From IMG/VR virus record IMGVR_UViG_3300042863_000147, positions 1-64,000 of that record: a DNA stretch of 64,000 nt, one strand, 5' to 3'. This DNA is from a virus. The notes under the pieces were generated by a model, which was not told where the DNA came from, did not search any database, and was given only the letters and a program-made list of their open reading frames with translations. Every line of letters begins with the position of its first letter. Position 1 is the stretch's first letter. This document shows, in pieces, positions 1 through 64,000 of the stretch. Made by a program: the position numbers and the translations under genes.

Positions 1-1290
1 CATTGCAAGAGACAATGTTGCTGTACTGCCAATTGCTAAAGTTTGGCTTGCACCTACATACCAGTTATGTACGTTACCAGCAATAGTATAGGCGCCTCGT
101 GTTAGAGCGAGACCCGAAGAACTAAAGAATGCACCGGTAGCCGTATTACTCGGATATACCCCGTAACCTAATACCGGTCCGCCACTACTGTATTCTGTAC
201 CAAGATTAGTAATAGAACCTGTTCCATATTGGCCTTGAAGAATAATAGAGCCGTTGGTGCTACTTGCACTACCTGCGACAATACTACCTGTCACATTTAA
301 TCTGTTAGTAAAACCAGTGTTTAATTGTGATGATCCACCAGTTAAAAATAATGCAGAGCTGTTGTGAAACATCCAAGTAGTTGCTTGGTCGCCCCATGCC
401 TGACTAGTGGTGTTAGGATCTCGATCCCACCATGTTCTAGTGTCTGTCATCGGAGTAGTAAAACTAGCATCTACCCAAATACCGTCATGAATGTTCTGTG
501 TTGACCAGTCCGTGCCTGCGGCTCTTCTACGGCGCCACTCTGTTCTATAAACATTATTGCCAAGGCCGCCGCTGGCCTGTGTTGTGAGTATCCTCTGAAA
601 ACTGTTAATAGTTCCAGATAAAGTAGATAACGCTCTTACGTTTAATGGAGATGCTCCATCTTGGCTACCAACGCCAACAAAGCCCGTGGCAGGATTAATA
701 GTAAATGTACTTGTTGTATAGACTGCTTCGGCAGTAGACACTGCATTATTGCTGTCAACAAAGGTTAAAAAATGGTTATCACTAGTTGTACGTAATACAG
801 TATTAACTTGACCAGCTGCACCACTAATACTACTATCAGTGAATGCAACGTCTTTAAAAGTTGAATATGCTGTTGCACTTCCCCATGCTTGTTGATAAAT
901 TCTCATACCAATAGCATCTTTTCGGAACATGACTAAATTGTCATTGCCGCCAGTGCCGTCAGCATAACTTCTTAAATGTAGATAATCTGCGTATGGCGAT
1001 GTATTGTTGTTAGCAAGTGATGTAAATCCAAAACGCATTGCACTTGCACTATCATCACTCGGTGCTTTAACCCTATCATCAGAACTTGCTATATATGTTG
1101 CGGTGCCAGCAGCAATACTACTAGCAGCAGCCCATATGGGAGCAGTTCCGCTACTGGTCAATACTGTGCCAGCGGCACCAATAGAAACAAACACTGTTGA
1201 GCTAGTTGCACTCTGATAGGGAATACTGCCCAGTGCGCCGCCTCTTACACTAGTTGCTGTGGAAAACGATAATTGACTAGCTATACCCAT
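1..1290 (-). CDS. Tail fibre-like protein, truncated by the left window edge
   Basis: Not in the ORF track. ATG at 1290 opens a frame to position 1 (MGIASQLSFSTATSVRGGALGSIPYQSATSSTVFVSIGAAGTVLTSSGTAPIW...). Shares the GG-x-GxIPYQ and FVDSNNA modules with 4231..6978. Confidence 0.75.
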   Translation of the reverse strand, partial: MGIASQLSFSTATSVRGGALGSIPYQSATSSTVFVSIGAAGTVLTSSGTAPIWAAASSIAAGTATYIASSDDRVKAPSDDSASAMRFGFTSLANNNTSPYADYLHLRSYADGTGGNDNLVMFRKDAIGMRIYQQAWGSATAYSTFKDVAFTDSSISGAAGQVNTVLRTTSDNHFLTFVDSNNAVSTAEAVYTTSTFTINPATGFVGVGSQDGASPLNVRALSTLSGTINSFQRILTTQASGGLGNNVYRTEWRRRRAAGTDWSTQNIHDGIWVDASFTTPMTDTRTWWDRDPNTTSQAWGDQATTWMFHNSSALFLTGGSSQLNTGFTNRLNVTGSIVAGSASSTNGSIILQGQYGTGSITNLGTEYSSGGPVLGYGVYPSNTATGAFFSSSGLALTRGAYTIAGNVHNWYVGASQTLAIGSTATLSLAM

Positions 1291-1315
1291 TTAATATTCT
1301 CTATGTTTAATTTCA

Positions 1316-4201
1316 TTAAGCCTGTGCTTCGCCCCAACGTAGTAATACCGATGCTGCGGTGGTACCTGATACAGTTCTAACGTTGATTGCTAAAATATCA
1401 GGACCGTTTGGATATGCACCTACGCCGCCAAACGGGCTGTTAGTAAGTTCTTTCAATGCAGTTAGGTCCAATCTATCATCGCTGTTAGGAGTTGCAGCAA
1501 ACGCAAATACCTGCTCACCCGGCACTGCAAATGTACCACTTGCCCAAGTAACTGATGTTGCCACCTGCGCCAAACTTGGTTGTCCACCTTGACTTTCTAA
1601 GTTAAGTGTTTGCCAAGTTGCAGCGGTAAAGTTTTTAGGATTTAACACGCCTTCAACAATAACGGAACCTTGACTTGCGCCAGGACCGGTACCGTAGGTC
1701 TGAATACCCACAGCGTTTAGTAATAGTTGAGAACGATTTAACAAATCTTTGGCACCTAAGTCACCCACCGCAGCGTTCGAAACACTTGGCGCAAGTCTGA
1801 TCAAGAATGCAGTTACCGCAGTAGTTCCAATTGCTAATGCAGTTCGTTGATAGTTAAAAATGTATCCACGATCTTCGTCAAAACCACCATCACAAATTAA
1901 CGCACTACCCCAGTGACTTAATGTCGGGCTTGCAGTATTTGAAACTAATAATACACCAACGCCAACTGCATGTGTAGCCGCAGTGCTCCCGGTAAAACTT
2001 CTAGTACTTCCACCAGTGTATTGACTTAATGTTGCAGCCCGGCCGCAACCAGTGAACGATGTAGCAGTTTTGCCTGTGTAACTGATTAACTCGTTGTCAA
2101 TATATAATGTTCCTGCTGAAGGAAAATATGTTGTATCATTAACGTTAAGAGTTGTGCCACCTGAACCGGGATCCGCAGTTAAGAAAGTAGTCTGCGGACT
2201 TCCGTCATTATCAATACTATAGCGCACTGGCAAGTTACCAGTTCTCATATGGGCTTCTGTGTTAACGTTGTTATTCTTAATACGGTGTGCATAAACCCAA
2301 TTACCATCTCCGCCTCGAACCATGTAGTCAATAAATCCAGCACCATACCACGTATATTGTAATCCTAACATGTGCATCTTACCAGTATCAATAACAAATC
2401 CACTAGGACCAGTGCCATCTAATTTGTCAATATTGAATTGACTTTGCGGTATTCGAGTTTCTTGAACTAAACTGGCTTTTGCTCCTGCAATATTAGATGT
2501 TCCTCTAAAGTCGGGGTTAACGTTCATAGATGTATTACTCGAAACTTGTGTAACATAATGAGTCATTCCTCGAATAACTATTTTATCACCCGCTCTTACT
2601 TGACTGGTAAATCTAGTGTTAGTGCCTGTCACTGCGTTAGAGTTTGCATTGATAGCAATAGTTCCGCTCAACTGTTGTGTAGCATTTCTACGTACTACTG
2701 CTAGAGTAGTACCGTTAAATTCCCAAAACATTCCATTTTGATCATCAAAACAGCCAGCACGAACAACACCACCGTGCCACGCTGCTATAGTAACTTTTGC
2801 ACTGATGTCTAATACAGGTGATGTTGATCCTAGCACACTGGTTGCTAAGAAAGTAAATGTATAGTCATCTGTAATACCGTTCACAGTATAAGTTCCGTTA
2901 TATCCAGAAGTTGTAACTCCGCTGATAGTAACGCTAGCGCCTACTTGCAAACCGTGATCAACATCATCTGTTTTACAGGTAATAGTTGCACCGACTGTTG
3001 TTGCACCTGCACTCAGTGTTTGTATATCATAACTAGGTCTTAGCAGTGTTCCTGTGGACCATAGTAGACCCTTACCAGATTGATAACGGAAATATTTTTT
3101 ACTTACACGAACTGCACTGGCTCCGAACGCTGGCGATTTACAAGTTAAAAGGACACCGCCGTCAAACGATCTATGAATAACAGACGTATTGGCAATTGCA
3201 TAGACCGTTGCGGTTGCTGGACTTGTTACGGCGGCACCTGTTCTTGCGGTATAAGTCAATGTAGTATCACTGGGCACTGTTTCTGCAAAAAAGGGACCAG
3301 TTGCTAATGCTACGTTTGTGCCAGATGCCACGTTTACATATATAGGAGTTCCTGGAACTAAGCCGTGTTTAGATGCAAAAGTTAATGTTATTACAGAAGG
3401 AGTAGCTCCATTGCTGGCAATGCCGCTTACATTCAAACTAGCACCAGTGTAGAGGTTTCCTCTTTTAAGAACTGTAACATCTGTTAATAAACTCTGTCCG
3501 TTAGTTCCAACTACGCCTGTTGCAAAATATGTTATACTAGTTCCAGATGCAGTTGCAACAATAAAATTACCGTCTGCTCGACTGAATCCGGTAATAGCCG
3601 GACTTAAACTGGTGATGTTAATTGCCTGTCCAGCAGTTATGCCATGATTTGCGGTTGTATTAATTGTAATAGTGCTGTTGGGACTAGCACCGTTAGTGGT
3701 TATGGTGCTGACCGTTAAATCAACACCCGGGAATTCATAGATACTGGGATAGCCACGTAGCAATCCATAGCCTGCCCACTTAGTTGGCTGTAGTCCGTAT
3801 TCAAAGTCAGCGTCAATTAGACTTTGAGGATTACTTACTCGCATACGCTCAATTGCATCTGTGCCGAACTGGTATGGTCGGAATATTACTTCTTTTTCTT
3901 CAGTTAAGATTTGTAATCTATCACCGGCTAGTTGTCCAACAGTACTGACCGCCAGTGTAATTATTGTATATCCATCAACACGTTGGCTAATTCTAGGAAA
4001 GTTAGTAGCATCATCTCCTGCTACAAATGTTGCCGTAGATCCCGCAAATGCAGCATCTGCAAAACTATAAATGATTTGATTTCTAGTGGTGTTGGTAATT
4101 AATAAAATTTGACTAAGATCAAATCTTCCCGGGATTCTAATAGTTCCCACTCCGGCTGCACCGGGTGCAAAAACATATTGTCTAACTAAATTCTTTGCCA
4201 T
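1316..4201 (-). CDS. Virion structural protein with repeated HG(L/I)xxG beta-modules
   Basis: 961 aa. Repeats HGITAGQAI, HGLVPGTPI and HGLQVGASV. Exact TATAAATA late promoter upstream; lies among fibre genes. Confidence 0.65.
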   Translation of the reverse strand: MAKNLVRQYVFAPGAAGVGTIRIPGRFDLSQILLITNTTRNQIIYSFADAAFAGSTATFVAGDDATNFPRISQRVDGYTIITLAVSTVGQLAGDRLQILTEEKEVIFRPYQFGTDAIERMRVSNPQSLIDADFEYGLQPTKWAGYGLLRGYPSIYEFPGVDLTVSTITTNGASPNSTITINTTANHGITAGQAINITSLSPAITGFSRADGNFIVATASGTSITYFATGVVGTNGQSLLTDVTVLKRGNLYTGASLNVSGIASNGATPSVITLTFASKHGLVPGTPIYVNVASGTNVALATGPFFAETVPSDTTLTYTARTGAAVTSPATATVYAIANTSVIHRSFDGGVLLTCKSPAFGASAVRVSKKYFRYQSGKGLLWSTGTLLRPSYDIQTLSAGATTVGATITCKTDDVDHGLQVGASVTISGVTTSGYNGTYTVNGITDDYTFTFLATSVLGSTSPVLDISAKVTIAAWHGGVVRAGCFDDQNGMFWEFNGTTLAVVRRNATQQLSGTIAINANSNAVTGTNTRFTSQVRAGDKIVIRGMTHYVTQVSSNTSMNVNPDFRGTSNIAGAKASLVQETRIPQSQFNIDKLDGTGPSGFVIDTGKMHMLGLQYTWYGAGFIDYMVRGGDGNWVYAHRIKNNNVNTEAHMRTGNLPVRYSIDNDGSPQTTFLTADPGSGGTTLNVNDTTYFPSAGTLYIDNELISYTGKTATSFTGCGRAATLSQYTGGSTRSFTGSTAATHAVGVGVLLVSNTASPTLSHWGSALICDGGFDEDRGYIFNYQRTALAIGTTAVTAFLIRLAPSVSNAAVGDLGAKDLLNRSQLLLNAVGIQTYGTGPGASQGSVIVEGVLNPKNFTAATWQTLNLESQGGQPSLAQVATSVTWASGTFAVPGEQVFAFAATPNSDDRLDLTALKELTNSPFGGVGAYPNGPDILAINVRTVSGTTAASVLLRWGEAQA

Positions 4202-4220
4202 ATTTGTTTACCTTATCTAG

Positions 4221-4228
4221 TATTTATA
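4221..4228 (-). promoter_or_regulatory. T4-type (gp55) late promoter TATAAATA
   Basis: Exact T4 late consensus about 20 nt upstream of the 4201 start. Confidence 0.8.
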
Positions 4229-4230
4229 GG

Positions 4231-6978
4231 TTACATAGACAGTGCTACGCTCATTGCTATTGAGAAATTCTGTATATTGTTGACTGCTGTACTGCTGCCT
4301 CCTGATACTATTTTAATACGATCATTTACTGCTCTTGGTTCAGCAACTACTACAGTAGTTCCGTTGCTGGCTGCAAAATCAACACTGTCTAAATTAATAC
4401 CGTTAGCAAATACCTGTACTGTTCCCACAGTATATCCACCGCTTATGGTAAAAGTTATCTGTCCAGCAGTGGCAACAAATTCTTGGATATTTAAAGGAAT
4501 AACCCTAGTACCCCTAGTAAATATATCACCGCCAACGTAGACACTGCCACCAATGCCTGCACCGCCGTTAACTACCTGCAGAGCACCTGTATTTGTGCTA
4601 GTAGCCGCAGTACTATTATTGATAACAAACGTACTAGTTGTGCCTGTACCGCTCGCAGATGTTGCTCCGGACCCTGATGTAGCAGTTGTTAATTCTTTAG
4701 TTACTGTATTGTAAAATACGCCCCAGGTTGTTGCACTAGTTGTAGCATCTGCACGTAAATTTCCAATATATAATGTTCCACCAATGCCTACTCCGCCAGC
4801 AACAGTTAATGCGCCAGATAAAGTAGAAGTTGCTACAACAGTCGAACGGACATTAACCTGCCCGTCACCTTCAATTGATAATCTTTCTGTGCTGTTGGTT
4901 GCAAATGATATAGGTTTGGCACCTTGTGCATCAATGTATGCACCGGATAAACTACTACCTCGACCAGTTCGACTAATGTTCTGTGCAACTCCAATAGTTA
5001 AGTTTGTAGAAAGTGTTGCACCTCCATTAACTGTTAGACCTGCAATAGACCCACCTATAACATTGCCAAAATCAACAATAATTCGCCCATCAGTATTAAT
5101 AGCAGTGTTGCTGCCGTTTTTATATACTGTGAGGCCACCTTTAGATTCGCCCGATGTTCCAATTATTGTTGCGCCAGTATTAGGATTAATTGAAAAACTA
5201 CTTGTAGTATAAACTAATTCATATGCATTTGCAGCATTGTTACTGTCAACAAAAGTAGGATAATATACAGCATTGGTATTTTGTGATATTGTTCTAATAT
5301 TATCAGCATTAGTTGCACTACCTGCGCCAATGCCTGCAGAACTGACCCAAGTTGGAGCACTACCAGTACCATTGGTCTGTAATATAAATCCACTTGATCC
5401 AGCTGCTAAGAATGCCGTAGTGTTGGCTGCACTCTGATATACCAAACTCATAGCAGTGCCGCCAGCTAAGTTTGCATCTACAGCTCCTTTTGTACCCGAC
5501 ACTACTTCATTAGTAATAGTAGCAGTTTGTATGTAGGTTAAGAATCCTGTGCTGTCATCATAGCCAAAGAATCCGGTGCTGGTTGTTCCACCGTTATTAA
5601 CCCATTTAAATGCTATACCACGATCTTTATTATCATCAACTGTAGGTGCAGCATTACCTGCGCCGCCGCCTAATGTAATAATAGGATCTGCAATATTAGT
5701 AACAGTGCTATCAACAATGGTAGTCGTACCTTGTACTGTTAAGTTACCTGCTACTGATAGGTTATTTCTAACAGTAGTTGAGCCTGATGTTGCTCCAACG
5801 TTAAGTGTAGTAGCTGCGCCTGCAAAATTAACCGTAGTTGCCGTAGTGTTGATTAAATTGTAAGTAGCAGCCAGTGTTGAATATGTTCCGCCAACTTGAA
5901 CAATATTTTCTTGAACAAACAACGATCTACCAATGCCTACTCCGCCTGCTACTCTTAGCGCACCAGATGAGGTAGAAGATGCCACAGTTGATTGAGGAAT
6001 TACAACTTCGTCAGATGCATTGATCTGAATTTTAGTCGAATTGTGAATTAATTCGAGTAACCCAACAGCCATGCCACTGTTAATATATGCATTTGTATTG
6101 GTATTCCTACCAATTTCCATTGTTCCGAACAAACTCTTAATTGAAATATATTTGTCTGCTCCGTTTGATATACTACCTAAAGATAATAATTCTCCGTTAG
6201 CTAATAGCCCAGTTATTTTTTGTTCTACAAATAAATCTCTTCCAATGCCAACACCACCTACTACCTGAAGAGCTCCAGTTGCAGTTGAAGTAGCTGCTGT
6301 GGTGCCAGTTAATGTCAATGTATTGTTATATGTAGGAGCACTTGTTCCATTACTAACCAGTACGTTGCCGGCGGTGCCTGTACTTACAAAACTGGTAACA
6401 CCTGGTGCAGTTTGATAAGGTATCTGTCCAGCTACTCCACCTGCAAGATTGGTTGCAGTAGTAGCAGTACCAGTTACAGATCCGTTAAACGTTCCATAAA
6501 TTATGCCGCCAACTCGTAAGTCACCACCAATGCCAACACCGCCTACCACTTGCAAAGCGCCTGTGTTAGTAGATGTTGCTGAAGTAGTATTTGTAACTAA
6601 CGCTAATCCAGCTAATGTGCTTGTACCGGTTACTCCTAATGTACCGCTTGCAACAATATTAGTTGCGCTAAGGCCATTAAGCACACTCGTGCCAGTTACA
6701 CCTAGAGTACCACTGAAAGTAGCAGAAGTAGCATTCACAACCCTCAATGTACTAGTGCCAGTAACACCTAGTGTTCCACTTGCGACTATATTAGTCGATT
6801 GTACTCCGTTTAATACAGATATGCCGCCAACAAATAAATTTCCGCCTACGCCAACTCCGCCCACTACTTCCAAAGCACCGGTTGTGGTTGAGGTCGATTG
6901 TTCGGTTCCATTAACAAATAGTTGTGTATCGACGGTTCCAGTGCCGTAGATTCGTGTGCCGGTTAAGAGTTTTGCCAT
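4231..6978 (-). CDS. Tail fibre-like repeat protein
   Basis: 915 aa, rich in T/S/G. Repeated TSxxTGALxVxGGVGIG motifs and three SGTLGVTGT 22-aa repeats. Confidence 0.7.
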   Translation of the reverse strand: MAKLLTGTRIYGTGTVDTQLFVNGTEQSTSTTTGALEVVGGVGVGGNLFVGGISVLNGVQSTNIVASGTLGVTGTSTLRVVNATSATFSGTLGVTGTSVLNGLSATNIVASGTLGVTGTSTLAGLALVTNTTSATSTNTGALQVVGGVGIGGDLRVGGIIYGTFNGSVTGTATTATNLAGGVAGQIPYQTAPGVTSFVSTGTAGNVLVSNGTSAPTYNNTLTLTGTTAATSTATGALQVVGGVGIGRDLFVEQKITGLLANGELLSLGSISNGADKYISIKSLFGTMEIGRNTNTNAYINSGMAVGLLELIHNSTKIQINASDEVVIPQSTVASSTSSGALRVAGGVGIGRSLFVQENIVQVGGTYSTLAATYNLINTTATTVNFAGAATTLNVGATSGSTTVRNNLSVAGNLTVQGTTTIVDSTVTNIADPIITLGGGAGNAAPTVDDNKDRGIAFKWVNNGGTTSTGFFGYDDSTGFLTYIQTATITNEVVSGTKGAVDANLAGGTAMSLVYQSAANTTAFLAAGSSGFILQTNGTGSAPTWVSSAGIGAGSATNADNIRTISQNTNAVYYPTFVDSNNAANAYELVYTTSSFSINPNTGATIIGTSGESKGGLTVYKNGSNTAINTDGRIIVDFGNVIGGSIAGLTVNGGATLSTNLTIGVAQNISRTGRGSSLSGAYIDAQGAKPISFATNSTERLSIEGDGQVNVRSTVVATSTLSGALTVAGGVGIGGTLYIGNLRADATTSATTWGVFYNTVTKELTTATSGSGATSASGTGTTSTFVINNSTAATSTNTGALQVVNGGAGIGGSVYVGGDIFTRGTRVIPLNIQEFVATAGQITFTISGGYTVGTVQVFANGINLDSVDFAASNGTTVVVAEPRAVNDRIKIVSGGSSTAVNNIQNFSIAMSVALSM

Positions 6979-6985
6979 AGTCTTC

Positions 6986-6993
6986 TATTTATT
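6986..6993 (-). promoter_or_regulatory. Late promoter (AATAAATA)
   Basis: TAAATA core 7 nt upstream of the ATG at 6978. Confidence 0.6.
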
Positions 6994-7000
6994 CAATATT

Positions 7001-7222
7001 TTAAGTTGGCTTATTCACCTCATCAAAGCCGTTTGAGACTAGTAGAGTCCCTGTGTTAGTTTCTCTCTTTGCTACGCCGCCGCCGTATATAGAAACTTCG
7101 TCAAATTGAGCAGCGTATTGCGTAGTAGTTGTAATTCGAATTGTAGAAGTCGTCACTTCATCAAATTCACCACTGATAAAAAGTGTTCCAGTAGAAGTTA
7201 TTCTAGCTGCAATCGTAGGCAT
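7001..7222 (-). CDS. Small hypothetical structural protein
   Basis: 73 aa with three FDEV motifs; start overlaps the stop of the upstream fibre gene. Confidence 0.6.
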   Translation of the reverse strand: MPTIAARITSTGTLFISGEFDEVTTSTIRITTTTQYAAQFDEVSIYGGGVAKRETNTGTLLVSNGFDEVNKPT

Positions 7223-10200
7223 TATGCAAACACCGTATCTAAACTATTTGTTACAGCGTTATATACTTGATACACTGCACTTACATTACCGGTACTAACA
7301 AATCCTACACGGTTCTTAACATAGACGCTATCTCCTACACCAATGCCGCCTACAACCTGTAATGCTCCAGTTGTTGTTGAGATCGACGACGTTGTATTAG
7401 TTATAGATACTGCATTAGAAGTAGCTGCGCCCCTATTAGTGATAGACTGAAGTGTGCTAGTATTCCATATTAGGACTGCACCGGTGCTGGTACTAACTAC
7501 CGTATCGGTGCCAGCAGCAATAGAACTTACACCATAACTGCCAATAGTTGCAGTTGTTAAAATTTCTGCATTATTAATATAACTTGTACGCTGAACATAT
7601 AATGCACCACCAATACCGACTCCGCCTACTACCTGTAGAGCGCCAGTTGTGGTCGAAGTAGCTGACGTATTATTTGTAACAGATGTTAATCCAAAAAATA
7701 CGCTTGTACCAGTAACACCTAATGTTCCACTGAAGGTAGCCGATGTAGCATTCAACACTCCTAATGTGCTTGTACCAGTAACACCTAATGTTCCACTTGC
7801 AACAATATTAGAAGCTTGTAAGCCATTGAGTACCGAAGTACCTGTAACGCCCAGTGTTCCGCTTGCTACAATATTAGTAGCCCGTAATCCATTAAGTACA
7901 GATGTACCAGTTACTCCTAAAGTACCACTTGCAACAATATTAGAAGCTTGCAATCCATTAAGCACACTTGTGCCAGTAACACCTAATGTACCACTGAAAG
8001 TAGCAGAAGTAGCATTTACGACTCCTAATGTACTTGTACCAGTAACACCTAGTGTTCCACTTGCTACTATGTTAGTCGATTGTACTCCAGCTAATACACT
8101 TATTCCGCCAACACGTAGGTCTCCACCAATGCCAACACCACCTACAACTTGTAATGCTCCTGTATTGGTTGCAGTTGCTGTGGTTGTATTTGTAATTACA
8201 ATTTGATTTGTAGTAGTAAATCCGCGATTAGTAATTGACTGAAGCGTGCTAGTATTCCATATAACAACACTGCCAGTAGATGATGATACTACTGTATCAG
8301 TTCCTGCTGTGATAGTGCTTACCCCGTAACTTCCTAGAGTTGAAGTTGTTATAATCTGGGCGCCGTTAATGTAACTAGTCTGCTGAACATATAATGCTCC
8401 GCCAATGCCAACACCTCCGCGGACTTGCAATGCACCTGTACTGGTAGAAGTTGCTGCTGTAGTGTTAGTAACTGTTGTTAAACCAGCTAATGTGCTAGTG
8501 CCAGTTACTCCTAAAGTACCGCTTGCTACAATATTAGTGGCTTGTAATCCATTAAGCACCGAAGTACCAGTTACACCCAATGTACCACTGAAAGTGGCAG
8601 AAGTTGCATTTAATATTCTTAATGTAGTTGTGCCAGTAACACCCAACGTTCCACTTGCTACTATGTTAGAGGCTTGCAATCCATTAAGTACTGAGGTACC
8701 CGTAACACCTAACGTACCGCTGAAAGTAGCAGAAGTAGCATTTAATATTCTTAATACGCTGGTACTGCCAACATGCAAATTCCCACCAATACCAACTCCG
8801 CCTGCAACAACTAATGTCCCTGTGCTAGTTGAAGTTGCTGTAGTGGTGTGTTCTAATAAAATCGATCCAGTTCTAAATACACCAAATGTAGCAGTACTAA
8901 CATCCCACCGTTGTGTCAAGGGAACGAGATCAACTCCGCCCATATACCAACGAAGTTCATCTGATGCATTATGCCAAATTAATGCCCCGTGTTCGTCACC
9001 AGTTGAATCTTTGTAGTGGTGATATATGTGTCCGATATCTTTTCCGTCATCGACAAACCACTCGCCGTCGTCCCCGCTGCCTGCCGGAAAATGAAGTTCA
9101 ATATAGTTGTCGGTATAAACAGTAGTTGTAGAAAAAATACTAGTCGATGTACCGGAGAATACCACATTGTTAGAAAAGTATGCCGGACCCTCAACATATA
9201 AACTACCGTTGATTCCAACGCCACCAACAACCTGGAGTGCATTGCCTGCAACTGTAGTTGTGTTCGATAGTGTGCTGGTTAGAGTTAATGTATTATTATA
9301 AGTAGGCGCACTTGTTCCGTTACTGACCAATACATTGCCAGCTGTCCCGGGTCCGTAAAAATTTGTCACTCCTGACGATGTCTGATAAGGAACTTGTCCG
9401 GCAGTACCTCCAGAGATATTAGTTGCAGTAGTAATACTACCTGCGCCAACTAATGTTCCGTAAATTGTACCACCTACATGTAAGTTACCACCGACTCCAA
9501 CTCCACCTGTAACCTGCAATGCTCCACTGTCTGTAGAAATAGCAGATGTATTATTAGTAATTGAAACAGCGTTACTGGTTACAGATCCTCGATCAGTTAT
9601 GCTCTGTAGCGTACTTTCGTTCCAAACTGTAACAATGCCAGATGATGTATTAACTGCTGTGTCAGTTCCTGCTATAATTATAGTTTTGCTAGCATATAGA
9701 TCTACAGTAGCAGTAGTTAATACTAGAGAATCGTTAATGTATGAAGCAGTGTTAATATATAAAGAAGCTGCGTATAATGTTCCTCCAATTCCAACACCGC
9801 CATCAACAATCAACGCTCCGGTAGTAGTAGAGACCGAAGGCGTAGTATTTGTAATGTGGATAGCATTAGTAGTAGTTGAGCCCCTAGAAGATACAGAATC
9901 TAATGTACTATAATTCCACACAGTGACTGTGCCAGTATTTGAACTTACCGCAGTATCAGTTCCAGCTGTGAGTGTCTGCACACCTAAATTGACTACTGTA
10001 AAAGATGCAGTGGTGCCTGATGAAGTTAAATTAACTATGCCAATGTATGTACTGCCGCTAGCAGCAACAGATGTTACGACTCTATTGTTGCTATCATATA
10101 ATGCATTTGCATATAGCTCTCCACCTACTCCCACACCACCAATTACAGTCAATGCTCCGGTATCAGTAGATATCGCTGATGTAGTATTCAATATAGAAAT

Positions 10201-10737
10201 AGCTACAGTAGTCGATGATCCCTTTTCTGTAACTGCTTGTAATGTACTGGCAATAATAGTTGCAGTAGTTAATACTTCAGATCCGTTTATCCATGCTCGA
10301 CCACCAACCCATAGATCTTTTTGTATTCCTACGCCGCCAGCTACTTGTAATGCACCAGTAGTTGAAGAAGTTGAATTAGTTTGGCTAGCAAGAGTTGCAT
10401 TATTAAATTGACTTAGACCGCCGACCAGTAATCTAGATGCAACATCTAATTGACTTGCAGTTGTTATTCCAGAAGTTAGAGCATTTAGTGTACTAAGACT
10501 AGTGACTGTTAAATCTGTAAATGTACCAGTAGTAATAGTAAGATAAGGTATCGATCCATAAACAGTTAAGTCGCCATAGATTTCTGCATCAGTTCCAACT
10601 ATTAAATTTTTTGCAACGGCGGCTCCGCCATCAACTTGCAATGTACCAGTATTGCCAGTAGATGATGTTACAACAGATGTTCCTAAAACGGTTAACCCGG
10701 AGTTAACAATAAAGTCTTGCGTTGGAGCTTGTGCCAT
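7222..10737 (-). CDS. Long tail fibre-like repeat protein
   Basis: 1171 aa. Many TGALQVxGGVGIGG and TLQSITxRG repeats, plus ten 22-aa SGTLGVTGT repeats. Confidence 0.7.
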   Translation of the reverse strand: MAQAPTQDFIVNSGLTVLGTSVVTSSTGNTGTLQVDGGAAVAKNLIVGTDAEIYGDLTVYGSIPYLTITTGTFTDLTVTSLSTLNALTSGITTASQLDVASRLLVGGLSQFNNATLASQTNSTSSTTGALQVAGGVGIQKDLWVGGRAWINGSEVLTTATIIASTLQAVTEKGSSTTVAISILNTTSAISTDTGALTVIGGVGVGGELYANALYDSNNRVVTSVAASGSTYIGIVNLTSSGTTASFTVVNLGVQTLTAGTDTAVSSNTGTVTVWNYSTLDSVSSRGSTTTNAIHITNTTPSVSTTTGALIVDGGVGIGGTLYAASLYINTASYINDSLVLTTATVDLYASKTIIIAGTDTAVNTSSGIVTVWNESTLQSITDRGSVTSNAVSITNNTSAISTDSGALQVTGGVGVGGNLHVGGTIYGTLVGAGSITTATNISGGTAGQVPYQTSSGVTNFYGPGTAGNVLVSNGTSAPTYNNTLTLTSTLSNTTTVAGNALQVVGGVGINGSLYVEGPAYFSNNVVFSGTSTSIFSTTTVYTDNYIELHFPAGSGDDGEWFVDDGKDIGHIYHHYKDSTGDEHGALIWHNASDELRWYMGGVDLVPLTQRWDVSTATFGVFRTGSILLEHTTTATSTSTGTLVVAGGVGIGGNLHVGSTSVLRILNATSATFSGTLGVTGTSVLNGLQASNIVASGTLGVTGTTTLRILNATSATFSGTLGVTGTSVLNGLQATNIVASGTLGVTGTSTLAGLTTVTNTTAATSTSTGALQVRGGVGIGGALYVQQTSYINGAQIITTSTLGSYGVSTITAGTDTVVSSSTGSVVIWNTSTLQSITNRGFTTTNQIVITNTTTATATNTGALQVVGGVGIGGDLRVGGISVLAGVQSTNIVASGTLGVTGTSTLGVVNATSATFSGTLGVTGTSVLNGLQASNIVASGTLGVTGTSVLNGLRATNIVASGTLGVTGTSVLNGLQASNIVASGTLGVTGTSTLGVLNATSATFSGTLGVTGTSVFFGLTSVTNNTSATSTTTGALQVVGGVGIGGALYVQRTSYINNAEILTTATIGSYGVSSIAAGTDTVVSTSTGAVLIWNTSTLQSITNRGAATSNAVSITNTTSSISTTTGALQVVGGIGVGDSVYVKNRVGFVSTGNVSAVYQVYNAVTNSLDTVFA
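7687..8082 (-). repeat. Six tandem 66-bp (22-aa) coding repeats (approximate ends)
   Basis: Units of type QASNIVASGTLGVTGTSVLNGL or NATSATFSGTLGVTGTSVLNGL. Confidence 0.85.
8478..8742 (-). repeat. Four tandem 66-bp (22-aa) coding repeats (approximate ends)
   Basis: Same SGTLGVTGT unit as 7687-8082. Confidence 0.85.
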
Positions 10738-10751
10738 GCCGTTTTATTTCC

Positions 10752-11585
10752 TTAAGATGCCATGCCGGTTCTGAGAACTTTTATAGTTTTGTTTGTTGCT
10801 GCTGATGCTGTAAAATATAATCGTACTATGCTATCTACAATACTTAAATCTGCCGTGAACGACCCCAAGCTACCGCCGGTACTAACTAGCCCATATTGTG
10901 TAGAATATACTGTGTTACTATGATGAATTAAATTGATTTCAACTGCTGAGAATGCTGTGTTGTCTGATGATATTTGAATAAAATATTTTGCAGATCTAAA
11001 ATCAGTGGATAAGAAACTGTCTATTACTACACTAGCAGTAGTTAACACTGTAATTTGTGATGAATCAAAGATACTGTCTGCAATACGCAAACTTTCGCAA
11101 TTAACTCTTTTACCTACTCCGATTCCACCAGATACAACTAATGCTCCACTATTTGTAGAAGTTGATTCTGTGGTGTTAGAAAATAACAATGCGTTAGTAG
11201 TCGTCTGTCCTCTGTTGGTAACAGTTTGTAGTGTACTGGTATTATCAAATCTTAAGAATGTCGAGCTAGTTGTACCGGTGCTAGTAACAGTAATATCATT
11301 ACCACCAAATATACTAGCACCTAAAGTTGCTGTAGTAATAACTGGTTGACTATTTGAATATAGTGTCCCACCTAGCCACAAGTCTCCCCCAATACCAACT
11401 CCTCCGTAAATTTGCAATGCTCCACTATTAGTGGAAGTTGCGTTAGTGGAAGTTGATATCGTGAGAGAAGTAAAAGTCTGCGACGCTGCTATTACAAGCC
11501 AAGCAGTGCCGCTCCATCTGTAAGTTTTTGAACCTACAACGTGAGTATCTCCAATATTAGGGTTTGGTGGAAAATTTAATGCCAT
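10752..11585 (-). CDS. Fibre-associated structural protein
   Basis: 277 aa. N-terminal MALNFPxNP...TYRWSGTAW motif typical of myovirus fibre proteins; SGALxxxGGxG repeats. Confidence 0.65.
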   Translation of the reverse strand: MALNFPPNPNIGDTHVVGSKTYRWSGTAWLVIAASQTFTSLTISTSTNATSTNSGALQIYGGVGIGGDLWLGGTLYSNSQPVITTATLGASIFGGNDITVTSTGTTSSTFLRFDNTSTLQTVTNRGQTTTNALLFSNTTESTSTNSGALVVSGGIGVGKRVNCESLRIADSIFDSSQITVLTTASVVIDSFLSTDFRSAKYFIQISSDNTAFSAVEINLIHHSNTVYSTQYGLVSTGGSLGSFTADLSIVDSIVRLYFTASAATNKTIKVLRTGMAS

Positions 11586-11607
11586 TTTATTTTACTCGTT
11601 TCATAAT

Positions 11608-13005
11608 TTATACTGCACCCACTTGTATCCAGAACGTGCTAGTACCATCTTTGATATATTGTAGGTACGCTGGAACTGTTTCATCAATCCAGATGTCTCC
11701 TATCCTTGCTGAGGTTGGTTGTGTAGAAGTTGTAGTAATTCTAGGAGTGTACAATAGGAAATCTTCTTGAGGATTGCCGCAAAGTTCGCTGTAAACATCT
11801 CCCGCAATACCTACACCGCCTGCTACTATTAATGCACCCGAGCTTGTGCCAGTTGAGTTAGTACCTAATCCAACAGATGTATCGGCTGCAATATAAGAAT
11901 AGCCACGGCCGTCATAATAAAAGACTGAACCAATATTAACTTGATTGTCTAGACCATCAACTAAGTTATCGCCGCCGATACTGATAATTCCAGACCCAGT
12001 ATTGATAAACTTAGCAGTATTCTGTCCGATGATAATGTTGTTGGAACCTGTGGTCCATATTCTGGCTGCTCTGTGTGCAATAAAAATATTATCTTCACCG
12101 TCTATTAATAGTTCGCCTGCACCTGCGCCAATGGCAATATTACTATCTTGATAGTACAATCTATTAACAGTTCCAGTAGTGCCGCTAACATATGGAGTAA
12201 GCCCAGTACCGTCAATTGGTGTTGTTCCTAGAATATCTGAATACAATACAAATGTTGATGTTGTTGGAGTTCCAACATAATACACTACATCATTTAATTC
12301 AGTAGTACCATCAATATTAAATAATTTAATAGAAGTACTAGTAGTTAAATTATGTCCTGGGGCTGTGATTAATACAGGATTTGATAAAGTAATATTTGTA
12401 ATCGTTGCTACAAATACCGTTTGATAAACTCCAGTAAGTTTTAATGCGCTATCACCTATAGCAATAGAATTTGATATTTCTGTTCCAGAACTTAGTGCAT
12501 ATCTACCGATGGCAATAGTTTTATAAGATGTTGCAATGCCCATTAGGGTATCGTGACCAACAGCAATACTTGCCTGTCCAGTTTCAAAATCGTTAGGTAA
12601 AGGTACTGCATCTCCCCTAACAACGATATTGTTTATTCCTTCGTAACCTTGTCCGATAGTAATACCATTGATATTAATATCTTTTCCGATATTCATCGTA
12701 CCCCATACACCGATATCGCCATCAACTACTAATAATCCAGTATTAGTACTTGTTGATGCGATGTCTGTACCGGTAGCAAGAATCCTAATTGTACCTGTAG
12801 TTAAATTACTATAAAGTTTAGCTTGGTTAAATTCAATATTTCCTAAACTAGACCTATAACTTGTTCTTAACAGACTATCAGTTATTAAAGTAAAACCTGT
12901 AGAAGTAGTATCAGTTGGCGGCAACTGCGGCTGAGCGTTGGCGAGATTTAAAAACTCCCCACTGCCTCCCGATCTTAGTAATGATCCACTTAATAAATTA
13001 GGCAT
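11608..13005 (-). CDS. Fibre/adhesin-like structural protein
   Basis: 465 aa. Periodic (S/N)IAIG repeats resembling a YadA-type beta-roll, interrupted by an NPVLITAPGHNL module. Confidence 0.6.
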   Translation of the reverse strand: MPNLLSGSLLRSGGSGEFLNLANAQPQLPPTDTTSTGFTLITDSLLRTSYRSSLGNIEFNQAKLYSNLTTGTIRILATGTDIASTSTNTGLLVVDGDIGVWGTMNIGKDININGITIGQGYEGINNIVVRGDAVPLPNDFETGQASIAVGHDTLMGIATSYKTIAIGRYALSSGTEISNSIAIGDSALKLTGVYQTVFVATITNITLSNPVLITAPGHNLTTSTSIKLFNIDGTTELNDVVYYVGTPTTSTFVLYSDILGTTPIDGTGLTPYVSGTTGTVNRLYYQDSNIAIGAGAGELLIDGEDNIFIAHRAARIWTTGSNNIIIGQNTAKFINTGSGIISIGGDNLVDGLDNQVNIGSVFYYDGRGYSYIAADTSVGLGTNSTGTSSGALIVAGGVGIAGDVYSELCGNPQEDFLLYTPRITTTSTQPTSARIGDIWIDETVPAYLQYIKDGTSTFWIQVGAV

Positions 13006-13393
13006 TTGCTGTCTCTAATATGCTTAACACTAACTGGCAAGTTGCTGTACTAGATGCGTACACTTGGATACTGTCAAGGCTTTCAATAATCAGTTTGCCA
13101 GACAATACATTACCTGCATCTCCTGCCGGAATTGGAAAATCCCTAACTAGGAAACTAGGAGTATTTGCATCCTGCGCACCATTTCCTTGAGCGTCCCGTA
13201 ACACAGGACGCTTTCTGTAATGTATAAAACTAACTGTTTGAGTTTGAGTACTTAAATTAGCAATCTGCGCCATGAGAACAATTGAAGTAACTCCAATTGG
13301 TGCAGTGTATGCTGTAACTGTTGATGTAGTTGCACTAAAGCTCGGCAACATCTTAGTTTTTGTTTTAAATGTGTTTAATGGAATTAGTGCCAT
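12998..13393 (-). CDS. Hypothetical structural protein
   Basis: 131 aa, beta-rich, coupled to its neighbours. Confidence 0.6.
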   Translation of the reverse strand: MALIPLNTFKTKTKMLPSFSATTSTVTAYTAPIGVTSIVLMAQIANLSTQTQTVSFIHYRKRPVLRDAQGNGAQDANTPSFLVRDFPIPAGDAGNVLSGKLIIESLDSIQVYASSTATCQLVLSILETANA

Positions 13394-13404
13394 AAATTTT
13401 CCTT

Positions 13405-16400
13405 TTAACTTGTTTCAATAGCCAAGATGAACGGTGTCATATTGGCAAATAATGATTTCGTAAATGTTCTACCACTTAGAACACCAGTTGCTTGACTAAT
13501 AACTAGTCCCGGCCCAATACGGAAGTCACCGTTCTGGTCTGTACTTGTAAAGAATACTTTACCGCTGTCAAGTTGTACTGTTTCTTTTGTTTGAACAGGA
13601 TCTGCAACACCTCGCTGTGGTAGTGCGCCATAATCAATTCCTGCACCTACATATTCAAACACATACCCAGATGCACTGATGTATGATCGTTGATAGAAGT
13701 TGACTGTTGCACCATCTGGGAATAAATCAGTTCTTGTGACATTTTCTCCCATTTGTACAAGATGATGTGTGCCGTCTCGTTGCCAATAGCTCAATCCAGT
13801 CATGACTGCGTTGTATCTTCCACCAGTTTCTATGTCGTATATTAATCTCTGTAATATCAATGAAGTATCTCTTCGACATTTTAAATCGTTATATACTAAC
13901 AGTGGGAATGTATCCTGTACATACGCACTAATTTCTTCAACACAGAATTGGAAATTTCTTTTAATTAAATTGATAGCAGAACCTGCGCCCTGAACTGGGG
14001 CTCCTTCTTTAGTTCTTAAACTAGGTTTAACTACTGCCTCGGCTCCAGCAAGCGTATCAAGTTGCGGCGGCGTTGCTAGTGTAGGATCAATAATCTGAAT
14101 TATATTATCAAATCTTTGATTAATGAACGTTTCTGCTTGACTTCCGTCAGTTAATAATGGCAATACAATTTGTGTTGCAGTATTGCCGATCGATTTAGTA
14201 ACTTCTTCATTTTTAATTATTTGATTAACAATAGAGTTTAGTCTCTGTAAAGAAGAAATATGTGCAGGACGTTGATCTCCTGTCGGAGAATCTTGTAATA
14301 CATTAGTACCAACTGGAATAGGATTATCTCCAACTTCACTACTTAATACTGTGTAATACGCATTGCCACTAAAATACAAGTTAAAGTAATTGGTATTAAA
14401 TGACGATGTTGTATTCTCCGGATCTTCACCACCGTTAGTTAGTGCCTTACTTAAAGTAACGCTCTCATAACCAATGTCGGTTACAATAGTATCAGTAGCA
14501 GCATATAATATACCGTTAGTGCCAGTTTGATTACCAAATTGGTCTCGAATATGTAACGTGTTTCCTACTGCAATACCGGTAGTATCGATGCCGGTAATAG
14601 TAATAGTTCCAGTTGATAGCCTTCCTAGATTAGGTACTGCATTTAAAAATCCTTTAAATCCTTGTTCGTTTTCATAAGGAACAACATTACCTAGGTAATC
14701 TGTATATAATTCAGGAGGAACAATTTCCATGACTAAAGAAATATGTGGTCGATCACCTAAGTCCGGAATGAACACTCTTGCTCGAGCATTGTTTGGCCAG
14801 TACCCAGTTGGATAATACTGATTAAATTCTTCGTCGTCTGGGTACGATTTGTTAATAGGATTATACACTGTGCCACTAAACTTTCGTTCGCCGTATCCTT
14901 TAGCAACTAAGCAAAGATTACCAAAGTTAGCATTACTGTTAACAATAGATGCAATACCACCATTATCTACTTGAACTCCTGTAGAACAGAAAATTGTGAA
15001 TACAGAAACTAACTGTGCATAACCGTCATTTGTAATTCTAACACCCCGACCACCTTGATTAACCTGTGTAAATGCGTCATAAACAAACGAATTAATTGGG
15101 CTACGGGTACTAATAACTGCACCATCTACTAAACTTCCGCCCATTGATCCGATAGGATCAATCTTACGTTGATTCCATGTGTTGGCATTACCTGTGTATT
15201 CTAAACTTAATTCTTCAATTTCCGAATCTCTCTTAGGAAACACTAATGTATCACCAAAGTACAATGTAGCATTGTTACCAAAGCCAATAGTAGGCGTATC
15301 TAAACTTACCAAATAAGTACCAGTAGTTACAGTAGTTACAGAAGTAACAATTGGTGAAATTTTTACGTCTGCTCCGTTAATTCCAGTTAGCGAAAATAAT
15401 CCTCCGCCTAGATACACAGGAGGAGCATACAACGGTCCCCTAGTGATGATATCACTAATTGTGTTAAATCCTCGTTTTACAGCTTCTTGTGGCATGTAAT
15501 CGCCGCCGTATTGGAAGAAAGTATTAATAACTTGAGCAATCTCAGTGCCAGTTTGCACTGCAACTGGTGTGTTAGCAATAACTTGTAACGCAACATCTCT
15601 TGCGTGTGCAATTGCCATTGTTGTTGTAGTTTCTTGACCGGTTACATAATTGTAATTGCCTATCCAGTAACCTAATCCAGCTTCAATTGATTTAGCATTT
15701 CCGCCAAGCAATATATCTTGACTTACTGCATCAACTAATAGTCCTGTATCTCTAAAACATTTTTCTTCGTCGTAGTCGAAGCTTCCTTGATTGTACGTCC
15801 AATCAACAAATCTCACTACATCATCAACAATAAATGCTCGATTGGCCTTTAATAAATTAAATCCGTTAATTACAGAAGTTGCAGTAGTTGCAGTTAAACC
15901 AATGCTAGTTAAATCAGCTGCTACTCCTGCACCATAGATAATAATGTCAGTGATAGTTGAGATAGATTGTTGTACATACGAAACTTCGGCACTTGTTGCA
16001 GTAGATGTTGATAGTACTTGCACTGCCTTAGTGCCTGTACTTGCTTCAACACGAGCTCCAGTCATAATGTCGGCTACAATGTCTTTAATTCTATTAAATG
16101 CAACAATAGTCTGTGACTCTTGCCCGTGAATAGTGCTTGTTGAACTTGACGATGCATAATAGCTTAAACCCGCTTGAATAGCTTGTCTATTTCCACCGTG
16201 TGTTAAATCAAATGCAATCGAGTTAGTAATTAATCCCACATCTCTAGCACAGGTTGATGTATTAAAAGTGATATCTGGATGGATAGCAACAGTGTAGGCA
16301 ATAACTTCAGCTGCTAAATAATCTTTATTTGCAATTAACAAGTTATAGGCATTTTTAATACCTTGCAAGTTAGTCTCGGTACCGTTTGGAACAATACGAT

Positions 16401-19400
16401 CTGTCCAACCTTTCTTATTGCCTCTTAAAATTTCAAGAACAATATCAAAGTCGGCGGCAATAATAGCAGCTTCTACTGCACTTGCTGGTTCCAATGAAGT
16501 ATCTTGTAGTACGGCAAATTGATATCTATTAACTAAGTCGTCAGCCGGAGTAATGTTTCTAATAACTTTTAAAGACAATTCTTTTAAGTAAGTTACTGCA
16601 TCGATAGTAGGTCCAATTTGTGCAGGAATGTCACCTGTATAGGTGCCTTGCGCCCAGTACTGCAAACCGGAGAATGTACTCTGACTTCTATTAGCTGTTG
16701 GATATAGCAAGTCTTGAGCAATGGAGTCAACAATTAAACCAACATCTCTTTTGCAAGCAATCTTGCTATAAGGGAACGATTTGACCATATTATTAACATA
16801 ATTAATGGTATCTTCTTGAATAAATCGTCTGTTTGCCTGCATCAATATTTCTGCACTGACAAACGCTGCATCAGGACCACCTGATTTATATATAGGAGGT
16901 GCTGCTGCTGGACCATTATTAATAATAGTGACAATCGTGTTAAACAAACTATCGATAGCACTAGATGCAATGTCACCATTTAATAATACTGTATTTCTAA
17001 CTTGAGAGTTAGTACCAAACGGTGCTACTTCTGCAGGGACAGGTAGTATATTGGTCCATGTATTATTAATAATAATAGACTGGACCATTTGATTTAAGTA
17101 ATCAATAGCTGCGGAAGTTTGTGTTTCTTGGCCGGAAATTTTACTAATAACTCCGTCGAAATAAGCAAGACCACTTTCAACAGCTTTTTGGTTACCACCA
17201 AACGCTGCATCGTATGCAATATTTTCAACAATAATTCCCACATCTCTATAGCAGTATTCTCTGCTGTACTCAAAGACGTTTGCAGTTGCATTGATATATG
17301 CTGTTACTTCAGCTTTAATAAAATCTTTATTAACTGCAAGCAAATTAAATGCATGTATTGCTTCTTCAGAAGGATTGATTTCTAGATCAATTGGTTCTTG
17401 GCTAGTTACTGCATCTGGTCCATTTCTAATGATATTAGTAATAATATCAATTTTATCTTGCAATGCATCTGCTTCGTATGTACTTGCAATCGGTTGTCCA
17501 ACAATTACTTGCGTAGTTCCAGTTTGATAGACCGTTGCTAAAAGTTGTCCTCGAACAATGTTAGGAATAATACTCTTTAAGTAACTGTAAGCTGCGGTTG
17601 TCTGAGGAATTTCATTAGGTATAGCAGTATTAGTGGTACTGTAGTTGTAATAATAAACACCTGATTTAACGCTTTGCTTTGTGCCGCCGTGTAATAGGTC
17701 AAATGCAATGCTATCAATAATGTATCCTACATCCCTATAACAAGTAGAAGTATTATAAACAAATGAAGGATGATTTGCTGAAATCCAAGCCAGTGTTTGA
17801 TCTTGCAAACTTTCTTTGTTTGCTAACAATGCATCGTATGCTGCAACAATGCTAGAATTTGTACTTGGTAGCCCGTTAGCTAAAATTTGATCACTAATAT
17901 TAACTGTTCCGTTTGTAATAATATTTGTGATTGTTGAAAATAATGTATTAACAGTAGTTTGAGGTGTTGCACCTCCTGCATTTAATGCAACTGTTGCTGC
18001 TAAACTTTGTAGATTGATAATTGCCGCAGTAGTGGTAGTTTCTTCTCCTGGAATAGCAGAACTACTCTGACTCCAGTATTGAAGACCTGCAAAAATACTA
18101 TCACTATCACTGTTATATAACATATCCATAGAGATAGAATCTACAATTAGTCCTAAATCTCTTCTGCACTTAGATACATCATATGTAAATGATCCGCTAT
18201 TAAATGTTGCATCTACATAGGCAACAACTTGTTCTTGCATGAACGGCTTGTTAGCCAGCATCAATGTACGAGCATTGAAAAATCCTGGATTTTGTTGTCC
18301 AGCATTTACTGAATCACCTTGTGCAATTGTACCTGATCCTACGTTAACGATTATTGAGGTAGTATTAGCAACCCACGTACCGGTGCCCACTGCCCTAGGA
18401 ACTTGCACAGTTTGATTTGGAACAAACATTGTTCCATCTTTTAACCATGGACCACTTTGGTTAGTACAGTTTTGAATGTACGGAGAGTGGAAAAGATCAA
18501 TACGATCCTCACCTTCTAATGGAGGGAAAGATGTAGCATATGCGCCTCTGTTATATTGAGACTCGTAATCGCCTTCGAGTAATCCGCTACGACCATTTAA
18601 AAATGTCATGTAGTTCAGATAACATCCGCTATCTACATGGAATAAATCTTGTGTCTTATTAATCGGTTCAATGAATGTTGTACGAATATCACTACCTCTA
18701 ATAGAAGTATATGGCTTCATACGTAATGGGTTATCTTCTAGATAAAATCCAGCACTAACTAAAATTTGAGTACCAGGTTGGTAGTAAGGACTATTAATTG
18801 CTCCACCAATTGTTCGGCAAGCACGACTTGCGTCCATTGCTCGTCCGTCATTAGTATCATCACCGTCCATAGTAACATATAATGTATTCGAAACTACTGG
18901 AGCAGTACCGATTGGATTTGCTCCTCGGACTCGAATGTCACCATATACGTCAGTAAGGCCGCTAGCTGGTTTAACTTCAATCGTACCGGTAGTGGAAGCA
19001 AGCACTCTAGAGTAGATATCATGAACATATGCTTCTGCCCATTGAGTAGAACTAGTTCCTAGTCCGTGGATTTCAGTAGCAGTGTCTGCATCTTCTGGCG
19101 GAGTAACTTCTTTAGTAACAATGTTTTCACCAACACTAATGCCGCCTTCTACTCTTACTGCACCGTCAGTCGAAGTTGCAGTACTAGTCGATAGTACTTT
19201 TAAAAGATCAGTTCCTAACTTGCCAGTAAATGGATTATATGATAAACCGTTGTCAATACCTTCGTCGTCGATGAATACAAACTGCTCACCCGAAGTTAAA
19301 GCAAAAATAGGATGGAATTCTAAGTCAGCATTCGTAGCAGTAACAACTAACTGGAAAGAAGTATTTGCAATCTCAACTCTTCCGTAAATTCTACCGCCGA

Positions 19401-20013
19401 CGTTTAGATCTTTTTCAATACCAACGCCGCCTCGAACATATACTGCTCCTGTCTGACGGTCAGCTGCGGTTCCATAAACGTCGTTAAGATCATACGGCCG
19501 ACCACCTGCACCAAAATCTAAATACTGGTTTTGTACGTTGTCTTCGCTATAAAATTCACCAGTTAATACATTGAGCTTACCCCATTGATTTCCGTCGTCA
19601 CCTAAATTAAGAGTATCGTTCTCTGGAAGGAAATCTGTATCAACTTTTGATTTAAAAGTAACTGTATTTGCACCTACATCAGTTCCAAGTGTTGTATTTC
19701 CTGTTATCTCAGTTTCTGGAGAATCGGCAAATATTTTTCCATCAGCTGTTAAATTAATATCTTGTCGTGCTTCAACATTAACATCACTAGTGTTTGATAA
19801 AATATTAACTTCGCCGCCGTCTGATTCTACTGCAATATCAGTATCTGCTAATATATCAATAAACGTGTTAGAATCGATTGTTGTACTTTCACCCGTCTTA
19901 ATATTCAATTTTCCGTTTGCAACATTTAAGTAATAGTCGTTAGGAACATTGACAGTATTGGTTGCCGATGATGCAGCAGATGGTGGTAAAGTAGAATAGT
20001 ATGTTGTTGCCAT
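13405..20013 (-). CDS. Giant virion structural protein with a beta-helix-like region and seven C-x-R-D helical repeats
   Basis: 2202 aa. Motifs YVTMDGDDTNDG..RTIGGA, SPYIQNCT and FTQVNQGGRG..YAQLVSVFTIFC are pectin-lyase-like. Seven CxRD repeats. Confidence 0.7.
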   Translation of the reverse strand: MATTYYSTLPPSAASSATNTVNVPNDYYLNVANGKLNIKTGESTTIDSNTFIDILADTDIAVESDGGEVNILSNTSDVNVEARQDINLTADGKIFADSPETEITGNTTLGTDVGANTVTFKSKVDTDFLPENDTLNLGDDGNQWGKLNVLTGEFYSEDNVQNQYLDFGAGGRPYDLNDVYGTAADRQTGAVYVRGGVGIEKDLNVGGRIYGRVEIANTSFQLVVTATNADLEFHPIFALTSGEQFVFIDDEGIDNGLSYNPFTGKLGTDLLKVLSTSTATSTDGAVRVEGGISVGENIVTKEVTPPEDADTATEIHGLGTSSTQWAEAYVHDIYSRVLASTTGTIEVKPASGLTDVYGDIRVRGANPIGTAPVVSNTLYVTMDGDDTNDGRAMDASRACRTIGGAINSPYYQPGTQILVSAGFYLEDNPLRMKPYTSIRGSDIRTTFIEPINKTQDLFHVDSGCYLNYMTFLNGRSGLLEGDYESQYNRGAYATSFPPLEGEDRIDLFHSPYIQNCTNQSGPWLKDGTMFVPNQTVQVPRAVGTGTWVANTTSIIVNVGSGTIAQGDSVNAGQQNPGFFNARTLMLANKPFMQEQVVAYVDATFNSGSFTYDVSKCRRDLGLIVDSISMDMLYNSDSDSIFAGLQYWSQSSSAIPGEETTTTAAIINLQSLAATVALNAGGATPQTTVNTLFSTITNIITNGTVNISDQILANGLPSTNSSIVAAYDALLANKESLQDQTLAWISANHPSFVYNTSTCYRDVGYIIDSIAFDLLHGGTKQSVKSGVYYYNYSTTNTAIPNEIPQTTAAYSYLKSIIPNIVRGQLLATVYQTGTTQVIVGQPIASTYEADALQDKIDIITNIIRNGPDAVTSQEPIDLEINPSEEAIHAFNLLAVNKDFIKAEVTAYINATANVFEYSREYCYRDVGIIVENIAYDAAFGGNQKAVESGLAYFDGVISKISGQETQTSAAIDYLNQMVQSIIINNTWTNILPVPAEVAPFGTNSQVRNTVLLNGDIASSAIDSLFNTIVTIINNGPAAAPPIYKSGGPDAAFVSAEILMQANRRFIQEDTINYVNNMVKSFPYSKIACKRDVGLIVDSIAQDLLYPTANRSQSTFSGLQYWAQGTYTGDIPAQIGPTIDAVTYLKELSLKVIRNITPADDLVNRYQFAVLQDTSLEPASAVEAAIIAADFDIVLEILRGNKKGWTDRIVPNGTETNLQGIKNAYNLLIANKDYLAAEVIAYTVAIHPDITFNTSTCARDVGLITNSIAFDLTHGGNRQAIQAGLSYYASSSSTSTIHGQESQTIVAFNRIKDIVADIMTGARVEASTGTKAVQVLSTSTATSAEVSYVQQSISTITDIIIYGAGVAADLTSIGLTATTATSVINGFNLLKANRAFIVDDVVRFVDWTYNQGSFDYDEEKCFRDTGLLVDAVSQDILLGGNAKSIEAGLGYWIGNYNYVTGQETTTTMAIAHARDVALQVIANTPVAVQTGTEIAQVINTFFQYGGDYMPQEAVKRGFNTISDIITRGPLYAPPVYLGGGLFSLTGINGADVKISPIVTSVTTVTTGTYLVSLDTPTIGFGNNATLYFGDTLVFPKRDSEIEELSLEYTGNANTWNQRKIDPIGSMGGSLVDGAVISTRSPINSFVYDAFTQVNQGGRGVRITNDGYAQLVSVFTIFCSTGVQVDNGGIASIVNSNANFGNLCLVAKGYGERKFSGTVYNPINKSYPDDEEFNQYYPTGYWPNNARARVFIPDLGDRPHISLVMEIVPPELYTDYLGNVVPYENEQGFKGFLNAVPNLGRLSTGTITITGIDTTGIAVGNTLHIRDQFGNQTGTNGILYAATDTIVTDIGYESVTLSKALTNGGEDPENTTSSFNTNYFNLYFSGNAYYTVLSSEVGDNPIPVGTNVLQDSPTGDQRPAHISSLQRLNSIVNQIIKNEEVTKSIGNTATQIVLPLLTDGSQAETFINQRFDNIIQIIDPTLATPPQLDTLAGAEAVVKPSLRTKEGAPVQGAGSAINLIKRNFQFCVEEISAYVQDTFPLLVYNDLKCRRDTSLILQRLIYDIETGGRYNAVMTGLSYWQRDGTHHLVQMGENVTRTDLFPDGATVNFYQRSYISASGYVFEYVGAGIDYGALPQRGVADPVQTKETVQLDSGKVFFTSTDQNGDFRIGPGLVISQATGVLSGRTFTKSLFANMTPFILAIETS

Positions 20014-20028
20014 TTTTGATCCTCAGTG

Positions 20029-20036
20029 TATTTATT
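20029..20036 (-). promoter_or_regulatory. Late promoter (AATAAATA)
   Basis: TAAATA core followed by a GAGG RBS upstream of 20013. Confidence 0.6.
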
Positions 20037-20039
20037 TTT

Positions 20040-20564
20040 TTAATGTATCCTTAGTTCAACAGCATCGATTAATGGGCTACTCTTATGAGGCCAATCAGGA
20101 TGACTTTGAAATCTTAGAACAACTCCGAATAAAGGATCCTGCACAATTTCTTTTGTTATGCTGGTATTCCATAATACACTATCCCCTCCGTATATTTTTT
20201 TTGGACTTAAATCAATAGATGCTAGGTTATCGCCGATTAAATTATCAGATAAGCATAATTGAATAGTATCATCGGTAATTCTACCATGTCTATTCATTGA
20301 TAACATCATCTCTATACCGGTTATATTATCAGGGACCTGTTGAAAGTTAAAACCAGTTAGCTTTAAGTAATAAGTTTTTTGTGTAATATCTCGCCGTGGG
20401 TCTCTAGCTATGTGAATTAAGTCACTTGTCGTTCGCACATGTCTGCCGTCTTTTTCTTTGAGACTATAAAATGAATCTACTTCTAACCAAGTGATATGAG
20501 CGGTTTCTCCGCCAGGTTCAGCATATTGATTTATTTGTGTCGGCAGCGCCCAATTTGTGGTCAT
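20040..20564 (-). CDS. Hypothetical protein (late gene)
   Basis: 174-aa ORF; TAAATA 5 nt upstream of the ATG. Confidence 0.65.
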   Translation of the reverse strand: MTTNWALPTQINQYAEPGGETAHITWLEVDSFYSLKEKDGRHVRTTSDLIHIARDPRRDITQKTYYLKLTGFNFQQVPDNITGIEMMLSMNRHGRITDDTIQLCLSDNLIGDNLASIDLSPKKIYGGDSVLWNTSITKEIVQDPLFGVVLRFQSHPDWPHKSSPLIDAVELRIH

Positions 20565-20581
20565 ACCATTATTTACCTAGA

Positions 20582-20610
20582 TACAAAAATAGGGGGACTA
20601 GCCCCCTATT
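20582..20610 (-). terminator. Rho-independent terminator
   Basis: AATAGGGGG-CTAGT-CCCCCTATT followed by TTTGT, downstream of 20629..21306. Confidence 0.8.
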
Positions 20611-20628
20611 ATAATTAACTAATTTGAT

Positions 20629-21306
20629 TTAGTTATTAGAAACGCTTACAATACCTGCGGCTGCTGAACCTAATGTCCATCCTGCTGCTGCACCATCTAC
20701 AAATACGAACGAACCAGATGCTGTAGATTGTGTCAATACTGCACGACGAGCAGTTAACTTCTTAACAAAGTATGTGCTACCGTTTGTGTCAGCTGCAATG
20801 ATATTCATTTCACCAGATGCAATAGTTGGAGTTGCAACTAGTTTGCAAATTGCACGACCGTCAGCAGTGTTAACTAGATAACGCTTAGAACCTTCTTGCT
20901 TCTTGATATCAAATAGTTTTGCACTTCCGCCTGGAACCCATGCAAGACCTCTAATAGCATTTTGTAATGTTGTAGTTAGTACTGCAACACCAGTACCAGT
21001 AGTACCGACAGTTGCTGCAAATACTACTGTTGGAGCAGCAGTGTATCCAGTACCAGCAGTATCAATTGTAACGCTGGTTACTGTGTTTCCAGTTTTAACT
21101 GGAGTACCAGCAGCAGTTACGCCGCCTGGAATTTGAGGTGCCGAGAATAGAACTGTTACAGTTCCTGTGCTAACTGTCAAACTAGATGTTGACAATGTGA
21201 TGCTAGCAACGCCTTCGCCGCCTAGGCCTGTTGTACCACCTACGGCTTGGTTAGAATACGGTGAGTTTGTATTACCAAAAAACTTTTCTTTAATTGGACG
21301 TCCCAT
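20629..21306 (-). CDS. Probable head-associated or decoration protein
   Basis: 225 aa, directly downstream of the major capsid gene. Has its own late promoter, an AAGGAG RBS and a terminator; contains a GTGYTAAPTV module. Confidence 0.55.
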   Translation of the reverse strand: MGRPIKEKFFGNTNSPYSNQAVGGTTGLGGEGVASITLSTSSLTVSTGTVTVLFSAPQIPGGVTAAGTPVKTGNTVTSVTIDTAGTGYTAAPTVVFAATVGTTGTGVAVLTTTLQNAIRGLAWVPGGSAKLFDIKKQEGSKRYLVNTADGRAICKLVATPTIASGEMNIIAADTNGSTYFVKKLTARRAVLTQSTASGSFVFVDGAAAGWTLGSAAAGIVSVSNN

Positions 21307-21325
21307 TTTATTTCTCCTTATGTTA

Positions 21326-21380
21326 AGATCGTTCTATGATCTACGCGGATGGTACCGCATAAAACCCTTACGGGCGAACA
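21326..21380 (-). promoter_or_regulatory. Candidate structured 5' leader RNA (three-way junction)
   Basis: GTTC/GAAC closing stem, CCC-GTAA-GGG GNRA hairpin and TATGCGG/CCGCGTA stem, all between the promoter at 21385-21392 and the RBS. Confidence 0.5.
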
Positions 21381-21384
21381 ATGT

Positions 21385-21392
21385 TATTTATT
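21385..21392 (-). promoter_or_regulatory. Late promoter (AATAAATA)
   Basis: TAAATA core just past the capsid terminator. Confidence 0.65.
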
Positions 21393-21400
21393 GAATGGAC

Positions 21401-21430
21401 AACAAAAAACCCGCCGAAGCGGGTCTTTGT
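21401..21430 (-). terminator. Rho-independent terminator of the capsid operon
   Basis: ACCCGC-TTCG-GCGGGT-TTTTTGTT; cUUCGg tetraloop as in T4 terminators. Confidence 0.9.
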
Positions 21431-21456
21431 TGTGGTTTATAAGACCAAGTAACAGA

Positions 21457-22638
21457 TTACTTGAAGCTTACGCTTGAGCTAGAGATAGCAACTTTACCTA
21501 AGTAGTCAGCTGCATTACCTAGAGACGAAGCAGTGTTGTTCAACTCGACATAGCCGTAGCGTGTCAAGAAGCCAACTACTGGCTCGAATGTTGCTGGGTC
21601 AAGAACAACACCAGAGCTCATTAGAGGAATGTATGGGCAATAGAACGCAGCAGCATCTGCTTCGCTAGTACCTTTGTATCCAATAAGGATTTGGTTGTTG
21701 TCGTTTGTGTCGCTCATGTATGCATCAACATAGATACGCATTGCACCGTTCAATGTACCAACGAACTTAGTGTTTGTTGGAGCTTCGAATGTACCTTCTG
21801 TAGTACGAGCAAAAGCAGAAGTTGTTGCAGACTGAAGGATCGTTAGAGCCTGGTTAGAAACAACAGCCCAGTTACCTGCGCCACGACGTGTGCGTTGAGC
21901 AATCAAGTTGCTTACGCGGTTGATTTGGATAGCCAAAGCAGCGTGTTCGTCACCAACGAATGTAGCAGTACCGCTAACTAAAGATTGGTCATATGTTTCT
22001 TCAACAGATGCCAAGCTACGTAGGGAAGCTAGGATTTCTTGGTCGATTTCAGCTGTGATTTCTTGTGCTAGAGCAGCCATGATTTCTGCTTCGATGTCAA
22101 TACCTTGTTGGGCTTGTGCATCTTGTGCAGCCTCGAATGTCCAACGAGCGCTTAGTTTACGAGACTTAGCTTCGACTGGAGTCTTCAAGATTTGAATGCT
22201 CATACGCTTACCTGGCTGTCCTTCTAGCGCCGCTGTAGTAGCTGCACCAGCTGTAGCACTGTTGTTACCAGAGTAAGCAGCAGCAATCTTGAATGGGCTT
22301 AGAGCTTCTTCACCTGCTGTTACAACATCTCCAGATGCAACACCGTCAGCATAACGAACTCTTAGAGTGTGGATCTGTGCAACAGGTCCAGTCATTGGCT
22401 GAACGCCAATGATTTCGTTAGCAATAACTGTCGGCATAACACGACGAATTACTGGAAGGATAACACGGTTAAGTGTTGCGATATTACCAGCACTTGTAGC
22501 ACCAGCGGTTGCGCTTTCAGCCAAGTGGCGGCGTGTATTTTCTAGGCAAACTGCCATAGAAGACTTACGGGTACCGGATAGGCCTTCAAGCAGAGCTTCT
22601 TTGGTCTCTGACCATCTTTCGTTTAATAGTTGTGACAT
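21457..22638 (-). CDS. gp23: Major capsid protein (T4 gp23-like)
   Basis: PVIRRVMPTVIANEIIGVQPMTGP, VEAKSRKLSARWTFEAAQD, EITAEIDQEI, FYCPYIPL, TRYG. Confidence 0.97.
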   Translation of the reverse strand: MSQLLNERWSETKEALLEGLSGTRKSSMAVCLENTRRHLAESATAGATSAGNIATLNRVILPVIRRVMPTVIANEIIGVQPMTGPVAQIHTLRVRYADGVASGDVVTAGEEALSPFKIAAAYSGNNSATAGAATTAALEGQPGKRMSIQILKTPVEAKSRKLSARWTFEAAQDAQAQQGIDIEAEIMAALAQEITAEIDQEILASLRSLASVEETYDQSLVSGTATFVGDEHAALAIQINRVSNLIAQRTRRGAGNWAVVSNQALTILQSATTSAFARTTEGTFEAPTNTKFVGTLNGAMRIYVDAYMSDTNDNNQILIGYKGTSEADAAAFYCPYIPLMSSGVVLDPATFEPVVGFLTRYGYVELNNTASSLGNAADYLGKVAISSSSVSFK

Positions 22639-22653
22639 TTATGTCTCCTTGAA

Positions 22654-23742
22654 TTATTTTGTAAGACCCGCTAACTTGCGGATGTCTACAATATTGTCTA
22701 AGCCTACCTCTGGCTTGCTTTCACGATTTCCAGTAACAGATGTTCCTTCGGCCAACATAGCTTTTTTAGCTACAGGCTTAGCACCGTCCATTACTGCGGG
22801 TAGGTATTTCTCAAATGCAGAATGCAACTTTGGAGTCTGAATTGACTCTAAAAGGTCTTGCATTACTACTCTCTTTTCACCAGCTAGTGGTGATAGCAAT
22901 TCTGCCATAACGTTCTTGCGTTCCATTAGATCTTTAGTAACACGAATTTCGCGTTGTGCAGATTCTACTAGATTTGCTTTTTCCGATACGACTTGATTTG
23001 CTTCTGCTAGTTCTTGATCTTTCTTAGCGATGATCTTTAACAATTTACTTGTTTCAGATTTTTCGTTTAGGAAGGAACCAGAATATTCTTGTGCAAATGC
23101 TTCATACAAACGACGACCAAAGTCATTGTTGCGAGCGCTGTCAATATCTTCTTTTAACTGATGAATTTCAGTTGTTAGTTTCTTAGTAACAGTTGCTTCA
23201 ACAACTTTTGCGGAACGTTTAATGAACGTTTGTTTAATTTCATCAAACTTGCTCTTAGCTTCACGAACTAACTTAACTTTCGTTTCAGCTAGATCCTTCT
23301 TGTCTGATGCAAATTCACTGATTTCTTTTGCAAGAGCATGTACTACAAACTGCTCTAACTTTCCAAAGTTCTCAGAAACTTTCTTACGGTCTCCTTGAAA
23401 TTCGACTAATTCTTTGCCTAGTTGAGTAATAACAAAACCTTCTAACTTCTTAGCGTCGCCAGCAATACGTTGTTGGTATTGTGTCTTTGCTTCGGCTAGT
23501 GCCTTCTTATCATTGTACAACTCGGCCATTTCTGCGGCCAATCTGTCGCTTAACATCTTGTCGATTGCTTCAACCATAACACTCTTGTCATGATTGTACT
23601 TCTGTGCAAATTCTTCTCGAAGTTGAGCGGTAACTTGGTCGCGATTCTCTTGAATCTTTTGAGTGAAGGCAGCTTCGACAGCAGACTTAACGTCTTCTGA
23701 CATAACTCCTGACTCTACTAATTGTTTGAATGCGTCCAACAT
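22654..23742 (-). CDS. gp22: Prohead core scaffold protein (gp22-like)
   Basis: 362-aa E/K-rich coiled coil between the protease and capsid genes. Confidence 0.8.
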   Translation of the reverse strand: MLDAFKQLVESGVMSEDVKSAVEAAFTQKIQENRDQVTAQLREEFAQKYNHDKSVMVEAIDKMLSDRLAAEMAELYNDKKALAEAKTQYQQRIAGDAKKLEGFVITQLGKELVEFQGDRKKVSENFGKLEQFVVHALAKEISEFASDKKDLAETKVKLVREAKSKFDEIKQTFIKRSAKVVEATVTKKLTTEIHQLKEDIDSARNNDFGRRLYEAFAQEYSGSFLNEKSETSKLLKIIAKKDQELAEANQVVSEKANLVESAQREIRVTKDLMERKNVMAELLSPLAGEKRVVMQDLLESIQTPKLHSAFEKYLPAVMDGAKPVAKKAMLAEGTSVTGNRESKPEVGLDNIVDIRKLAGLTK

Positions 23743-23758
23743 TTATTTCTCCTCGGGC

Positions 23759-24388
23759 TTATTTTAGACCTTTAATAATTTGCAAGAGAGACTCCTGCAA
23801 ATATTTCTGGGCCTTTGGATCTTCTTTTACTTCTTGTGCAACTTTAAATGCTTTCATTCCACCACGAGCATTCATTAAATGTTCGTAAACAGGTGTAGGG
23901 TAAGCTCCAGGTGCGCTTGGTTGTGCAACTATATCAACGGTAATGATTTCAAAGTCGGAAACTTTACCGCTCATCTCGTCAACGTTTCCGCTGCCACGTG
24001 AGCTTACGCCAAGTTTCACACCGGCTTCGAGCATTGTACGAATTAAGTTGCCCATTGGTGTTGGCAAGATTTTAAACTTACCATAACCGTTAGGACCTTC
24101 CATCCACATGTTTGTAATCATGTGACTGACACGGTCCAAATTTACTTTAAGGTCATCTGGGTGATCAACTTCACCTAAAACAGAATAACCGTTCTGAATC
24201 TGATCGTTAAGTGTTTTCACAGCACGTTCAATTTCATCTACAGGATAGACTCGTTGATTAGCATTGCGAATGCCACCTTGAATAGCAATACCCTTCAAAT
24301 GAAGGTTCTTGCCATCCTTGTCGTCCGACTCAAGAATGATGCCGGACTGATCAAAACTTAGGTGTTCTCTTAGATAAGAATGTTTCAT
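23759..24388 (-). CDS. gp21: Prohead protease (gp21-like)
   Basis: NANQRVYP, LGEVDHP, GVSSRGSG, DIVAQPSAPGA. Confidence 0.95.
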   Translation of the reverse strand: MKHSYLREHLSFDQSGIILESDDKDGKNLHLKGIAIQGGIRNANQRVYPVDEIERAVKTLNDQIQNGYSVLGEVDHPDDLKVNLDRVSHMITNMWMEGPNGYGKFKILPTPMGNLIRTMLEAGVKLGVSSRGSGNVDEMSGKVSDFEIITVDIVAQPSAPGAYPTPVYEHLMNARGGMKAFKVAQEVKEDPKAQKYLQESLLQIIKGLK

Positions 24389-24401
24389 CCAGATTCTCTA
24401 A

Positions 24402-25406
24402 TTATAGCTTCTTCAAGAACTGAGGGATGTTAGCGATACTAGTTTGACCAGCTTTGTCGCCTGTACCGGAACCAACTGGTCCAGGACCTGCACCTTTCTT
24501 CTCAGCGCCATGGCCACCGGCAACTTTACCTAGTGTCTTAACACCAGACTTTTTGCCTTCAACATTGTGAATTCCGGCTGCAAATTTTTCGCTGCTTTCT
24601 GGGTTAATCCCTTTGTTAACTTTACCCGGACTTGTACCTTTGTCAGTTCCGCCTTCTGTGTGGCTTTGTGCAAGATTCTTTGCAGATGCACCACTTGTTG
24701 GCTTACCAGAACCACTGCTAATTGGGCTACGACCTTCTACAGGTGCGCCTTCTTTATCACCAGAACCAGAACCGATATATTGTCCTTGAGTTTTTTGTGT
24801 GCTACCTTTGTCCCAGTTTGTTCCAACTGTTTCGGTATATTCACGTGTCATACGACGACCTTCTTGGAAACCCATTTTCATAGGCTCTTCTTCGCCGCCC
24901 ATGTCATCCATTCCACCTTCGTCATCAAACTCGTCGCCACCCATGTCGCCACCTTGAGATGCTTCAAGTTCAGCAAATGCAGCTTCTAGGTCAGCGATTG
25001 CATTCTTGATGTCAAAAATTGCACTTTCTTCGCCACCTTCGGCTCCGTCCATTTCGTCGTCGGCTGCGCCAACTTCTGCTCCGAAGTCACCAGTTTCTTC
25101 TTCTCCTGGCATACCTTCTTCGTCGTCAGCTTCCATGCTGTAAGAATCTTCTAGATCAACGGACTCGTCCATATCGTCATCGACTGCTTCTTCAACATCA
25201 TCGTCCATACTTTCTTCGACATCGTCGTCGGCGGACTCGTCCATATCGTCATCGACTGCTTCTTCAACGTCAGCTTCTGCTTCTTCAGCAATTAAATTCT
25301 CATAGATATCTCTTGACTTCTCAACAACGATTTCATGGAATAGCTCGTTAGCTTTATCCATTTCTTCATTGACGATTAAGTCTAATAGTTGTTCAAACTT
25401 AGACAT
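24402..25406 (-). CDS. Highly acidic prohead core protein
   Basis: 334 aa with a D/E-rich N-half and G/K-rich C-half; occupies the position of T4 gp67/gp68. Confidence 0.65.
   Translation of the reverse strand: MSKFEQLLDLIVNEEMDKANELFHEIVVEKSRDIYENLIAEEAEADVEEAVDDDMDESADDDVEESMDDDVEEAVDDDMDESVDLEDSYSMEADDEEGMPGEEETGDFGAEVGAADDEMDGAEGGEESAIFDIKNAIADLEAAFAELEASQGGDMGGDEFDDEGGMDDMGGEEEPMKMGFQEGRRMTREYTETVGTNWDKGSTQKTQGQYIGSGSGDKEGAPVEGRSPISSGSGKPTSGASAKNLAQSHTEGGTDKGTSPGKVNKGINPESSEKFAAGIHNVEGKKSGVKTLGKVAGGHGAEKKGAGPGPVGSGTGDKAGQTSIANIPQFLKKL
25160..25268 (-). repeat. Exact 37-bp direct repeat (25160-25196 and 25232-25268)
   Basis: cggactcgtccatatcgtcatcgactgcttcttcaac twice, 72-bp period; encodes VEEAVDDDMDES. 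Confidence 0.85.
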
Positions 25407-25450
25407 GCGGTTATCTCCTATATTAGTTTAGCGGCAAGGCTTTGTGTTGT

Positions 25451-25458
25451 TATTTACA
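25451..25458 (-). promoter_or_regulatory. Late promoter (TGTAAATA) for the core/protease/capsid operon
   Basis: TAAATA core upstream of the AGGAG RBS of 25406. Confidence 0.6.
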
Positions 25459-25582
25459 TGAGATTGTAGATAGGCATACGAAATAGGCCTAAAATAGGCT
25501 ATTTCGAACAAAATCAGAAAGATTTTTTGCAAATGTGTTAAAAATATTTAAACTTTTTATAATAAATTTAAATTATGAGTTA

Positions 25583-25828
25583 TTATACTGCTGCGGCATC
25601 AGGGGGAGGAGCAGCGTACATTTTTCGAACTAATGCCAATTCTTCTTTTTGTTCTAACTCTCGTGCATCACCTGCTTTGCGCAAATCATTTAACATTCGG
25701 AGAGTTAATCGAGTTTTTCTAGTGTCGCCAGATTTTAAAACGCTAGTATCATTGTGCGAGTTATATCGATTGTCGTCAGCCATTTCAGCTTGATTCTTAT
25801 CAAAATAAATAAATTCTCTTAAAAACAT
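25583..25828 (-). CDS. Small head-module protein
   Basis: 81 aa downstream of the portal; TAAATA 5 nt upstream of the ATG. Confidence 0.65.
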   Translation of the reverse strand: MFLREFIYFDKNQAEMADDNRYNSHNDTSVLKSGDTRKTRLTLRMLNDLRKAGDARELEQKEELALVRKMYAAPPPDAAAV

Positions 25829-25836
25829 AGTAGTAT

Positions 25837-27552
25837 TTATGCTGGAGGCGGAGTTGCGCTTGGTTGTGCTTCAGCACTACCTTCTTCACCCGGTAACGGT
25901 GCAGAAGTTGCACCCGATATTGCACTAAGGTCTGCTCCCATTCCGTTTGCTGTAATACCTACACTGCGTAGTTCAGCAGTAGCAGGCAGCTCAGTATCGG
26001 CATCTATATTTTCTTCTTTCCACATATTTTCGTTTTCTGCCATTTCTTCTGCTGTTAAGCCTAAGAAACGTTTCAATGCAAATCGCTTACTTAAATGAGG
26101 AATTGCAGCAACTGCGCCGTATGTTCCTACTCTTGCAGTGTCCATTTCAGTCTGACGATATGCTGCAAAGTTCTGCGGAGGATTAAATTTAACATCGAAA
26201 ATATTGCTATCAACGTTAATGCCTTTATTGTGTAGATACAATTTAAATTCTGTATCAAAGTGCTCATTCATTAGACTTTGTAGTCGCTCGCAGTATTTGT
26301 TGAATCGCAATTCTTGGATGTAGGCTGTTCCAACTCGACCATCATTGAAGCTAGATCCTCCGTCGTCAGCGCCGGTCGGAAGATAACTGCTAGGTATGCG
26401 TAAAGCCCTAAACAACTTATTAGTAAAATATCTAAGATCATCAATTTCTCCTAGGTTAGTACCGCCTGGTAAGACTTCAACTTTACTGCCACGGCCTTCT
26501 GCTGTTTGTGGAAAAAAGTAATCTTCATTGATGCTTAACGGATTGTATCCAGCATCGATTACTGTTTGACCACCGCCCGTTACACTTGGAATACGGCGTT
26601 GATTAACTTCGTTTTTAACACGTTCGACAAAACCCATTGCCAAGTGACTTGGCATGTTACCTACGTCAATATAGAATACACGACGTTCTGGCGCACGTTG
26701 AATACGATAGATAATGATAGCATCTTCTAGCAATTCTTTTTGCTTATATACTTTAAAGATAGACTCTAATAAACTAGTTCCGAACGGAAAATTATTGTCT
26801 AATCCTTCACTTAGGCTAATATGAATAACGTGTCTTGCATCGATATTGTATTGATTTTCTGTTTTAGAAAATCTATTTCCGTTTAAATTTGTAGGAAATG
26901 CGCCAGTCATTCCTCTTGATCCGCCTGCACCGCCTTGGCCAGCAGCGTAACTACTGGCATATTGACTTCCGCCACCTGTAACATTACTAGGACTAATAGC
27001 AGTAGTTGCAAGTGTTTCTAAATTAGGATTAAAATCACGAATGACATATTGCTCAGGTTTCTTTCCTTCGCTTTCATTAACAATAATTCTATCAACTTTT
27101 TGCGGATCTACGTACATCCATGATTGTGTTTCGGGGTCACGAACGAAAAATACGTCACCATATTTGAATACATTGCGTACAACTTTGAAAATTCGTTTGT
27201 CAAATTTATTAAGTTTAGTCCATTGTTGCATGAACTTTTTAATAATTTTTACTTCGGTAGAAGTTGCTTGTTCTTTAAAAAATATCCGAAACGGGGTCCC
27301 ATTTTCGTCATTAGTCTGACTGCAAAATTCAGCCAATATGTCAAGTGCGGCATTTACTTCACTGTCTGCATCCATAGTGTCGTACTGCCCGTAACGTTCT
27401 AATCGGTTAGGATGACCTGAATAGACATCTGGAAGGTAACTAGAATAATTTCGATGTGTGGGATTAGCTCGGCTATCTGCATTAACAGACCCGCTTACAG
27501 GACTTAATTGTCCTGAAGTATCAACTAAAGTGAAGTATTTTTTCCATGCCAT
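25837..27552 (-). CDS. gp20: Portal protein (gp20-like)
   Basis: LLEDAIIIYRIQRAPERRVFYIDVGNMP, EDYFFP..EGRGSKVEVLPGG, LFRALRIPSS. Confidence 0.97.
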   Translation of the reverse strand: MAWKKYFTLVDTSGQLSPVSGSVNADSRANPTHRNYSSYLPDVYSGHPNRLERYGQYDTMDADSEVNAALDILAEFCSQTNDENGTPFRIFFKEQATSTEVKIIKKFMQQWTKLNKFDKRIFKVVRNVFKYGDVFFVRDPETQSWMYVDPQKVDRIIVNESEGKKPEQYVIRDFNPNLETLATTAISPSNVTGGGSQYASSYAAGQGGAGGSRGMTGAFPTNLNGNRFSKTENQYNIDARHVIHISLSEGLDNNFPFGTSLLESIFKVYKQKELLEDAIIIYRIQRAPERRVFYIDVGNMPSHLAMGFVERVKNEVNQRRIPSVTGGGQTVIDAGYNPLSINEDYFFPQTAEGRGSKVEVLPGGTNLGEIDDLRYFTNKLFRALRIPSSYLPTGADDGGSSFNDGRVGTAYIQELRFNKYCERLQSLMNEHFDTEFKLYLHNKGINVDSNIFDVKFNPPQNFAAYRQTEMDTARVGTYGAVAAIPHLSKRFALKRFLGLTAEEMAENENMWKEENIDADTELPATAELRSVGITANGMGADLSAISGATSAPLPGEEGSAEAQPSATPPPA

Positions 27553-27555
27553 AAT

Positions 27556-29676
27556 TTAAAATTTGAATAAGTCCCCGCTCAAAGATCTTGTAGCATCGTA
27601 GTTTCTTCTACTAAACTCTGCTGTCTCTTTCAAGTACGTTATTACATCCGCTGTTTGTTTATTTAATGTCTGTAGCTCAGTCTTTAAACTTTCTAAATGA
27701 TACAATGGTATAATAGCTTCAGATCCTGCTTCACCTGCTTCGACTATTGTTGGTTGTGTAACAACGCCGCCACTGGCCATCTTTTGCGGGCCCGCAATTG
27801 CTTCACCGCCCATTCTTCCGGCAGTTCCTCCACCGTAGCCACCAATTAAGCCACCAATTAACGCACCAATTGGTCCAAACATTGCTCCAGCTGCTGCACC
27901 TGCAACTGCACCGGCTAGTCCGCCTGCGGTTTCTCCAACTGCGCCGCCTCTCTGTTTTGATGCTTCTTCTTTAGATATAGATCCTGCTTTTTCTTGTTCA
28001 GATACATTGCTTAATTCACCAGCTAACATTAGTCCGCCTAGTACAGTACCTGCAAGTCCTAGCTTTTTAACAAGACTACCTGCTCCTTTTCTGCCCCCGC
28101 CACCGCCTGCTCCTCCGGCAGCATCTTTTAGAGCTTCAGCTGTCTTGGCAGCGGTAAATTGCTTAATAGCAAGGACGGCTGCACCTAATGCAATTGCTAA
28201 TCCACCAAATCCAAAAGTTAATGTATCAAATCCTTTAACTACTTTAGACAGTGCTGTTGCTAACCCATTAACAACAGGAGTTAATAATGATACAATAGGA
28301 CCGAGTAAATTGTTAATTGCTTGTCCAAATTCTTGCATTGATTTTTGAGAAGCTACTGCTCGGGCAGCTTCGCTTGCTGCAAGTTCTTTCTTCTTTGCTT
28401 CAGTATCTAATGCTCTAGCATATGATTCATCGTCTTGCTTTGCAGATCTGTTGGCTCGACCTTGGCTTTCCTGAATTTGTTTTGCAGTCTCACTGCCCAT
28501 TGCACCCATAGCGTATTGCATTGCTAACGGGAATTTCTTGACATCTTGCTCGTTTGCTCGTATTCCTTTTACTAACTCTTTATTTTGATCTTGTACTGTC
28601 TTTGTACTATCTGTAACGTTCTTTGCAGATCGCATCACAGACTCGTTAGTCTTTCCCATAGTAGCAGTAAATGCTTGAGCTTCTTTTGTTATAGGAGGAA
28701 CGCCCATAACTTTAGATTGGAAAGCATCTGCTGCACCTTTACCGCCCACTGCTAATGCATTTGCTAGGCCCGCAATTGCTTTTTTCTTTTCTTCCTCACT
28801 CATGCCTGCTAGTTTAGCTTCCCATGCAGAGTTCTTGGCTTTTTCTTTTAATTCGTTTTCAGCTTCTGTTCTACTTTTTCCAGTTATTTCAGCTAGCATA
28901 TCTAACTGAGTTAAGTATTCTCCAGAACTTTTAATAATTGCAGCTGAATTTTGTAGCTCTGCTTTACTGCGACCACCAGTCATCGAAATGTAGTTTGCCA
29001 TTCCTTGATTGACTTGTTCGGTAGTATAACCCAAGTTTCGCAGATCATTACCTAACTGACTCTTGTTTAACGTATTAGACAATGCTACAAATGCCTTAGC
29101 TCCGTCATTTGTAGTACCACCCATTCTTGCAAATGTATCACTATTAGTCTTCATTAGATTTTGAAATTGATCTAATGTCAAATAAGTGTTAAGTGCTGCT
29201 TGACGCATCTGAGTCAAACTTCCGCCAAAATTTACTCCTGCAGAAGTAATATCCTGATACATTGACAAGTTCTTTTCTTGGAACTCAGCAAGGCGTCTTA
29301 GACCGGTAGCTACTACACCTAATATTCCAGGCAGCTGTTCAAATGCACTAAAAACGTTGCTTACTTGTGCAGTACCGTCTGTTAAACTTTTAATCAGCGG
29401 GCTAATACTACCATCTAGTACTCTGATCTTAATTGCAGTTTCTGTACCAGCTGTTGCTAACTTACTGAATACACTAGTCGATTGCTTTACATTTGTATTC
29501 ATTGCAGCAACTGCCGCTGGATCTAACCCGGCCTTAGTTGCTAATTCTTTGATTGCATCTTTTTGTGCTTTAGTAGTTGATAACGTAGCCTGGAGAATTA
29601 ACCGTAAGGTTGCTTCTGTAGCTGCGTTGTTTAACTCTACATAGTCATTACCAATCGATCCGGTGACGTCTGCCAT
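27556..29676 (-). CDS. Tape-measure-like protein (probable start 29676, not 29745)
   Basis: Ala-rich helical protein with a hydrophobic segment, a glycine zipper and a C-terminal ASGGVVTQPT..GEAGSEAIIPL motif. The late promoter at 29730-29737 lies inside the longer ORF call. Confidence 0.7.
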   Translation of the reverse strand: MADVTGSIGNDYVELNNAATEATLRLILQATLSTTKAQKDAIKELATKAGLDPAAVAAMNTNVKQSTSVFSKLATAGTETAIKIRVLDGSISPLIKSLTDGTAQVSNVFSAFEQLPGILGVVATGLRRLAEFQEKNLSMYQDITSAGVNFGGSLTQMRQAALNTYLTLDQFQNLMKTNSDTFARMGGTTNDGAKAFVALSNTLNKSQLGNDLRNLGYTTEQVNQGMANYISMTGGRSKAELQNSAAIIKSSGEYLTQLDMLAEITGKSRTEAENELKEKAKNSAWEAKLAGMSEEEKKKAIAGLANALAVGGKGAADAFQSKVMGVPPITKEAQAFTATMGKTNESVMRSAKNVTDSTKTVQDQNKELVKGIRANEQDVKKFPLAMQYAMGAMGSETAKQIQESQGRANRSAKQDDESYARALDTEAKKKELAASEAARAVASQKSMQEFGQAINNLLGPIVSLLTPVVNGLATALSKVVKGFDTLTFGFGGLAIALGAAVLAIKQFTAAKTAEALKDAAGGAGGGGGRKGAGSLVKKLGLAGTVLGGLMLAGELSNVSEQEKAGSISKEEASKQRGGAVGETAGGLAGAVAGAAAGAMFGPIGALIGGLIGGYGGGTAGRMGGEAIAGPQKMASGGVVTQPTIVEAGEAGSEAIIPLYHLESLKTELQTLNKQTADVITYLKETAEFSRRNYDATRSLSGDLFKF

Positions 29677-29700
29677 TGTATATTCGGGGTTATCTGCGTA

Positions 29701-29737
29701 GATAAATAAGTCATCTATTCCACAATGTTTATTTATC
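29701..29737. promoter_or_regulatory. Face-to-face pair of late promoters (GATAAATA + at 29701-29708, GATAAATA - at 29730-29737)
   Basis: Inverted repeat gataaataa/ttatttatc between divergent genes. Confidence 0.65.
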
Positions 29738-29747
29738 GGAGACACAA

Positions 29748-30620
29748 ATGGTTCCTTCTACACCGTCAAATCAATCAAATCCACTTGTTGGATTTATGCG
29801 CCAGCCAAAAATTTATATTCGGTTGCCTAGCGGCGGAGAGTTTTGGCCAGCTGGTAGCATAGTGCCGTCTGAGACTGGTGATATTCCAGTTTATTCAATG
29901 ACTGCCAAAGACGAACTAATGTTAAAAATTCCAGACGCTGTGATGAGCGGACAGGCAGTAGTAGATGTTATACAACATTGCATCCCAAATATTAAAAACG
30001 CTTGGGACATTCCTAGTATCGACCTGGATGTTATCCTAATCGCTATTCGATTAGCAACCTACGGTGAAAAAATGACAACTCCTATTACATTCGGAGAAGA
30101 TCTCGAAATGGAATACACCGTTGATCTACGACAAGTAATGGATACTCTAATGTATCAAATTAAATGGGATCCAGTAGTACCTATTAATGAAGATTTAACT
30201 GTATTCGTTCAACCGATGAATTATAAACAACTTAGTGAAAGTGCTGTTAAAACATTTGAGACTCAGAAAATTTTACAAATTGCCAATGATTCAGCAATGA
30301 GTGAAAATGATAAAGTTGCAGCATTTAAGGAAAGTTTTACAAAATTAACAGATGTTACAATAGGTATTGTTGAAAAAAGTATCTACAAAATTGACAGCGC
30401 CAACGGCAGCACTGATAACCCACGACATATTAAGGAATTTATCGAGAACGCCGATAAGGATCTCTTTAATATTATTCAATCACACATTGATTCTCTCAAA
30501 GAAAACAATTCATTAAAACCAATAACTATAACCGTTACAGATGAAATGAGAGAAAAGGGTATCACTGGAGATACCGTTGATGTACCGCTAGTGTTTGATC
30601 CTTCAACTTTTTTCGTATAA
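29748..30620 (+). CDS. gp26: Baseplate hub assembly protein / tail assembly chaperone (gp26-like)
   Basis: PKIYIRLPSGG, MTAKDELMLK, DLDVILIAIRLATYGE, C-terminal FDPSTFF. Confidence 0.8.
   Translation: MVPSTPSNQSNPLVGFMRQPKIYIRLPSGGEFWPAGSIVPSETGDIPVYSMTAKDELMLKIPDAVMSGQAVVDVIQHCIPNIKNAWDIPSIDLDVILIAIRLATYGEKMTTPITFGEDLEMEYTVDLRQVMDTLMYQIKWDPVVPINEDLTVFVQPMNYKQLSESAVKTFETQKILQIANDSAMSENDKVAAFKESFTKLTDVTIGIVEKSIYKIDSANGSTDNPRHIKEFIENADKDLFNIIQSHIDSLKENNSLKPITITVTDEMREKGITGDTVDVPLVFDPSTFFV
30608..30614 (+). promoter_or_regulatory. Predicted -1 ribosomal frameshift site T TTT TTC
   Basis: In-frame X XXY YYZ heptamer two codons before the stop. The -1 frame is open into 30626..30844; a hairpin follows. 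Confidence 0.65.
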
Positions 30621-30625
30621 GGCTT

Positions 30626-30844
30626 TTGTATCTTGATACTGACGGTATCAACAAGCTAGTAACTGAGTACGAAGTCGATACAAAAGCCTTAAGAGAAGAA
30701 TTGTTTAAATTTAGTTGGTATATGAGAGGTGGTCTATCATTCTCAGAAGCATTTTTACTCACTCCAGAAGACCGAGACTTGTTGAATAAGATTATTGAAA
30801 GTAACTTAGAGATAACAAAAGAATCTCAATTACCGTTCTTTTAA
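30626..30844 (+). CDS. gp51: gp51-like baseplate assembly protein; probably the frameshifted C-terminal extension of the gp26-like protein
   Basis: WYMRGGLSFSEAFLLTPEDR; called with a TTG start and no clear RBS. Confidence 0.65.
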   Translation: MYLDTDGINKLVTEYEVDTKALREELFKFSWYMRGGLSFSEAFLLTPEDRDLLNKIIESNLEITKESQLPFF

Positions 30845-31380
30845 ATTTCTATTCCTAAGAAATTACTCTGTAATCCTACTTTAGTTTCTTTGATTGCACC
30901 TAATTTTTGCAGACCGTATGCAACAACTTGGGGTCTACGATCTCCACGAACTGCGTTGATGGTAGCTACTGCCTTATCAATTGCCTGACGACCTGCTGGA
31001 ATCCCTAACCTGCCTTCGGGTGCAGCAGGAGCAGTAGCAGGTGTAGTGCCTGTTGGGGGAGTAACAGGAGCAGTAGCAGGTGTAGTGCCTGTTGGGGGAG
31101 TAACAGGAGCAGTAGCAGGTGTAGTGCCTGTTGGGGGAGTAACAGGAGCAGTAGCAGGTGTAGGTTGTGGTGCTTTATATCCGCCTGCTCTTTGAACATT
31201 CCGTTGTGCAACATTGGCAACTCTACCTGCTTGCTGATTATATACATCTTTAGCACCTGCCCATGCGCCTTTAGCACCTCCAACAACATTTGCAGCACCT
31301 TTTGCTGCTGAACCTAGAGCCCCGGCTAGGCTTAACTCATCTATTTGTTGAGATTCAACGATTAATTCATTTATACGCAT
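30841..31380 (-). CDS. Probable internal head protein with a Pro/Thr tandem repeat
   Basis: MRINELIVESQQIDE N-terminus with (I/L)xE motifs like gp21 cleavage sites; exact TATAAATA promoter upstream. Confidence 0.55.
   Translation of the reverse strand: MRINELIVESQQIDELSLAGALGSAAKGAANVVGGAKGAWAGAKDVYNQQAGRVANVAQRNVQRAGGYKAPQPTPATAPVTPPTGTTPATAPVTPPTGTTPATAPVTPPTGTTPATAPAAPEGRLGIPAGRQAIDKAVATINAVRGDRRPQVVAYGLQKLGAIKETKVGLQSNFLGIEI
31026..31163 (-). repeat. Perfect 39-bp tandem repeat, about 3.5 copies
   Basis: caggagcagtagcaggtgtagtgcctgttgggggagtaa; encodes TPATAPVTPPTGT. Confidence 0.95.
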
Positions 31381-31408
31381 AACAGGAAAGTCCTAAAAGT
31401 ATTTCTTT

Positions 31409-31416
31409 TATTTATA
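31409..31416 (-). promoter_or_regulatory. T4-type late promoter TATAAATA
   Basis: Exact consensus upstream of 31380. Confidence 0.8.
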
Positions 31417-31895
31417 ATGAGCTGACGCTCATTTGCTTCTTCGTAATCGCTAACGCTCTTACTTGAAGCAATGTTTCGTCAAAGACGAGAATAATATTAT
31501 CTAGATTAATCGGTCACACTTAGCCCAGACTAGGGCTAAGAAAAAACTGCATTATCTGAGTAGCACAGTCACATAGTGTTAGAACTACAAGCATTTCTGC
31601 TAGCGTAGGCGGTTGACCGATACCTACTCATTCTGTCTTAACAACGGCGGCTTACAAATATACACTATCATATTTGTAAAGCGTGGAGTTTCTGTTATTA
31701 CTCCATCCTTGGGCCTATTTTTTAACTCTATTCAAACAATCAAACCGCAGGCATTTTGCGATCGTGGTCCGGTTAGGATACTGATTGAGTGCTCACTTCA
31801 GCGGTGAGTCTTCGGATCCCTGCGATGTTAGTCCAGGTTTCTACTGTTCGGCACACGATATTAGCCTGTGCGAGCTTTAACTGAATTAAGTTGCC
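31417..31895 (-). ncRNA. Candidate large structured ncRNA (~480 nt), family unassigned
   Basis: Longest non-coding gap in the window. At least 10 stems, a crossing long-range pairing, and a GAAA tetraloop on the minus strand. Confidence 0.55.
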
Positions 31896-32327
31896 TTAAA
31901 GTTTGGATTTAATGTGTGAGCCATGTACACGGACTTGTATGTGTCCGTTATAGTATTCATCGGATTCTAATACTTTGCGGTCGAATTGTTCGCGGGCCTC
32001 AACGTAAGATGTTTCTGCTTTAGATTTACAGTAATATAATATTTCGCGGGAGAAGTTTTCTTTGCCTAGGGTGTCTATGTCTTTTGTCAGCTCAACACTG
32101 GAGCCGTAATATTCTTGCCAGTCGCTATCTATTTTGCTTCTGATCTTCTTTTTCTTTTTTGTGCCGTTCTTTAACTTTACAGTCTTGTAGGTCGTTTTAC
32201 TAAATTTTGCTAATTTTTTGCCAATATACTTGCGACCCGAGACTGTATTGGTAATGCAATATACAAAACCAATACAGTCATCGGGTAGCTCTTCAACTAC
32301 TGAACCTTGATAAGTCCAGTTAGTCAA
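31896..32327 (-). CDS. Minimal GIY-YIG family endonuclease with a Lys-rich insert
   Basis: GFVYCITNTVSGRKYIGKK ... YYGSS ... E ... YYN; 143 aa. Confidence 0.8.
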   Translation of the reverse strand: MTNWTYQGSVVEELPDDCIGFVYCITNTVSGRKYIGKKLAKFSKTTYKTVKLKNGTKKKKKIRSKIDSDWQEYYGSSVELTKDIDTLGKENFSREILYYCKSKAETSYVEAREQFDRKVLESDEYYNGHIQVRVHGSHIKSKL

Positions 32328-32525
32328 TTATTTTGCTGCCTTGGCTTCTTTGCGAGCGTTCTTTTCTGCTGTAATTTCATTGCGTCTTGCTTTTACTAGC
32401 TTACTTAACTCTCCAAGAGCCTTGCGACTGCGAGTTCCGGCTGCACTATTGCCGCCCGTAAATTTTGCATCCTCTGCTAGAAATTCTGCAAATTGTGCTT
32501 GTAATTGTTCATTGGTTGTTGTCAT
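32328..32525 (-). CDS. Histone H1-like (Hc1-type) DNA-binding protein (probable start 32525)
   Basis: GNSAAGTRSRKALGELSKL matches the Hc1-type GNKAAGTRARK motif; AAGGA RBS before MTTTNE. Confidence 0.75.
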   Translation of the reverse strand: MTTTNEQLQAQFAEFLAEDAKFTGGNSAAGTRSRKALGELSKLVKARRNEITAEKNARKEAKAAK

Positions 32526-32826
32526 TTTTATTTCCTTTTGGTTTCGGTCCCCGTTTTTTAGGGATTGCTTTGAGTCTTGCTTTCTCTGCCTTTGCATTTT
32601 TTAGCTCTGCTCTTTTATTTTCCATACTTTCTTTGCAAACTTTTTGTCCCTGACGTTTCATCTCGTTTGCAATGTTAGCAATGGCTCTTAGGTGCCTCCT
32701 AGTATCCCAGCCTGAATCTCTGCCTACATATTTGATAAATTTCAAATGTGTATTATGCAGTCCCACAAGCTCAGCTACTAGCTGTGAATACAGTTCCTTA
32801 TATTTGTTTATCTCTTCATTCGACAT
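32509..32826 (-). CDS. Basic helical protein, possibly a divergent Hc1 paralogue
   Basis: 105 aa; DTRRHLRAIANIANEMKR; K-rich tail with KKRGPKPK. Confidence 0.55.
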   Translation of the reverse strand: MSNEEINKYKELYSQLVAELVGLHNTHLKFIKYVGRDSGWDTRRHLRAIANIANEMKRQGQKVCKESMENKRAELKNAKAEKARLKAIPKKRGPKPKGNKNDNNQ

Positions 32827-34594
32827 AATCTACATCGTTTGAGTAAGAAGTAAAACCGTTCTCTTTAACAACTCTGAGTACGTTATTAACACGACCTACT
32901 AATTCGTCCTTATGACTTATTAAGTATATATTCTTATTGCGTTCCCGTGCCATCTTTTTTAGGACCGCAAGTCCTGCTTCAACGCCTGCTGCATCCATAC
33001 CTGCATCCATAAGTTCATCGACAAATAGTAAGTTAATATTCTGATACAGTCCTTCCCATACATCACGGAATGCAAAGCTCATAGAAAGAATTAATCGATT
33101 GCGCTCACCTCTAGATAAGTTGTCAAAGTCTAGATCCTGCCCTAGCTGAGTAATCTCAATAGTAAGATCATTTAAGAATACAACCTTATGAGGCAACCCT
33201 AACTTGTCAATATAGTAAGTCAGCCTCTTGTTTAAGTAGGTTAAATTCTGATCAATAATCTTCTTACGAACAAAACTGTCCTTGTTTGTTAGCAATTTGT
33301 AAAGGAATTCTTGATGATCTCTGACCTTAGCAAGAGCATTTACTTGATCCCAATTGATTTCTTGAATCGCAGTGTTCTTTAAGTCTTCAATTTGCTCTTC
33401 ATAAGGATTAGCTTCGTCGATCTTTTGTGTCAATGTACGCTCTAAGCTGGCAAGATTGTTTTTATGACCTAGTGCTTCTGCTTCTGTATCATAATATGTG
33501 TTGGGCCTATGCGGTTGCTCACCAATTCCTATCTCTTCTACAATTTTAGTGTAGTCAGCACTTACTTTATCAAAGTAAGTTTGTGCATCTAATAGGTTGT
33601 TAGCAGCAGTTGCTAGCATTTCGTCATGCTTGTGATCATGTAGATCCTGTTCACAAGCGGGGCACTTCTTATCATCGAGTGATTTAATCTCTTTGATGTA
33701 TTTGTTTAAAGCACGTTCTGCTTGAATTACTGCTGACTCTAGAGTAGCACGTTGTTTGTTAAGACTGCGAATACGAGCATCCTCCTCGTCCCATGCTTTT
33801 AATGCAACATGAGCGGCTAGTTCTGCTTCTATATCAACTGATTCTAGATTAACAATGGCTTTACCTAGCCCTTCTATTTCAGTTTCTTTCTTAGATTCCC
33901 AGGCACTGCTCTTGAGTTGTAGGCTGTTAATGCTCTTTTGAACGTTTTCGTTAGCACTCTTAATACCTTCAATTTTAAACTGTGCAGCAGTGATGCTGTC
34001 TTTAGTTTCTTTAATCAATAGCTTTAGTGCTTCTGCCTTTTCACTCAGTTGTGTGATGCCCAGTAACTGTTCGATAACTTCTCGTTGTTCAGCCGCCTTC
34101 ATACTTAAGAAGGGTTCTGTGTAGGTATTGAGTGCAACTAGGTGTTTGAACATAGTATGAGACATTGCCAGCATCTGCTCAATGCTCTTCTGCGTCTCGC
34201 GACTGTCACCTTGTGCTTCATCTTCGTCTTTGCTCTTTAATTCTTGGTCATTGACGAACAATTTCAGTACATTAGGCTTACGACCTCGTTCAATACGATA
34301 CTTGACACTAGATTTTTCAAACTCAACAGTAACCAACATGCCCTTGCCGTTAGTCTTGTTGATTAAGTTCTCTTTCTTAATGTTGGTCAGTGCTTGCCCG
34401 TACAGTGCGTAGCTCAATGCATTAACAATAGTAGTCTTGCCTGTACCGTTTCTTGATCCAGTATCGTCACCGCCTAGATCCTGATTTGAACCTAGTACAA
34501 GAGTTAAGTGTTCTTTATCGAAATCAACTGCTTGAGTCTGGTTGCCCACACTCATAAAATTTTTAACGGTTATATTTTTTAACTTAAATGTCAT
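32816..34594 (-). CDS. gp46: Recombination ATPase, Rad50/SbcC-like (gp46)
   Basis: Walker A NGTGKT, CPAC zinc hook, LSRGE signature, LLFVDE Walker B, ISH. Confidence 0.95.
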   Translation of the reverse strand: MTFKLKNITVKNFMSVGNQTQAVDFDKEHLTLVLGSNQDLGGDDTGSRNGTGKTTIVNALSYALYGQALTNIKKENLINKTNGKGMLVTVEFEKSSVKYRIERGRKPNVLKLFVNDQELKSKDEDEAQGDSRETQKSIEQMLAMSHTMFKHLVALNTYTEPFLSMKAAEQREVIEQLLGITQLSEKAEALKLLIKETKDSITAAQFKIEGIKSANENVQKSINSLQLKSSAWESKKETEIEGLGKAIVNLESVDIEAELAAHVALKAWDEEDARIRSLNKQRATLESAVIQAERALNKYIKEIKSLDDKKCPACEQDLHDHKHDEMLATAANNLLDAQTYFDKVSADYTKIVEEIGIGEQPHRPNTYYDTEAEALGHKNNLASLERTLTQKIDEANPYEEQIEDLKNTAIQEINWDQVNALAKVRDHQEFLYKLLTNKDSFVRKKIIDQNLTYLNKRLTYYIDKLGLPHKVVFLNDLTIEITQLGQDLDFDNLSRGERNRLILSMSFAFRDVWEGLYQNINLLFVDELMDAGMDAAGVEAGLAVLKKMARERNKNIYLISHKDELVGRVNNVLRVVKENGFTSYSNDVDYVE

Positions 34595-35604
34595 AGATTA
34601 TTATAGATGTCCAACAGGACTTTTTTATCAAACTGTTCTGATTCGATATTGATCAGCTGTTCGGAAACAATTTGATCGACACTTTCAAACTTTGTGTCAG
34701 GATTGTCTTCATAAGTTCCTTCAAGATTAATTTTATCTTGTATAAGACTAATTTCTCTAATGTCGTAATCATTAGTAAAAGTCTCCTTGATAAAGTTAGC
34801 CTCTTCAAAGCTGATATCGATGTCTAAATTGACCTTTAGATGCATCTTTGACTGCATAATCGTGTCTTTTTTATCGATTAGGTCGCTTAGTTTAACATGT
34901 CTATACTTAGGGCAGTTGTCCCAGTTAATGTATTGGGGCTCACTGCCCCAATCCATAATCATCATGCCTCGCTCGTCGTCCCACGAGTCTGCAAAGTTAT
35001 GTGGGAAAGCATTTCCAATGTAGTGGATCTTACCTCGGTTCTGTCTCTTGTGGAAATGCCCACTGAATACATAGTCTTGGTGTGTAAAGTGATTAGCCTG
35101 TAACTCACCGTGATCAGGCATCTGTACCATGGCGTTCATGTAGAACAAGGGCAATTCAAAGTGCCCAAACATGTATTTGCTCTTAACTTGACTGATAGTT
35201 TTCCACTCATCACCTACAAGCCAAGGGACTAAGGTAACATCGCCTATAGTGGTCACACCTTCAACGACAGTTACTCCGGGAATATGTTTTCCAAATGCGC
35301 TGCTATGGATGTCACGCTTGTCTTTGTAGAACAGATCATGATTGCCCGGAAACCAAAAGAATTGCTCAAAAGCAGCACCTAGTTTTTCCAAGCATCGGAT
35401 ACTGGTATCCAGCGTGATCAAGTTGAGACTGTTTCGATTATGCGACCAGTCACCTAAAAATATTCCAGTATCGCAACCTTGTTTTTTAGCGTTTTCAATA
35501 TACCAATCTACAAATTCTTCGCAATCTCTTAAATGGGTGCCACTGTTAGATTTAAGTCCAAAATGAATATCAGTGAAGCAGGCTACCTTTTTAAAAAGGT
35601 TCAT
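34591..35604 (-). CDS. gp47: Recombination nuclease, Mre11/SbcD-like (gp47)
   Basis: DIHFG, LGD, GNHD, GHF and SGHFH phosphoesterase motifs. Confidence 0.95.
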   Translation of the reverse strand: MNLFKKVACFTDIHFGLKSNSGTHLRDCEEFVDWYIENAKKQGCDTGIFLGDWSHNRNSLNLITLDTSIRCLEKLGAAFEQFFWFPGNHDLFYKDKRDIHSSAFGKHIPGVTVVEGVTTIGDVTLVPWLVGDEWKTISQVKSKYMFGHFELPLFYMNAMVQMPDHGELQANHFTHQDYVFSGHFHKRQNRGKIHYIGNAFPHNFADSWDDERGMMIMDWGSEPQYINWDNCPKYRHVKLSDLIDKKDTIMQSKMHLKVNLDIDISFEEANFIKETFTNDYDIREISLIQDKINLEGTYEDNPDTKFESVDQIVSEQLINIESEQFDKKVLLDIYNNL

Positions 35605-35625
35605 ATTATTGTTCTCCTAACTAAC

Positions 35626-35654
35626 AGTGTATAGATCTGTTTAAGCAAAGTCAA
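35626..35654 (-). promoter_or_regulatory. Sigma70-type promoter for the gp47/gp46 operon
   Basis: TTGACT-17 bp-TACACT, then an AGGAG RBS. Confidence 0.65.
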
Positions 35655-36565
35655 ACATCAGTTTCTTCAGATTCGTCCTCGATAGGATCTTCTTCGCTCT
35701 TGGGCATCCTAAAGTTTTTATACAATTCTGCTTGCCGCGCATTTTCTTCTGCGTATTCTTGTTGATTCTGTCTAGTTAAACTAGGAGTTAGTCCGTGTGA
35801 CTCTAACATGTCGTCTCTAATATTTTGATTTTTCTTTTCGATATTGAGCACACGAGTAAAGCTGTTGGTCACTGCGGCTGTATAGTAAGCAAATGGATTT
35901 TCAGATTTTGATTCATCAAACTGTAATCCAATTTGACTTAGCTGTAGTACCGCTTGCCCGCGCATTTCTTCAACGTAGGTATAACCGCGCCAATTGCTAC
36001 GTTGTGCATAACGTTCGCTTAGTTTGATAAACATTTTACCGAGATTTTCAGTAATACGTCCGTGGTCCTTGCTAAATTTACCAGTGTCAATTGGACCTTT
36101 CCAGTGACTCTTGCCTACGCAAATTAATTCGTTATTGTCGTCAAATTTCCAATGTTGAAAAGGAGGAAAATTAACTTTGTCGTGGCTATCGGCAGTTGTT
36201 TTGGTTGTCTTCTTACGACCTGGTGCAAGTGGAATATGATCAAACGTCATGATCCTAAATACTACATCCGTCTTAGCAATAGTGGTATAGTCCGGAGTAC
36301 ATTCGATAAGTCTAGTTTTCTTGTCTCCTGCTAATCTAGCAGCAGCAAATGCCGCAATTCCGATCCTTTTTGCCTGTGCCCTTTTTGCGTCTGCAATTGT
36401 TCTAATATTAATTTTGTCTAAATTAGTCAATATTATATCGTGCTGACTATATTCAGGTTTGTTAAAACTTGAAAACGAACATTTACTCTTGTGTATTTCT
36501 GCTAGTAAATCTCTATTATTTAGGTATTTTACTTTTCTTCCTGTGGGAATTAAACTTACGGTCAT
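35651..36565 (-). CDS. gp55: Late-transcription sigma factor (gp55-like) with a large insertion
   Basis: YLNNRDLLAEI, NWRGYTYVEEM, FDESKSENPFAYYT..NSFTRVLNIEKK; next to gp47/gp46 as in T4. Confidence 0.88.
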   Translation of the reverse strand: MTVSLIPTGRKVKYLNNRDLLAEIHKSKCSFSSFNKPEYSQHDIILTNLDKINIRTIADAKRAQAKRIGIAAFAAARLAGDKKTRLIECTPDYTTIAKTDVVFRIMTFDHIPLAPGRKKTTKTTADSHDKVNFPPFQHWKFDDNNELICVGKSHWKGPIDTGKFSKDHGRITENLGKMFIKLSERYAQRSNWRGYTYVEEMRGQAVLQLSQIGLQFDESKSENPFAYYTAAVTNSFTRVLNIEKKNQNIRDDMLESHGLTPSLTRQNQQEYAEENARQAELYKNFRMPKSEEDPIEDESEETDV

Positions 36566-36588
36566 TATTGTTATTGTCCTTTAATGAC

Positions 36589-36618
36589 ATTGTAGCAGGG
36601 TGGAAATGGCAATGTCAA
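36589..36618 (-). promoter_or_regulatory. Sigma70-type promoter for gp55
   Basis: TTGACA-18 bp-TACAAT with an extended -10 TG. Confidence 0.7.
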
Positions 36619-36635
36619 CCATTATAAGAGCGTTT

Positions 36636-36652
36636 TATTTATTGGTTAAATA
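36636..36652. promoter_or_regulatory. Back-to-back late promoters (AATAAATA - and GTTAAATA +)
   Basis: TAAATA cores on both strands at the gp55/baseplate divergence. Confidence 0.55.
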
Positions 36653-36669
36653 CACTATAGGAAAATAAC

Positions 36670-37737
36670 ATGGCTCTCTCATATACCGAATACCAAATGG
36701 CTCAGCAGGACTTGATGACTTTGCAAAGCAGAGAAGCAAGCCAACAGATCTCTATTATACAGGCATATAAGGAACGAGATGCTGCTCTTGCAGCAGGAGA
36801 TCAAGCTGCGGCTGATAGAGCAATTGCAAAAGCAGCCACCCGAGAAGAAAATTTAGAATTTACTAGGCAAGACATTGCTAAAACTCAAGCTACAATTAAT
36901 GAATTCAATGGAACTCCTACAGTTAAACCGGCATCAACGGTTGCAACTGAACAGAAGTATGCTAATCCAGCAAACATTGTGAGTAACAGTGGTCCTGTAG
37001 AAGACGATAGCGAAGCACCTAAAGTTACAATGGATCCTCTAGGAGAGAGATCAGTTCCAGGAGTACCGCCTGGCGCAGAGAAAGTTAGTCAGCAAAAAGC
37101 ACAGGTTATTTTTCAAGACGCAAATGGAAATTCAGAGCCGGAAGATATGCGTGTTCGAATCTTAGTACCTCCAAAGTACATAACACCTGAATTATCTGGA
37201 CCTAATGATGAATTGGCCAAAGCAGGCGGGATTATTTTTCCATATACACCTACTATCAGCTTTGATGCAAAGTCTGATTATGCAGCCTCGCAGCCACTAC
37301 ACTCTAACTTTGCAATAAATTTTTATCAACGTAGTAGTATAGGTTCTATATCTATTTCTGGAAAATTTTCAGTAGCTAGTGCAGACGATGCAGACATATA
37401 CATTTGTACAATGCACCTTTTAAAATCTCTTACACGGATGCGAAGCGGAGGTTTGGGCGGAGACCCTGACAGTGGAGCACCACCTCCGGTGTGTAGATTA
37501 TATGGTCATGGTGATATGATGCTTAGTAATGTACCTGTGGCAATTAGTAATTTTCGACTAGAGCTACCTGATAATGTAGATTATTTTACGTTAAAGTCTA
37601 AAATTTTTGGAACAACTGCGGTTCCGACCTTATCTACTTTTTCTATAACTTGCATACCAATGTACAGCAGAGCAGAAATGTTACGATTCTCTGTAACAGA
37701 CTACAATAGCAATTTCAATAAAAAGGGGTATATCTAA
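36670..37737 (+). CDS. Baseplate/tail-tube initiator-like protein (gp48/gp54-like)
   Basis: IIFPYTPTI, PPPVCRLYGHG..NVPVAISNF..LPDNVDY; lies before gp53. Confidence 0.55.
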   Translation: MALSYTEYQMAQQDLMTLQSREASQQISIIQAYKERDAALAAGDQAAADRAIAKAATREENLEFTRQDIAKTQATINEFNGTPTVKPASTVATEQKYANPANIVSNSGPVEDDSEAPKVTMDPLGERSVPGVPPGAEKVSQQKAQVIFQDANGNSEPEDMRVRILVPPKYITPELSGPNDELAKAGGIIFPYTPTISFDAKSDYAASQPLHSNFAINFYQRSSIGSISISGKFSVASADDADIYICTMHLLKSLTRMRSGGLGGDPDSGAPPPVCRLYGHGDMMLSNVPVAISNFRLELPDNVDYFTLKSKIFGTTAVPTLSTFSITCIPMYSRAEMLRFSVTDYNSNFNKKGYI

Positions 37738-38034
37738 ATGACAGTTTATAGTAAATCGAGCCCGTATTACAACACTGAAATTGTAAACAATTATCTTGAT
37801 GTTATTAATTTTAGAGACATTCCAAAAGAACGAGATGATATTTTGTTTGAAGTCACTGCTACTTATGAACATCGTCCAGATTTGTTAGCCTATGATTTAT
37901 ACAAAGATCATAAGTTATGGTGGGTATTTGCAGTAAGAAATAGATCAGTTATTAAAGATCCTGTATATGATTTAATTACCGGTGTTAAAATATACCTACC
38001 TAAAGCATCTACACTACAAAGAGTATTGAGTTAA
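37738..38034 (+). CDS. gp53: Baseplate wedge protein (gp53-like, LysM-type)
   Basis: RPDLLAYDLY..LWWVFAVRN..I.LP. Confidence 0.8.
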   Translation: MTVYSKSSPYYNTEIVNNYLDVINFRDIPKERDDILFEVTATYEHRPDLLAYDLYKDHKLWWVFAVRNRSVIKDPVYDLITGVKIYLPKASTLQRVLS

Positions 38035-38035
38035 T

Positions 38036-41000
38036 ATGAACGAACGGCAAATGGATGCGGTGCTTCGAAAGAATTACCCTTTTACGGATTCTTCTAAAGC
38101 AGATAATGATGCTAAATTAAAAATTAAAAGTTTAGGGCAGGCTAATGCCTTGAATTCTTATAGGTCAGTAACTTATAATTTCACATTAGCTGCACTTAAA
38201 AAGAACTATTTAGATGATCCTACTGCATACAGAACTAGTGAATTAGATTTAATTATCTTAAAGTCTGGCGGAAAAGGAAATGCTACTCTAACAACCAGTG
38301 GTGGTGCAAATACTGACGGGATATATAAACAGGCTCGGTCTGATTTTGCAGCTAGTGATCCTAGAAGATCAGATTTAACGCCCGAACAAAAGAATGTACC
38401 ATTGCGCGATTATGGCGGAGAATTAATAAACGGATTTAACACTGAGAGTCCTGGTCGATTTGACATGTTTATTGAAAACGTTGAAGTTGATACGTTGATG
38501 TCTTTTACTGAGTCGAGCGGCGCAACATTACCTACACAGATTAAGTTTGAAGTTATCGAACCTTACAGTGTTAATGGTTTTATCGAAGCCCTGCATGTCT
38601 CGGCAATTGCAGCAGGTTATCCTACTTACTTAGAAGCTAGCTTTGTTTTAAAAATGGAATTTTGGGGATACCCTGATAACGATCTTACTTCTTTTAAGGA
38701 TCCTGAAAAGATTGAAAAGACAGAAAGATTTTTTCCTATTGGATTAACCGGAATAGAAGTAGATATAAGTGAGAAAGGTACTCGATATCGATGCACTGCG
38801 GTTCCGTACAATGAGCGTGCGTTTGGAGAACCAAATGTAATTAAAAAGCCAATTAAAATGTCAGGTTTAACAATTAAAGAAATTTTAACTGACTTAATTA
38901 AAAATGTTAACGAACAAGTTAAGACATCTAACAAGGAAGGAAAAGTAGTTTCTCTTGGGAACAAGCATAATACATATGCTATTAAATTTCCTTCTCGAGA
39001 TGACACAGTTGGCTGGAAAGACACTCCTGAAAATAATATTGCTAGTTCGAAATTAGTAGAAATTCTAAAAGATAATGTGCTATATAAGATGGCCGATCCT
39101 GCTACTACTGAAAAAGCCACTGCTTATAAGAAAGACGGCAAAGCTCAGCCTAGCGCGAATCAACAAGCTAAAGAACCAGAAGCAATCAAATATACTCCGG
39201 GAAAGACTGTTGTTCAATTTTCAGAAAATATGAATATTCACGATGCAATTACATCAGTAATTCGAGACAGTGAATATTGTAGAAACATTTTAAAAGATGT
39301 AAAAAAGAACATTGACGAATTTGGAATGATAGACTATTTCATGGTGAGGATTGAAACTAAAAATCTAAATGAAATGGACGAAACTACTAAGAAGCCTTTT
39401 CAGAATTTTACGTTTATTGTAAGTCCTTATAAATTGCACTACACAAGAATTCCTACCTATGGTCAAGAACAAATAGATGATACGCGATTGACAAAACTTT
39501 GCAATCGAGAATACAACTACATGTATACTGGTAATAATATCGATATAACAAGTTTTAAATTAAATTTTAATCATCTATATTTTGAAGCTGTTCCATCTTC
39601 GTTTGGAAATCAAGATACTCCGTCGGCAAAGACCGGTGCCGGACCAAACAACGGAGCAGCACCTAAGCAATCTGCAACTCCTACAGAAGTAGTTGAAAAA
39701 CAGCAAGTTCCTACTTCTCCCACAAAAGTAGAACCAACACCGGTGCAATCTAATATTTCTAATGCCGGCCAACCACCTAACGATGCCTACAGTGTATTAG
39801 CAAGAAAGATGCACGATGCAATTGTTGATTCTAAAGCTAGCATGATTACCGGAGACATGGAGATTTTAGGAGACCCGTTTTATATAGCAACAGGGGGCGT
39901 GGGAAATTTTAACCCTAAACCAGACGGAAGAGGAAAAACAATAACAGGTGAAGTTGATCACCTAACTGGTGAAGTATTAATAAGAATAAATTTTAGAAAT
40001 CCTATAGATATAAATTCAGCTACCGGCATGATGGACTTTAGTCCTAAACTTGTACCGTTCAGTGGAGTGTATAGGATTATTAAAGCAACTAGTACATTTA
40101 AGAACGGTGAATTTAAACAACGATTAGAAATTTTAAGATTGCCTGGACAAATTTTAGATCTAAATGCTCAGGAAAGTGATCCTGCTGATAGAGTCATAAC
40201 GGTACCTAACTCACTTAATCGTGTTTCCCCAGATACAACTAGAGCATTTAATCCTAGTCAAAGATTGGACTCTTCAACTGCATTGGAACAACTCAATCGA
40301 GGTCTTCCTAGTCCAGGATTACCAGGAGCACTAAGTAATTTTACAGCAGCTACAGGCGGTCTAGGCGGACAAGCTGGTGCATTGCTTATGCAGAATCCTG
40401 GGCGAGTTTTAAAAACAGGAGCATTAGCAGCGGGCTCATCTGTTATTGGACAAGCCCTTCCTACTGATATATCTTCTAACATTAGGTTAAATTCTTCTGG
40501 ACTTGCTAACATAAATCAAACAGGGTTAGGTTCAGCTGCTCTAATTGCTGTTGCGACAAACGTATTGACAGGAAACATTCCTGCCAAACGAGCAGTTACT
40601 ACCGTTGCAGGGACGATTGCAGGAGCTGCTTTAGTAAATGCACTTAAAAAACCTAATGTTGGATCGGGCATAGGTGAAGGTGCAACTAATGTTCTGTCTA
40701 AAGCAGTAACTGATTCTCCTACTGCACAGGATATTAAATTTGGTACCACTATTAATCCATCTAAAATTGCATCAGACACGGTTAATAGTGTAGTTGGCGC
40801 AACTAAAGAATTAGGTACCGCTGCAATAGGTGCAGTTAATAGCTTAGGAAAAGAAGTATCAGGTTTTGTTAAAGGTGTCGGAGAAAAAATATCTTCGTTC
40901 AACAGCAGCCCTGCTGATCCCAAAGCTATCGGAGCTCAGGTTGGCTTAGACGTTTCTAAGCTATCCGGGTTGTCTCCTGATTTTCAAAGTAAAGCATTAA

Positions 41001-41587
41001 ATCAGATTGCAAGTTTTAGCAAAAATTTACCTCCGGATGTTAATCTTAACCAAGCTGCTAGTGCTGGGGTAGTTTTGGATTACCTATCACCAAGCAAAAT
41101 TAAAAATATTCCTCCGACTGCACCGTACTCTACTGCGCCTGCTGCACCAGTTGATGTAGCATACCTGACTCAAGTTGCTGCAAAAGGAGGAGCAACTGCG
41201 GTTGCAAATCTCTATGGAGTTACTAGTATTAAAGATCTGTCTGGAAATTTAGTACCAAGTGATGTGCTCTCTTCAACATTGAAAAGTCTTCCGCCCGGTC
41301 AAGTTAATCCTTTTGCAAATTTATCAGGACAATTTAATGCAATTGATGCAAACGTATTAAAAGACAAATTTGGTACAGCTGGTTCTCAGCTTTCTCAATT
41401 AACAGGTAAAGTTCCTGTATTAGATAAGAATATTGCAGGAGCAGTATCTTCTAAGTATGGAAGTTCCGCTGGTCCGAGTCCGTTGGATAAATTAGTTAAC
41501 AATTTGGGGGATCCGAACGCTCCTCCCTATACTGGCAACGACCCTATAGTTAGGGCAAGACTAGGTTTGCCGCCAGCCACTGTTTAG
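38036..41587 (+). CDS. Baseplate hub-like protein with a long low-complexity C-terminal extension
   Basis: MEILGDP..FSGVYRIIKATSTFKNGEFKQRL resembles gp27/VgrG hub C-termini; lies between gp53 and gp5. Confidence 0.6.
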   Translation: MNERQMDAVLRKNYPFTDSSKADNDAKLKIKSLGQANALNSYRSVTYNFTLAALKKNYLDDPTAYRTSELDLIILKSGGKGNATLTTSGGANTDGIYKQARSDFAASDPRRSDLTPEQKNVPLRDYGGELINGFNTESPGRFDMFIENVEVDTLMSFTESSGATLPTQIKFEVIEPYSVNGFIEALHVSAIAAGYPTYLEASFVLKMEFWGYPDNDLTSFKDPEKIEKTERFFPIGLTGIEVDISEKGTRYRCTAVPYNERAFGEPNVIKKPIKMSGLTIKEILTDLIKNVNEQVKTSNKEGKVVSLGNKHNTYAIKFPSRDDTVGWKDTPENNIASSKLVEILKDNVLYKMADPATTEKATAYKKDGKAQPSANQQAKEPEAIKYTPGKTVVQFSENMNIHDAITSVIRDSEYCRNILKDVKKNIDEFGMIDYFMVRIETKNLNEMDETTKKPFQNFTFIVSPYKLHYTRIPTYGQEQIDDTRLTKLCNREYNYMYTGNNIDITSFKLNFNHLYFEAVPSSFGNQDTPSAKTGAGPNNGAAPKQSATPTEVVEKQQVPTSPTKVEPTPVQSNISNAGQPPNDAYSVLARKMHDAIVDSKASMITGDMEILGDPFYIATGGVGNFNPKPDGRGKTITGEVDHLTGEVLIRINFRNPIDINSATGMMDFSPKLVPFSGVYRIIKATSTFKNGEFKQRLEILRLPGQILDLNAQESDPADRVITVPNSLNRVSPDTTRAFNPSQRLDSSTALEQLNRGLPSPGLPGALSNFTAATGGLGGQAGALLMQNPGRVLKTGALAAGSSVIGQALPTDISSNIRLNSSGLANINQTGLGSAALIAVATNVLTGNIPAKRAVTTVAGTIAGAALVNALKKPNVGSGIGEGATNVLSKAVTDSPTAQDIKFGTTINPSKIASDTVNSVVGATKELGTAAIGAVNSLGKEVSGFVKGVGEKISSFNSSPADPKAIGAQVGLDVSKLSGLSPDFQSKALNQIASFSKNLPPDVNLNQAASAGVVLDYLSPSKIKNIPPTAPYSTAPAAPVDVAYLTQVAAKGGATAVANLYGVTSIKDLSGNLVPSDVLSSTLKSLPPGQVNPFANLSGQFNAIDANVLKDKFGTAGSQLSQLTGKVPVLDKNIAGAVSSKYGSSAGPSPLDKLVNNLGDPNAPPYTGNDPIVRARLGLPPATV

Positions 41588-41598
41588 GATTATATCAT

Positions 41599-43893
41599 AT
41601 GGCATTTGAAACAAGAAAACGATCAGTACTCCCATCTCCTGGACCATTTCTTGCGGAAGTAACTAACCATCTAGACCCAACTTACATGGGCAGTTTAGAA
41701 GTTGCATTAATGAAAGGTATTGCTAATTCTACAAAAACTCAAGGCGAGACTTATGTAGTTCGATACCTAAGTCCGTTTGCAGGAAATACTTCAATTCGTC
41801 ACGAAGGTACGAACAGTAGTTCTTTCAACGATGTACAAAAGAGTTACGGATTTTGGGCAATTCCTCCCGATGTCGGTACAACAGTTATGGTCATTTTTAT
41901 TGATGGTGATCCTAATCAGGGATACTGGATGGGATGCGTTAGCGATTCGTTTCAAAATCATATGATACCTGGTATCGCGGCTAGTAAGCAAGTAGCAGTA
42001 ACGGAAGAACAGAGAAGAAAATACGGCACTGATTATCTGCCAGTTGCGGAGTTTCATAAGGGGTCTAAAAAATTAGACTCTCCCAACGTCGATCGATATG
42101 CAAAACCAGTACATCCATTTGCTGACAGACTAGTTCAACAAGGTCTGCTCCTCGACACAGTTCGAGGAGTCACGTCGAGCGGTGCAAGACGAGAAGTCCC
42201 TAGTCAAGTGTTTGGTATCAGTACCCCTGGACCTCTTGATGACAGTCCTGGCGCAAAGCGAGGAAAATTGGGATACGAGGAGAATGCTCGAGCACCTGTG
42301 AGCCGATTAGGCGGTAGCACATTTGTAATGGACGACGGTGATGTAAATGGCCAGAACGAATTAGTAAGACTTCGTACTAGGACAGGTCATCAGATCCTAA
42401 TGCACAACAGTCAAGATCTTATCTATATTGCTAATAGTAAAGGCACAGCTTGGATTGAGATGACAAGCAACGGCAAGATTGATATCTATGCAGCAGATAG
42501 TGTTAGTATCCACAGCGAACAAGATTTTAACTTCCGTGCAGACCGTGATATTAACTTTGAAGCAGGAAGAAACATTCATGTTCGAGCAGGAAAGAACATG
42601 GAAACAAATATTACAGGGTACAATTATCTTACTGTTGATCAAGATCAGAAAATTTTTGTACGTGGCACACATGACGAAACTATAGGAGGAGTAACAAAAG
42701 TAAGTGTTGCTAATACCTATCATTTAAATGTGTCAAATGATATTAAACAGTCAGCAGGTGCAACTATAAACTTTGCATCTGAAGGAAATATTAATTTAGG
42801 AACTGCCTCACAAATAAACTTAGGTGCAAATGGAAATGTATTAGTATCTGGTGCAGCAATACATCTAAACGGGCCTGCCGCGCTTGCACCTTCAGCTGCT
42901 GAAAATGCAGAACAACCACCTGATTTACCTTTGTTCAGCTTACCTGATAAGCAAGTGTCCTACGGTTGGAGTGACGGTAAATTTTATAATACCGGTACTA
43001 TTAAGACAATCATGCAACGTGTGCCAACACATGAACCTTGGCCACAACATGAGAATGTTAATCCTACAAAATTTAGCGCACAGGCTACTGATGTGACTCT
43101 TGCAAATGCTCCAGGCTCTGCTCGCACCGCTGCAGGAGTTCCGCCAAACGAAGCTGCCGGAACACAGGAACCTGCAAATCAAGAAGAAGTAGTTGCAGGT
43201 ACATGTAGTCCAGAGTATGCTAAAGATGTTAATGCAAGCTCGGCAGCTCCGGGCATTGCTGCATTAAAAGCAGCTTGTGCCAAATACGGATTAACAAGTC
43301 CCTATGCCGTTGCTGCCTTGTTAGGTATTGCTGGTGGCGAATGCCGCTGGAAGTTAGTAGAAGAAGGATTTAAATATTCAGCAGACAGATTGTTGCAAGT
43401 TTTCCCTAGCGTATTCAAAGGGGATAAAGAACTTGCCAACAAGTATGCAGGCAACCCTAATAACAGCTTGCCAGAATTGCTGTACGGTTATAATACTCCT
43501 AAAGGAAAAGGTCTAGGAAATACACAACCCGGAGACGGTAGTAAGTATATTGGCCGAGGCTATATTCAATTAACTGGTCGGGGTAACTATGCCAAGTATG
43601 GGCAAATGGTTGGCAAAGACCTGTTAGGTAATCCAGATTTATTGTCAGACCCTGCTACTGCGGCAGAAGTTAGTGTTAAGTATCTTCTTGATAGATGTAA
43701 GGTTGCACAGACTGACGCGGCCTACTTTGAAGCGGCTTGCAAGTCTATCGGATTTAACACACCTGATATTAAAGCTAAGAAAAAAGGATATTATGAATGT
43801 TTCTTAGGCCAGCTACAGGGTAAAACTGTAAGTACTGGATCGGGCGGAATTTTATCAGACAGCAGCGGTAACCCTGTAAAAACTGGTTCTTAA
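41599..43893 (+). CDS. gp5: Baseplate spike (gp5-like) with a C-terminal GH19-type muramidase
   Basis: OB-fold PPDVGTTVMVIF..GYWMG, RTRTGHQ, beta-helix repeats, C-terminal YIGRGYIQLTGRGNY. Confidence 0.85.
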   Translation: MAFETRKRSVLPSPGPFLAEVTNHLDPTYMGSLEVALMKGIANSTKTQGETYVVRYLSPFAGNTSIRHEGTNSSSFNDVQKSYGFWAIPPDVGTTVMVIFIDGDPNQGYWMGCVSDSFQNHMIPGIAASKQVAVTEEQRRKYGTDYLPVAEFHKGSKKLDSPNVDRYAKPVHPFADRLVQQGLLLDTVRGVTSSGARREVPSQVFGISTPGPLDDSPGAKRGKLGYEENARAPVSRLGGSTFVMDDGDVNGQNELVRLRTRTGHQILMHNSQDLIYIANSKGTAWIEMTSNGKIDIYAADSVSIHSEQDFNFRADRDINFEAGRNIHVRAGKNMETNITGYNYLTVDQDQKIFVRGTHDETIGGVTKVSVANTYHLNVSNDIKQSAGATINFASEGNINLGTASQINLGANGNVLVSGAAIHLNGPAALAPSAAENAEQPPDLPLFSLPDKQVSYGWSDGKFYNTGTIKTIMQRVPTHEPWPQHENVNPTKFSAQATDVTLANAPGSARTAAGVPPNEAAGTQEPANQEEVVAGTCSPEYAKDVNASSAAPGIAALKAACAKYGLTSPYAVAALLGIAGGECRWKLVEEGFKYSADRLLQVFPSVFKGDKELANKYAGNPNNSLPELLYGYNTPKGKGLGNTQPGDGSKYIGRGYIQLTGRGNYAKYGQMVGKDLLGNPDLLSDPATAAEVSVKYLLDRCKVAQTDAAYFEAACKSIGFNTPDIKAKKKGYYECFLGQLQGKTVSTGSGGILSDSSGNPVKTGS

Positions 43894-43899
43894 GCGTGT

Positions 43900-43907
43900 A
43901 ATAAATA
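43900..43907 (+). promoter_or_regulatory. Late promoter (AATAAATA)
   Basis: TAAATA 4 nt upstream of the ATG at 43912. Confidence 0.6.
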
Positions 43908-43911
43908 CATC

Positions 43912-44349
43912 ATGCCATATAAGAATCTAGAAATCAATGTTTCAAATTATAATAGTCAGCACACTAATGTACTGACTCATTATTACAGAGGATTTAGCAC
44001 TGTTAATCCAGATAACACTAGTGCCAAGTTATACGATTTTGATATAATCAAACAGAACATCCTTAATCATTTTAACACCCGCAAAGGGCAGCGAGTAATG
44101 AATCCTAACTTTGGGACTATTATCTGGGATGTCCTAATGGAACCATTGACGCCACAAATTAAATTAGCATTAACTAAAGATATTGAAGAAATTTGTAATT
44201 TTGATCCCAGAGTATATCCTACACAGATAAACATCAATGAATACGAAAGAGGATTCCTAATTGATGTAGCATTGTCTTTAAAAGACACGGATCAATCTTC
44301 AACACTTCGTTTAGCATTCGATCAAAAAGTTGGATTAGTGCTGCAATAA
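43912..44349 (+). CDS. gp25: Baseplate wedge subunit (gp25-like)
   Basis: IKQNILNHFNTRKGQRVMNPNFG..MEP..DPRV. Confidence 0.9.
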   Translation: MPYKNLEINVSNYNSQHTNVLTHYYRGFSTVNPDNTSAKLYDFDIIKQNILNHFNTRKGQRVMNPNFGTIIWDVLMEPLTPQIKLALTKDIEEICNFDPRVYPTQININEYERGFLIDVALSLKDTDQSSTLRLAFDQKVGLVLQ

Positions 44350-44395
44350 TATACGCAGTTAATTTTTTCAATAAATATGGTATAAACATAAAATT

Positions 44396-47300
44396 ATGAT
44401 ACCTTCAACCAATACCCAATTACTAGTCGGCGAAGACTGGAAAAAGATTTATCAATCTTTTCGAAATGCTGACTTCAAAAGTTACGACTTTGAAACATTA
44501 AAAAGAACAATGATTGCGTACCTTCAGGAAAACTATCCTGAAGACTTTAACGATTTTATTGATAGCAGTGAATATATTGCTCTTATTGATATCATTGCGT
44601 ATCTGGGACAAAATTTAAGTTTTCGTGTCGATCTTAATGCTCGTGAGAATTTTTTAGAAACTGCACAACGTCGTGATAGCATCCTTCGATTGGCACAATT
44701 AATTAGTTACCGACCAAGACGCAACACGCCAGCAAACGGGCTTTTAAAAGTTACTGCAATATCAACCACAGACAGTGTAATTGATTCTAATGGTGTTAAT
44801 CTAGCAAATACTACCATTGCATGGAATGATTCTACGAATCCAAATTGGTATCAACAATTTATTAATATTATGAATTCTGCTATGAGTTCAGCATTTGGAA
44901 TACCTGCTGCTAGGACTACAATTAGCGGAGTATTAACTGAGCAATACAATTTCAATAGTGTAACAGCAGATGTTCCATTGTTTAATTACAATAAAAGTAT
45001 TGACGGTATTAACATGGGCTTTGAAGTAGCACCTTGTACCTTTGAAGGTAAAGATGTTATATACGAAGCGCCACCGAAGCCTGCTAGAAATTTTAGTATC
45101 GTTTATAAAAATGATAATCAAGGATCTGGAAGTGCTGAAACAGGATTCTTCACTCTGTTCAAGCAAGGCGCTATTAGCATGGTGCAATTCTCGTTAGATA
45201 ATCCAGTACCTAACGAAATTGTTGGTATTAACACTCCGGAGATTAATGACACCGATGTGTGGCTATGGCAGTTGGATAAGAACGGTAACTTTTCGACCTT
45301 ATGGACAGATGTTCCTTCTGTAACTGGAAATAATAACGTTATCTACAATAGTCTGAATAAAAATTTAAGAACGATATATGCAGTTACTCCTAGAGAAGAC
45401 GACCAGATTGATTTAAATTTTGCTGATGGAGTATTTGGAGATTTGCCAAAAGGTAACTTCAGATTATTTTATAGACAAAGCAATGGAAAGAATTATGTAA
45501 TTAAGCCTGAACAAATGAGTGGTATTGTAATTCAGATTCCATATACTAATTCTTCTAATCAAGAACACACGCTACAATTAACGTTAAGCCTACAATATAC
45601 AGTTAGCAACAGTTCTGGTCCTGAAACTAACGCTAGTATTCAGCAAAAAGCACCACAAACATACTATACACAAAATAGGATGATTACAGGTGAAGATTAC
45701 AATATTGCACCGTTAAATGCTGGTGCAGACATTCTTAAAATTAAAAGCATTAACAGATCTAGTAGTGGTCTAAGTAAGTATTTTGATATTTCAGATGTTA
45801 CTGGTAGTTATAGTAAAACTAACATTTTTGCAAACGACGGAATATTGTATCAGGAAGATGTTGAAGAATACTTCGAGTTTGAATTTACTAGCAGGAATCA
45901 AGTACTTGCGGTTATTAAAAATAAACTTGCACCGGTAGTTCTATCAAATTCAGTAAAGTCGTTTTATATTGACAAATATAGCAAACCTGATCTTACATCG
46001 ATGTCTCTAACATGGAACGAAGTCAATAAGACTCCCGGTCAGAGCAGGGGATATTTTTCTAGTACTTCGGGTGTTATGCCAGTTGGACCGTATTCGGAGC
46101 ACAATTTACGATATGTAGCCCCCGGTGCCCTTGTTAAATTTAATCCTACTTCTGGAAAATATTTTGACAAAAATAACAACTTAGTACCAATACAATCTTC
46201 TGGTGTTATACCAGACGGTGGAAAGGATTACCTATGGGCCATGGTATATCAGGTTATTGGAGATGGAGGAAATGGTGGTAGTGGTGCCCTTGATGATGGG
46301 ACAGGACCGATTATCTTTGCTGCTACAGTACCTCAAGGTGCGGTTGCAGTTGAAGTAGTTCCTGCATATGTACATTCATTGCCGTACTCGATTGAGAACG
46401 AGATTGCTAATCTCTGTATGAGTCAAAGAAATTTTGGTCTAACTGTATCTGCAGATTTTAGAAATTGGGATTTAATTTTAAATTCTAATTTAGATTTAAC
46501 TAGCGCCTTTAGCCTCGATAACCAAGGTAACGTAGAAGATGCAGGACTTGATGCTAGTTGGGTAATTGCGTTTATTTGGACAGGAAAGAACTATAAAGTT
46601 AGATACAGGAACTTGAATTTTATTTTTGAAAGTGAATCAGAAACAGGATTCTTTATCGATTCATCAGCAGTTAATTACGATTTTACCACGAACTCAGTTA
46701 TAAAAGATAAAATTGACATTTTGGCAGTTAATGCAGAGCCAGAATCTAATAGGCAGTGGTTTGTTGGAGCAGGAGCGCCTGGTGCTATTACTACTGCTAC
46801 TAACGGAGATTACTATCTTAACACTACTTCTAAGGTAGTATTTAGAAGAGTATCAAACACTTGGTTACAAGGCAATAACTTCACAGGGAAGTTAGTAGCT
46901 GACCATTCTTGGCAAATTGACGGTCCCGTAATTGAATCAGACGGGTATGTTGAACCTAAAAAAATAAAAGTTAGTTTCTACGATTACAATAATACAGGAC
47001 AAATACAAGACCCTGATTCATTCGCAACTGTTGTATATCCTAATTATATAGATCCTACTACAGGGTTTAGGAAGAATTTTGTTTATTTCAAAAGATCGGC
47101 AGACGGATTACGATATACTCTTACTACGGGTATAACACCATTGGCAACAGAAGCTGATTTTTTTGCTACTAAGTTTAGCACAGTTAGCGACGGCGACTTA
47201 TTTTATTTTTACGATAAGTCCGTTAATGTTGTAAAATTTTGGGACAGTGCAAACAATCGTCTAACATATACTGACGAATACTTTGCTAGAGTAGGAAGAT

Positions 47301-47944
47301 CTGGTTTGAAATTTCAATATACTCATAACAGTGGAAGCAATAGAAGGATTGATCCTAGTAAATCTAACTTTATTGATATCTATGTATTAACTACTGGGTA
47401 TGATAATGATATTAGAAGCTGGTTATCGGGAAGTGCTACTACAGAACCGCTTGCTCCTACTAGTTTTAATTTAGAGCAAAACTATTTTAGTTACTTAGAA
47501 CCTATTAAAGCAATTAGTGATGAAATTATTTTCCACCCTATAAAATATAAAATACTGTTTGGTAGCAAAGCACATACAAGTCTTCAGGCAAAATTTAAAG
47601 CAGTTAAAAACTCAAATAAGATTACAAGTGACAATGATTTAAAGACAAGAATATTAATTGCAATCAATGAATTTTTTGCTTTACAAAATTGGGATTTTGG
47701 GCAATCTTTCTATTTTAGTGAGTTGTCAACTTATGTTATGAATCAACTAAGTCCCGACATAACTAACTTTGTTATTACTCCTAAAAGCACTGGCAGTTTT
47801 GGCAGCTTATATGAAATAGCATGTCAGCCGAACGAAATTTTTATTAGCGGCACTGAAATTGCAGACATAGAAATAATTGATGCTATTACTGCATCACAGT
47901 TAAAAACAGCATCGTCAATCGTAACAACAACTAGCGGAACCTAA
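44396..47944 (+). CDS. gp6: Baseplate wedge subunit (gp6-like)
   Basis: DFETLK..DFNDFIDSSEY..ENFLETAQRRDSILRLAQLISY, FADGVFG, QNRMITGEDY. Confidence 0.88.
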   Translation: MIPSTNTQLLVGEDWKKIYQSFRNADFKSYDFETLKRTMIAYLQENYPEDFNDFIDSSEYIALIDIIAYLGQNLSFRVDLNARENFLETAQRRDSILRLAQLISYRPRRNTPANGLLKVTAISTTDSVIDSNGVNLANTTIAWNDSTNPNWYQQFINIMNSAMSSAFGIPAARTTISGVLTEQYNFNSVTADVPLFNYNKSIDGINMGFEVAPCTFEGKDVIYEAPPKPARNFSIVYKNDNQGSGSAETGFFTLFKQGAISMVQFSLDNPVPNEIVGINTPEINDTDVWLWQLDKNGNFSTLWTDVPSVTGNNNVIYNSLNKNLRTIYAVTPREDDQIDLNFADGVFGDLPKGNFRLFYRQSNGKNYVIKPEQMSGIVIQIPYTNSSNQEHTLQLTLSLQYTVSNSSGPETNASIQQKAPQTYYTQNRMITGEDYNIAPLNAGADILKIKSINRSSSGLSKYFDISDVTGSYSKTNIFANDGILYQEDVEEYFEFEFTSRNQVLAVIKNKLAPVVLSNSVKSFYIDKYSKPDLTSMSLTWNEVNKTPGQSRGYFSSTSGVMPVGPYSEHNLRYVAPGALVKFNPTSGKYFDKNNNLVPIQSSGVIPDGGKDYLWAMVYQVIGDGGNGGSGALDDGTGPIIFAATVPQGAVAVEVVPAYVHSLPYSIENEIANLCMSQRNFGLTVSADFRNWDLILNSNLDLTSAFSLDNQGNVEDAGLDASWVIAFIWTGKNYKVRYRNLNFIFESESETGFFIDSSAVNYDFTTNSVIKDKIDILAVNAEPESNRQWFVGAGAPGAITTATNGDYYLNTTSKVVFRRVSNTWLQGNNFTGKLVADHSWQIDGPVIESDGYVEPKKIKVSFYDYNNTGQIQDPDSFATVVYPNYIDPTTGFRKNFVYFKRSADGLRYTLTTGITPLATEADFFATKFSTVSDGDLFYFYDKSVNVVKFWDSANNRLTYTDEYFARVGRSGLKFQYTHNSGSNRRIDPSKSNFIDIYVLTTGYDNDIRSWLSGSATTEPLAPTSFNLEQNYFSYLEPIKAISDEIIFHPIKYKILFGSKAHTSLQAKFKAVKNSNKITSDNDLKTRILIAINEFFALQNWDFGQSFYFSELSTYVMNQLSPDITNFVITPKSTGSFGSLYEIACQPNEIFISGTEIADIEIIDAITASQLKTASSIVTTTSGT

Positions 47945-47945
47945 C

Positions 47946-50900
47946 ATGGCGGATATTAAAAAATCAGTTAATCTATTACCCGAGTATCTAAGAACTAGTA
48001 AGAATTCTAAATTTTTATCTAGTACAATTGATCAGCTTATTCAAACTCCGAGAGTTGAAAGAGTTGATGGGTATGTTGGATCTAAACTAACGCCTAACTA
48101 TAATCCTTCTACAGATTTTTATATTAAACAAGCGTCACTATTAAGACAAAATTATAGTTTAGAACCTGCCGCCATATTCAATGATCAAGCAGGCAACGTG
48201 ACTGATGTAGTGTCGTATGACGATTTAATTAACGAGCTGTCAATTCAAGGAGCAAAGACTGACAATTTAGATACTTTACTTAGATCAAAGTTCTATGCCT
48301 ACGACCCATTAATTGACTGGGACAAAATAGTTAATTACACGGACTACTATTGGGTTCCGTTAGGACCCGATGCTATTATTTTATTTGATGAAAATTTAGA
48401 TGTCACCGATATTATAGGTAACCAGACTTACACAATGAGTAATGGTTATCCATTGTCTAATGGAATGAAGATTGCATTTTTTGATAATACAATTCAAGCC
48501 GAATATAGGAGAAAAGAATTTATAGTAGAAGGAGTCGGTTCATCGATTAAATTACTTGATTTTTCATTGTTGAGTTCAAATGACAGAATATCTCGAGTGT
48601 TTGATGAAGAGTTCGATTCGACTATTTTTGATAGTTACCCATTTGATAGTGATAGAAAGTTTCCTATCACTCCAGATTACATCACTATTAATAGGTCAAG
48701 TAATGATTTAAACCCATGGTCGAAGTATAATAGATGGTTTCATAGAGATGTAATTCAAGCCACTGCAGAAATTAATAAAGTTCCAGTGATTTATCCGTTA
48801 GCGGCTAGAGCTCGACGACCTATTATTGAATTTAAGCCTAACATTCAGTTATTCAATTTTGGAAAAGTAGGCATCAGAGATGTCGATGTTATTGATGTGA
48901 CTACTAAAGATGCCTTTAATGAAGTTGATGGCACGTATGGGTATTATGTTGATGGGGTGTTATTGCAAAAAGGACATCGTGTAATTTTTAATGCAGATTC
49001 TAATAACGATGTTAGAGGTCGCATATACGAAGTTAATTTTGATGTTACCGGCCCTGTTCCTGTACTAAGATTAGTCGTTCCTTCCGACAATCTTCCGTCT
49101 GAGCTAGATTCAGTGGGAGTAAATTTTGGTACAGATTATTACGGAACAAATTGGTTCTTTGACTCGTCGATAAATCAATGGAAATATGCACAACAACACA
49201 ATGCAGTGAATCAGCCTCCGCTGTTTGATCTGTTCACGAATGACGGAATTAGTATTTCTAAGATCACAGATGCTAGTAATTTTACAGGAAATCAAATTTT
49301 TGGTTATGAGGTAGGCACCGGAGTAGTTGATGAAGTTTTAGGATTTCCATTAAAATATAAAAACAATATTAAAGTAGGAACAGGAAGTTTTCCTTTTAGA
49401 ACATATTTTTTAACTGATGTTATTTCGATTATTTCTAATAATCAAAGTAGCAGTCTGTCTGCTTCTACTACCTTTTTAAAATTAAATGATTCGTTAGTTA
49501 ATATTTGGGTAGAGGCAGAAGATTATCAAATTCCTATAATTGAAGTTCAGACTATATCAGAATCTACGTCTTCTCTAGTACTGACTTGTTTAGATAAACC
49601 TATTAACACTAATATTTCAGTTACTGCATCTGTTAATGATGTAATAGTTCCTGTGACAATCACTGCAACTCCATCTAGCGTTACAGTGAATACAGAAGAT
49701 ATTCTGCCAGCAGGCTCTACAATACAGTTAAAAATTGAAACAGATCAGTTGCCTAACAGCAACGGGTTTTATGAAAGTCCAGTGGGCCTTACAAAGAATC
49801 CACTAAATGAAATTATATCATCTATAACTCTTAGTGAGTTAGGTGATCATTTGTCTTCAATGACAGGAAAATTAACTGGATTTACAGGAAAGAATTTAAG
49901 GGATTTATCTAACTATACCAAATATGGATCTAGGCTAGTAGCTAACGCTAATCCTATTGTATTTTCACAGATATTTTTAGGAAAGAAAGAACATAATGTA
50001 ATTGATGCAATTAGACAAGCAGGTACGTTCTATGATCAATTTAAGATGAACTTTCTAAGATTACTTACTACAGTGGATGATCAATTGTCCGCTGCGGATG
50101 CATTAGATGAAGTTTTAAAAACTATTAACAAAGCCAGAGATGTTAAGTCGCCGTATCAGAGATCTGATATGTTAGGTTACGGTGATGATAAAATAGTAAG
50201 AACATTTACGGTTACGAGTAGAGGCAATGTAGAGTATCCTACTGGAATTGAATTTGATTTAACTAGATTGAGTTTTAACTCTGTGTTAGTTTATCTAAAC
50301 AGTGTGCAATTAATTGCCAATCGAGATTATACATTTGACTACATTAACGGTTCAGTTACACTACTGACTGCATTAAACATAGATGATGTTATTTCTATTA
50401 ATTATTATCCTAACACCCTAGGAACATATATACCTCCTACTCCTAGTAAATTAGGATTGTATCCAGCATATGTACCTGAGTTATTTACAGATACTTCTTA
50501 TGTAACACCTTCGTTGTCTATTAGAGGACACGACGGAAGTATTATAAAGGCATACGGTGACTACCGAGATGCGATAATTCTTGAATATGAAACTAGAGTC
50601 TATAACAATATTAAAACACAGTATCGAAAAGAAGTATTCGACATCATCGGAATTCAACCTTCGGCATTTAGAATGTCAAAGTATGATATTGATGACTTGA
50701 ATAATATTCTAGTTAATGACTTTTCTAGGTGGTCTGGTATTAACAATATTGATGCATCTGCCAATACAGTTTTTGATGAAGGAAATCCTTTTACTTGGAA
50801 CTATAAAGGTAGCGTCGATAATGTATTAGATTCCGTTGTATCTGGGTACTGGAGAAGTTTGTTTAAGTATTTCTATGACACTGATTGTCCCAACACCAGA

Positions 50901-53900
50901 CCTTGGGAAATGTTAGGGTATTCTATCAGACCTGAATGGTGGATCGATACTTACGGAACCGCTCCTTATGCATCTACTAATACATTATTATGGAATGATT
51001 TAAAGAATGGATATTCGAGAGGAGAAAATGCAGTATTCTCTAAATATGTGCGTCCTGACTTATTATCAATTATTCCTGTAGATTCGACTGGTAATCTAAA
51101 GAGTCCAAACTTGTTCTTAGTGTCCCCTAACGGATACCAAGATAAAATTGCAAAATGGACATTTGGCGATCAGTCACCTGCAGAAACCGCATGGCGCAGA
51201 AGTAGTAACTGGCCTTTTGCAATTAACGCAGCCGCTGCTTTATTAGATCCTTGCGGGTACTGTTCTGCATTATATGATGTTAGTAGAACTTCTGTAAATG
51301 CACTAAATCAAATTACATATCAAACAGATGGTCTCTATTTAAATCCTAAAAATCTATTGATAGAAGGCGAGGATAATACTCAAGTTGCAGGATTCGGAAC
51401 GTATCTTGTTGAAAAGGGAAAACAAAAAGATCAAAATTATGTCAATACACTACGGCAAGATTTAACAAATCTTAAAGTAAGTCTGTTTCATAAATTAGGC
51501 GGATTTGCTAGCAAGGAAAAATTGCAAATTATTATTGATTCAATTGATCCTACATCGACTAGTCCAGGGGTTGTCTTACCACCAGAAGACTATTCATTGA
51601 TTTTAAACGTAAGTAACCCTATTAAGGTTGCAAGAGTTTCTGGAATTATAGTACAAAAATCAGAAGGAAAGTTTATAATCAAAGGTTACGATGTTGCTAA
51701 TCCTTATTTTGAAATACTACGTCCTTTAAAAACTGCAATTTCAGGAGTAGTTAAAGTAGGAGGTGTGTCAGAGCAATTCAGCGACTGGTCTAATGTCGTT
51801 AATAACGGCAACAAAGGTCTAAGTTCAGTAGATACAACTTCTGCCAATTCAACAACTAGTCGGTATTATAAGCAAGGTCAGTTAGTAAGATATAACAGCC
51901 GATTTTATAGAGTTAAAGTAGGACACGAAGCACAATCAACATTTGATTCTTCGTTGTATCAGGCTCTTCCTGAATTGCCAATAGTTGGCGGTGCAGTTGC
52001 ACAACTACCTGCAAGATATGAAACTGAAGTTACTAAAGTTCCCTATGGCACTGAAATGACATCAGTTCAAGAAGTGTATGATCTGATTGTTGGATACGGT
52101 GCATTTCTTGAAAAAGAAGGATTTGTGTTTGATGAATTTAGTACTGAGCTAAATGAAATATTAAATTGGAAATTCACAGGTAAAGAATTTTTGTACTGGA
52201 CAACTCAGAACTGGGCTGATAATAGTCTAATTACATTGAGCCCTTTTGCGAATTATTTAAAATATAGTTTCCCTAATTCTGTTACTGACAACATTACTTC
52301 TAGCAAATACGAATACAGTCTGTTGAAGGCTGATGGAAAACCTTATCCTATTGAACGAGTGACAACAGATAGAGAGGATACTGTATGTACAATTAGAACA
52401 AATGATCCTAATGAAGGATTATTTTTCGCAACATTAAATTCTGTGCAAAAAGAACATGGCATGGTGTTTAATAATTTTACAATTTTTAACGACACAATTT
52501 ATGACACCCCGACTGGGTATAAACAACGAAGAATTAAACTTTCTGGATTTAGAACTAAAGACTGGAACGGTGATTTGTTTAGTCCAGGGTTTGTTTTTGA
52601 CAACGTCAAAATCACTGACTGGAAGTCGTACGAAAATTATTTGCCAGGTGCAGTAGTAAGATACAATGGAAAATATTATGAATCATTAGTAAGGATTACT
52701 GCCGATTCAACATTTGATTTTACTAAGTGGAGCCAGTTGGCCGATAAACCTGAATCACAACTTCTTCCAAACTTCGATTACAAAATAAATCAATTTGAAG
52801 ATTTTTACAGTTTAGACATTGATAATTTTGATTACGGACAGCAACAACTAGCCCAACGCTTGACAGGATATACTCCTAGAACATATCTAAATAATATTTT
52901 TACAAACCCTATTAGTCAGTATAAATTTTATCAAGGACTGATCAAAGATAAGGGTACTAAGAATGCAGTTGATAAATTATCAAAGGCTAGTGAATTTACT
53001 AACAAAGGTGATATTACTTTTAAAGAAGAGTGGGCATTTAGAATAGGTCACTATGGAAGTTATGAAACATTTAAAGAAATTGAATTTCCTTTAACAGAAG
53101 GTTCTTCTTTAGAAAATCCTTATATAGTTAAGTTTGACAACACTAGTCCTTTCGATGCTAATCCTTTAATTAACTATGTGACTCCTGCAGATCTGTTAAT
53201 AACATCAACGGACTATAATCCAGCATCTACATTTTCGTCGTATCCTAGCACTTGGTTAGATAATAACATAAAATTATCCACGGCTGGATATGTACGCCCT
53301 GATGATATAACTTCTACGGCATACAATAAAAATAGCTTATTAGACATTGCTAATAATTCCATTATAAAAAATGGAGATACCATTTGGCTCGGGTTCCAAG
53401 AAAATGGCGATTGGACAGTTTATAGGTATATTAATCAGTTAGCAAAGATTACTGGAGTATTTGTTAGTGCGCCTGGTAGTGAAATTACATTTGTATCAGA
53501 CAGTCATCACGGTCTACAAATTGGAGATATTATTTCTATAGTCCGATTTAATGAACAAGTCGATGGTGTATATGTTGTTAATAATGTAACTGAATTAAAT
53601 CAATTTACAGTTTCTTCGGAACTTGCAAGTATAGAAAATGCCGAACTATTAAATTACGGATCTTTATACAAGTTTGAAAATGCCAGGTACAGTAATTTAA
53701 CAGAACTGTCTCAGGTCACTGATTTATTAAAATTAAATGCAGGCGACAAAGTTTGGATTGACGAAGGCCTTGCAGGCAAGTGGCAAGTATATGAGAAAGT
53801 TAAAAATTATCTCACAACGGCCATTGAGCCTGCTAACTTTCCAATGGGTCAAAAATTTGGATACACTATTTTTGCAACCGATGATAGCCTTGTAATGTTA

Positions 53901-56900
53901 GTGTCTTCTCCTAGTTGGAGAATCGACGGAGCATTTAGCCAAGGTCGAGTTAAAGTTTTAAATAAAGTTAATAATAAGTGGGTTAATCGATACGACTACA
54001 TGTTAAACAATAGTCGAGATGTCTATTGTAGCCCAACTAGCTCAACTCAGTTCGGATATTCTCTAAACTATGATTTAAATAAAAAATTATATTTTACAGG
54101 TGCTCCTGAAGCAACATACGTTCGTGCTCCTTTGACTACTGGAACAGTTATTTTAAGTACTGGTTCCGGAGTGGCAAAAACATTCATTAACGAAGGCTTG
54201 GTTAAAATTAACAGCAGGTCTGAGGACTTTGGTATTATTAACGTTGATCTAGTATTAGTTAATCCTAATGCCGGAACCGAATTGACTGCAAATAATTCTA
54301 GATTTGGTCACTCGATATATATTGATCAGGTTGAAAAAACTTCTGCTACTACTGTCCTGGTGAGCGCCCCCGGTACCTCTACTTTTGCAGGAGTGGGATC
54401 AGTATATGCATATAGATTGACACCGGACACCGTGGATAGTATTACAACTGCAACACTTAGCGTACATCCTTCCGGATTAAGTGTTGAATCTACTTCTTCA
54501 ATTGTGTTATCTAATGGATCACAATGGGGTTATAAAATTGCAGGATCTAATGACGGGTTGTTAATTGCAATTAGCGCACCTGGATATTCTACAGCTACTG
54601 GTGTAGTTCAATTATTTGATAGTAATTTGCAGCATGTGCAAACGATCCTCTCACCGTTCGGTGAAAAAGGAAAATTTGGGTACGATATTACTGTATCATC
54701 TTCAAAACAATATTTGATTATCTCTGCACCTGAAGTTAAAAGTTCAAATGTGCCATTTGGAAAAGTTGTAATATATACATTAACTGATGACGGTACATAT
54801 GAGTTGTACCAAATGATTAATAATCCCTTACCCGGAGTAGATTTAAAATTTGGATATTCTATCTCGATTAGCGATGATGAATCAACTATTGCAATCGGGT
54901 CGTTAGGTAAGAGCCGTTCAAAAGAACAAGTATATGACAGTAACAGCAACATACCTAGTACTGTATTTGACAGCGGCTCGACTACATTCTTTGAATCACT
55001 ACCTGATGCTGGTACAGTTTATGTCTATAATAAATTAGGAGACTATTTTGTTCAGGCAGATGAACTAAACGATGTTCTGATTGTACCGGGCAGCAGATAC
55101 GGTAGTGCGGTTATTGCAACAAATGACGAAATTTTTGTAGGATCCCCTACGTCTCAAAATAATGTTGGATCTACAGAAGACCAATCTAATTTATTCATAT
55201 TTGGTAAAAAAGATAAAGACTCGTTGAGTTGGAAACTGTTAAGAGAGCAAACAGATACTACTGAAATATCTAATATAACTCGAGTCGCATTAATTGACAC
55301 GTTAAATGAGGAAGTAATTGATTACTTAGATGTAATCGATCCACTGAAGGGTAAGATTGCCGGCATTGCAGAACAAGAATTAAAATTTAAAGCAGCATTT
55401 GATCCTGCAGTATATTCTATTGGTTTAGCAGGTGTAATAGTTAATACTACTATTAACTGGATGGACGAACACGTAGGGGAACTATGGTGGGATCTAAGCA
55501 CAGCCAAGTACATGTGGTATGAGCAAGGTGATGAAATTTATAGAAAAAATAACTGGGGTCGAATGTTCCCTGGTGCAAGTATTGATGTCTATGAATGGGT
55601 TAAATCGGATCTATTACCGAATGAATGGGCTGCACAAGCCGATACTACTGAAGGACTAGTGAATAGTATAAGCGGACAGCCAAAGTACCCTGACAATAGT
55701 GTTATTTCTGTTAAGCAATTGTTTAACAACGTAACCGGCTCATTTGAAAATGTATATTATTACTGGGTAAAGAATAAAGTTACCTTGCCAGCAGCAAAAA
55801 ATAGAAGATTGAGCGGATCTCAAGTTACAAGTTACATTGCTGATCCTGTAGCATCGGGGTTAAAGTTCATTGAAGTACTATCTACTAATGCCGTTGCATT
55901 TGCTAACGTTCAGCCTTCTTTAATTAGTGACAGAATTAACGCAAACATTGCCATTGACTTAAATTCAGTTGTGCCCAAGCACACTGAGTGGTTGCTGTTA
56001 AATGAAGGTGATCATACTAGTGTTCCTAATACTCTGTTAGAGAAAAAACTATTTGATAGTTTAATTGGTCAAGATTCACTTGGTAACGCAGTACCAGCAG
56101 ACGAGCTCACTTCGAGGAATAGGTACGGCATTGGTATCCGCCCTCAGCAGACCTTATTTAAAGATCGGCTTGGTGCTCTAAGAAATGCACTAACTTTTGT
56201 AAATTCTGTCCTAGCATCTAATCAAATTGTTGGCATATATTCTTTTGAAACGCTCAACAAGAGAGAAGAAATTCCTAATTTACAATTGTATGAGTATGAT
56301 TTAATTGTCGAAGACTTGGACGTACTTCAGGAAATTTCTACAATAAATTATGTCAGAGCCGAAGTAACCTGTCATGCATTGAATGGAAAATTAAGAAATA
56401 TAGTTATTGATAATCCTGGATTTGGTTATCTTATCGCTCCTAAGCTGACAATACTTTCTTCAAGCCGAACACCTGCTGAAGTAGTTACTGAAATAGATGC
56501 ACAGGGCAGAGTAATCTCTGCTAGCATTGTATCAGCTGGGGCCGGGTATGATGATGGAATATTATCATCATTAATCCGTCCGCATTCTGCTATTGTTGAA
56601 GTTAATAACTTAGCAGGTAATCGTTGGACTAAACACAGTTTTGATTATGATTTGAAAGCATGGACTACTGCACAAACGCAGAAATATAACACGCCACTTT
56701 ATTGGTCAAAGATTGACTGGGTAAGTAAAGATTACGATTCTTACAGGCTAGTTGCATACACGATATCTGATTTATTTGAATTAGGATCTTTGTCATCTGT
56801 TGAGGCAGGTGAGTATGTAAAAGTTAAAAATATCGGTGATGGCAACTACGCAATACTTAAAAAAGTAGAAGACGGCGGAAATTACATTCCGTCTTATGAT

Positions 56901-59900
56901 ATTATATATCGTGAGCAAGGTACTATTCAGATATCTGACTTATTATGGAATTATAATTCTGGAAAAGTGGCATATGATGCTGCAACAATTGAAGAAACAC
57001 TATATGATCAAATTCCTAGTCAAGAATTGCTGTACATATTAACTGCTTTAAAGAATGATATCTTTGTAAATAATTTAAAAGTAAATTGGAATTTATTTTT
57101 CTTCAATGCAGTAAAATATGCCCTAACGGAACAGAAATTATTAGACTGGGCATTCAAAACATCGTTCATTAATGTAAAAAATAAAATAGGCACATTAAAT
57201 CAGCGTTCTGTTTATAACTTAAACAACGAGCAATATTTTGAACAGTACATTAATGAGATTAAACCATATCATACAAAAATAAGAAGTTATACATCTGCCT
57301 ACGACAAAACTGAGCAAGCCGATGTATATACTACCGATTTTGACTTGCCCTCTTATTACAATACCTTAACTGATACGCTTGATGTGGTTCAGTTAGGAGA
57401 TTCATTAATATCTACTGCACCGTGGAAATCTTGGAATGAGAATTACAAGTTGTACGTCGGTGCGATCGAAGTTGGATATACTGGATCAGGTTATACTCAG
57501 CGTCCAACTGTTACTATTACAACTATACCAGGAGATACAGGAACAGGTGCCGCGGCTGAGGCCTATATTAGAAATGGATCAGTATATAAAGTTCTTGTGA
57601 CTAATCCAGGAAGTGGATACACTATGCCGCCTACAGTTACTATTACAGGCGGTGGCCAAGTTACTGATGTTGCTAGGGTATCGGTAGTTATGGCTAACAA
57701 TAATGTTAGAAAAAATATTATAGGAATGAAATTTGACAGGACTTCAGTAGAAGGAGATTTAATTGATTTAACTGTGACTGACGAATTCATTTGCGACGGG
57801 ACACTAGATAAATTTACATTAACTTGGCTAGCAAGTCCGGATAAAAAAACTATAACACCTTTATTGGACGGTAAGTTAATATATGGAACAGATTATACCA
57901 TAGAGTATTATCAAACTAAAGTCTCTGATCGGTATGTAGATGTTGATAAGTCTTTTCCAAAAGGTTCGTGGGAAGGTGAAACGATGGTCGACCATCGTTA
58001 TAGATACTTCGTGAATACTAATAGTACCGATGATGTTGTTGGATCAATTAGACATTATGCTAAATTTGTATTCTTAAAACAAGTCCCTAACGACGGTCAG
58101 GTGTTTAAGATTACATATAAAAAGAGTCTAGATTTATACAATGCAATTGATAGAATTAACAGTTTGTATAATCCTACAGATGACATGCCTGGGAAAGAAT
58201 TACCGTTGCTAATGTCTGGTGCAGAATATCCTGGTACAAGTTTGCAAGGACTAATGTTTAATCAAACACCGCAATGGGATAGTACGGGCACACAGTATGA
58301 CACAGCACCTTGGGGCGATTACATTAGCAGTTATACTACTAAGAAGTTGAAAAGCGATTTGTACATTGGGACACAAAATTTTACCGTTGATTCAACTGAT
58401 GGTATTGCTGTAGGACAAACTGTAAAAGTAGTCGGCACATCGACAGTCGCTCACTTTAAACCAGGCACAGTAGTTACTGATGTCCTTTCCGGATCTAACC
58501 AAGTTATTATAGGTACATTAAGTACTGAAAAAACAATGATCACACATGCAGTATCTACCAATACAGCTATCGGATCCGTTGTTACTTTAGAAACTTCTAA
58601 ATTGTTCCATACTGCAATTAATAAGGATGACTTTATACAGATTAATGGCATTGAAAGTTTATTGGGTCGAGGAATTTCTTTATATGTAAATGTAATATCA
58701 CCTCCGGCGGTATCAACTTCGACTGCAATACCTTCAGTGACTGTAACATTTAGTCCTCCTGATTTCCCAGGAGGAATTCAAGCAACTGGTATTCCAGTAT
58801 TTGACCAAAATACAGCAACTGCGGTTCTAGTCACTAATCCTGGAATGGGATATCGTAATGCACCAACGGTAACATACACAGGTACTAATATGCTATCTAC
58901 TGGATTTGCAGTAGCGTATCTAGATCCAGGTTATAATCAATTTGCACAAGTTACAACTTGTACATCTAATACTTTACAATTTAGAACAGCATTTACTTTA
59001 AGCAGTACTGCAACAATCTTAGAACCCGGAGCAGGATTTTATCTAGCTAGCCAAATTGTGAATGAAATCGGATCGGCTGATAAACTGATAGATCATGTTA
59101 CACTAGTCTCGAGTGGAACTACATCTATTTCAGTTAATACATTTGCACCTCGAAATAATGTTGTTCGTGCAGAAGTTACTTTAAATTCGACGCAAATTAA
59201 TTCAACTAGCACTGACACACTTTGGTACAGTATTTCAAATTCAGTCGATGGATATAATCGAGCAGTCGTAACAATTCAAGATACATTAACTAATACAATC
59301 ATTAACGGTGATGTTGATGTTAAATTGTATGATAACACTGAACTTGAATTTTATACATACGATACTGATTATAATTTAGATAGTATTGTTGATGGATCCA
59401 ACTTAGTTGACACTTCTGTAGGATACAAACCAGAAGATATCGTTATAGACGGAAATACATTCTTAAATGCTTTTGATTCTTATGCACCTGAAGAATGTGT
59501 GCCCGGCCATGTAAGAGATTCAGTGGGTATAAATGTTTATACTGTTTCTGAACCATCAGCTCCTTTGGTAATTTCTGGAGCATTTGCAGCAATTGATTCT
59601 GGAATATCTGCAGCAAAATTAAGTTTTGTGCCAGATACTCCTCTAGGATTCTTAGTATATGCAAATGGAAAATCATTTACACGAGTAGCAAACCAAGCAG
59701 CGTTTAGTTCTTCTACACAATATTGTTTCTATGAAGGCAGCATCGTAGTTCCTGCACAACCAGCAAACACTAGAGTAGGATACACCTATGTTACCGCAGG
59801 TGCAGATGTATTATTTGATAGCAGTTACGTATCTACTGATACTGAACAGTCGGGTAACACAGGTACTGCAATGGCGTCTAGTTTGCTGTTAATTGACGAT

Positions 59901-61661
59901 GTTAGAAGTGTGTATGTATTAGTTGATGGACAAGAGATTCCTGAATCAGTATCTCCTAACTTAGCTGAATTTGGTTATAAACTAGTCCCAACTGGATCTA
60001 ACAATAATCGAGCAGGAGTATTTGTCCAAGGACTTACTACAGGCCAACATGACATAGAAGCTTGGTTCTTTACCAGTCCTTATCCTACTTTTAATAGAGT
60101 TAATGATCAATTCTTTACAATTGAAACTACTGCAACTTCCAGTGTAACACTTCCACTTGCTCCGTCATTAATTGAACCTGCAAGCGAGCAAGTTATTGTT
60201 GAAAAAATAACTTCAACTAGTAGATATAGAATGCTTCCGCCTTGGGCAAGTTATTACAAAGTTCAAAACGGACAGACAACATTTGCAATTGATCCTAAAA
60301 ATTCTAGACCTGCAACATATAGTCTAGATAATGTTAGGGTCTATATGAACGGTAACGAACTTCGTCCAGGATACGACTTCACAGTTAGTGGAATTAACGA
60401 AACAGTAACATTGACCTATCCGTTACTTGCAACGGGCGATGCGATAGCAATTATATCATTAGTTGATTATGATTACATAGTACAAGGCAATACATTAACA
60501 TTTGCAACACCTGTAGCAAATGCAACTATTAAAGTAACATCATTTACTAATCATGATAACATGATGATTAGAACTGAACGATTTGAAGGTAATTATGGCA
60601 GAAGATTTGAATTAACATTCCCTGCAATAAGCGATACATATGTATGGGTAACTGTTAATAGCAAACCTTTAATTGCTGGGTATGATTATAAATTATTTGA
60701 AGACTTAAAGACAATTGAACTTTCTGAATTCGTTGATGTTGGCGACAACGACGACATTGTAGTAGTTGTTGTTAATCCTATATCTTACGGAGATACTGTT
60801 CTTGGATATCGTGTCTTTAAGGATATGTTTGATAGACACCATTTCCATCGACTATCCCGCGAATTTACTACACGACTAAGCCAACCTGTAGAATTTACAA
60901 GTGACAAAATTTTAGTCGAGCAAGGTGACAATCTACTACAACCTAATCCAGGATTAAACATTCCCGGAGTAGTTATTATAGACGGTGAAAGAATTGAATA
61001 CGGTGCAAGGGACGGCAATCAATTAAGTCAATTAAGAAGAAGTACATTAGGAACTGGTCCAGCACGATTCTCCGACGAGGGTACCAAAGTAATTGATGTA
61101 AGTCTTCGTCAAAAAATTGCAACAGTTGATTACAGTTTAATTCAACATATTGCTAGTTCGAATACTACTACTTACATAATAAACACATCATCGAACAATT
61201 CTGTTTTTACAATTAATACAACATCGAACGTGGGTGATGGTATTACTTTATCAACGGGTGTTAATGCAGTTGATCAAGTAGACGTATATTTTGGAGGCCG
61301 CCGACTACGGAAGACTCCTCTAGCAGTTCATGATAAAAACTTAGCATATTATGATTCTGCTGATACAGTGGTAATACACCCACCAGAGTTTAGTATAACT
61401 ACATCTACACAAGAGATTATATTAAATATTGCTGACGAGATTTCTACAGGTACTAGAATAACCATTGTGAAAAAAGTTGGCAAATTATGGACCGGAACAG
61501 AAGCCACATCATTGCTGTCAAGTACCGCAACACAAGCGGGATTCTTAAGGGCACGACCTGCAGAGTTACCGGACATTTATTACTACGGCGGAGACAAAGT
61601 ATTAGTAGAAAACAGCAATGCACTAACAGACGAAACTGGAGAACCTCTAGAAGGATATTAA
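47946..61661 (+). CDS. Giant multi-domain baseplate protein (gp7-like) with a seven-blade propeller and CBM-like modules
   Basis: 4571 aa after gp6. N-terminal NLLPEYLRT..KFL, IKDKGT, YINEIKPYHTKIR, FG-GAP-like blades, GSGYT..PTV modules. Confidence 0.7.
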   Translation: MADIKKSVNLLPEYLRTSKNSKFLSSTIDQLIQTPRVERVDGYVGSKLTPNYNPSTDFYIKQASLLRQNYSLEPAAIFNDQAGNVTDVVSYDDLINELSIQGAKTDNLDTLLRSKFYAYDPLIDWDKIVNYTDYYWVPLGPDAIILFDENLDVTDIIGNQTYTMSNGYPLSNGMKIAFFDNTIQAEYRRKEFIVEGVGSSIKLLDFSLLSSNDRISRVFDEEFDSTIFDSYPFDSDRKFPITPDYITINRSSNDLNPWSKYNRWFHRDVIQATAEINKVPVIYPLAARARRPIIEFKPNIQLFNFGKVGIRDVDVIDVTTKDAFNEVDGTYGYYVDGVLLQKGHRVIFNADSNNDVRGRIYEVNFDVTGPVPVLRLVVPSDNLPSELDSVGVNFGTDYYGTNWFFDSSINQWKYAQQHNAVNQPPLFDLFTNDGISISKITDASNFTGNQIFGYEVGTGVVDEVLGFPLKYKNNIKVGTGSFPFRTYFLTDVISIISNNQSSSLSASTTFLKLNDSLVNIWVEAEDYQIPIIEVQTISESTSSLVLTCLDKPINTNISVTASVNDVIVPVTITATPSSVTVNTEDILPAGSTIQLKIETDQLPNSNGFYESPVGLTKNPLNEIISSITLSELGDHLSSMTGKLTGFTGKNLRDLSNYTKYGSRLVANANPIVFSQIFLGKKEHNVIDAIRQAGTFYDQFKMNFLRLLTTVDDQLSAADALDEVLKTINKARDVKSPYQRSDMLGYGDDKIVRTFTVTSRGNVEYPTGIEFDLTRLSFNSVLVYLNSVQLIANRDYTFDYINGSVTLLTALNIDDVISINYYPNTLGTYIPPTPSKLGLYPAYVPELFTDTSYVTPSLSIRGHDGSIIKAYGDYRDAIILEYETRVYNNIKTQYRKEVFDIIGIQPSAFRMSKYDIDDLNNILVNDFSRWSGINNIDASANTVFDEGNPFTWNYKGSVDNVLDSVVSGYWRSLFKYFYDTDCPNTRPWEMLGYSIRPEWWIDTYGTAPYASTNTLLWNDLKNGYSRGENAVFSKYVRPDLLSIIPVDSTGNLKSPNLFLVSPNGYQDKIAKWTFGDQSPAETAWRRSSNWPFAINAAAALLDPCGYCSALYDVSRTSVNALNQITYQTDGLYLNPKNLLIEGEDNTQVAGFGTYLVEKGKQKDQNYVNTLRQDLTNLKVSLFHKLGGFASKEKLQIIIDSIDPTSTSPGVVLPPEDYSLILNVSNPIKVARVSGIIVQKSEGKFIIKGYDVANPYFEILRPLKTAISGVVKVGGVSEQFSDWSNVVNNGNKGLSSVDTTSANSTTSRYYKQGQLVRYNSRFYRVKVGHEAQSTFDSSLYQALPELPIVGGAVAQLPARYETEVTKVPYGTEMTSVQEVYDLIVGYGAFLEKEGFVFDEFSTELNEILNWKFTGKEFLYWTTQNWADNSLITLSPFANYLKYSFPNSVTDNITSSKYEYSLLKADGKPYPIERVTTDREDTVCTIRTNDPNEGLFFATLNSVQKEHGMVFNNFTIFNDTIYDTPTGYKQRRIKLSGFRTKDWNGDLFSPGFVFDNVKITDWKSYENYLPGAVVRYNGKYYESLVRITADSTFDFTKWSQLADKPESQLLPNFDYKINQFEDFYSLDIDNFDYGQQQLAQRLTGYTPRTYLNNIFTNPISQYKFYQGLIKDKGTKNAVDKLSKASEFTNKGDITFKEEWAFRIGHYGSYETFKEIEFPLTEGSSLENPYIVKFDNTSPFDANPLINYVTPADLLITSTDYNPASTFSSYPSTWLDNNIKLSTAGYVRPDDITSTAYNKNSLLDIANNSIIKNGDTIWLGFQENGDWTVYRYINQLAKITGVFVSAPGSEITFVSDSHHGLQIGDIISIVRFNEQVDGVYVVNNVTELNQFTVSSELASIENAELLNYGSLYKFENARYSNLTELSQVTDLLKLNAGDKVWIDEGLAGKWQVYEKVKNYLTTAIEPANFPMGQKFGYTIFATDDSLVMLVSSPSWRIDGAFSQGRVKVLNKVNNKWVNRYDYMLNNSRDVYCSPTSSTQFGYSLNYDLNKKLYFTGAPEATYVRAPLTTGTVILSTGSGVAKTFINEGLVKINSRSEDFGIINVDLVLVNPNAGTELTANNSRFGHSIYIDQVEKTSATTVLVSAPGTSTFAGVGSVYAYRLTPDTVDSITTATLSVHPSGLSVESTSSIVLSNGSQWGYKIAGSNDGLLIAISAPGYSTATGVVQLFDSNLQHVQTILSPFGEKGKFGYDITVSSSKQYLIISAPEVKSSNVPFGKVVIYTLTDDGTYELYQMINNPLPGVDLKFGYSISISDDESTIAIGSLGKSRSKEQVYDSNSNIPSTVFDSGSTTFFESLPDAGTVYVYNKLGDYFVQADELNDVLIVPGSRYGSAVIATNDEIFVGSPTSQNNVGSTEDQSNLFIFGKKDKDSLSWKLLREQTDTTEISNITRVALIDTLNEEVIDYLDVIDPLKGKIAGIAEQELKFKAAFDPAVYSIGLAGVIVNTTINWMDEHVGELWWDLSTAKYMWYEQGDEIYRKNNWGRMFPGASIDVYEWVKSDLLPNEWAAQADTTEGLVNSISGQPKYPDNSVISVKQLFNNVTGSFENVYYYWVKNKVTLPAAKNRRLSGSQVTSYIADPVASGLKFIEVLSTNAVAFANVQPSLISDRINANIAIDLNSVVPKHTEWLLLNEGDHTSVPNTLLEKKLFDSLIGQDSLGNAVPADELTSRNRYGIGIRPQQTLFKDRLGALRNALTFVNSVLASNQIVGIYSFETLNKREEIPNLQLYEYDLIVEDLDVLQEISTINYVRAEVTCHALNGKLRNIVIDNPGFGYLIAPKLTILSSSRTPAEVVTEIDAQGRVISASIVSAGAGYDDGILSSLIRPHSAIVEVNNLAGNRWTKHSFDYDLKAWTTAQTQKYNTPLYWSKIDWVSKDYDSYRLVAYTISDLFELGSLSSVEAGEYVKVKNIGDGNYAILKKVEDGGNYIPSYDIIYREQGTIQISDLLWNYNSGKVAYDAATIEETLYDQIPSQELLYILTALKNDIFVNNLKVNWNLFFFNAVKYALTEQKLLDWAFKTSFINVKNKIGTLNQRSVYNLNNEQYFEQYINEIKPYHTKIRSYTSAYDKTEQADVYTTDFDLPSYYNTLTDTLDVVQLGDSLISTAPWKSWNENYKLYVGAIEVGYTGSGYTQRPTVTITTIPGDTGTGAAAEAYIRNGSVYKVLVTNPGSGYTMPPTVTITGGGQVTDVARVSVVMANNNVRKNIIGMKFDRTSVEGDLIDLTVTDEFICDGTLDKFTLTWLASPDKKTITPLLDGKLIYGTDYTIEYYQTKVSDRYVDVDKSFPKGSWEGETMVDHRYRYFVNTNSTDDVVGSIRHYAKFVFLKQVPNDGQVFKITYKKSLDLYNAIDRINSLYNPTDDMPGKELPLLMSGAEYPGTSLQGLMFNQTPQWDSTGTQYDTAPWGDYISSYTTKKLKSDLYIGTQNFTVDSTDGIAVGQTVKVVGTSTVAHFKPGTVVTDVLSGSNQVIIGTLSTEKTMITHAVSTNTAIGSVVTLETSKLFHTAINKDDFIQINGIESLLGRGISLYVNVISPPAVSTSTAIPSVTVTFSPPDFPGGIQATGIPVFDQNTATAVLVTNPGMGYRNAPTVTYTGTNMLSTGFAVAYLDPGYNQFAQVTTCTSNTLQFRTAFTLSSTATILEPGAGFYLASQIVNEIGSADKLIDHVTLVSSGTTSISVNTFAPRNNVVRAEVTLNSTQINSTSTDTLWYSISNSVDGYNRAVVTIQDTLTNTIINGDVDVKLYDNTELEFYTYDTDYNLDSIVDGSNLVDTSVGYKPEDIVIDGNTFLNAFDSYAPEECVPGHVRDSVGINVYTVSEPSAPLVISGAFAAIDSGISAAKLSFVPDTPLGFLVYANGKSFTRVANQAAFSSSTQYCFYEGSIVVPAQPANTRVGYTYVTAGADVLFDSSYVSTDTEQSGNTGTAMASSLLLIDDVRSVYVLVDGQEIPESVSPNLAEFGYKLVPTGSNNNRAGVFVQGLTTGQHDIEAWFFTSPYPTFNRVNDQFFTIETTATSSVTLPLAPSLIEPASEQVIVEKITSTSRYRMLPPWASYYKVQNGQTTFAIDPKNSRPATYSLDNVRVYMNGNELRPGYDFTVSGINETVTLTYPLLATGDAIAIISLVDYDYIVQGNTLTFATPVANATIKVTSFTNHDNMMIRTERFEGNYGRRFELTFPAISDTYVWVTVNSKPLIAGYDYKLFEDLKTIELSEFVDVGDNDDIVVVVVNPISYGDTVLGYRVFKDMFDRHHFHRLSREFTTRLSQPVEFTSDKILVEQGDNLLQPNPGLNIPGVVIIDGERIEYGARDGNQLSQLRRSTLGTGPARFSDEGTKVIDVSLRQKIATVDYSLIQHIASSNTTTYIINTSSNNSVFTINTTSNVGDGITLSTGVNAVDQVDVYFGGRRLRKTPLAVHDKNLAYYDSADTVVIHPPEFSITTSTQEIILNIADEISTGTRITIVKKVGKLWTGTEATSLLSSTATQAGFLRARPAELPDIYYYGGDKVLVENSNALTDETGEPLEGY

Positions 61662-61662
61662 A

Positions 61663-62514
61663 ATGCCAAATATTACAATACTACCCACTATTACTACAGC
61701 ATCAAATGAAACAACATTTGTTATTGTTGATAATAGACTCACTAGGAGAATGAGTTATTCAAACTTAAAGATACAAATATCTAGAGATCTTAAAGCTGAA
61801 GGATTTCAGGGCCCAACTGGATCAACTGGTACTAGCGGCACCAATGGTATTAATGGAATCGGTGTTCCGAGTGGCGGAAATACTGGACAAGTTCTTGCTA
61901 AGGCAAGTCAGGCTAATTTCACTACTACCTGGATAACATTAGCAGCGGTATCAACTACCGGAAACTATTCTTCTCTTATTGGGATACCAGCAGCATACAC
62001 TGCCACTAGCATTGATTCTTTCATCGATGTGGATACATCAACAGTTCCGCCGACTAACGGTCAAGCTCTATTATGGAGTTCTGGGAATAATAAATGGCAA
62101 CCGGCATCGGTTGGAGCCGGCATAGGGTTATCCACTAGGACAACGGCAGTTGGTAGTTCTGTATTAAGCCTATCTCCTGGCCAAACTTCAAATGGTCAAA
62201 TAGTAGGGTTTAAGTCTTATCTATTATCTAAAGTGACTACAGATTATCCTGCATGGGTTAGAATTTATACAGATGCTGCAAGTAGAACAAATGATTCAAC
62301 TAGGACAGAAGGTAACGATCCCCTTCCGGGTAGTGGAGTAATTGCAGAAGTGATTACTACAGCTGGATATTTAACTCAATTAATAACTCCGGGTGTGATA
62401 GGATTTAATAATGACACAGTGACTACTTCTACCATTTATGTTGCAGTTACAAATAAAGACTCAACTAGCAGAACTATTTCAACCACCTTGAGCATATTGC
62501 AATTGGAAGCCTAA
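61663..62514 (+). CDS. Short fibre-like protein with a brief collagen-like segment
   Basis: GFQGPTGSTGTSGTNGING, GQVLAK, NGQALLWSS..KWQP. Confidence 0.65.
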   Translation: MPNITILPTITTASNETTFVIVDNRLTRRMSYSNLKIQISRDLKAEGFQGPTGSTGTSGTNGINGIGVPSGGNTGQVLAKASQANFTTTWITLAAVSTTGNYSSLIGIPAAYTATSIDSFIDVDTSTVPPTNGQALLWSSGNNKWQPASVGAGIGLSTRTTAVGSSVLSLSPGQTSNGQIVGFKSYLLSKVTTDYPAWVRIYTDAASRTNDSTRTEGNDPLPGSGVIAEVITTAGYLTQLITPGVIGFNNDTVTTSTIYVAVTNKDSTSRTISTTLSILQLEA

Positions 62515-62515
62515 A

Positions 62516-64000
62516 ATGCAAGAACACGAATATATCATAACATTACATAGATTTGAAGATTTAGATTCTTTCTATGAAGATATGGAAACTCCTGGCGGAA
62601 ATTTATATATTCCTAACAGAGCTATTGACGTTTCTGAGAGGAGACCGGTAAGTAGAAATACTCATTATCGACTAACAGACGAGGAAGCAGAATCTATTAG
62701 GATGGATCCTCGGGTAATGGCAGTTGAACTAACACTCGATGCACAAGGTATTATAATAGAACCGTCATGGACGCAGTCGGACACTGATTGGAACAAATCA
62801 GCATCAGTCTCCTCGTCTTATAAAAATTGGGGACTGCTGAGATGTGTTGAGGGACAGCAGAGGCCTAGTTGGGGTCTAAATGGTGTTACTGAGGTATCGG
62901 GAGAAATTAATGTAACTGCAAGCGGCAAAAATGTAGATATTGTAATAGTTGATGGACATATGAATCCTGGTCATCCGGAGTTTGCGGCAAATGTTGATGG
63001 TTCTGGGGGCACTAGAATTAAAGAGTTCAACTGGTTTTCCCTTAATCCTTTAGTAAGAGGTAGCGCACCGGGGACATATGTTTACACTCCGTATATTGAT
63101 GCTACGTATCCGGACGACAACGGTGACGGGTACTCTGATAGAACAATAGACAACGACCATGGCACACATGTTGCAGGGATAGCAGCTGGCAATACACAGG
63201 GCTGGGCACACGATTCTAACATATATAATATAAGTCCTTACAGTAATTCCCCGAGCACTACTCCGTTTTTTTTAGATTATATAAAAGGTTGGCATCAAAC
63301 TAAAGAAGTTAATCCGCTTACTGGAGTTAAGAATCCTACAATAACCAATCATAGTTACGCAATTGTTAGGGAAGTCTCGATAAGCACTATTGCTAGAGTT
63401 AGATATAGAGGTGCAATAATTGACGGACCATTTACATCTTCTCAATTATTAGGGTACGGAATTTATAACACTGGAGGAATTGCAAAAATAGCTGCACGGA
63501 ACACTGCGGTTGAGCAAGATCTAATTGACCTAATGAATGCAGGGATCATAGTTATAGGTGCTGCCGGCAATTTGTATTCTAAGATCAGCACTGAAACAGC
63601 ACTAGTAAATGATGACTATAATAATTACATCGAAACAACTGGCTTAGATTATTATTTCTATCTTAGAGGTACTATTACCGCAGTAACTGGCTCAATTTGC
63701 GTTGGTGCAATTGGAGCATCAATTGATGATTCTAAACTTGATTTTAGTAATTGCGGCCCGCGAGTTGATGTTTATGCACCTGGAAGACACGTCATGAGTG
63801 CTGTAAATTCTGCAATTGGAGTATTCTCAAATGACGCTCGTGACACGTTATACAGGGTATCTAAAAAAACTGGAACATCGATGGCCTCCCCTCAAGTAGC
63901 CGGAATTGTTGCATGTTTGGCAGAAACTTGGCCTACTATGAAACAGTCTCAAGTACTGACGTATGTGCAGTCTCGTGCAAAAACAAATCAAATTACAGCA
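62516..64000 (+). CDS. Subtilisin-like S8 serine protease, truncated by the right window edge
   Basis: Not in the ORF track. ATG at 62516; DIVIVD, HGTHVAG, GAAGN, FSNCGPRVDVYAPG, GTSMASPQVAG. Confidence 0.92.
   Translation, partial: MQEHEYIITLHRFEDLDSFYEDMETPGGNLYIPNRAIDVSERRPVSRNTHYRLTDEEAESIRMDPRVMAVELTLDAQGIIIEPSWTQSDTDWNKSASVSSSYKNWGLLRCVEGQQRPSWGLNGVTEVSGEINVTASGKNVDIVIVDGHMNPGHPEFAANVDGSGGTRIKEFNWFSLNPLVRGSAPGTYVYTPYIDATYPDDNGDGYSDRTIDNDHGTHVAGIAAGNTQGWAHDSNIYNISPYSNSPSTTPFFLDYIKGWHQTKEVNPLTGVKNPTITNHSYAIVREVSISTIARVRYRGAIIDGPFTSSQLLGYGIYNTGGIAKIAARNTAVEQDLIDLMNAGIIVIGAAGNLYSKISTETALVNDDYNNYIETTGLDYYFYLRGTITAVTGSICVGAIGASIDDSKLDFSNCGPRVDVYAPGRHVMSAVNSAIGVFSNDARDTLYRVSKKTGTSMASPQVAGIVACLAETWPTMKQSQVLTYVQSRAKTNQITA

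What the first reader, a model, noticed from the sequence alone, without database searches (positions are those of the whole stretch)
31417..31895. Candidate ~480-nt ornate, pseudoknotted ncRNA
Seen (plus-strand coordinates): stems at 31519-26/31533-40 (8 bp), 31652-61/31670-79 (10 bp), 31684-89/31700-05, 31737-42/31782-87 enclosing 31743-47/31770-74, 31792-96/31804-08, 31819-22/31834-37 and 31851-55/31867-71. A hairpin at 31590-31601 reads AGCA-GAAA-TGCT on the minus strand. Long-range pairs 31557-63/31624-30 (7 bp) and 31509-16/31614-21 (8 bp) cross, forming a pseudoknot. It is the only gap of this size in an otherwise densely coding window. Established: phages carry large structured RNAs such as GOLLD and ROOL; I cannot match this sequence to them. 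Inference: a novel large RNA transcribed at the end of the gp47-gp46-Hc1-GIY-YIG operon.
Basis: partly seen in the sequence, partly recalled or inferred. Interest (0 to 1): 0.85.

Follow-up and report, generated by a model that had tools for sequence, protein, structure and literature searches.

The report
Large twin-box phage RNA gene
The 515 gene-free bases behind a small nuclease gene of this uncultured giant freshwater T4-like phage encode a real, multiply knotted non-coding RNA of about 470 bases; its first third is the catalogued orphan motif Polynucleobacter-1, and the uncatalogued rest shows one 7-letter word twice, always identical, for a purpose still unknown.

Summary
The finding is real, but only partly as described. 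The gap 31381-31895 carries a structured RNA on the minus strand. It is conserved over its whole length in about 170 IMG/VR phage contigs (123 non-redundant). On those 123 sequences, 88 base pairs in 21 helices are 95% paired (shuffles 82%, slid controls 36-42%), and 64 pairs show compensatory changes. Four of the helices are pseudoknots.

Rfam matches positions 31734-31876 to Polynucleobacter-1 (RF01718, 80 bits, cut-off 37). So the RNA is not unmatched: it is the full-length form of a 2010 orphan motif. About 330 further bases are uncatalogued.

Near the 3' end, two boxes about 55 nt apart (ACUC+word and AUCU+word) carry the same 7-mer in 112 of 113 sequences, despite at least 41 word changes on the tree. 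I found no third covarying partner. A second, Rfam-less RNA class occupies the same slot in other phages and has the same twin-box design.

Function is unknown. My best reading is a stand-alone RNA made at the end of the SbcD/SbcC-Hc1-GIY-YIG operon. Earlier agents of this scan reached the same reading on other genomes.

The parts
31416..31895 (-). Whole RNA gene, about 470 nt. It runs from just after the GIY-YIG stop codon to the terminal hairpin that abuts the TATAAATA box.
   Evidence: Alignable over its full length in about 170 loci. Covariation is seen all along it.
31734..31876 (-). 5' domain = Rfam RF01718 Polynucleobacter-1 (helices P1-P6)
   Evidence: 80.2 bits against a cut-off of 37, model positions 1-141 of 141. 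13 of 13 homologous loci score 77-118 bits.
31798..31884 (-). Pseudoknot PK0. Positions 12-16 (31880-31884), upstream of the Rfam model, pair with the P3 loop at positions 94-98 (31798-31802).
   Evidence: helices 1-2: four of the five pairs are 92.9% paired and the fifth 81.7%; all five pairs show changes on both sides.
31863..31876 (-). Pseudoknot PKa. Positions 20-22 pair with positions 31-33, which lie in the P1 loop.
   Evidence: helix 3: 93.8% paired, 2 of 3 pairs compensatory.
31731..31738 (-). Invariant strand UGUUUGAA (positions 158-165). UUUGA pairs with box 1 to form helix P7, which closes the central domain.
   Evidence: Seven of its eight letters are invariant in 123 of 123 sequences and G159 is kept in at least 90%. 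helix 13: 99.8% paired, with only one-sided R-to-R changes opposite U.
31650..31682 (-). Long hairpin P9 with loop AUAGUGU
   Evidence: helix 15: all 12 pairs show compensatory change.
31573..31668 (-). Pseudoknot PK1. The P9 loop (positions 228-234 = 31662-31668) pairs with ACACUAU (positions 317-323 = 31573-31579).
   Evidence: helix 16: 7 of 7 pairs compensatory, 96.5% paired.
31612..31645 (-). Pseudoknot PK2. GUUGU (positions 251-255) pairs with the P12 loop UCAAC (positions 280-284).
   Evidence: helix 17: 96.4% paired, 3 pairs compensatory.
31582..31633 (-). P11 (positions 263-266 with 311-314), enclosing P12 (positions 269-274 with 286-290)
   Evidence: helices 18-20.
31590..31601 (-). 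AGCA-GAAA-UGCU hairpin, a clade-specific insertion at a variable site
   Evidence: other members have nothing or other inserts at this site.
31551..31572 (-). Box 1: GUGAC-N6-ACUC-AGAUAAU
31519..31540 (-). Hairpin P13, lying between the two boxes
   Evidence: helix 21: 94.6% paired.
31496..31517 (-). Box 2: GUGAC-N6-AUCU-AGAUAAU (the same 7-mer as box 1)
31416..31434 (-). Terminal hairpin (positions 462-480)
   Evidence: 8 bp, all covarying, 204-208 compensated cells.
31409..31416 (-). TATAAATA box (the T4 late-promoter consensus) in front of the next gene. It is not part of the RNA.
   Evidence: An exact TATAAATA lies there in 43 of 123 homologues, with near variants in 33 more. The reading as a late promoter rests on my knowledge of T4.
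31896..32327 (-). Upstream neighbour: a 143-aa GIY-YIG protein
   Evidence: Pfam SegE_GIY-YIG, E = 1.7e-33. Present directly upstream in 106 of 114 non-redundant loci.

Best explanation
The gap is a gene for a stand-alone structured RNA of about 470 nt on the minus strand. It is the full-length form of the orphan motif Polynucleobacter-1, and it occurs as a single copy in giant (about 350 kb) freshwater T4-like phages.

Shown:
- It folds into a 5' domain (P1-P6 plus two pseudoknots).
- It has a central domain closed by the invariant strand UGUUUGA pairing with box 1. This domain holds two more pseudoknots.
- It has a 3' part with a second, identical box and three hairpins.

Inferred:
- It is transcribed by read-through from the SbcD/SbcC-Hc1-GIY-YIG early/middle operon and ends at the terminal hairpin, just before the late promoter of the next gene.
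- It acts as an RNA in its own right (a scaffold, RNP or ribozyme-like molecule), not as a leader of a neighbouring gene.
- The two boxes are coupled as tightly as a base pair, but by identity rather than complementarity. Box 1 is held in helix P7 and box 2 is free. The RNA therefore presents one lineage-specific word in two states, either to an unknown reader or to its own invariant strand (strand exchange or assembly).

What the RNA does for the phage is not known.
For: Conservation: the whole gap aligns at 66-96% identity in about 60 gp46-linked loci and in about 170 loci overall.

Structure: 88 pairs, 95.0% paired against 81.8% in shuffles and 36-42% when slid. 64 pairs have double changes. 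1374 cells are compensated against 378. The covariation score is 0.402 against 0.165 (0 of 500 shuffles reach it).

Strand: invariant G-U pairs and the Rfam hit both point to the minus strand.

Partial family identity: RF01718 at 80.2 bits here and 77-118 bits in 13 of 13 homologues.

Copy number: one copy in each of two 99-100% complete genomes of 345-355 kb.

Independence from the neighbouring genes:
- The late-promoter-like TATAAATA lies downstream of the RNA.
- 8 of 114 loci have another gene upstream.
- A second RNA body with the same twin-box 3' design fills the slot in other phages.

Twin boxes:
- The 7-mer is identical in 112 of 113 sequences, with at least 41 changes on the tree.
- Positions +1 to +6 are 100% identical, with no mixed states.
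- The flip counts (5-25) are in the range of true base pairs (7-35).
- No third covarying column exists within -900 to +250 nt.
- Word positions 1, 2 and 5 vary only A/G, and each faces a U of UGUUUGA.

RNA libraries: contigs from two freshwater metatranscriptomes cover 31556-31771 and 31720-31962. This is a weak hint only.
Against: - No direct evidence of a transcript, its ends or its strand. The RNA runs are contigs and may contain DNA.
- There is no terminator-like U tract after the terminal hairpin.
- P7 has no compensatory change, because the 5' strand is invariant, so it is consistent with the data but not proven.
- In locus L078 the word breaks 1 of the 5 P7 pairs counted and 3 of the 7 possible with UGUUUGA, yet both boxes still match at 6 of 7 letters. 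In locus L231 a class-1 word sits in both boxes of a class-2 body with no change in the neighbouring strand. Pairing to the invariant strand therefore cannot explain the identity.
- No reader of the word was found.
- Function is entirely inferred.
Confidence: 0.6

Rival explanations
1. A cis-acting element of a neighbouring gene. It would be either a very long 3' UTR, terminator or insulator of the GIY-YIG operon, or a 5' leader or riboswitch that controls the variable gene downstream.
For: - The RNA starts right at the GIY-YIG stop codon.
- Weinberg 2010 scored the 5' motif as a likely cis-regulator.
- The 3' hairpins and box 2 lie about 90 nt before the next start codon.
Against: - A TATAAATA box lies between the RNA and the next gene, so late transcripts of that gene would not contain the RNA (promoter reading from T4 knowledge).
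- About 470 nt with four pseudoknots is far beyond what known terminators or leaders need.
- The upstream gene differs in 8 of 114 loci, and the downstream gene varies from 168 to 760 aa.
Confidence: 0.12
2. The RNA is the partner (guide or scaffold) of the minimal GIY-YIG nuclease and/or the two small basic Hc1-like proteins of the same operon, forming an RNP.
For: - The GIY-YIG gene sits directly upstream in 106 of 114 loci and also precedes the class-2 RNA.
- The nuclease is only 143 aa and has a lysine-rich insert.
- An Hc1-like gene lies directly upstream of the GIY-YIG gene.
Against: - 8 of 114 loci have unrelated upstream genes.
- The word does not covary with any column of the upstream 900 nt, which include the GIY-YIG gene.
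- No complement of the word recurs elsewhere in five large genomes above the control level.
- In T4, GIY-YIG Seg-type genes are selfish neighbours of RNA genes (SegB in the tRNA cluster; my own knowledge).
Confidence: 0.08
3. The selected object is DNA, not RNA. It could be an origin or iteron-like region, a recombination or homing target, or a microhomology-driven deletion switch in which the two identical boxes are direct repeats.
For: - Identity, not complementarity, is what recombination, slippage or one DNA-binding protein would require.
- The locus lies beside recombination genes (SbcCD-like) and a homing-type nuclease.
Against: - 64 pairs with compensatory changes, invariant G-U pairs and four pseudoknots are signatures of a folded single strand of one polarity.
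- Fixed differences inside the repeat (CUC against UCU in 123 of 123; G against A at +8 in 107 of 123) argue against gene conversion.
- No contig joins box 1 to box 2 (table 5).
- The box motif occurs nowhere else in the window.
Confidence: 0.07
4. A self-splicing intron, self-cleaving ribozyme or other mobile RNA element associated with the homing-type endonuclease gene.
For: - The size and the pseudoknotted core resemble group I introns.
- T4-type introns carry GIY-YIG genes (my own knowledge).
- The same word at two sites could mark two processing sites.
Against: - No Rfam intron or ribozyme family matches, even at E up to 10.
- The flanks are two separate complete genes with a stop codon, a promoter-like box and a Shine-Dalgarno sequence, so there is no exon continuity.
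- No ORF crosses the boxes, and their spacing varies from 47 to 63 nt.
Confidence: 0.05

Closest known systems
Polynucleobacter-1 RNA motif (Rfam RF01718; Weinberg et al. 2010, PMC2864571)
   Same: - Window 31734-31876 matches the whole 141-position model at 80.2 bits.
- Its helices P1-P6 covary in the homologues.
- The sources are freshwater metagenomes.
- The 2010 supplement already noted a recurring upstream gene family and suspected phages.
   Different: - The catalogued motif is 141 nt, built from 16 examples, was scored as a likely cis-regulator, and was 'not detected in any sequenced purified phage'.
- Here it is the 5' third of an RNA of about 470 nt in T4-like phage contigs.
- Two pseudoknots touch it (PK0, PKa) that the model lacks.
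- A central domain, the twin boxes and the 3' hairpins are all uncatalogued.
GOLLD and ROOL (large ornate RNAs, often in phages or prophages; Rfam)
   Same: Large size, many pseudoknots, phage location and unknown function. This is a likeness in kind only.
   Different: No Rfam match to either family at gathering score or at E up to 10. The RNA is smaller (about 470 nt). The twin-box feature is not described for either (my own knowledge).
T4 SegB, a GIY-YIG gene inside the tRNA gene cluster (from my own knowledge, not checked in a paper here)
   Same: A Seg-type GIY-YIG gene sits next to stable-RNA genes of a T4-type phage. The nuclease is a neighbour that favours inheritance of the region, not a partner of the RNA.
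   Different: Here the GIY-YIG gene is present in nearly all relatives (58-97% amino-acid identity) rather than sporadically. The RNA is not a tRNA.
Class-2 RNA of the same slot
   Same: - Same genomic slot.
- Same 3' design: ACUC+word, hairpin, GUCUGAC, AUCU+same word, then the same kind of 3' hairpins.
- A CUAACA strand that pairs with a GUUAG hairpin loop, as in PK1.
   Different: - Unrelated body of about 390 nt.
- No RF01718 domain.
- Usual word is ACAUGAA.
- The CUAACAC strand is at the 5' end instead of downstream of the hairpin.

Membership tests
Rfam RF01718 Polynucleobacter-1 | Covariance-model score at or above the curated gathering score (37 bits) over the full model | tested here: met
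   80.2 bits, E = 2.2e-15, model positions 1-141 of 141, minus strand.
Rfam RF01718 Polynucleobacter-1 | The model's helices are kept by compensatory changes in relatives | tested here: met
   P1, P2, P3, P4 and P6 are 93-100% paired, with double changes in most pairs (helices 4-12).
Rfam RF01718 Polynucleobacter-1 | Context reported in 2010: downstream of a recurring gene family (GOS11034), in freshwater or estuary samples | tested here: inconclusive
   A GIY-YIG gene lies upstream in 106 of 114 loci. Contigs from lake and freshwater runs lie on the region. Whether GOS11034 is this GIY-YIG family could not be checked.
Rfam RF01718 Polynucleobacter-1 | Extent: a motif of about 141 nt | tested here: not met
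   Conservation and covariation continue for about 330 nt further 3' and 8 nt further 5'. The family as catalogued is a fragment of this RNA.
GOLLD / ROOL | Match to the Rfam covariance models | tested here: not met
   No hit in the window at gathering score, nor in the gap at E up to 10.
Group I / group II introns and known self-cleaving ribozymes | Rfam model match, and interrupted host gene (exon continuity) | tested here: not met
   No Rfam hit. The flanking genes are complete and separate.
tRNA / tmRNA | ARAGORN detection | tested here: not met
   0 genes found in the window.
Guide RNA of an RNA-guided nuclease | A variable segment complementary to a target, and obligate linkage to the nuclease gene | tested here: not met
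   - No recurrent complement of the word locally or in five large genomes.
- Linkage to GIY-YIG is broken in 8 of 114 loci.
- The word is 7 nt long and occurs twice in the same sense.

The most novel reading that the evidence does not exclude
The two boxes touch each other directly. They would form a parallel-strand, like-with-like contact (A with A, G with G, U with U, with fixed C/U pairs), or a three-strand element together with the invariant UGUUUGA strand. That would be an RNA tertiary motif that shows up as 'identity covariation' and is shared by two otherwise different large phage RNAs.

This fits three observations:
- Only two sites need to change together, at the same rate as true base pairs.
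- No third partner was found.
- Whole words can be swapped in both boxes without any change nearby.
Probability: 0.15. Interest if true: 0.9.

Novelty: new variant of a known kind. Interest (0 to 1): 0.72.

Why it matters
- It turns a 16-year-old orphan Rfam motif, catalogued as a 141-nt possible cis-regulator of Burkholderiales and freshwater samples, into the 5' domain of a multiply knotted RNA of about 470 nt. That RNA is carried once per genome by well over a hundred giant freshwater T4-like phage contigs.
- Large ornate RNAs of unknown function are rare, and they have repeatedly led to new biochemistry.
- The twin boxes give a sharp, testable handle. Two sites are constrained to be identical as strictly as paired bases are constrained to be complementary, in two unrelated RNA bodies. 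No known RNA mechanism obviously demands this.
- The Rfam family could be rebuilt from the alignment made here.

Tried and rejected
- blastn of the gap against 50,697 GenBank phage records: no match.
- Central-domain pattern in 185,579 prokaryote genomes: 6 hits. None matches the RNA profile or encodes gp46 or GIY-YIG, so they are chance matches.
- RF01718 in 151 sampled Burkholderiales genomes (one of them a MAG): none found. This is not evidence of absence.
- Other Rfam families in the gap: only Methylobacterium-1 at 24 bits (cut-off 40, E = 0.065) and two snoRNA models. I treated these as chance.
- RNAalifold on the raw full-length MAFFT alignment gave a poor structure. Helices were instead found by column-pair statistics.
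- The boxes as a general promoter: GTGAC-N-AYYY-AGATAAT occurs only at the two boxes. All the other 12 YAGATAAT sites but one lie inside ORFs.
- A cis or nearby partner of the word: wobble-tolerant complement scan of each locus and mutual information over -900 to +250 nt found nothing.
- A trans partner: the complement plus RRR in five genomes of 130-355 kb gave only the boxes' own opposite strand, plus hits at the control level.
- freshwater-2 RNA as partner: no complement seen.
- Coding or ribosome-hopping reading of the boxes: no ORF reaches them, and the spacing varies from 47 to 63 nt.
- A special copying mechanism for the boxes: not needed, because ordinary base pairs flip as often on the same tree.
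- A class-2 upstream strand CUUCCAAUGU as the partner of box 1: it is unchanged in L231, whose word differs at 4 of 7 letters, so I rejected it.
- RNA-seq runs: only Logan contigs were available, so transcript ends, strand and level could not be read. Shares of words were small.

Full report
WHAT IS THERE.

The window is the first 64 kb of an 89-kb IMG/VR viral contig. On the minus strand the gene order is as follows:
- an SbcD-like gene (gp47 type, 34591-35604);
- an SbcC-like gene (gp46 type, 32816-34594);
- a 105-aa basic protein;
- an 89-aa Hc1-like protein;
- a 143-aa GIY-YIG protein of the SegE type (31896-32327);
- the 515-nt gap (31381-31895);
- a 179-aa repeat protein (30841-31380).

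The gap is the largest internal ORF-free stretch of the window. It folds better than all dinucleotide shuffles on either strand.

KNOWN PART.

Rfam 15 places RF01718 (Polynucleobacter-1) at 31876..31734 on the minus strand, at 80.2 bits against a cut-off of 37 and over the full model. Nothing else in the gap reaches a family threshold.

The only paper in the library that names the motif is Weinberg et al. 2010. It lists the motif as a probable RNA and possible cis-regulator from 'Burkholderiales, fresh water/estuary'. Its supplement gives 16 examples and says that most lie downstream of one gene family, that the 3' half is not always detected, and that none was found in a sequenced purified phage.

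RELATIVES.

- The SbcC-like protein brought in 80 related IMG/VR loci.
- In about 60 of them blastn aligns the gap, mostly over its whole length, at 66-96% identity. The gap always lies after the same GIY-YIG gene and is mostly 455-555 nt long.
- A profile search then gave about 170 instances. 123 remain after removing sequences more than 97% alike.
- Thirteen of 13 diverse members match RF01718 at 77-118 bits.
- Two 99-100% complete genomes of 345-355 kb carry exactly one copy each.
- The same pattern gave only chance hits in 185,579 prokaryote genomes.

STRUCTURE.

Helices were found from column-pair statistics. They were then counted with the pair-counting tool on a fresh MAFFT alignment of the 123 sequences (A1). 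The result:
- 88 pairs in 21 helices.
- 95.0% of cells form standard pairs, against 81.8% in shuffles and 36-42% when partners are slid.
- 64 pairs change on both sides.
- 1374 cells are compensated, against 378 in shuffles.
- The covariation score is 0.402 against 0.165 (0 of 500 shuffles reach it).

In minus-strand numbering (p = 31896 - window coordinate) the 5' domain holds:
- P1 25-29/41-45
- P2 59-62/74-77
- P3 88-90/102-104
- P4 109-114/154-159
- P5
- P6 133-138/148-153
- two pseudoknots that the Rfam model lacks: PK0 12-16/94-98 and PKa 20-22/31-33.

The central domain is closed by P7 (160-164/337-341) and holds:
- P8
- the long hairpin P9
- PK1 (P9 loop 228-234 with 317-323; 7 of 7 pairs compensatory)
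- PK2 (251-255 with the P12 loop 280-284)
- P11 and P12.

Then follow P13 (356-363/370-377) and the 3' hairpins. The last of these (462-480) has 8 covarying pairs.

Invariant G-U pairs fix the strand as minus. Because PK0 begins 12 nt after the GIY-YIG stop codon, the transcript must start inside or upstream of that gene.

Seven local stems coincide with P1, P2, P3, P4, P8, P9 and P13. The GNRA hairpin is real but is an insertion special to the window's clade. The stem 31743-47/31770-74 and both long-range pairs are paired in only 54-65% of cells and show no convincing covariation. The pseudoknot as drawn is therefore not supported, although the RNA is indeed pseudoknotted.

TWIN BOXES.

- Box 1 is GUGAC-N6-ACUC-AGAUAAU (31572..31551).
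- Box 2 is GUGAC-N6-AUCU-AGAUAAU (31517..31496).
- They are the only two such sites in the window.

Across the family the 7-mer after ACUC or AUCU takes at least 10 forms, yet it is the same in both boxes in 112 of 113 sequences. It changes at least 41 times on a tree built from the rest of the RNA.

Position by position:
- -4 is A in both boxes in 120 of 123.
- -3 to -1 are always CUC in box 1 and UCU in box 2.
- +1 to +6 are 100% identical, and +7 is 99% identical.
- +8 is G in box 1 and A in box 2 (107 of 123).
- -5, -6 and +9 are identical more often than not.

All four fixed differences are transitions.

True Watson-Crick pairs of this RNA flip 7-35 times on the same tree with few intermediates. 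The box positions flip 5-25 times with a single mixed state, at +7. The constraint is therefore as strong as base pairing, needs only two sites to change, and requires no special copying mechanism.

Word positions 1, 2 and 5 vary only between A and G, and each faces a U of the invariant UGUUUGA in P7. This supports P7. It does not explain why box 2 must follow box 1, nor why position 7, which lies outside P7, must match.

No other column within -900 to +250 nt carries more than background information about the word. No complement recurs in the loci or in five large genomes above the control level.

A SECOND RNA IN THE SAME SLOT.

In loci L005/6, L024, L030/35, L040, L044, L061 and L068 the slot holds a different conserved sequence of about 390 nt with no Rfam match. 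A pattern scan found 45 contigs carrying it.

It ends with the same design: ACUC+word, a GGAACC/GGUUCC hairpin, GUCUGAC, then AUCU+same word. Among 25 distinct sequences:
- the boxes read ACAUGAA in 20;
- GCAUGAA in 2;
- the class-1 word GGAUAAU in 1 (L231);
- in 2 the boxes differ at the 7th letter.

In L231 both boxes carry the foreign word, while the hairpin between them and the strand upstream are unchanged. That rules out a single recombination event and rules out a local pairing partner.

Class 2 also pairs a CUAACA strand with a GUUAG hairpin loop, like PK1.

EXPRESSION.

Only assembled contigs of public runs could be laid on the region. Two freshwater metatranscriptomes hold contigs of close relatives over 31556-31771 and 31720-31962. 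Two 'RNA-Seq' runs that may be DNA cover the region more fully. This is a weak hint and says nothing about strand or transcript ends.

READING.

Shown:
- A conserved, single-copy, minus-strand RNA fold of about 470 nt.
- Its 5' third is Polynucleobacter-1.
- There are four pseudoknots.
- There are two identity-coupled boxes.

Inferred:
- Read-through transcription from the early/middle operon.
- A 3' end at the terminal hairpin, before the TATAAATA of the next gene (T4 late-promoter consensus, from my own knowledge).
- A function as an RNA in its own right.

The GIY-YIG gene is a near-constant neighbour (106 of 114 loci), but I read it as a neighbour and not a partner: linkage is broken in 8 loci, nothing in it covaries with the word, and it precedes both RNA classes.

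What reads the word, and what the RNA does, remain unknown. The possibilities I could not exclude are:
- an external reader that covers about 13 nt and tolerates transitions;
- exchange of the invariant strand between the two boxes, within one molecule or between molecules;
- direct like-with-like contact of the boxes.

EARLIER SCAN NOTES.

After I had reached this reading, the scan's index showed that follow-up agents had described the same 'twin-box, extended Polynucleobacter-1' RNA on other genomes, with the same open question. I tested their main claims independently here. The class-2 RNA with twin boxes, the L231 word swap, the transition-only fixed differences and the base-pair control for flip rates do not appear in the short summaries that the index returned.

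Noticed in passing
L005:5612-6010 (also L006, L024, L030, L035, L040, L044, L061, L068, L205-L248): A second conserved non-coding RNA of about 390 nt ('class 2') fills the same slot in other phages. It has no Rfam match. It has covarying hairpins and a CUAACA/UGUUAG loop-strand pairing. It has the same twin-box 3' design (usual word ACAUGAA). Some loci add an ORF of about 100 aa in front of it.
   Followed up: partly
L231 (IMGVR_UViG_3300021963_003887), boxes about 70-150 nt after its class-2 core motif: A class-2 body carries the class-1 word GGAUAAU in both boxes. The hairpin between the boxes and the upstream strand are of the ordinary class-2 type.
   Followed up: partly
window 21304-21375 (-): Rfam freshwater-2 motif (RF02980, 56.9 bits, cut-off 49.9). 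It lies in the 5' leader of the gene that starts at 21306, just after a terminator-like hairpin GACCCGCUUCGGCGGGUUUUUU.
   Followed up: partly
window about 31035-31165 (-), inside the 179-aa gene 30841-31380: About three tandem copies of a 39-nt unit encode TPATAPVTPPTGT repeats. The homologous gene in relatives ranges from 168 to 760 aa.
   Followed up: no
window 31415/31896 (run X1, table 5): A contig of a lake-water run joins 31415 to 31896 with 461 other letters in between. This is a relative in which the whole RNA slot is replaced, probably by class 2.
   Followed up: no
window, whole: TATAAATA occurs only twice in 64 kb (4221-4228 and 31409-31416, both on the minus strand), against 8.9 expected. 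It is under-represented, as a used signal might be, yet far rarer than late promoters are in T4.
   Followed up: no
window 31778 and 31767 (minus-strand positions 118 and 129, inside P5): Non-canonical covariation: U/C in 71 sequences and C/U in 52, with no other combination. This suggests a pyrimidine-pyrimidine contact inside the Polynucleobacter-1 domain.
   Followed up: no
window 47946-61661 (+): A single ORF of 4571 aa.
   Followed up: no
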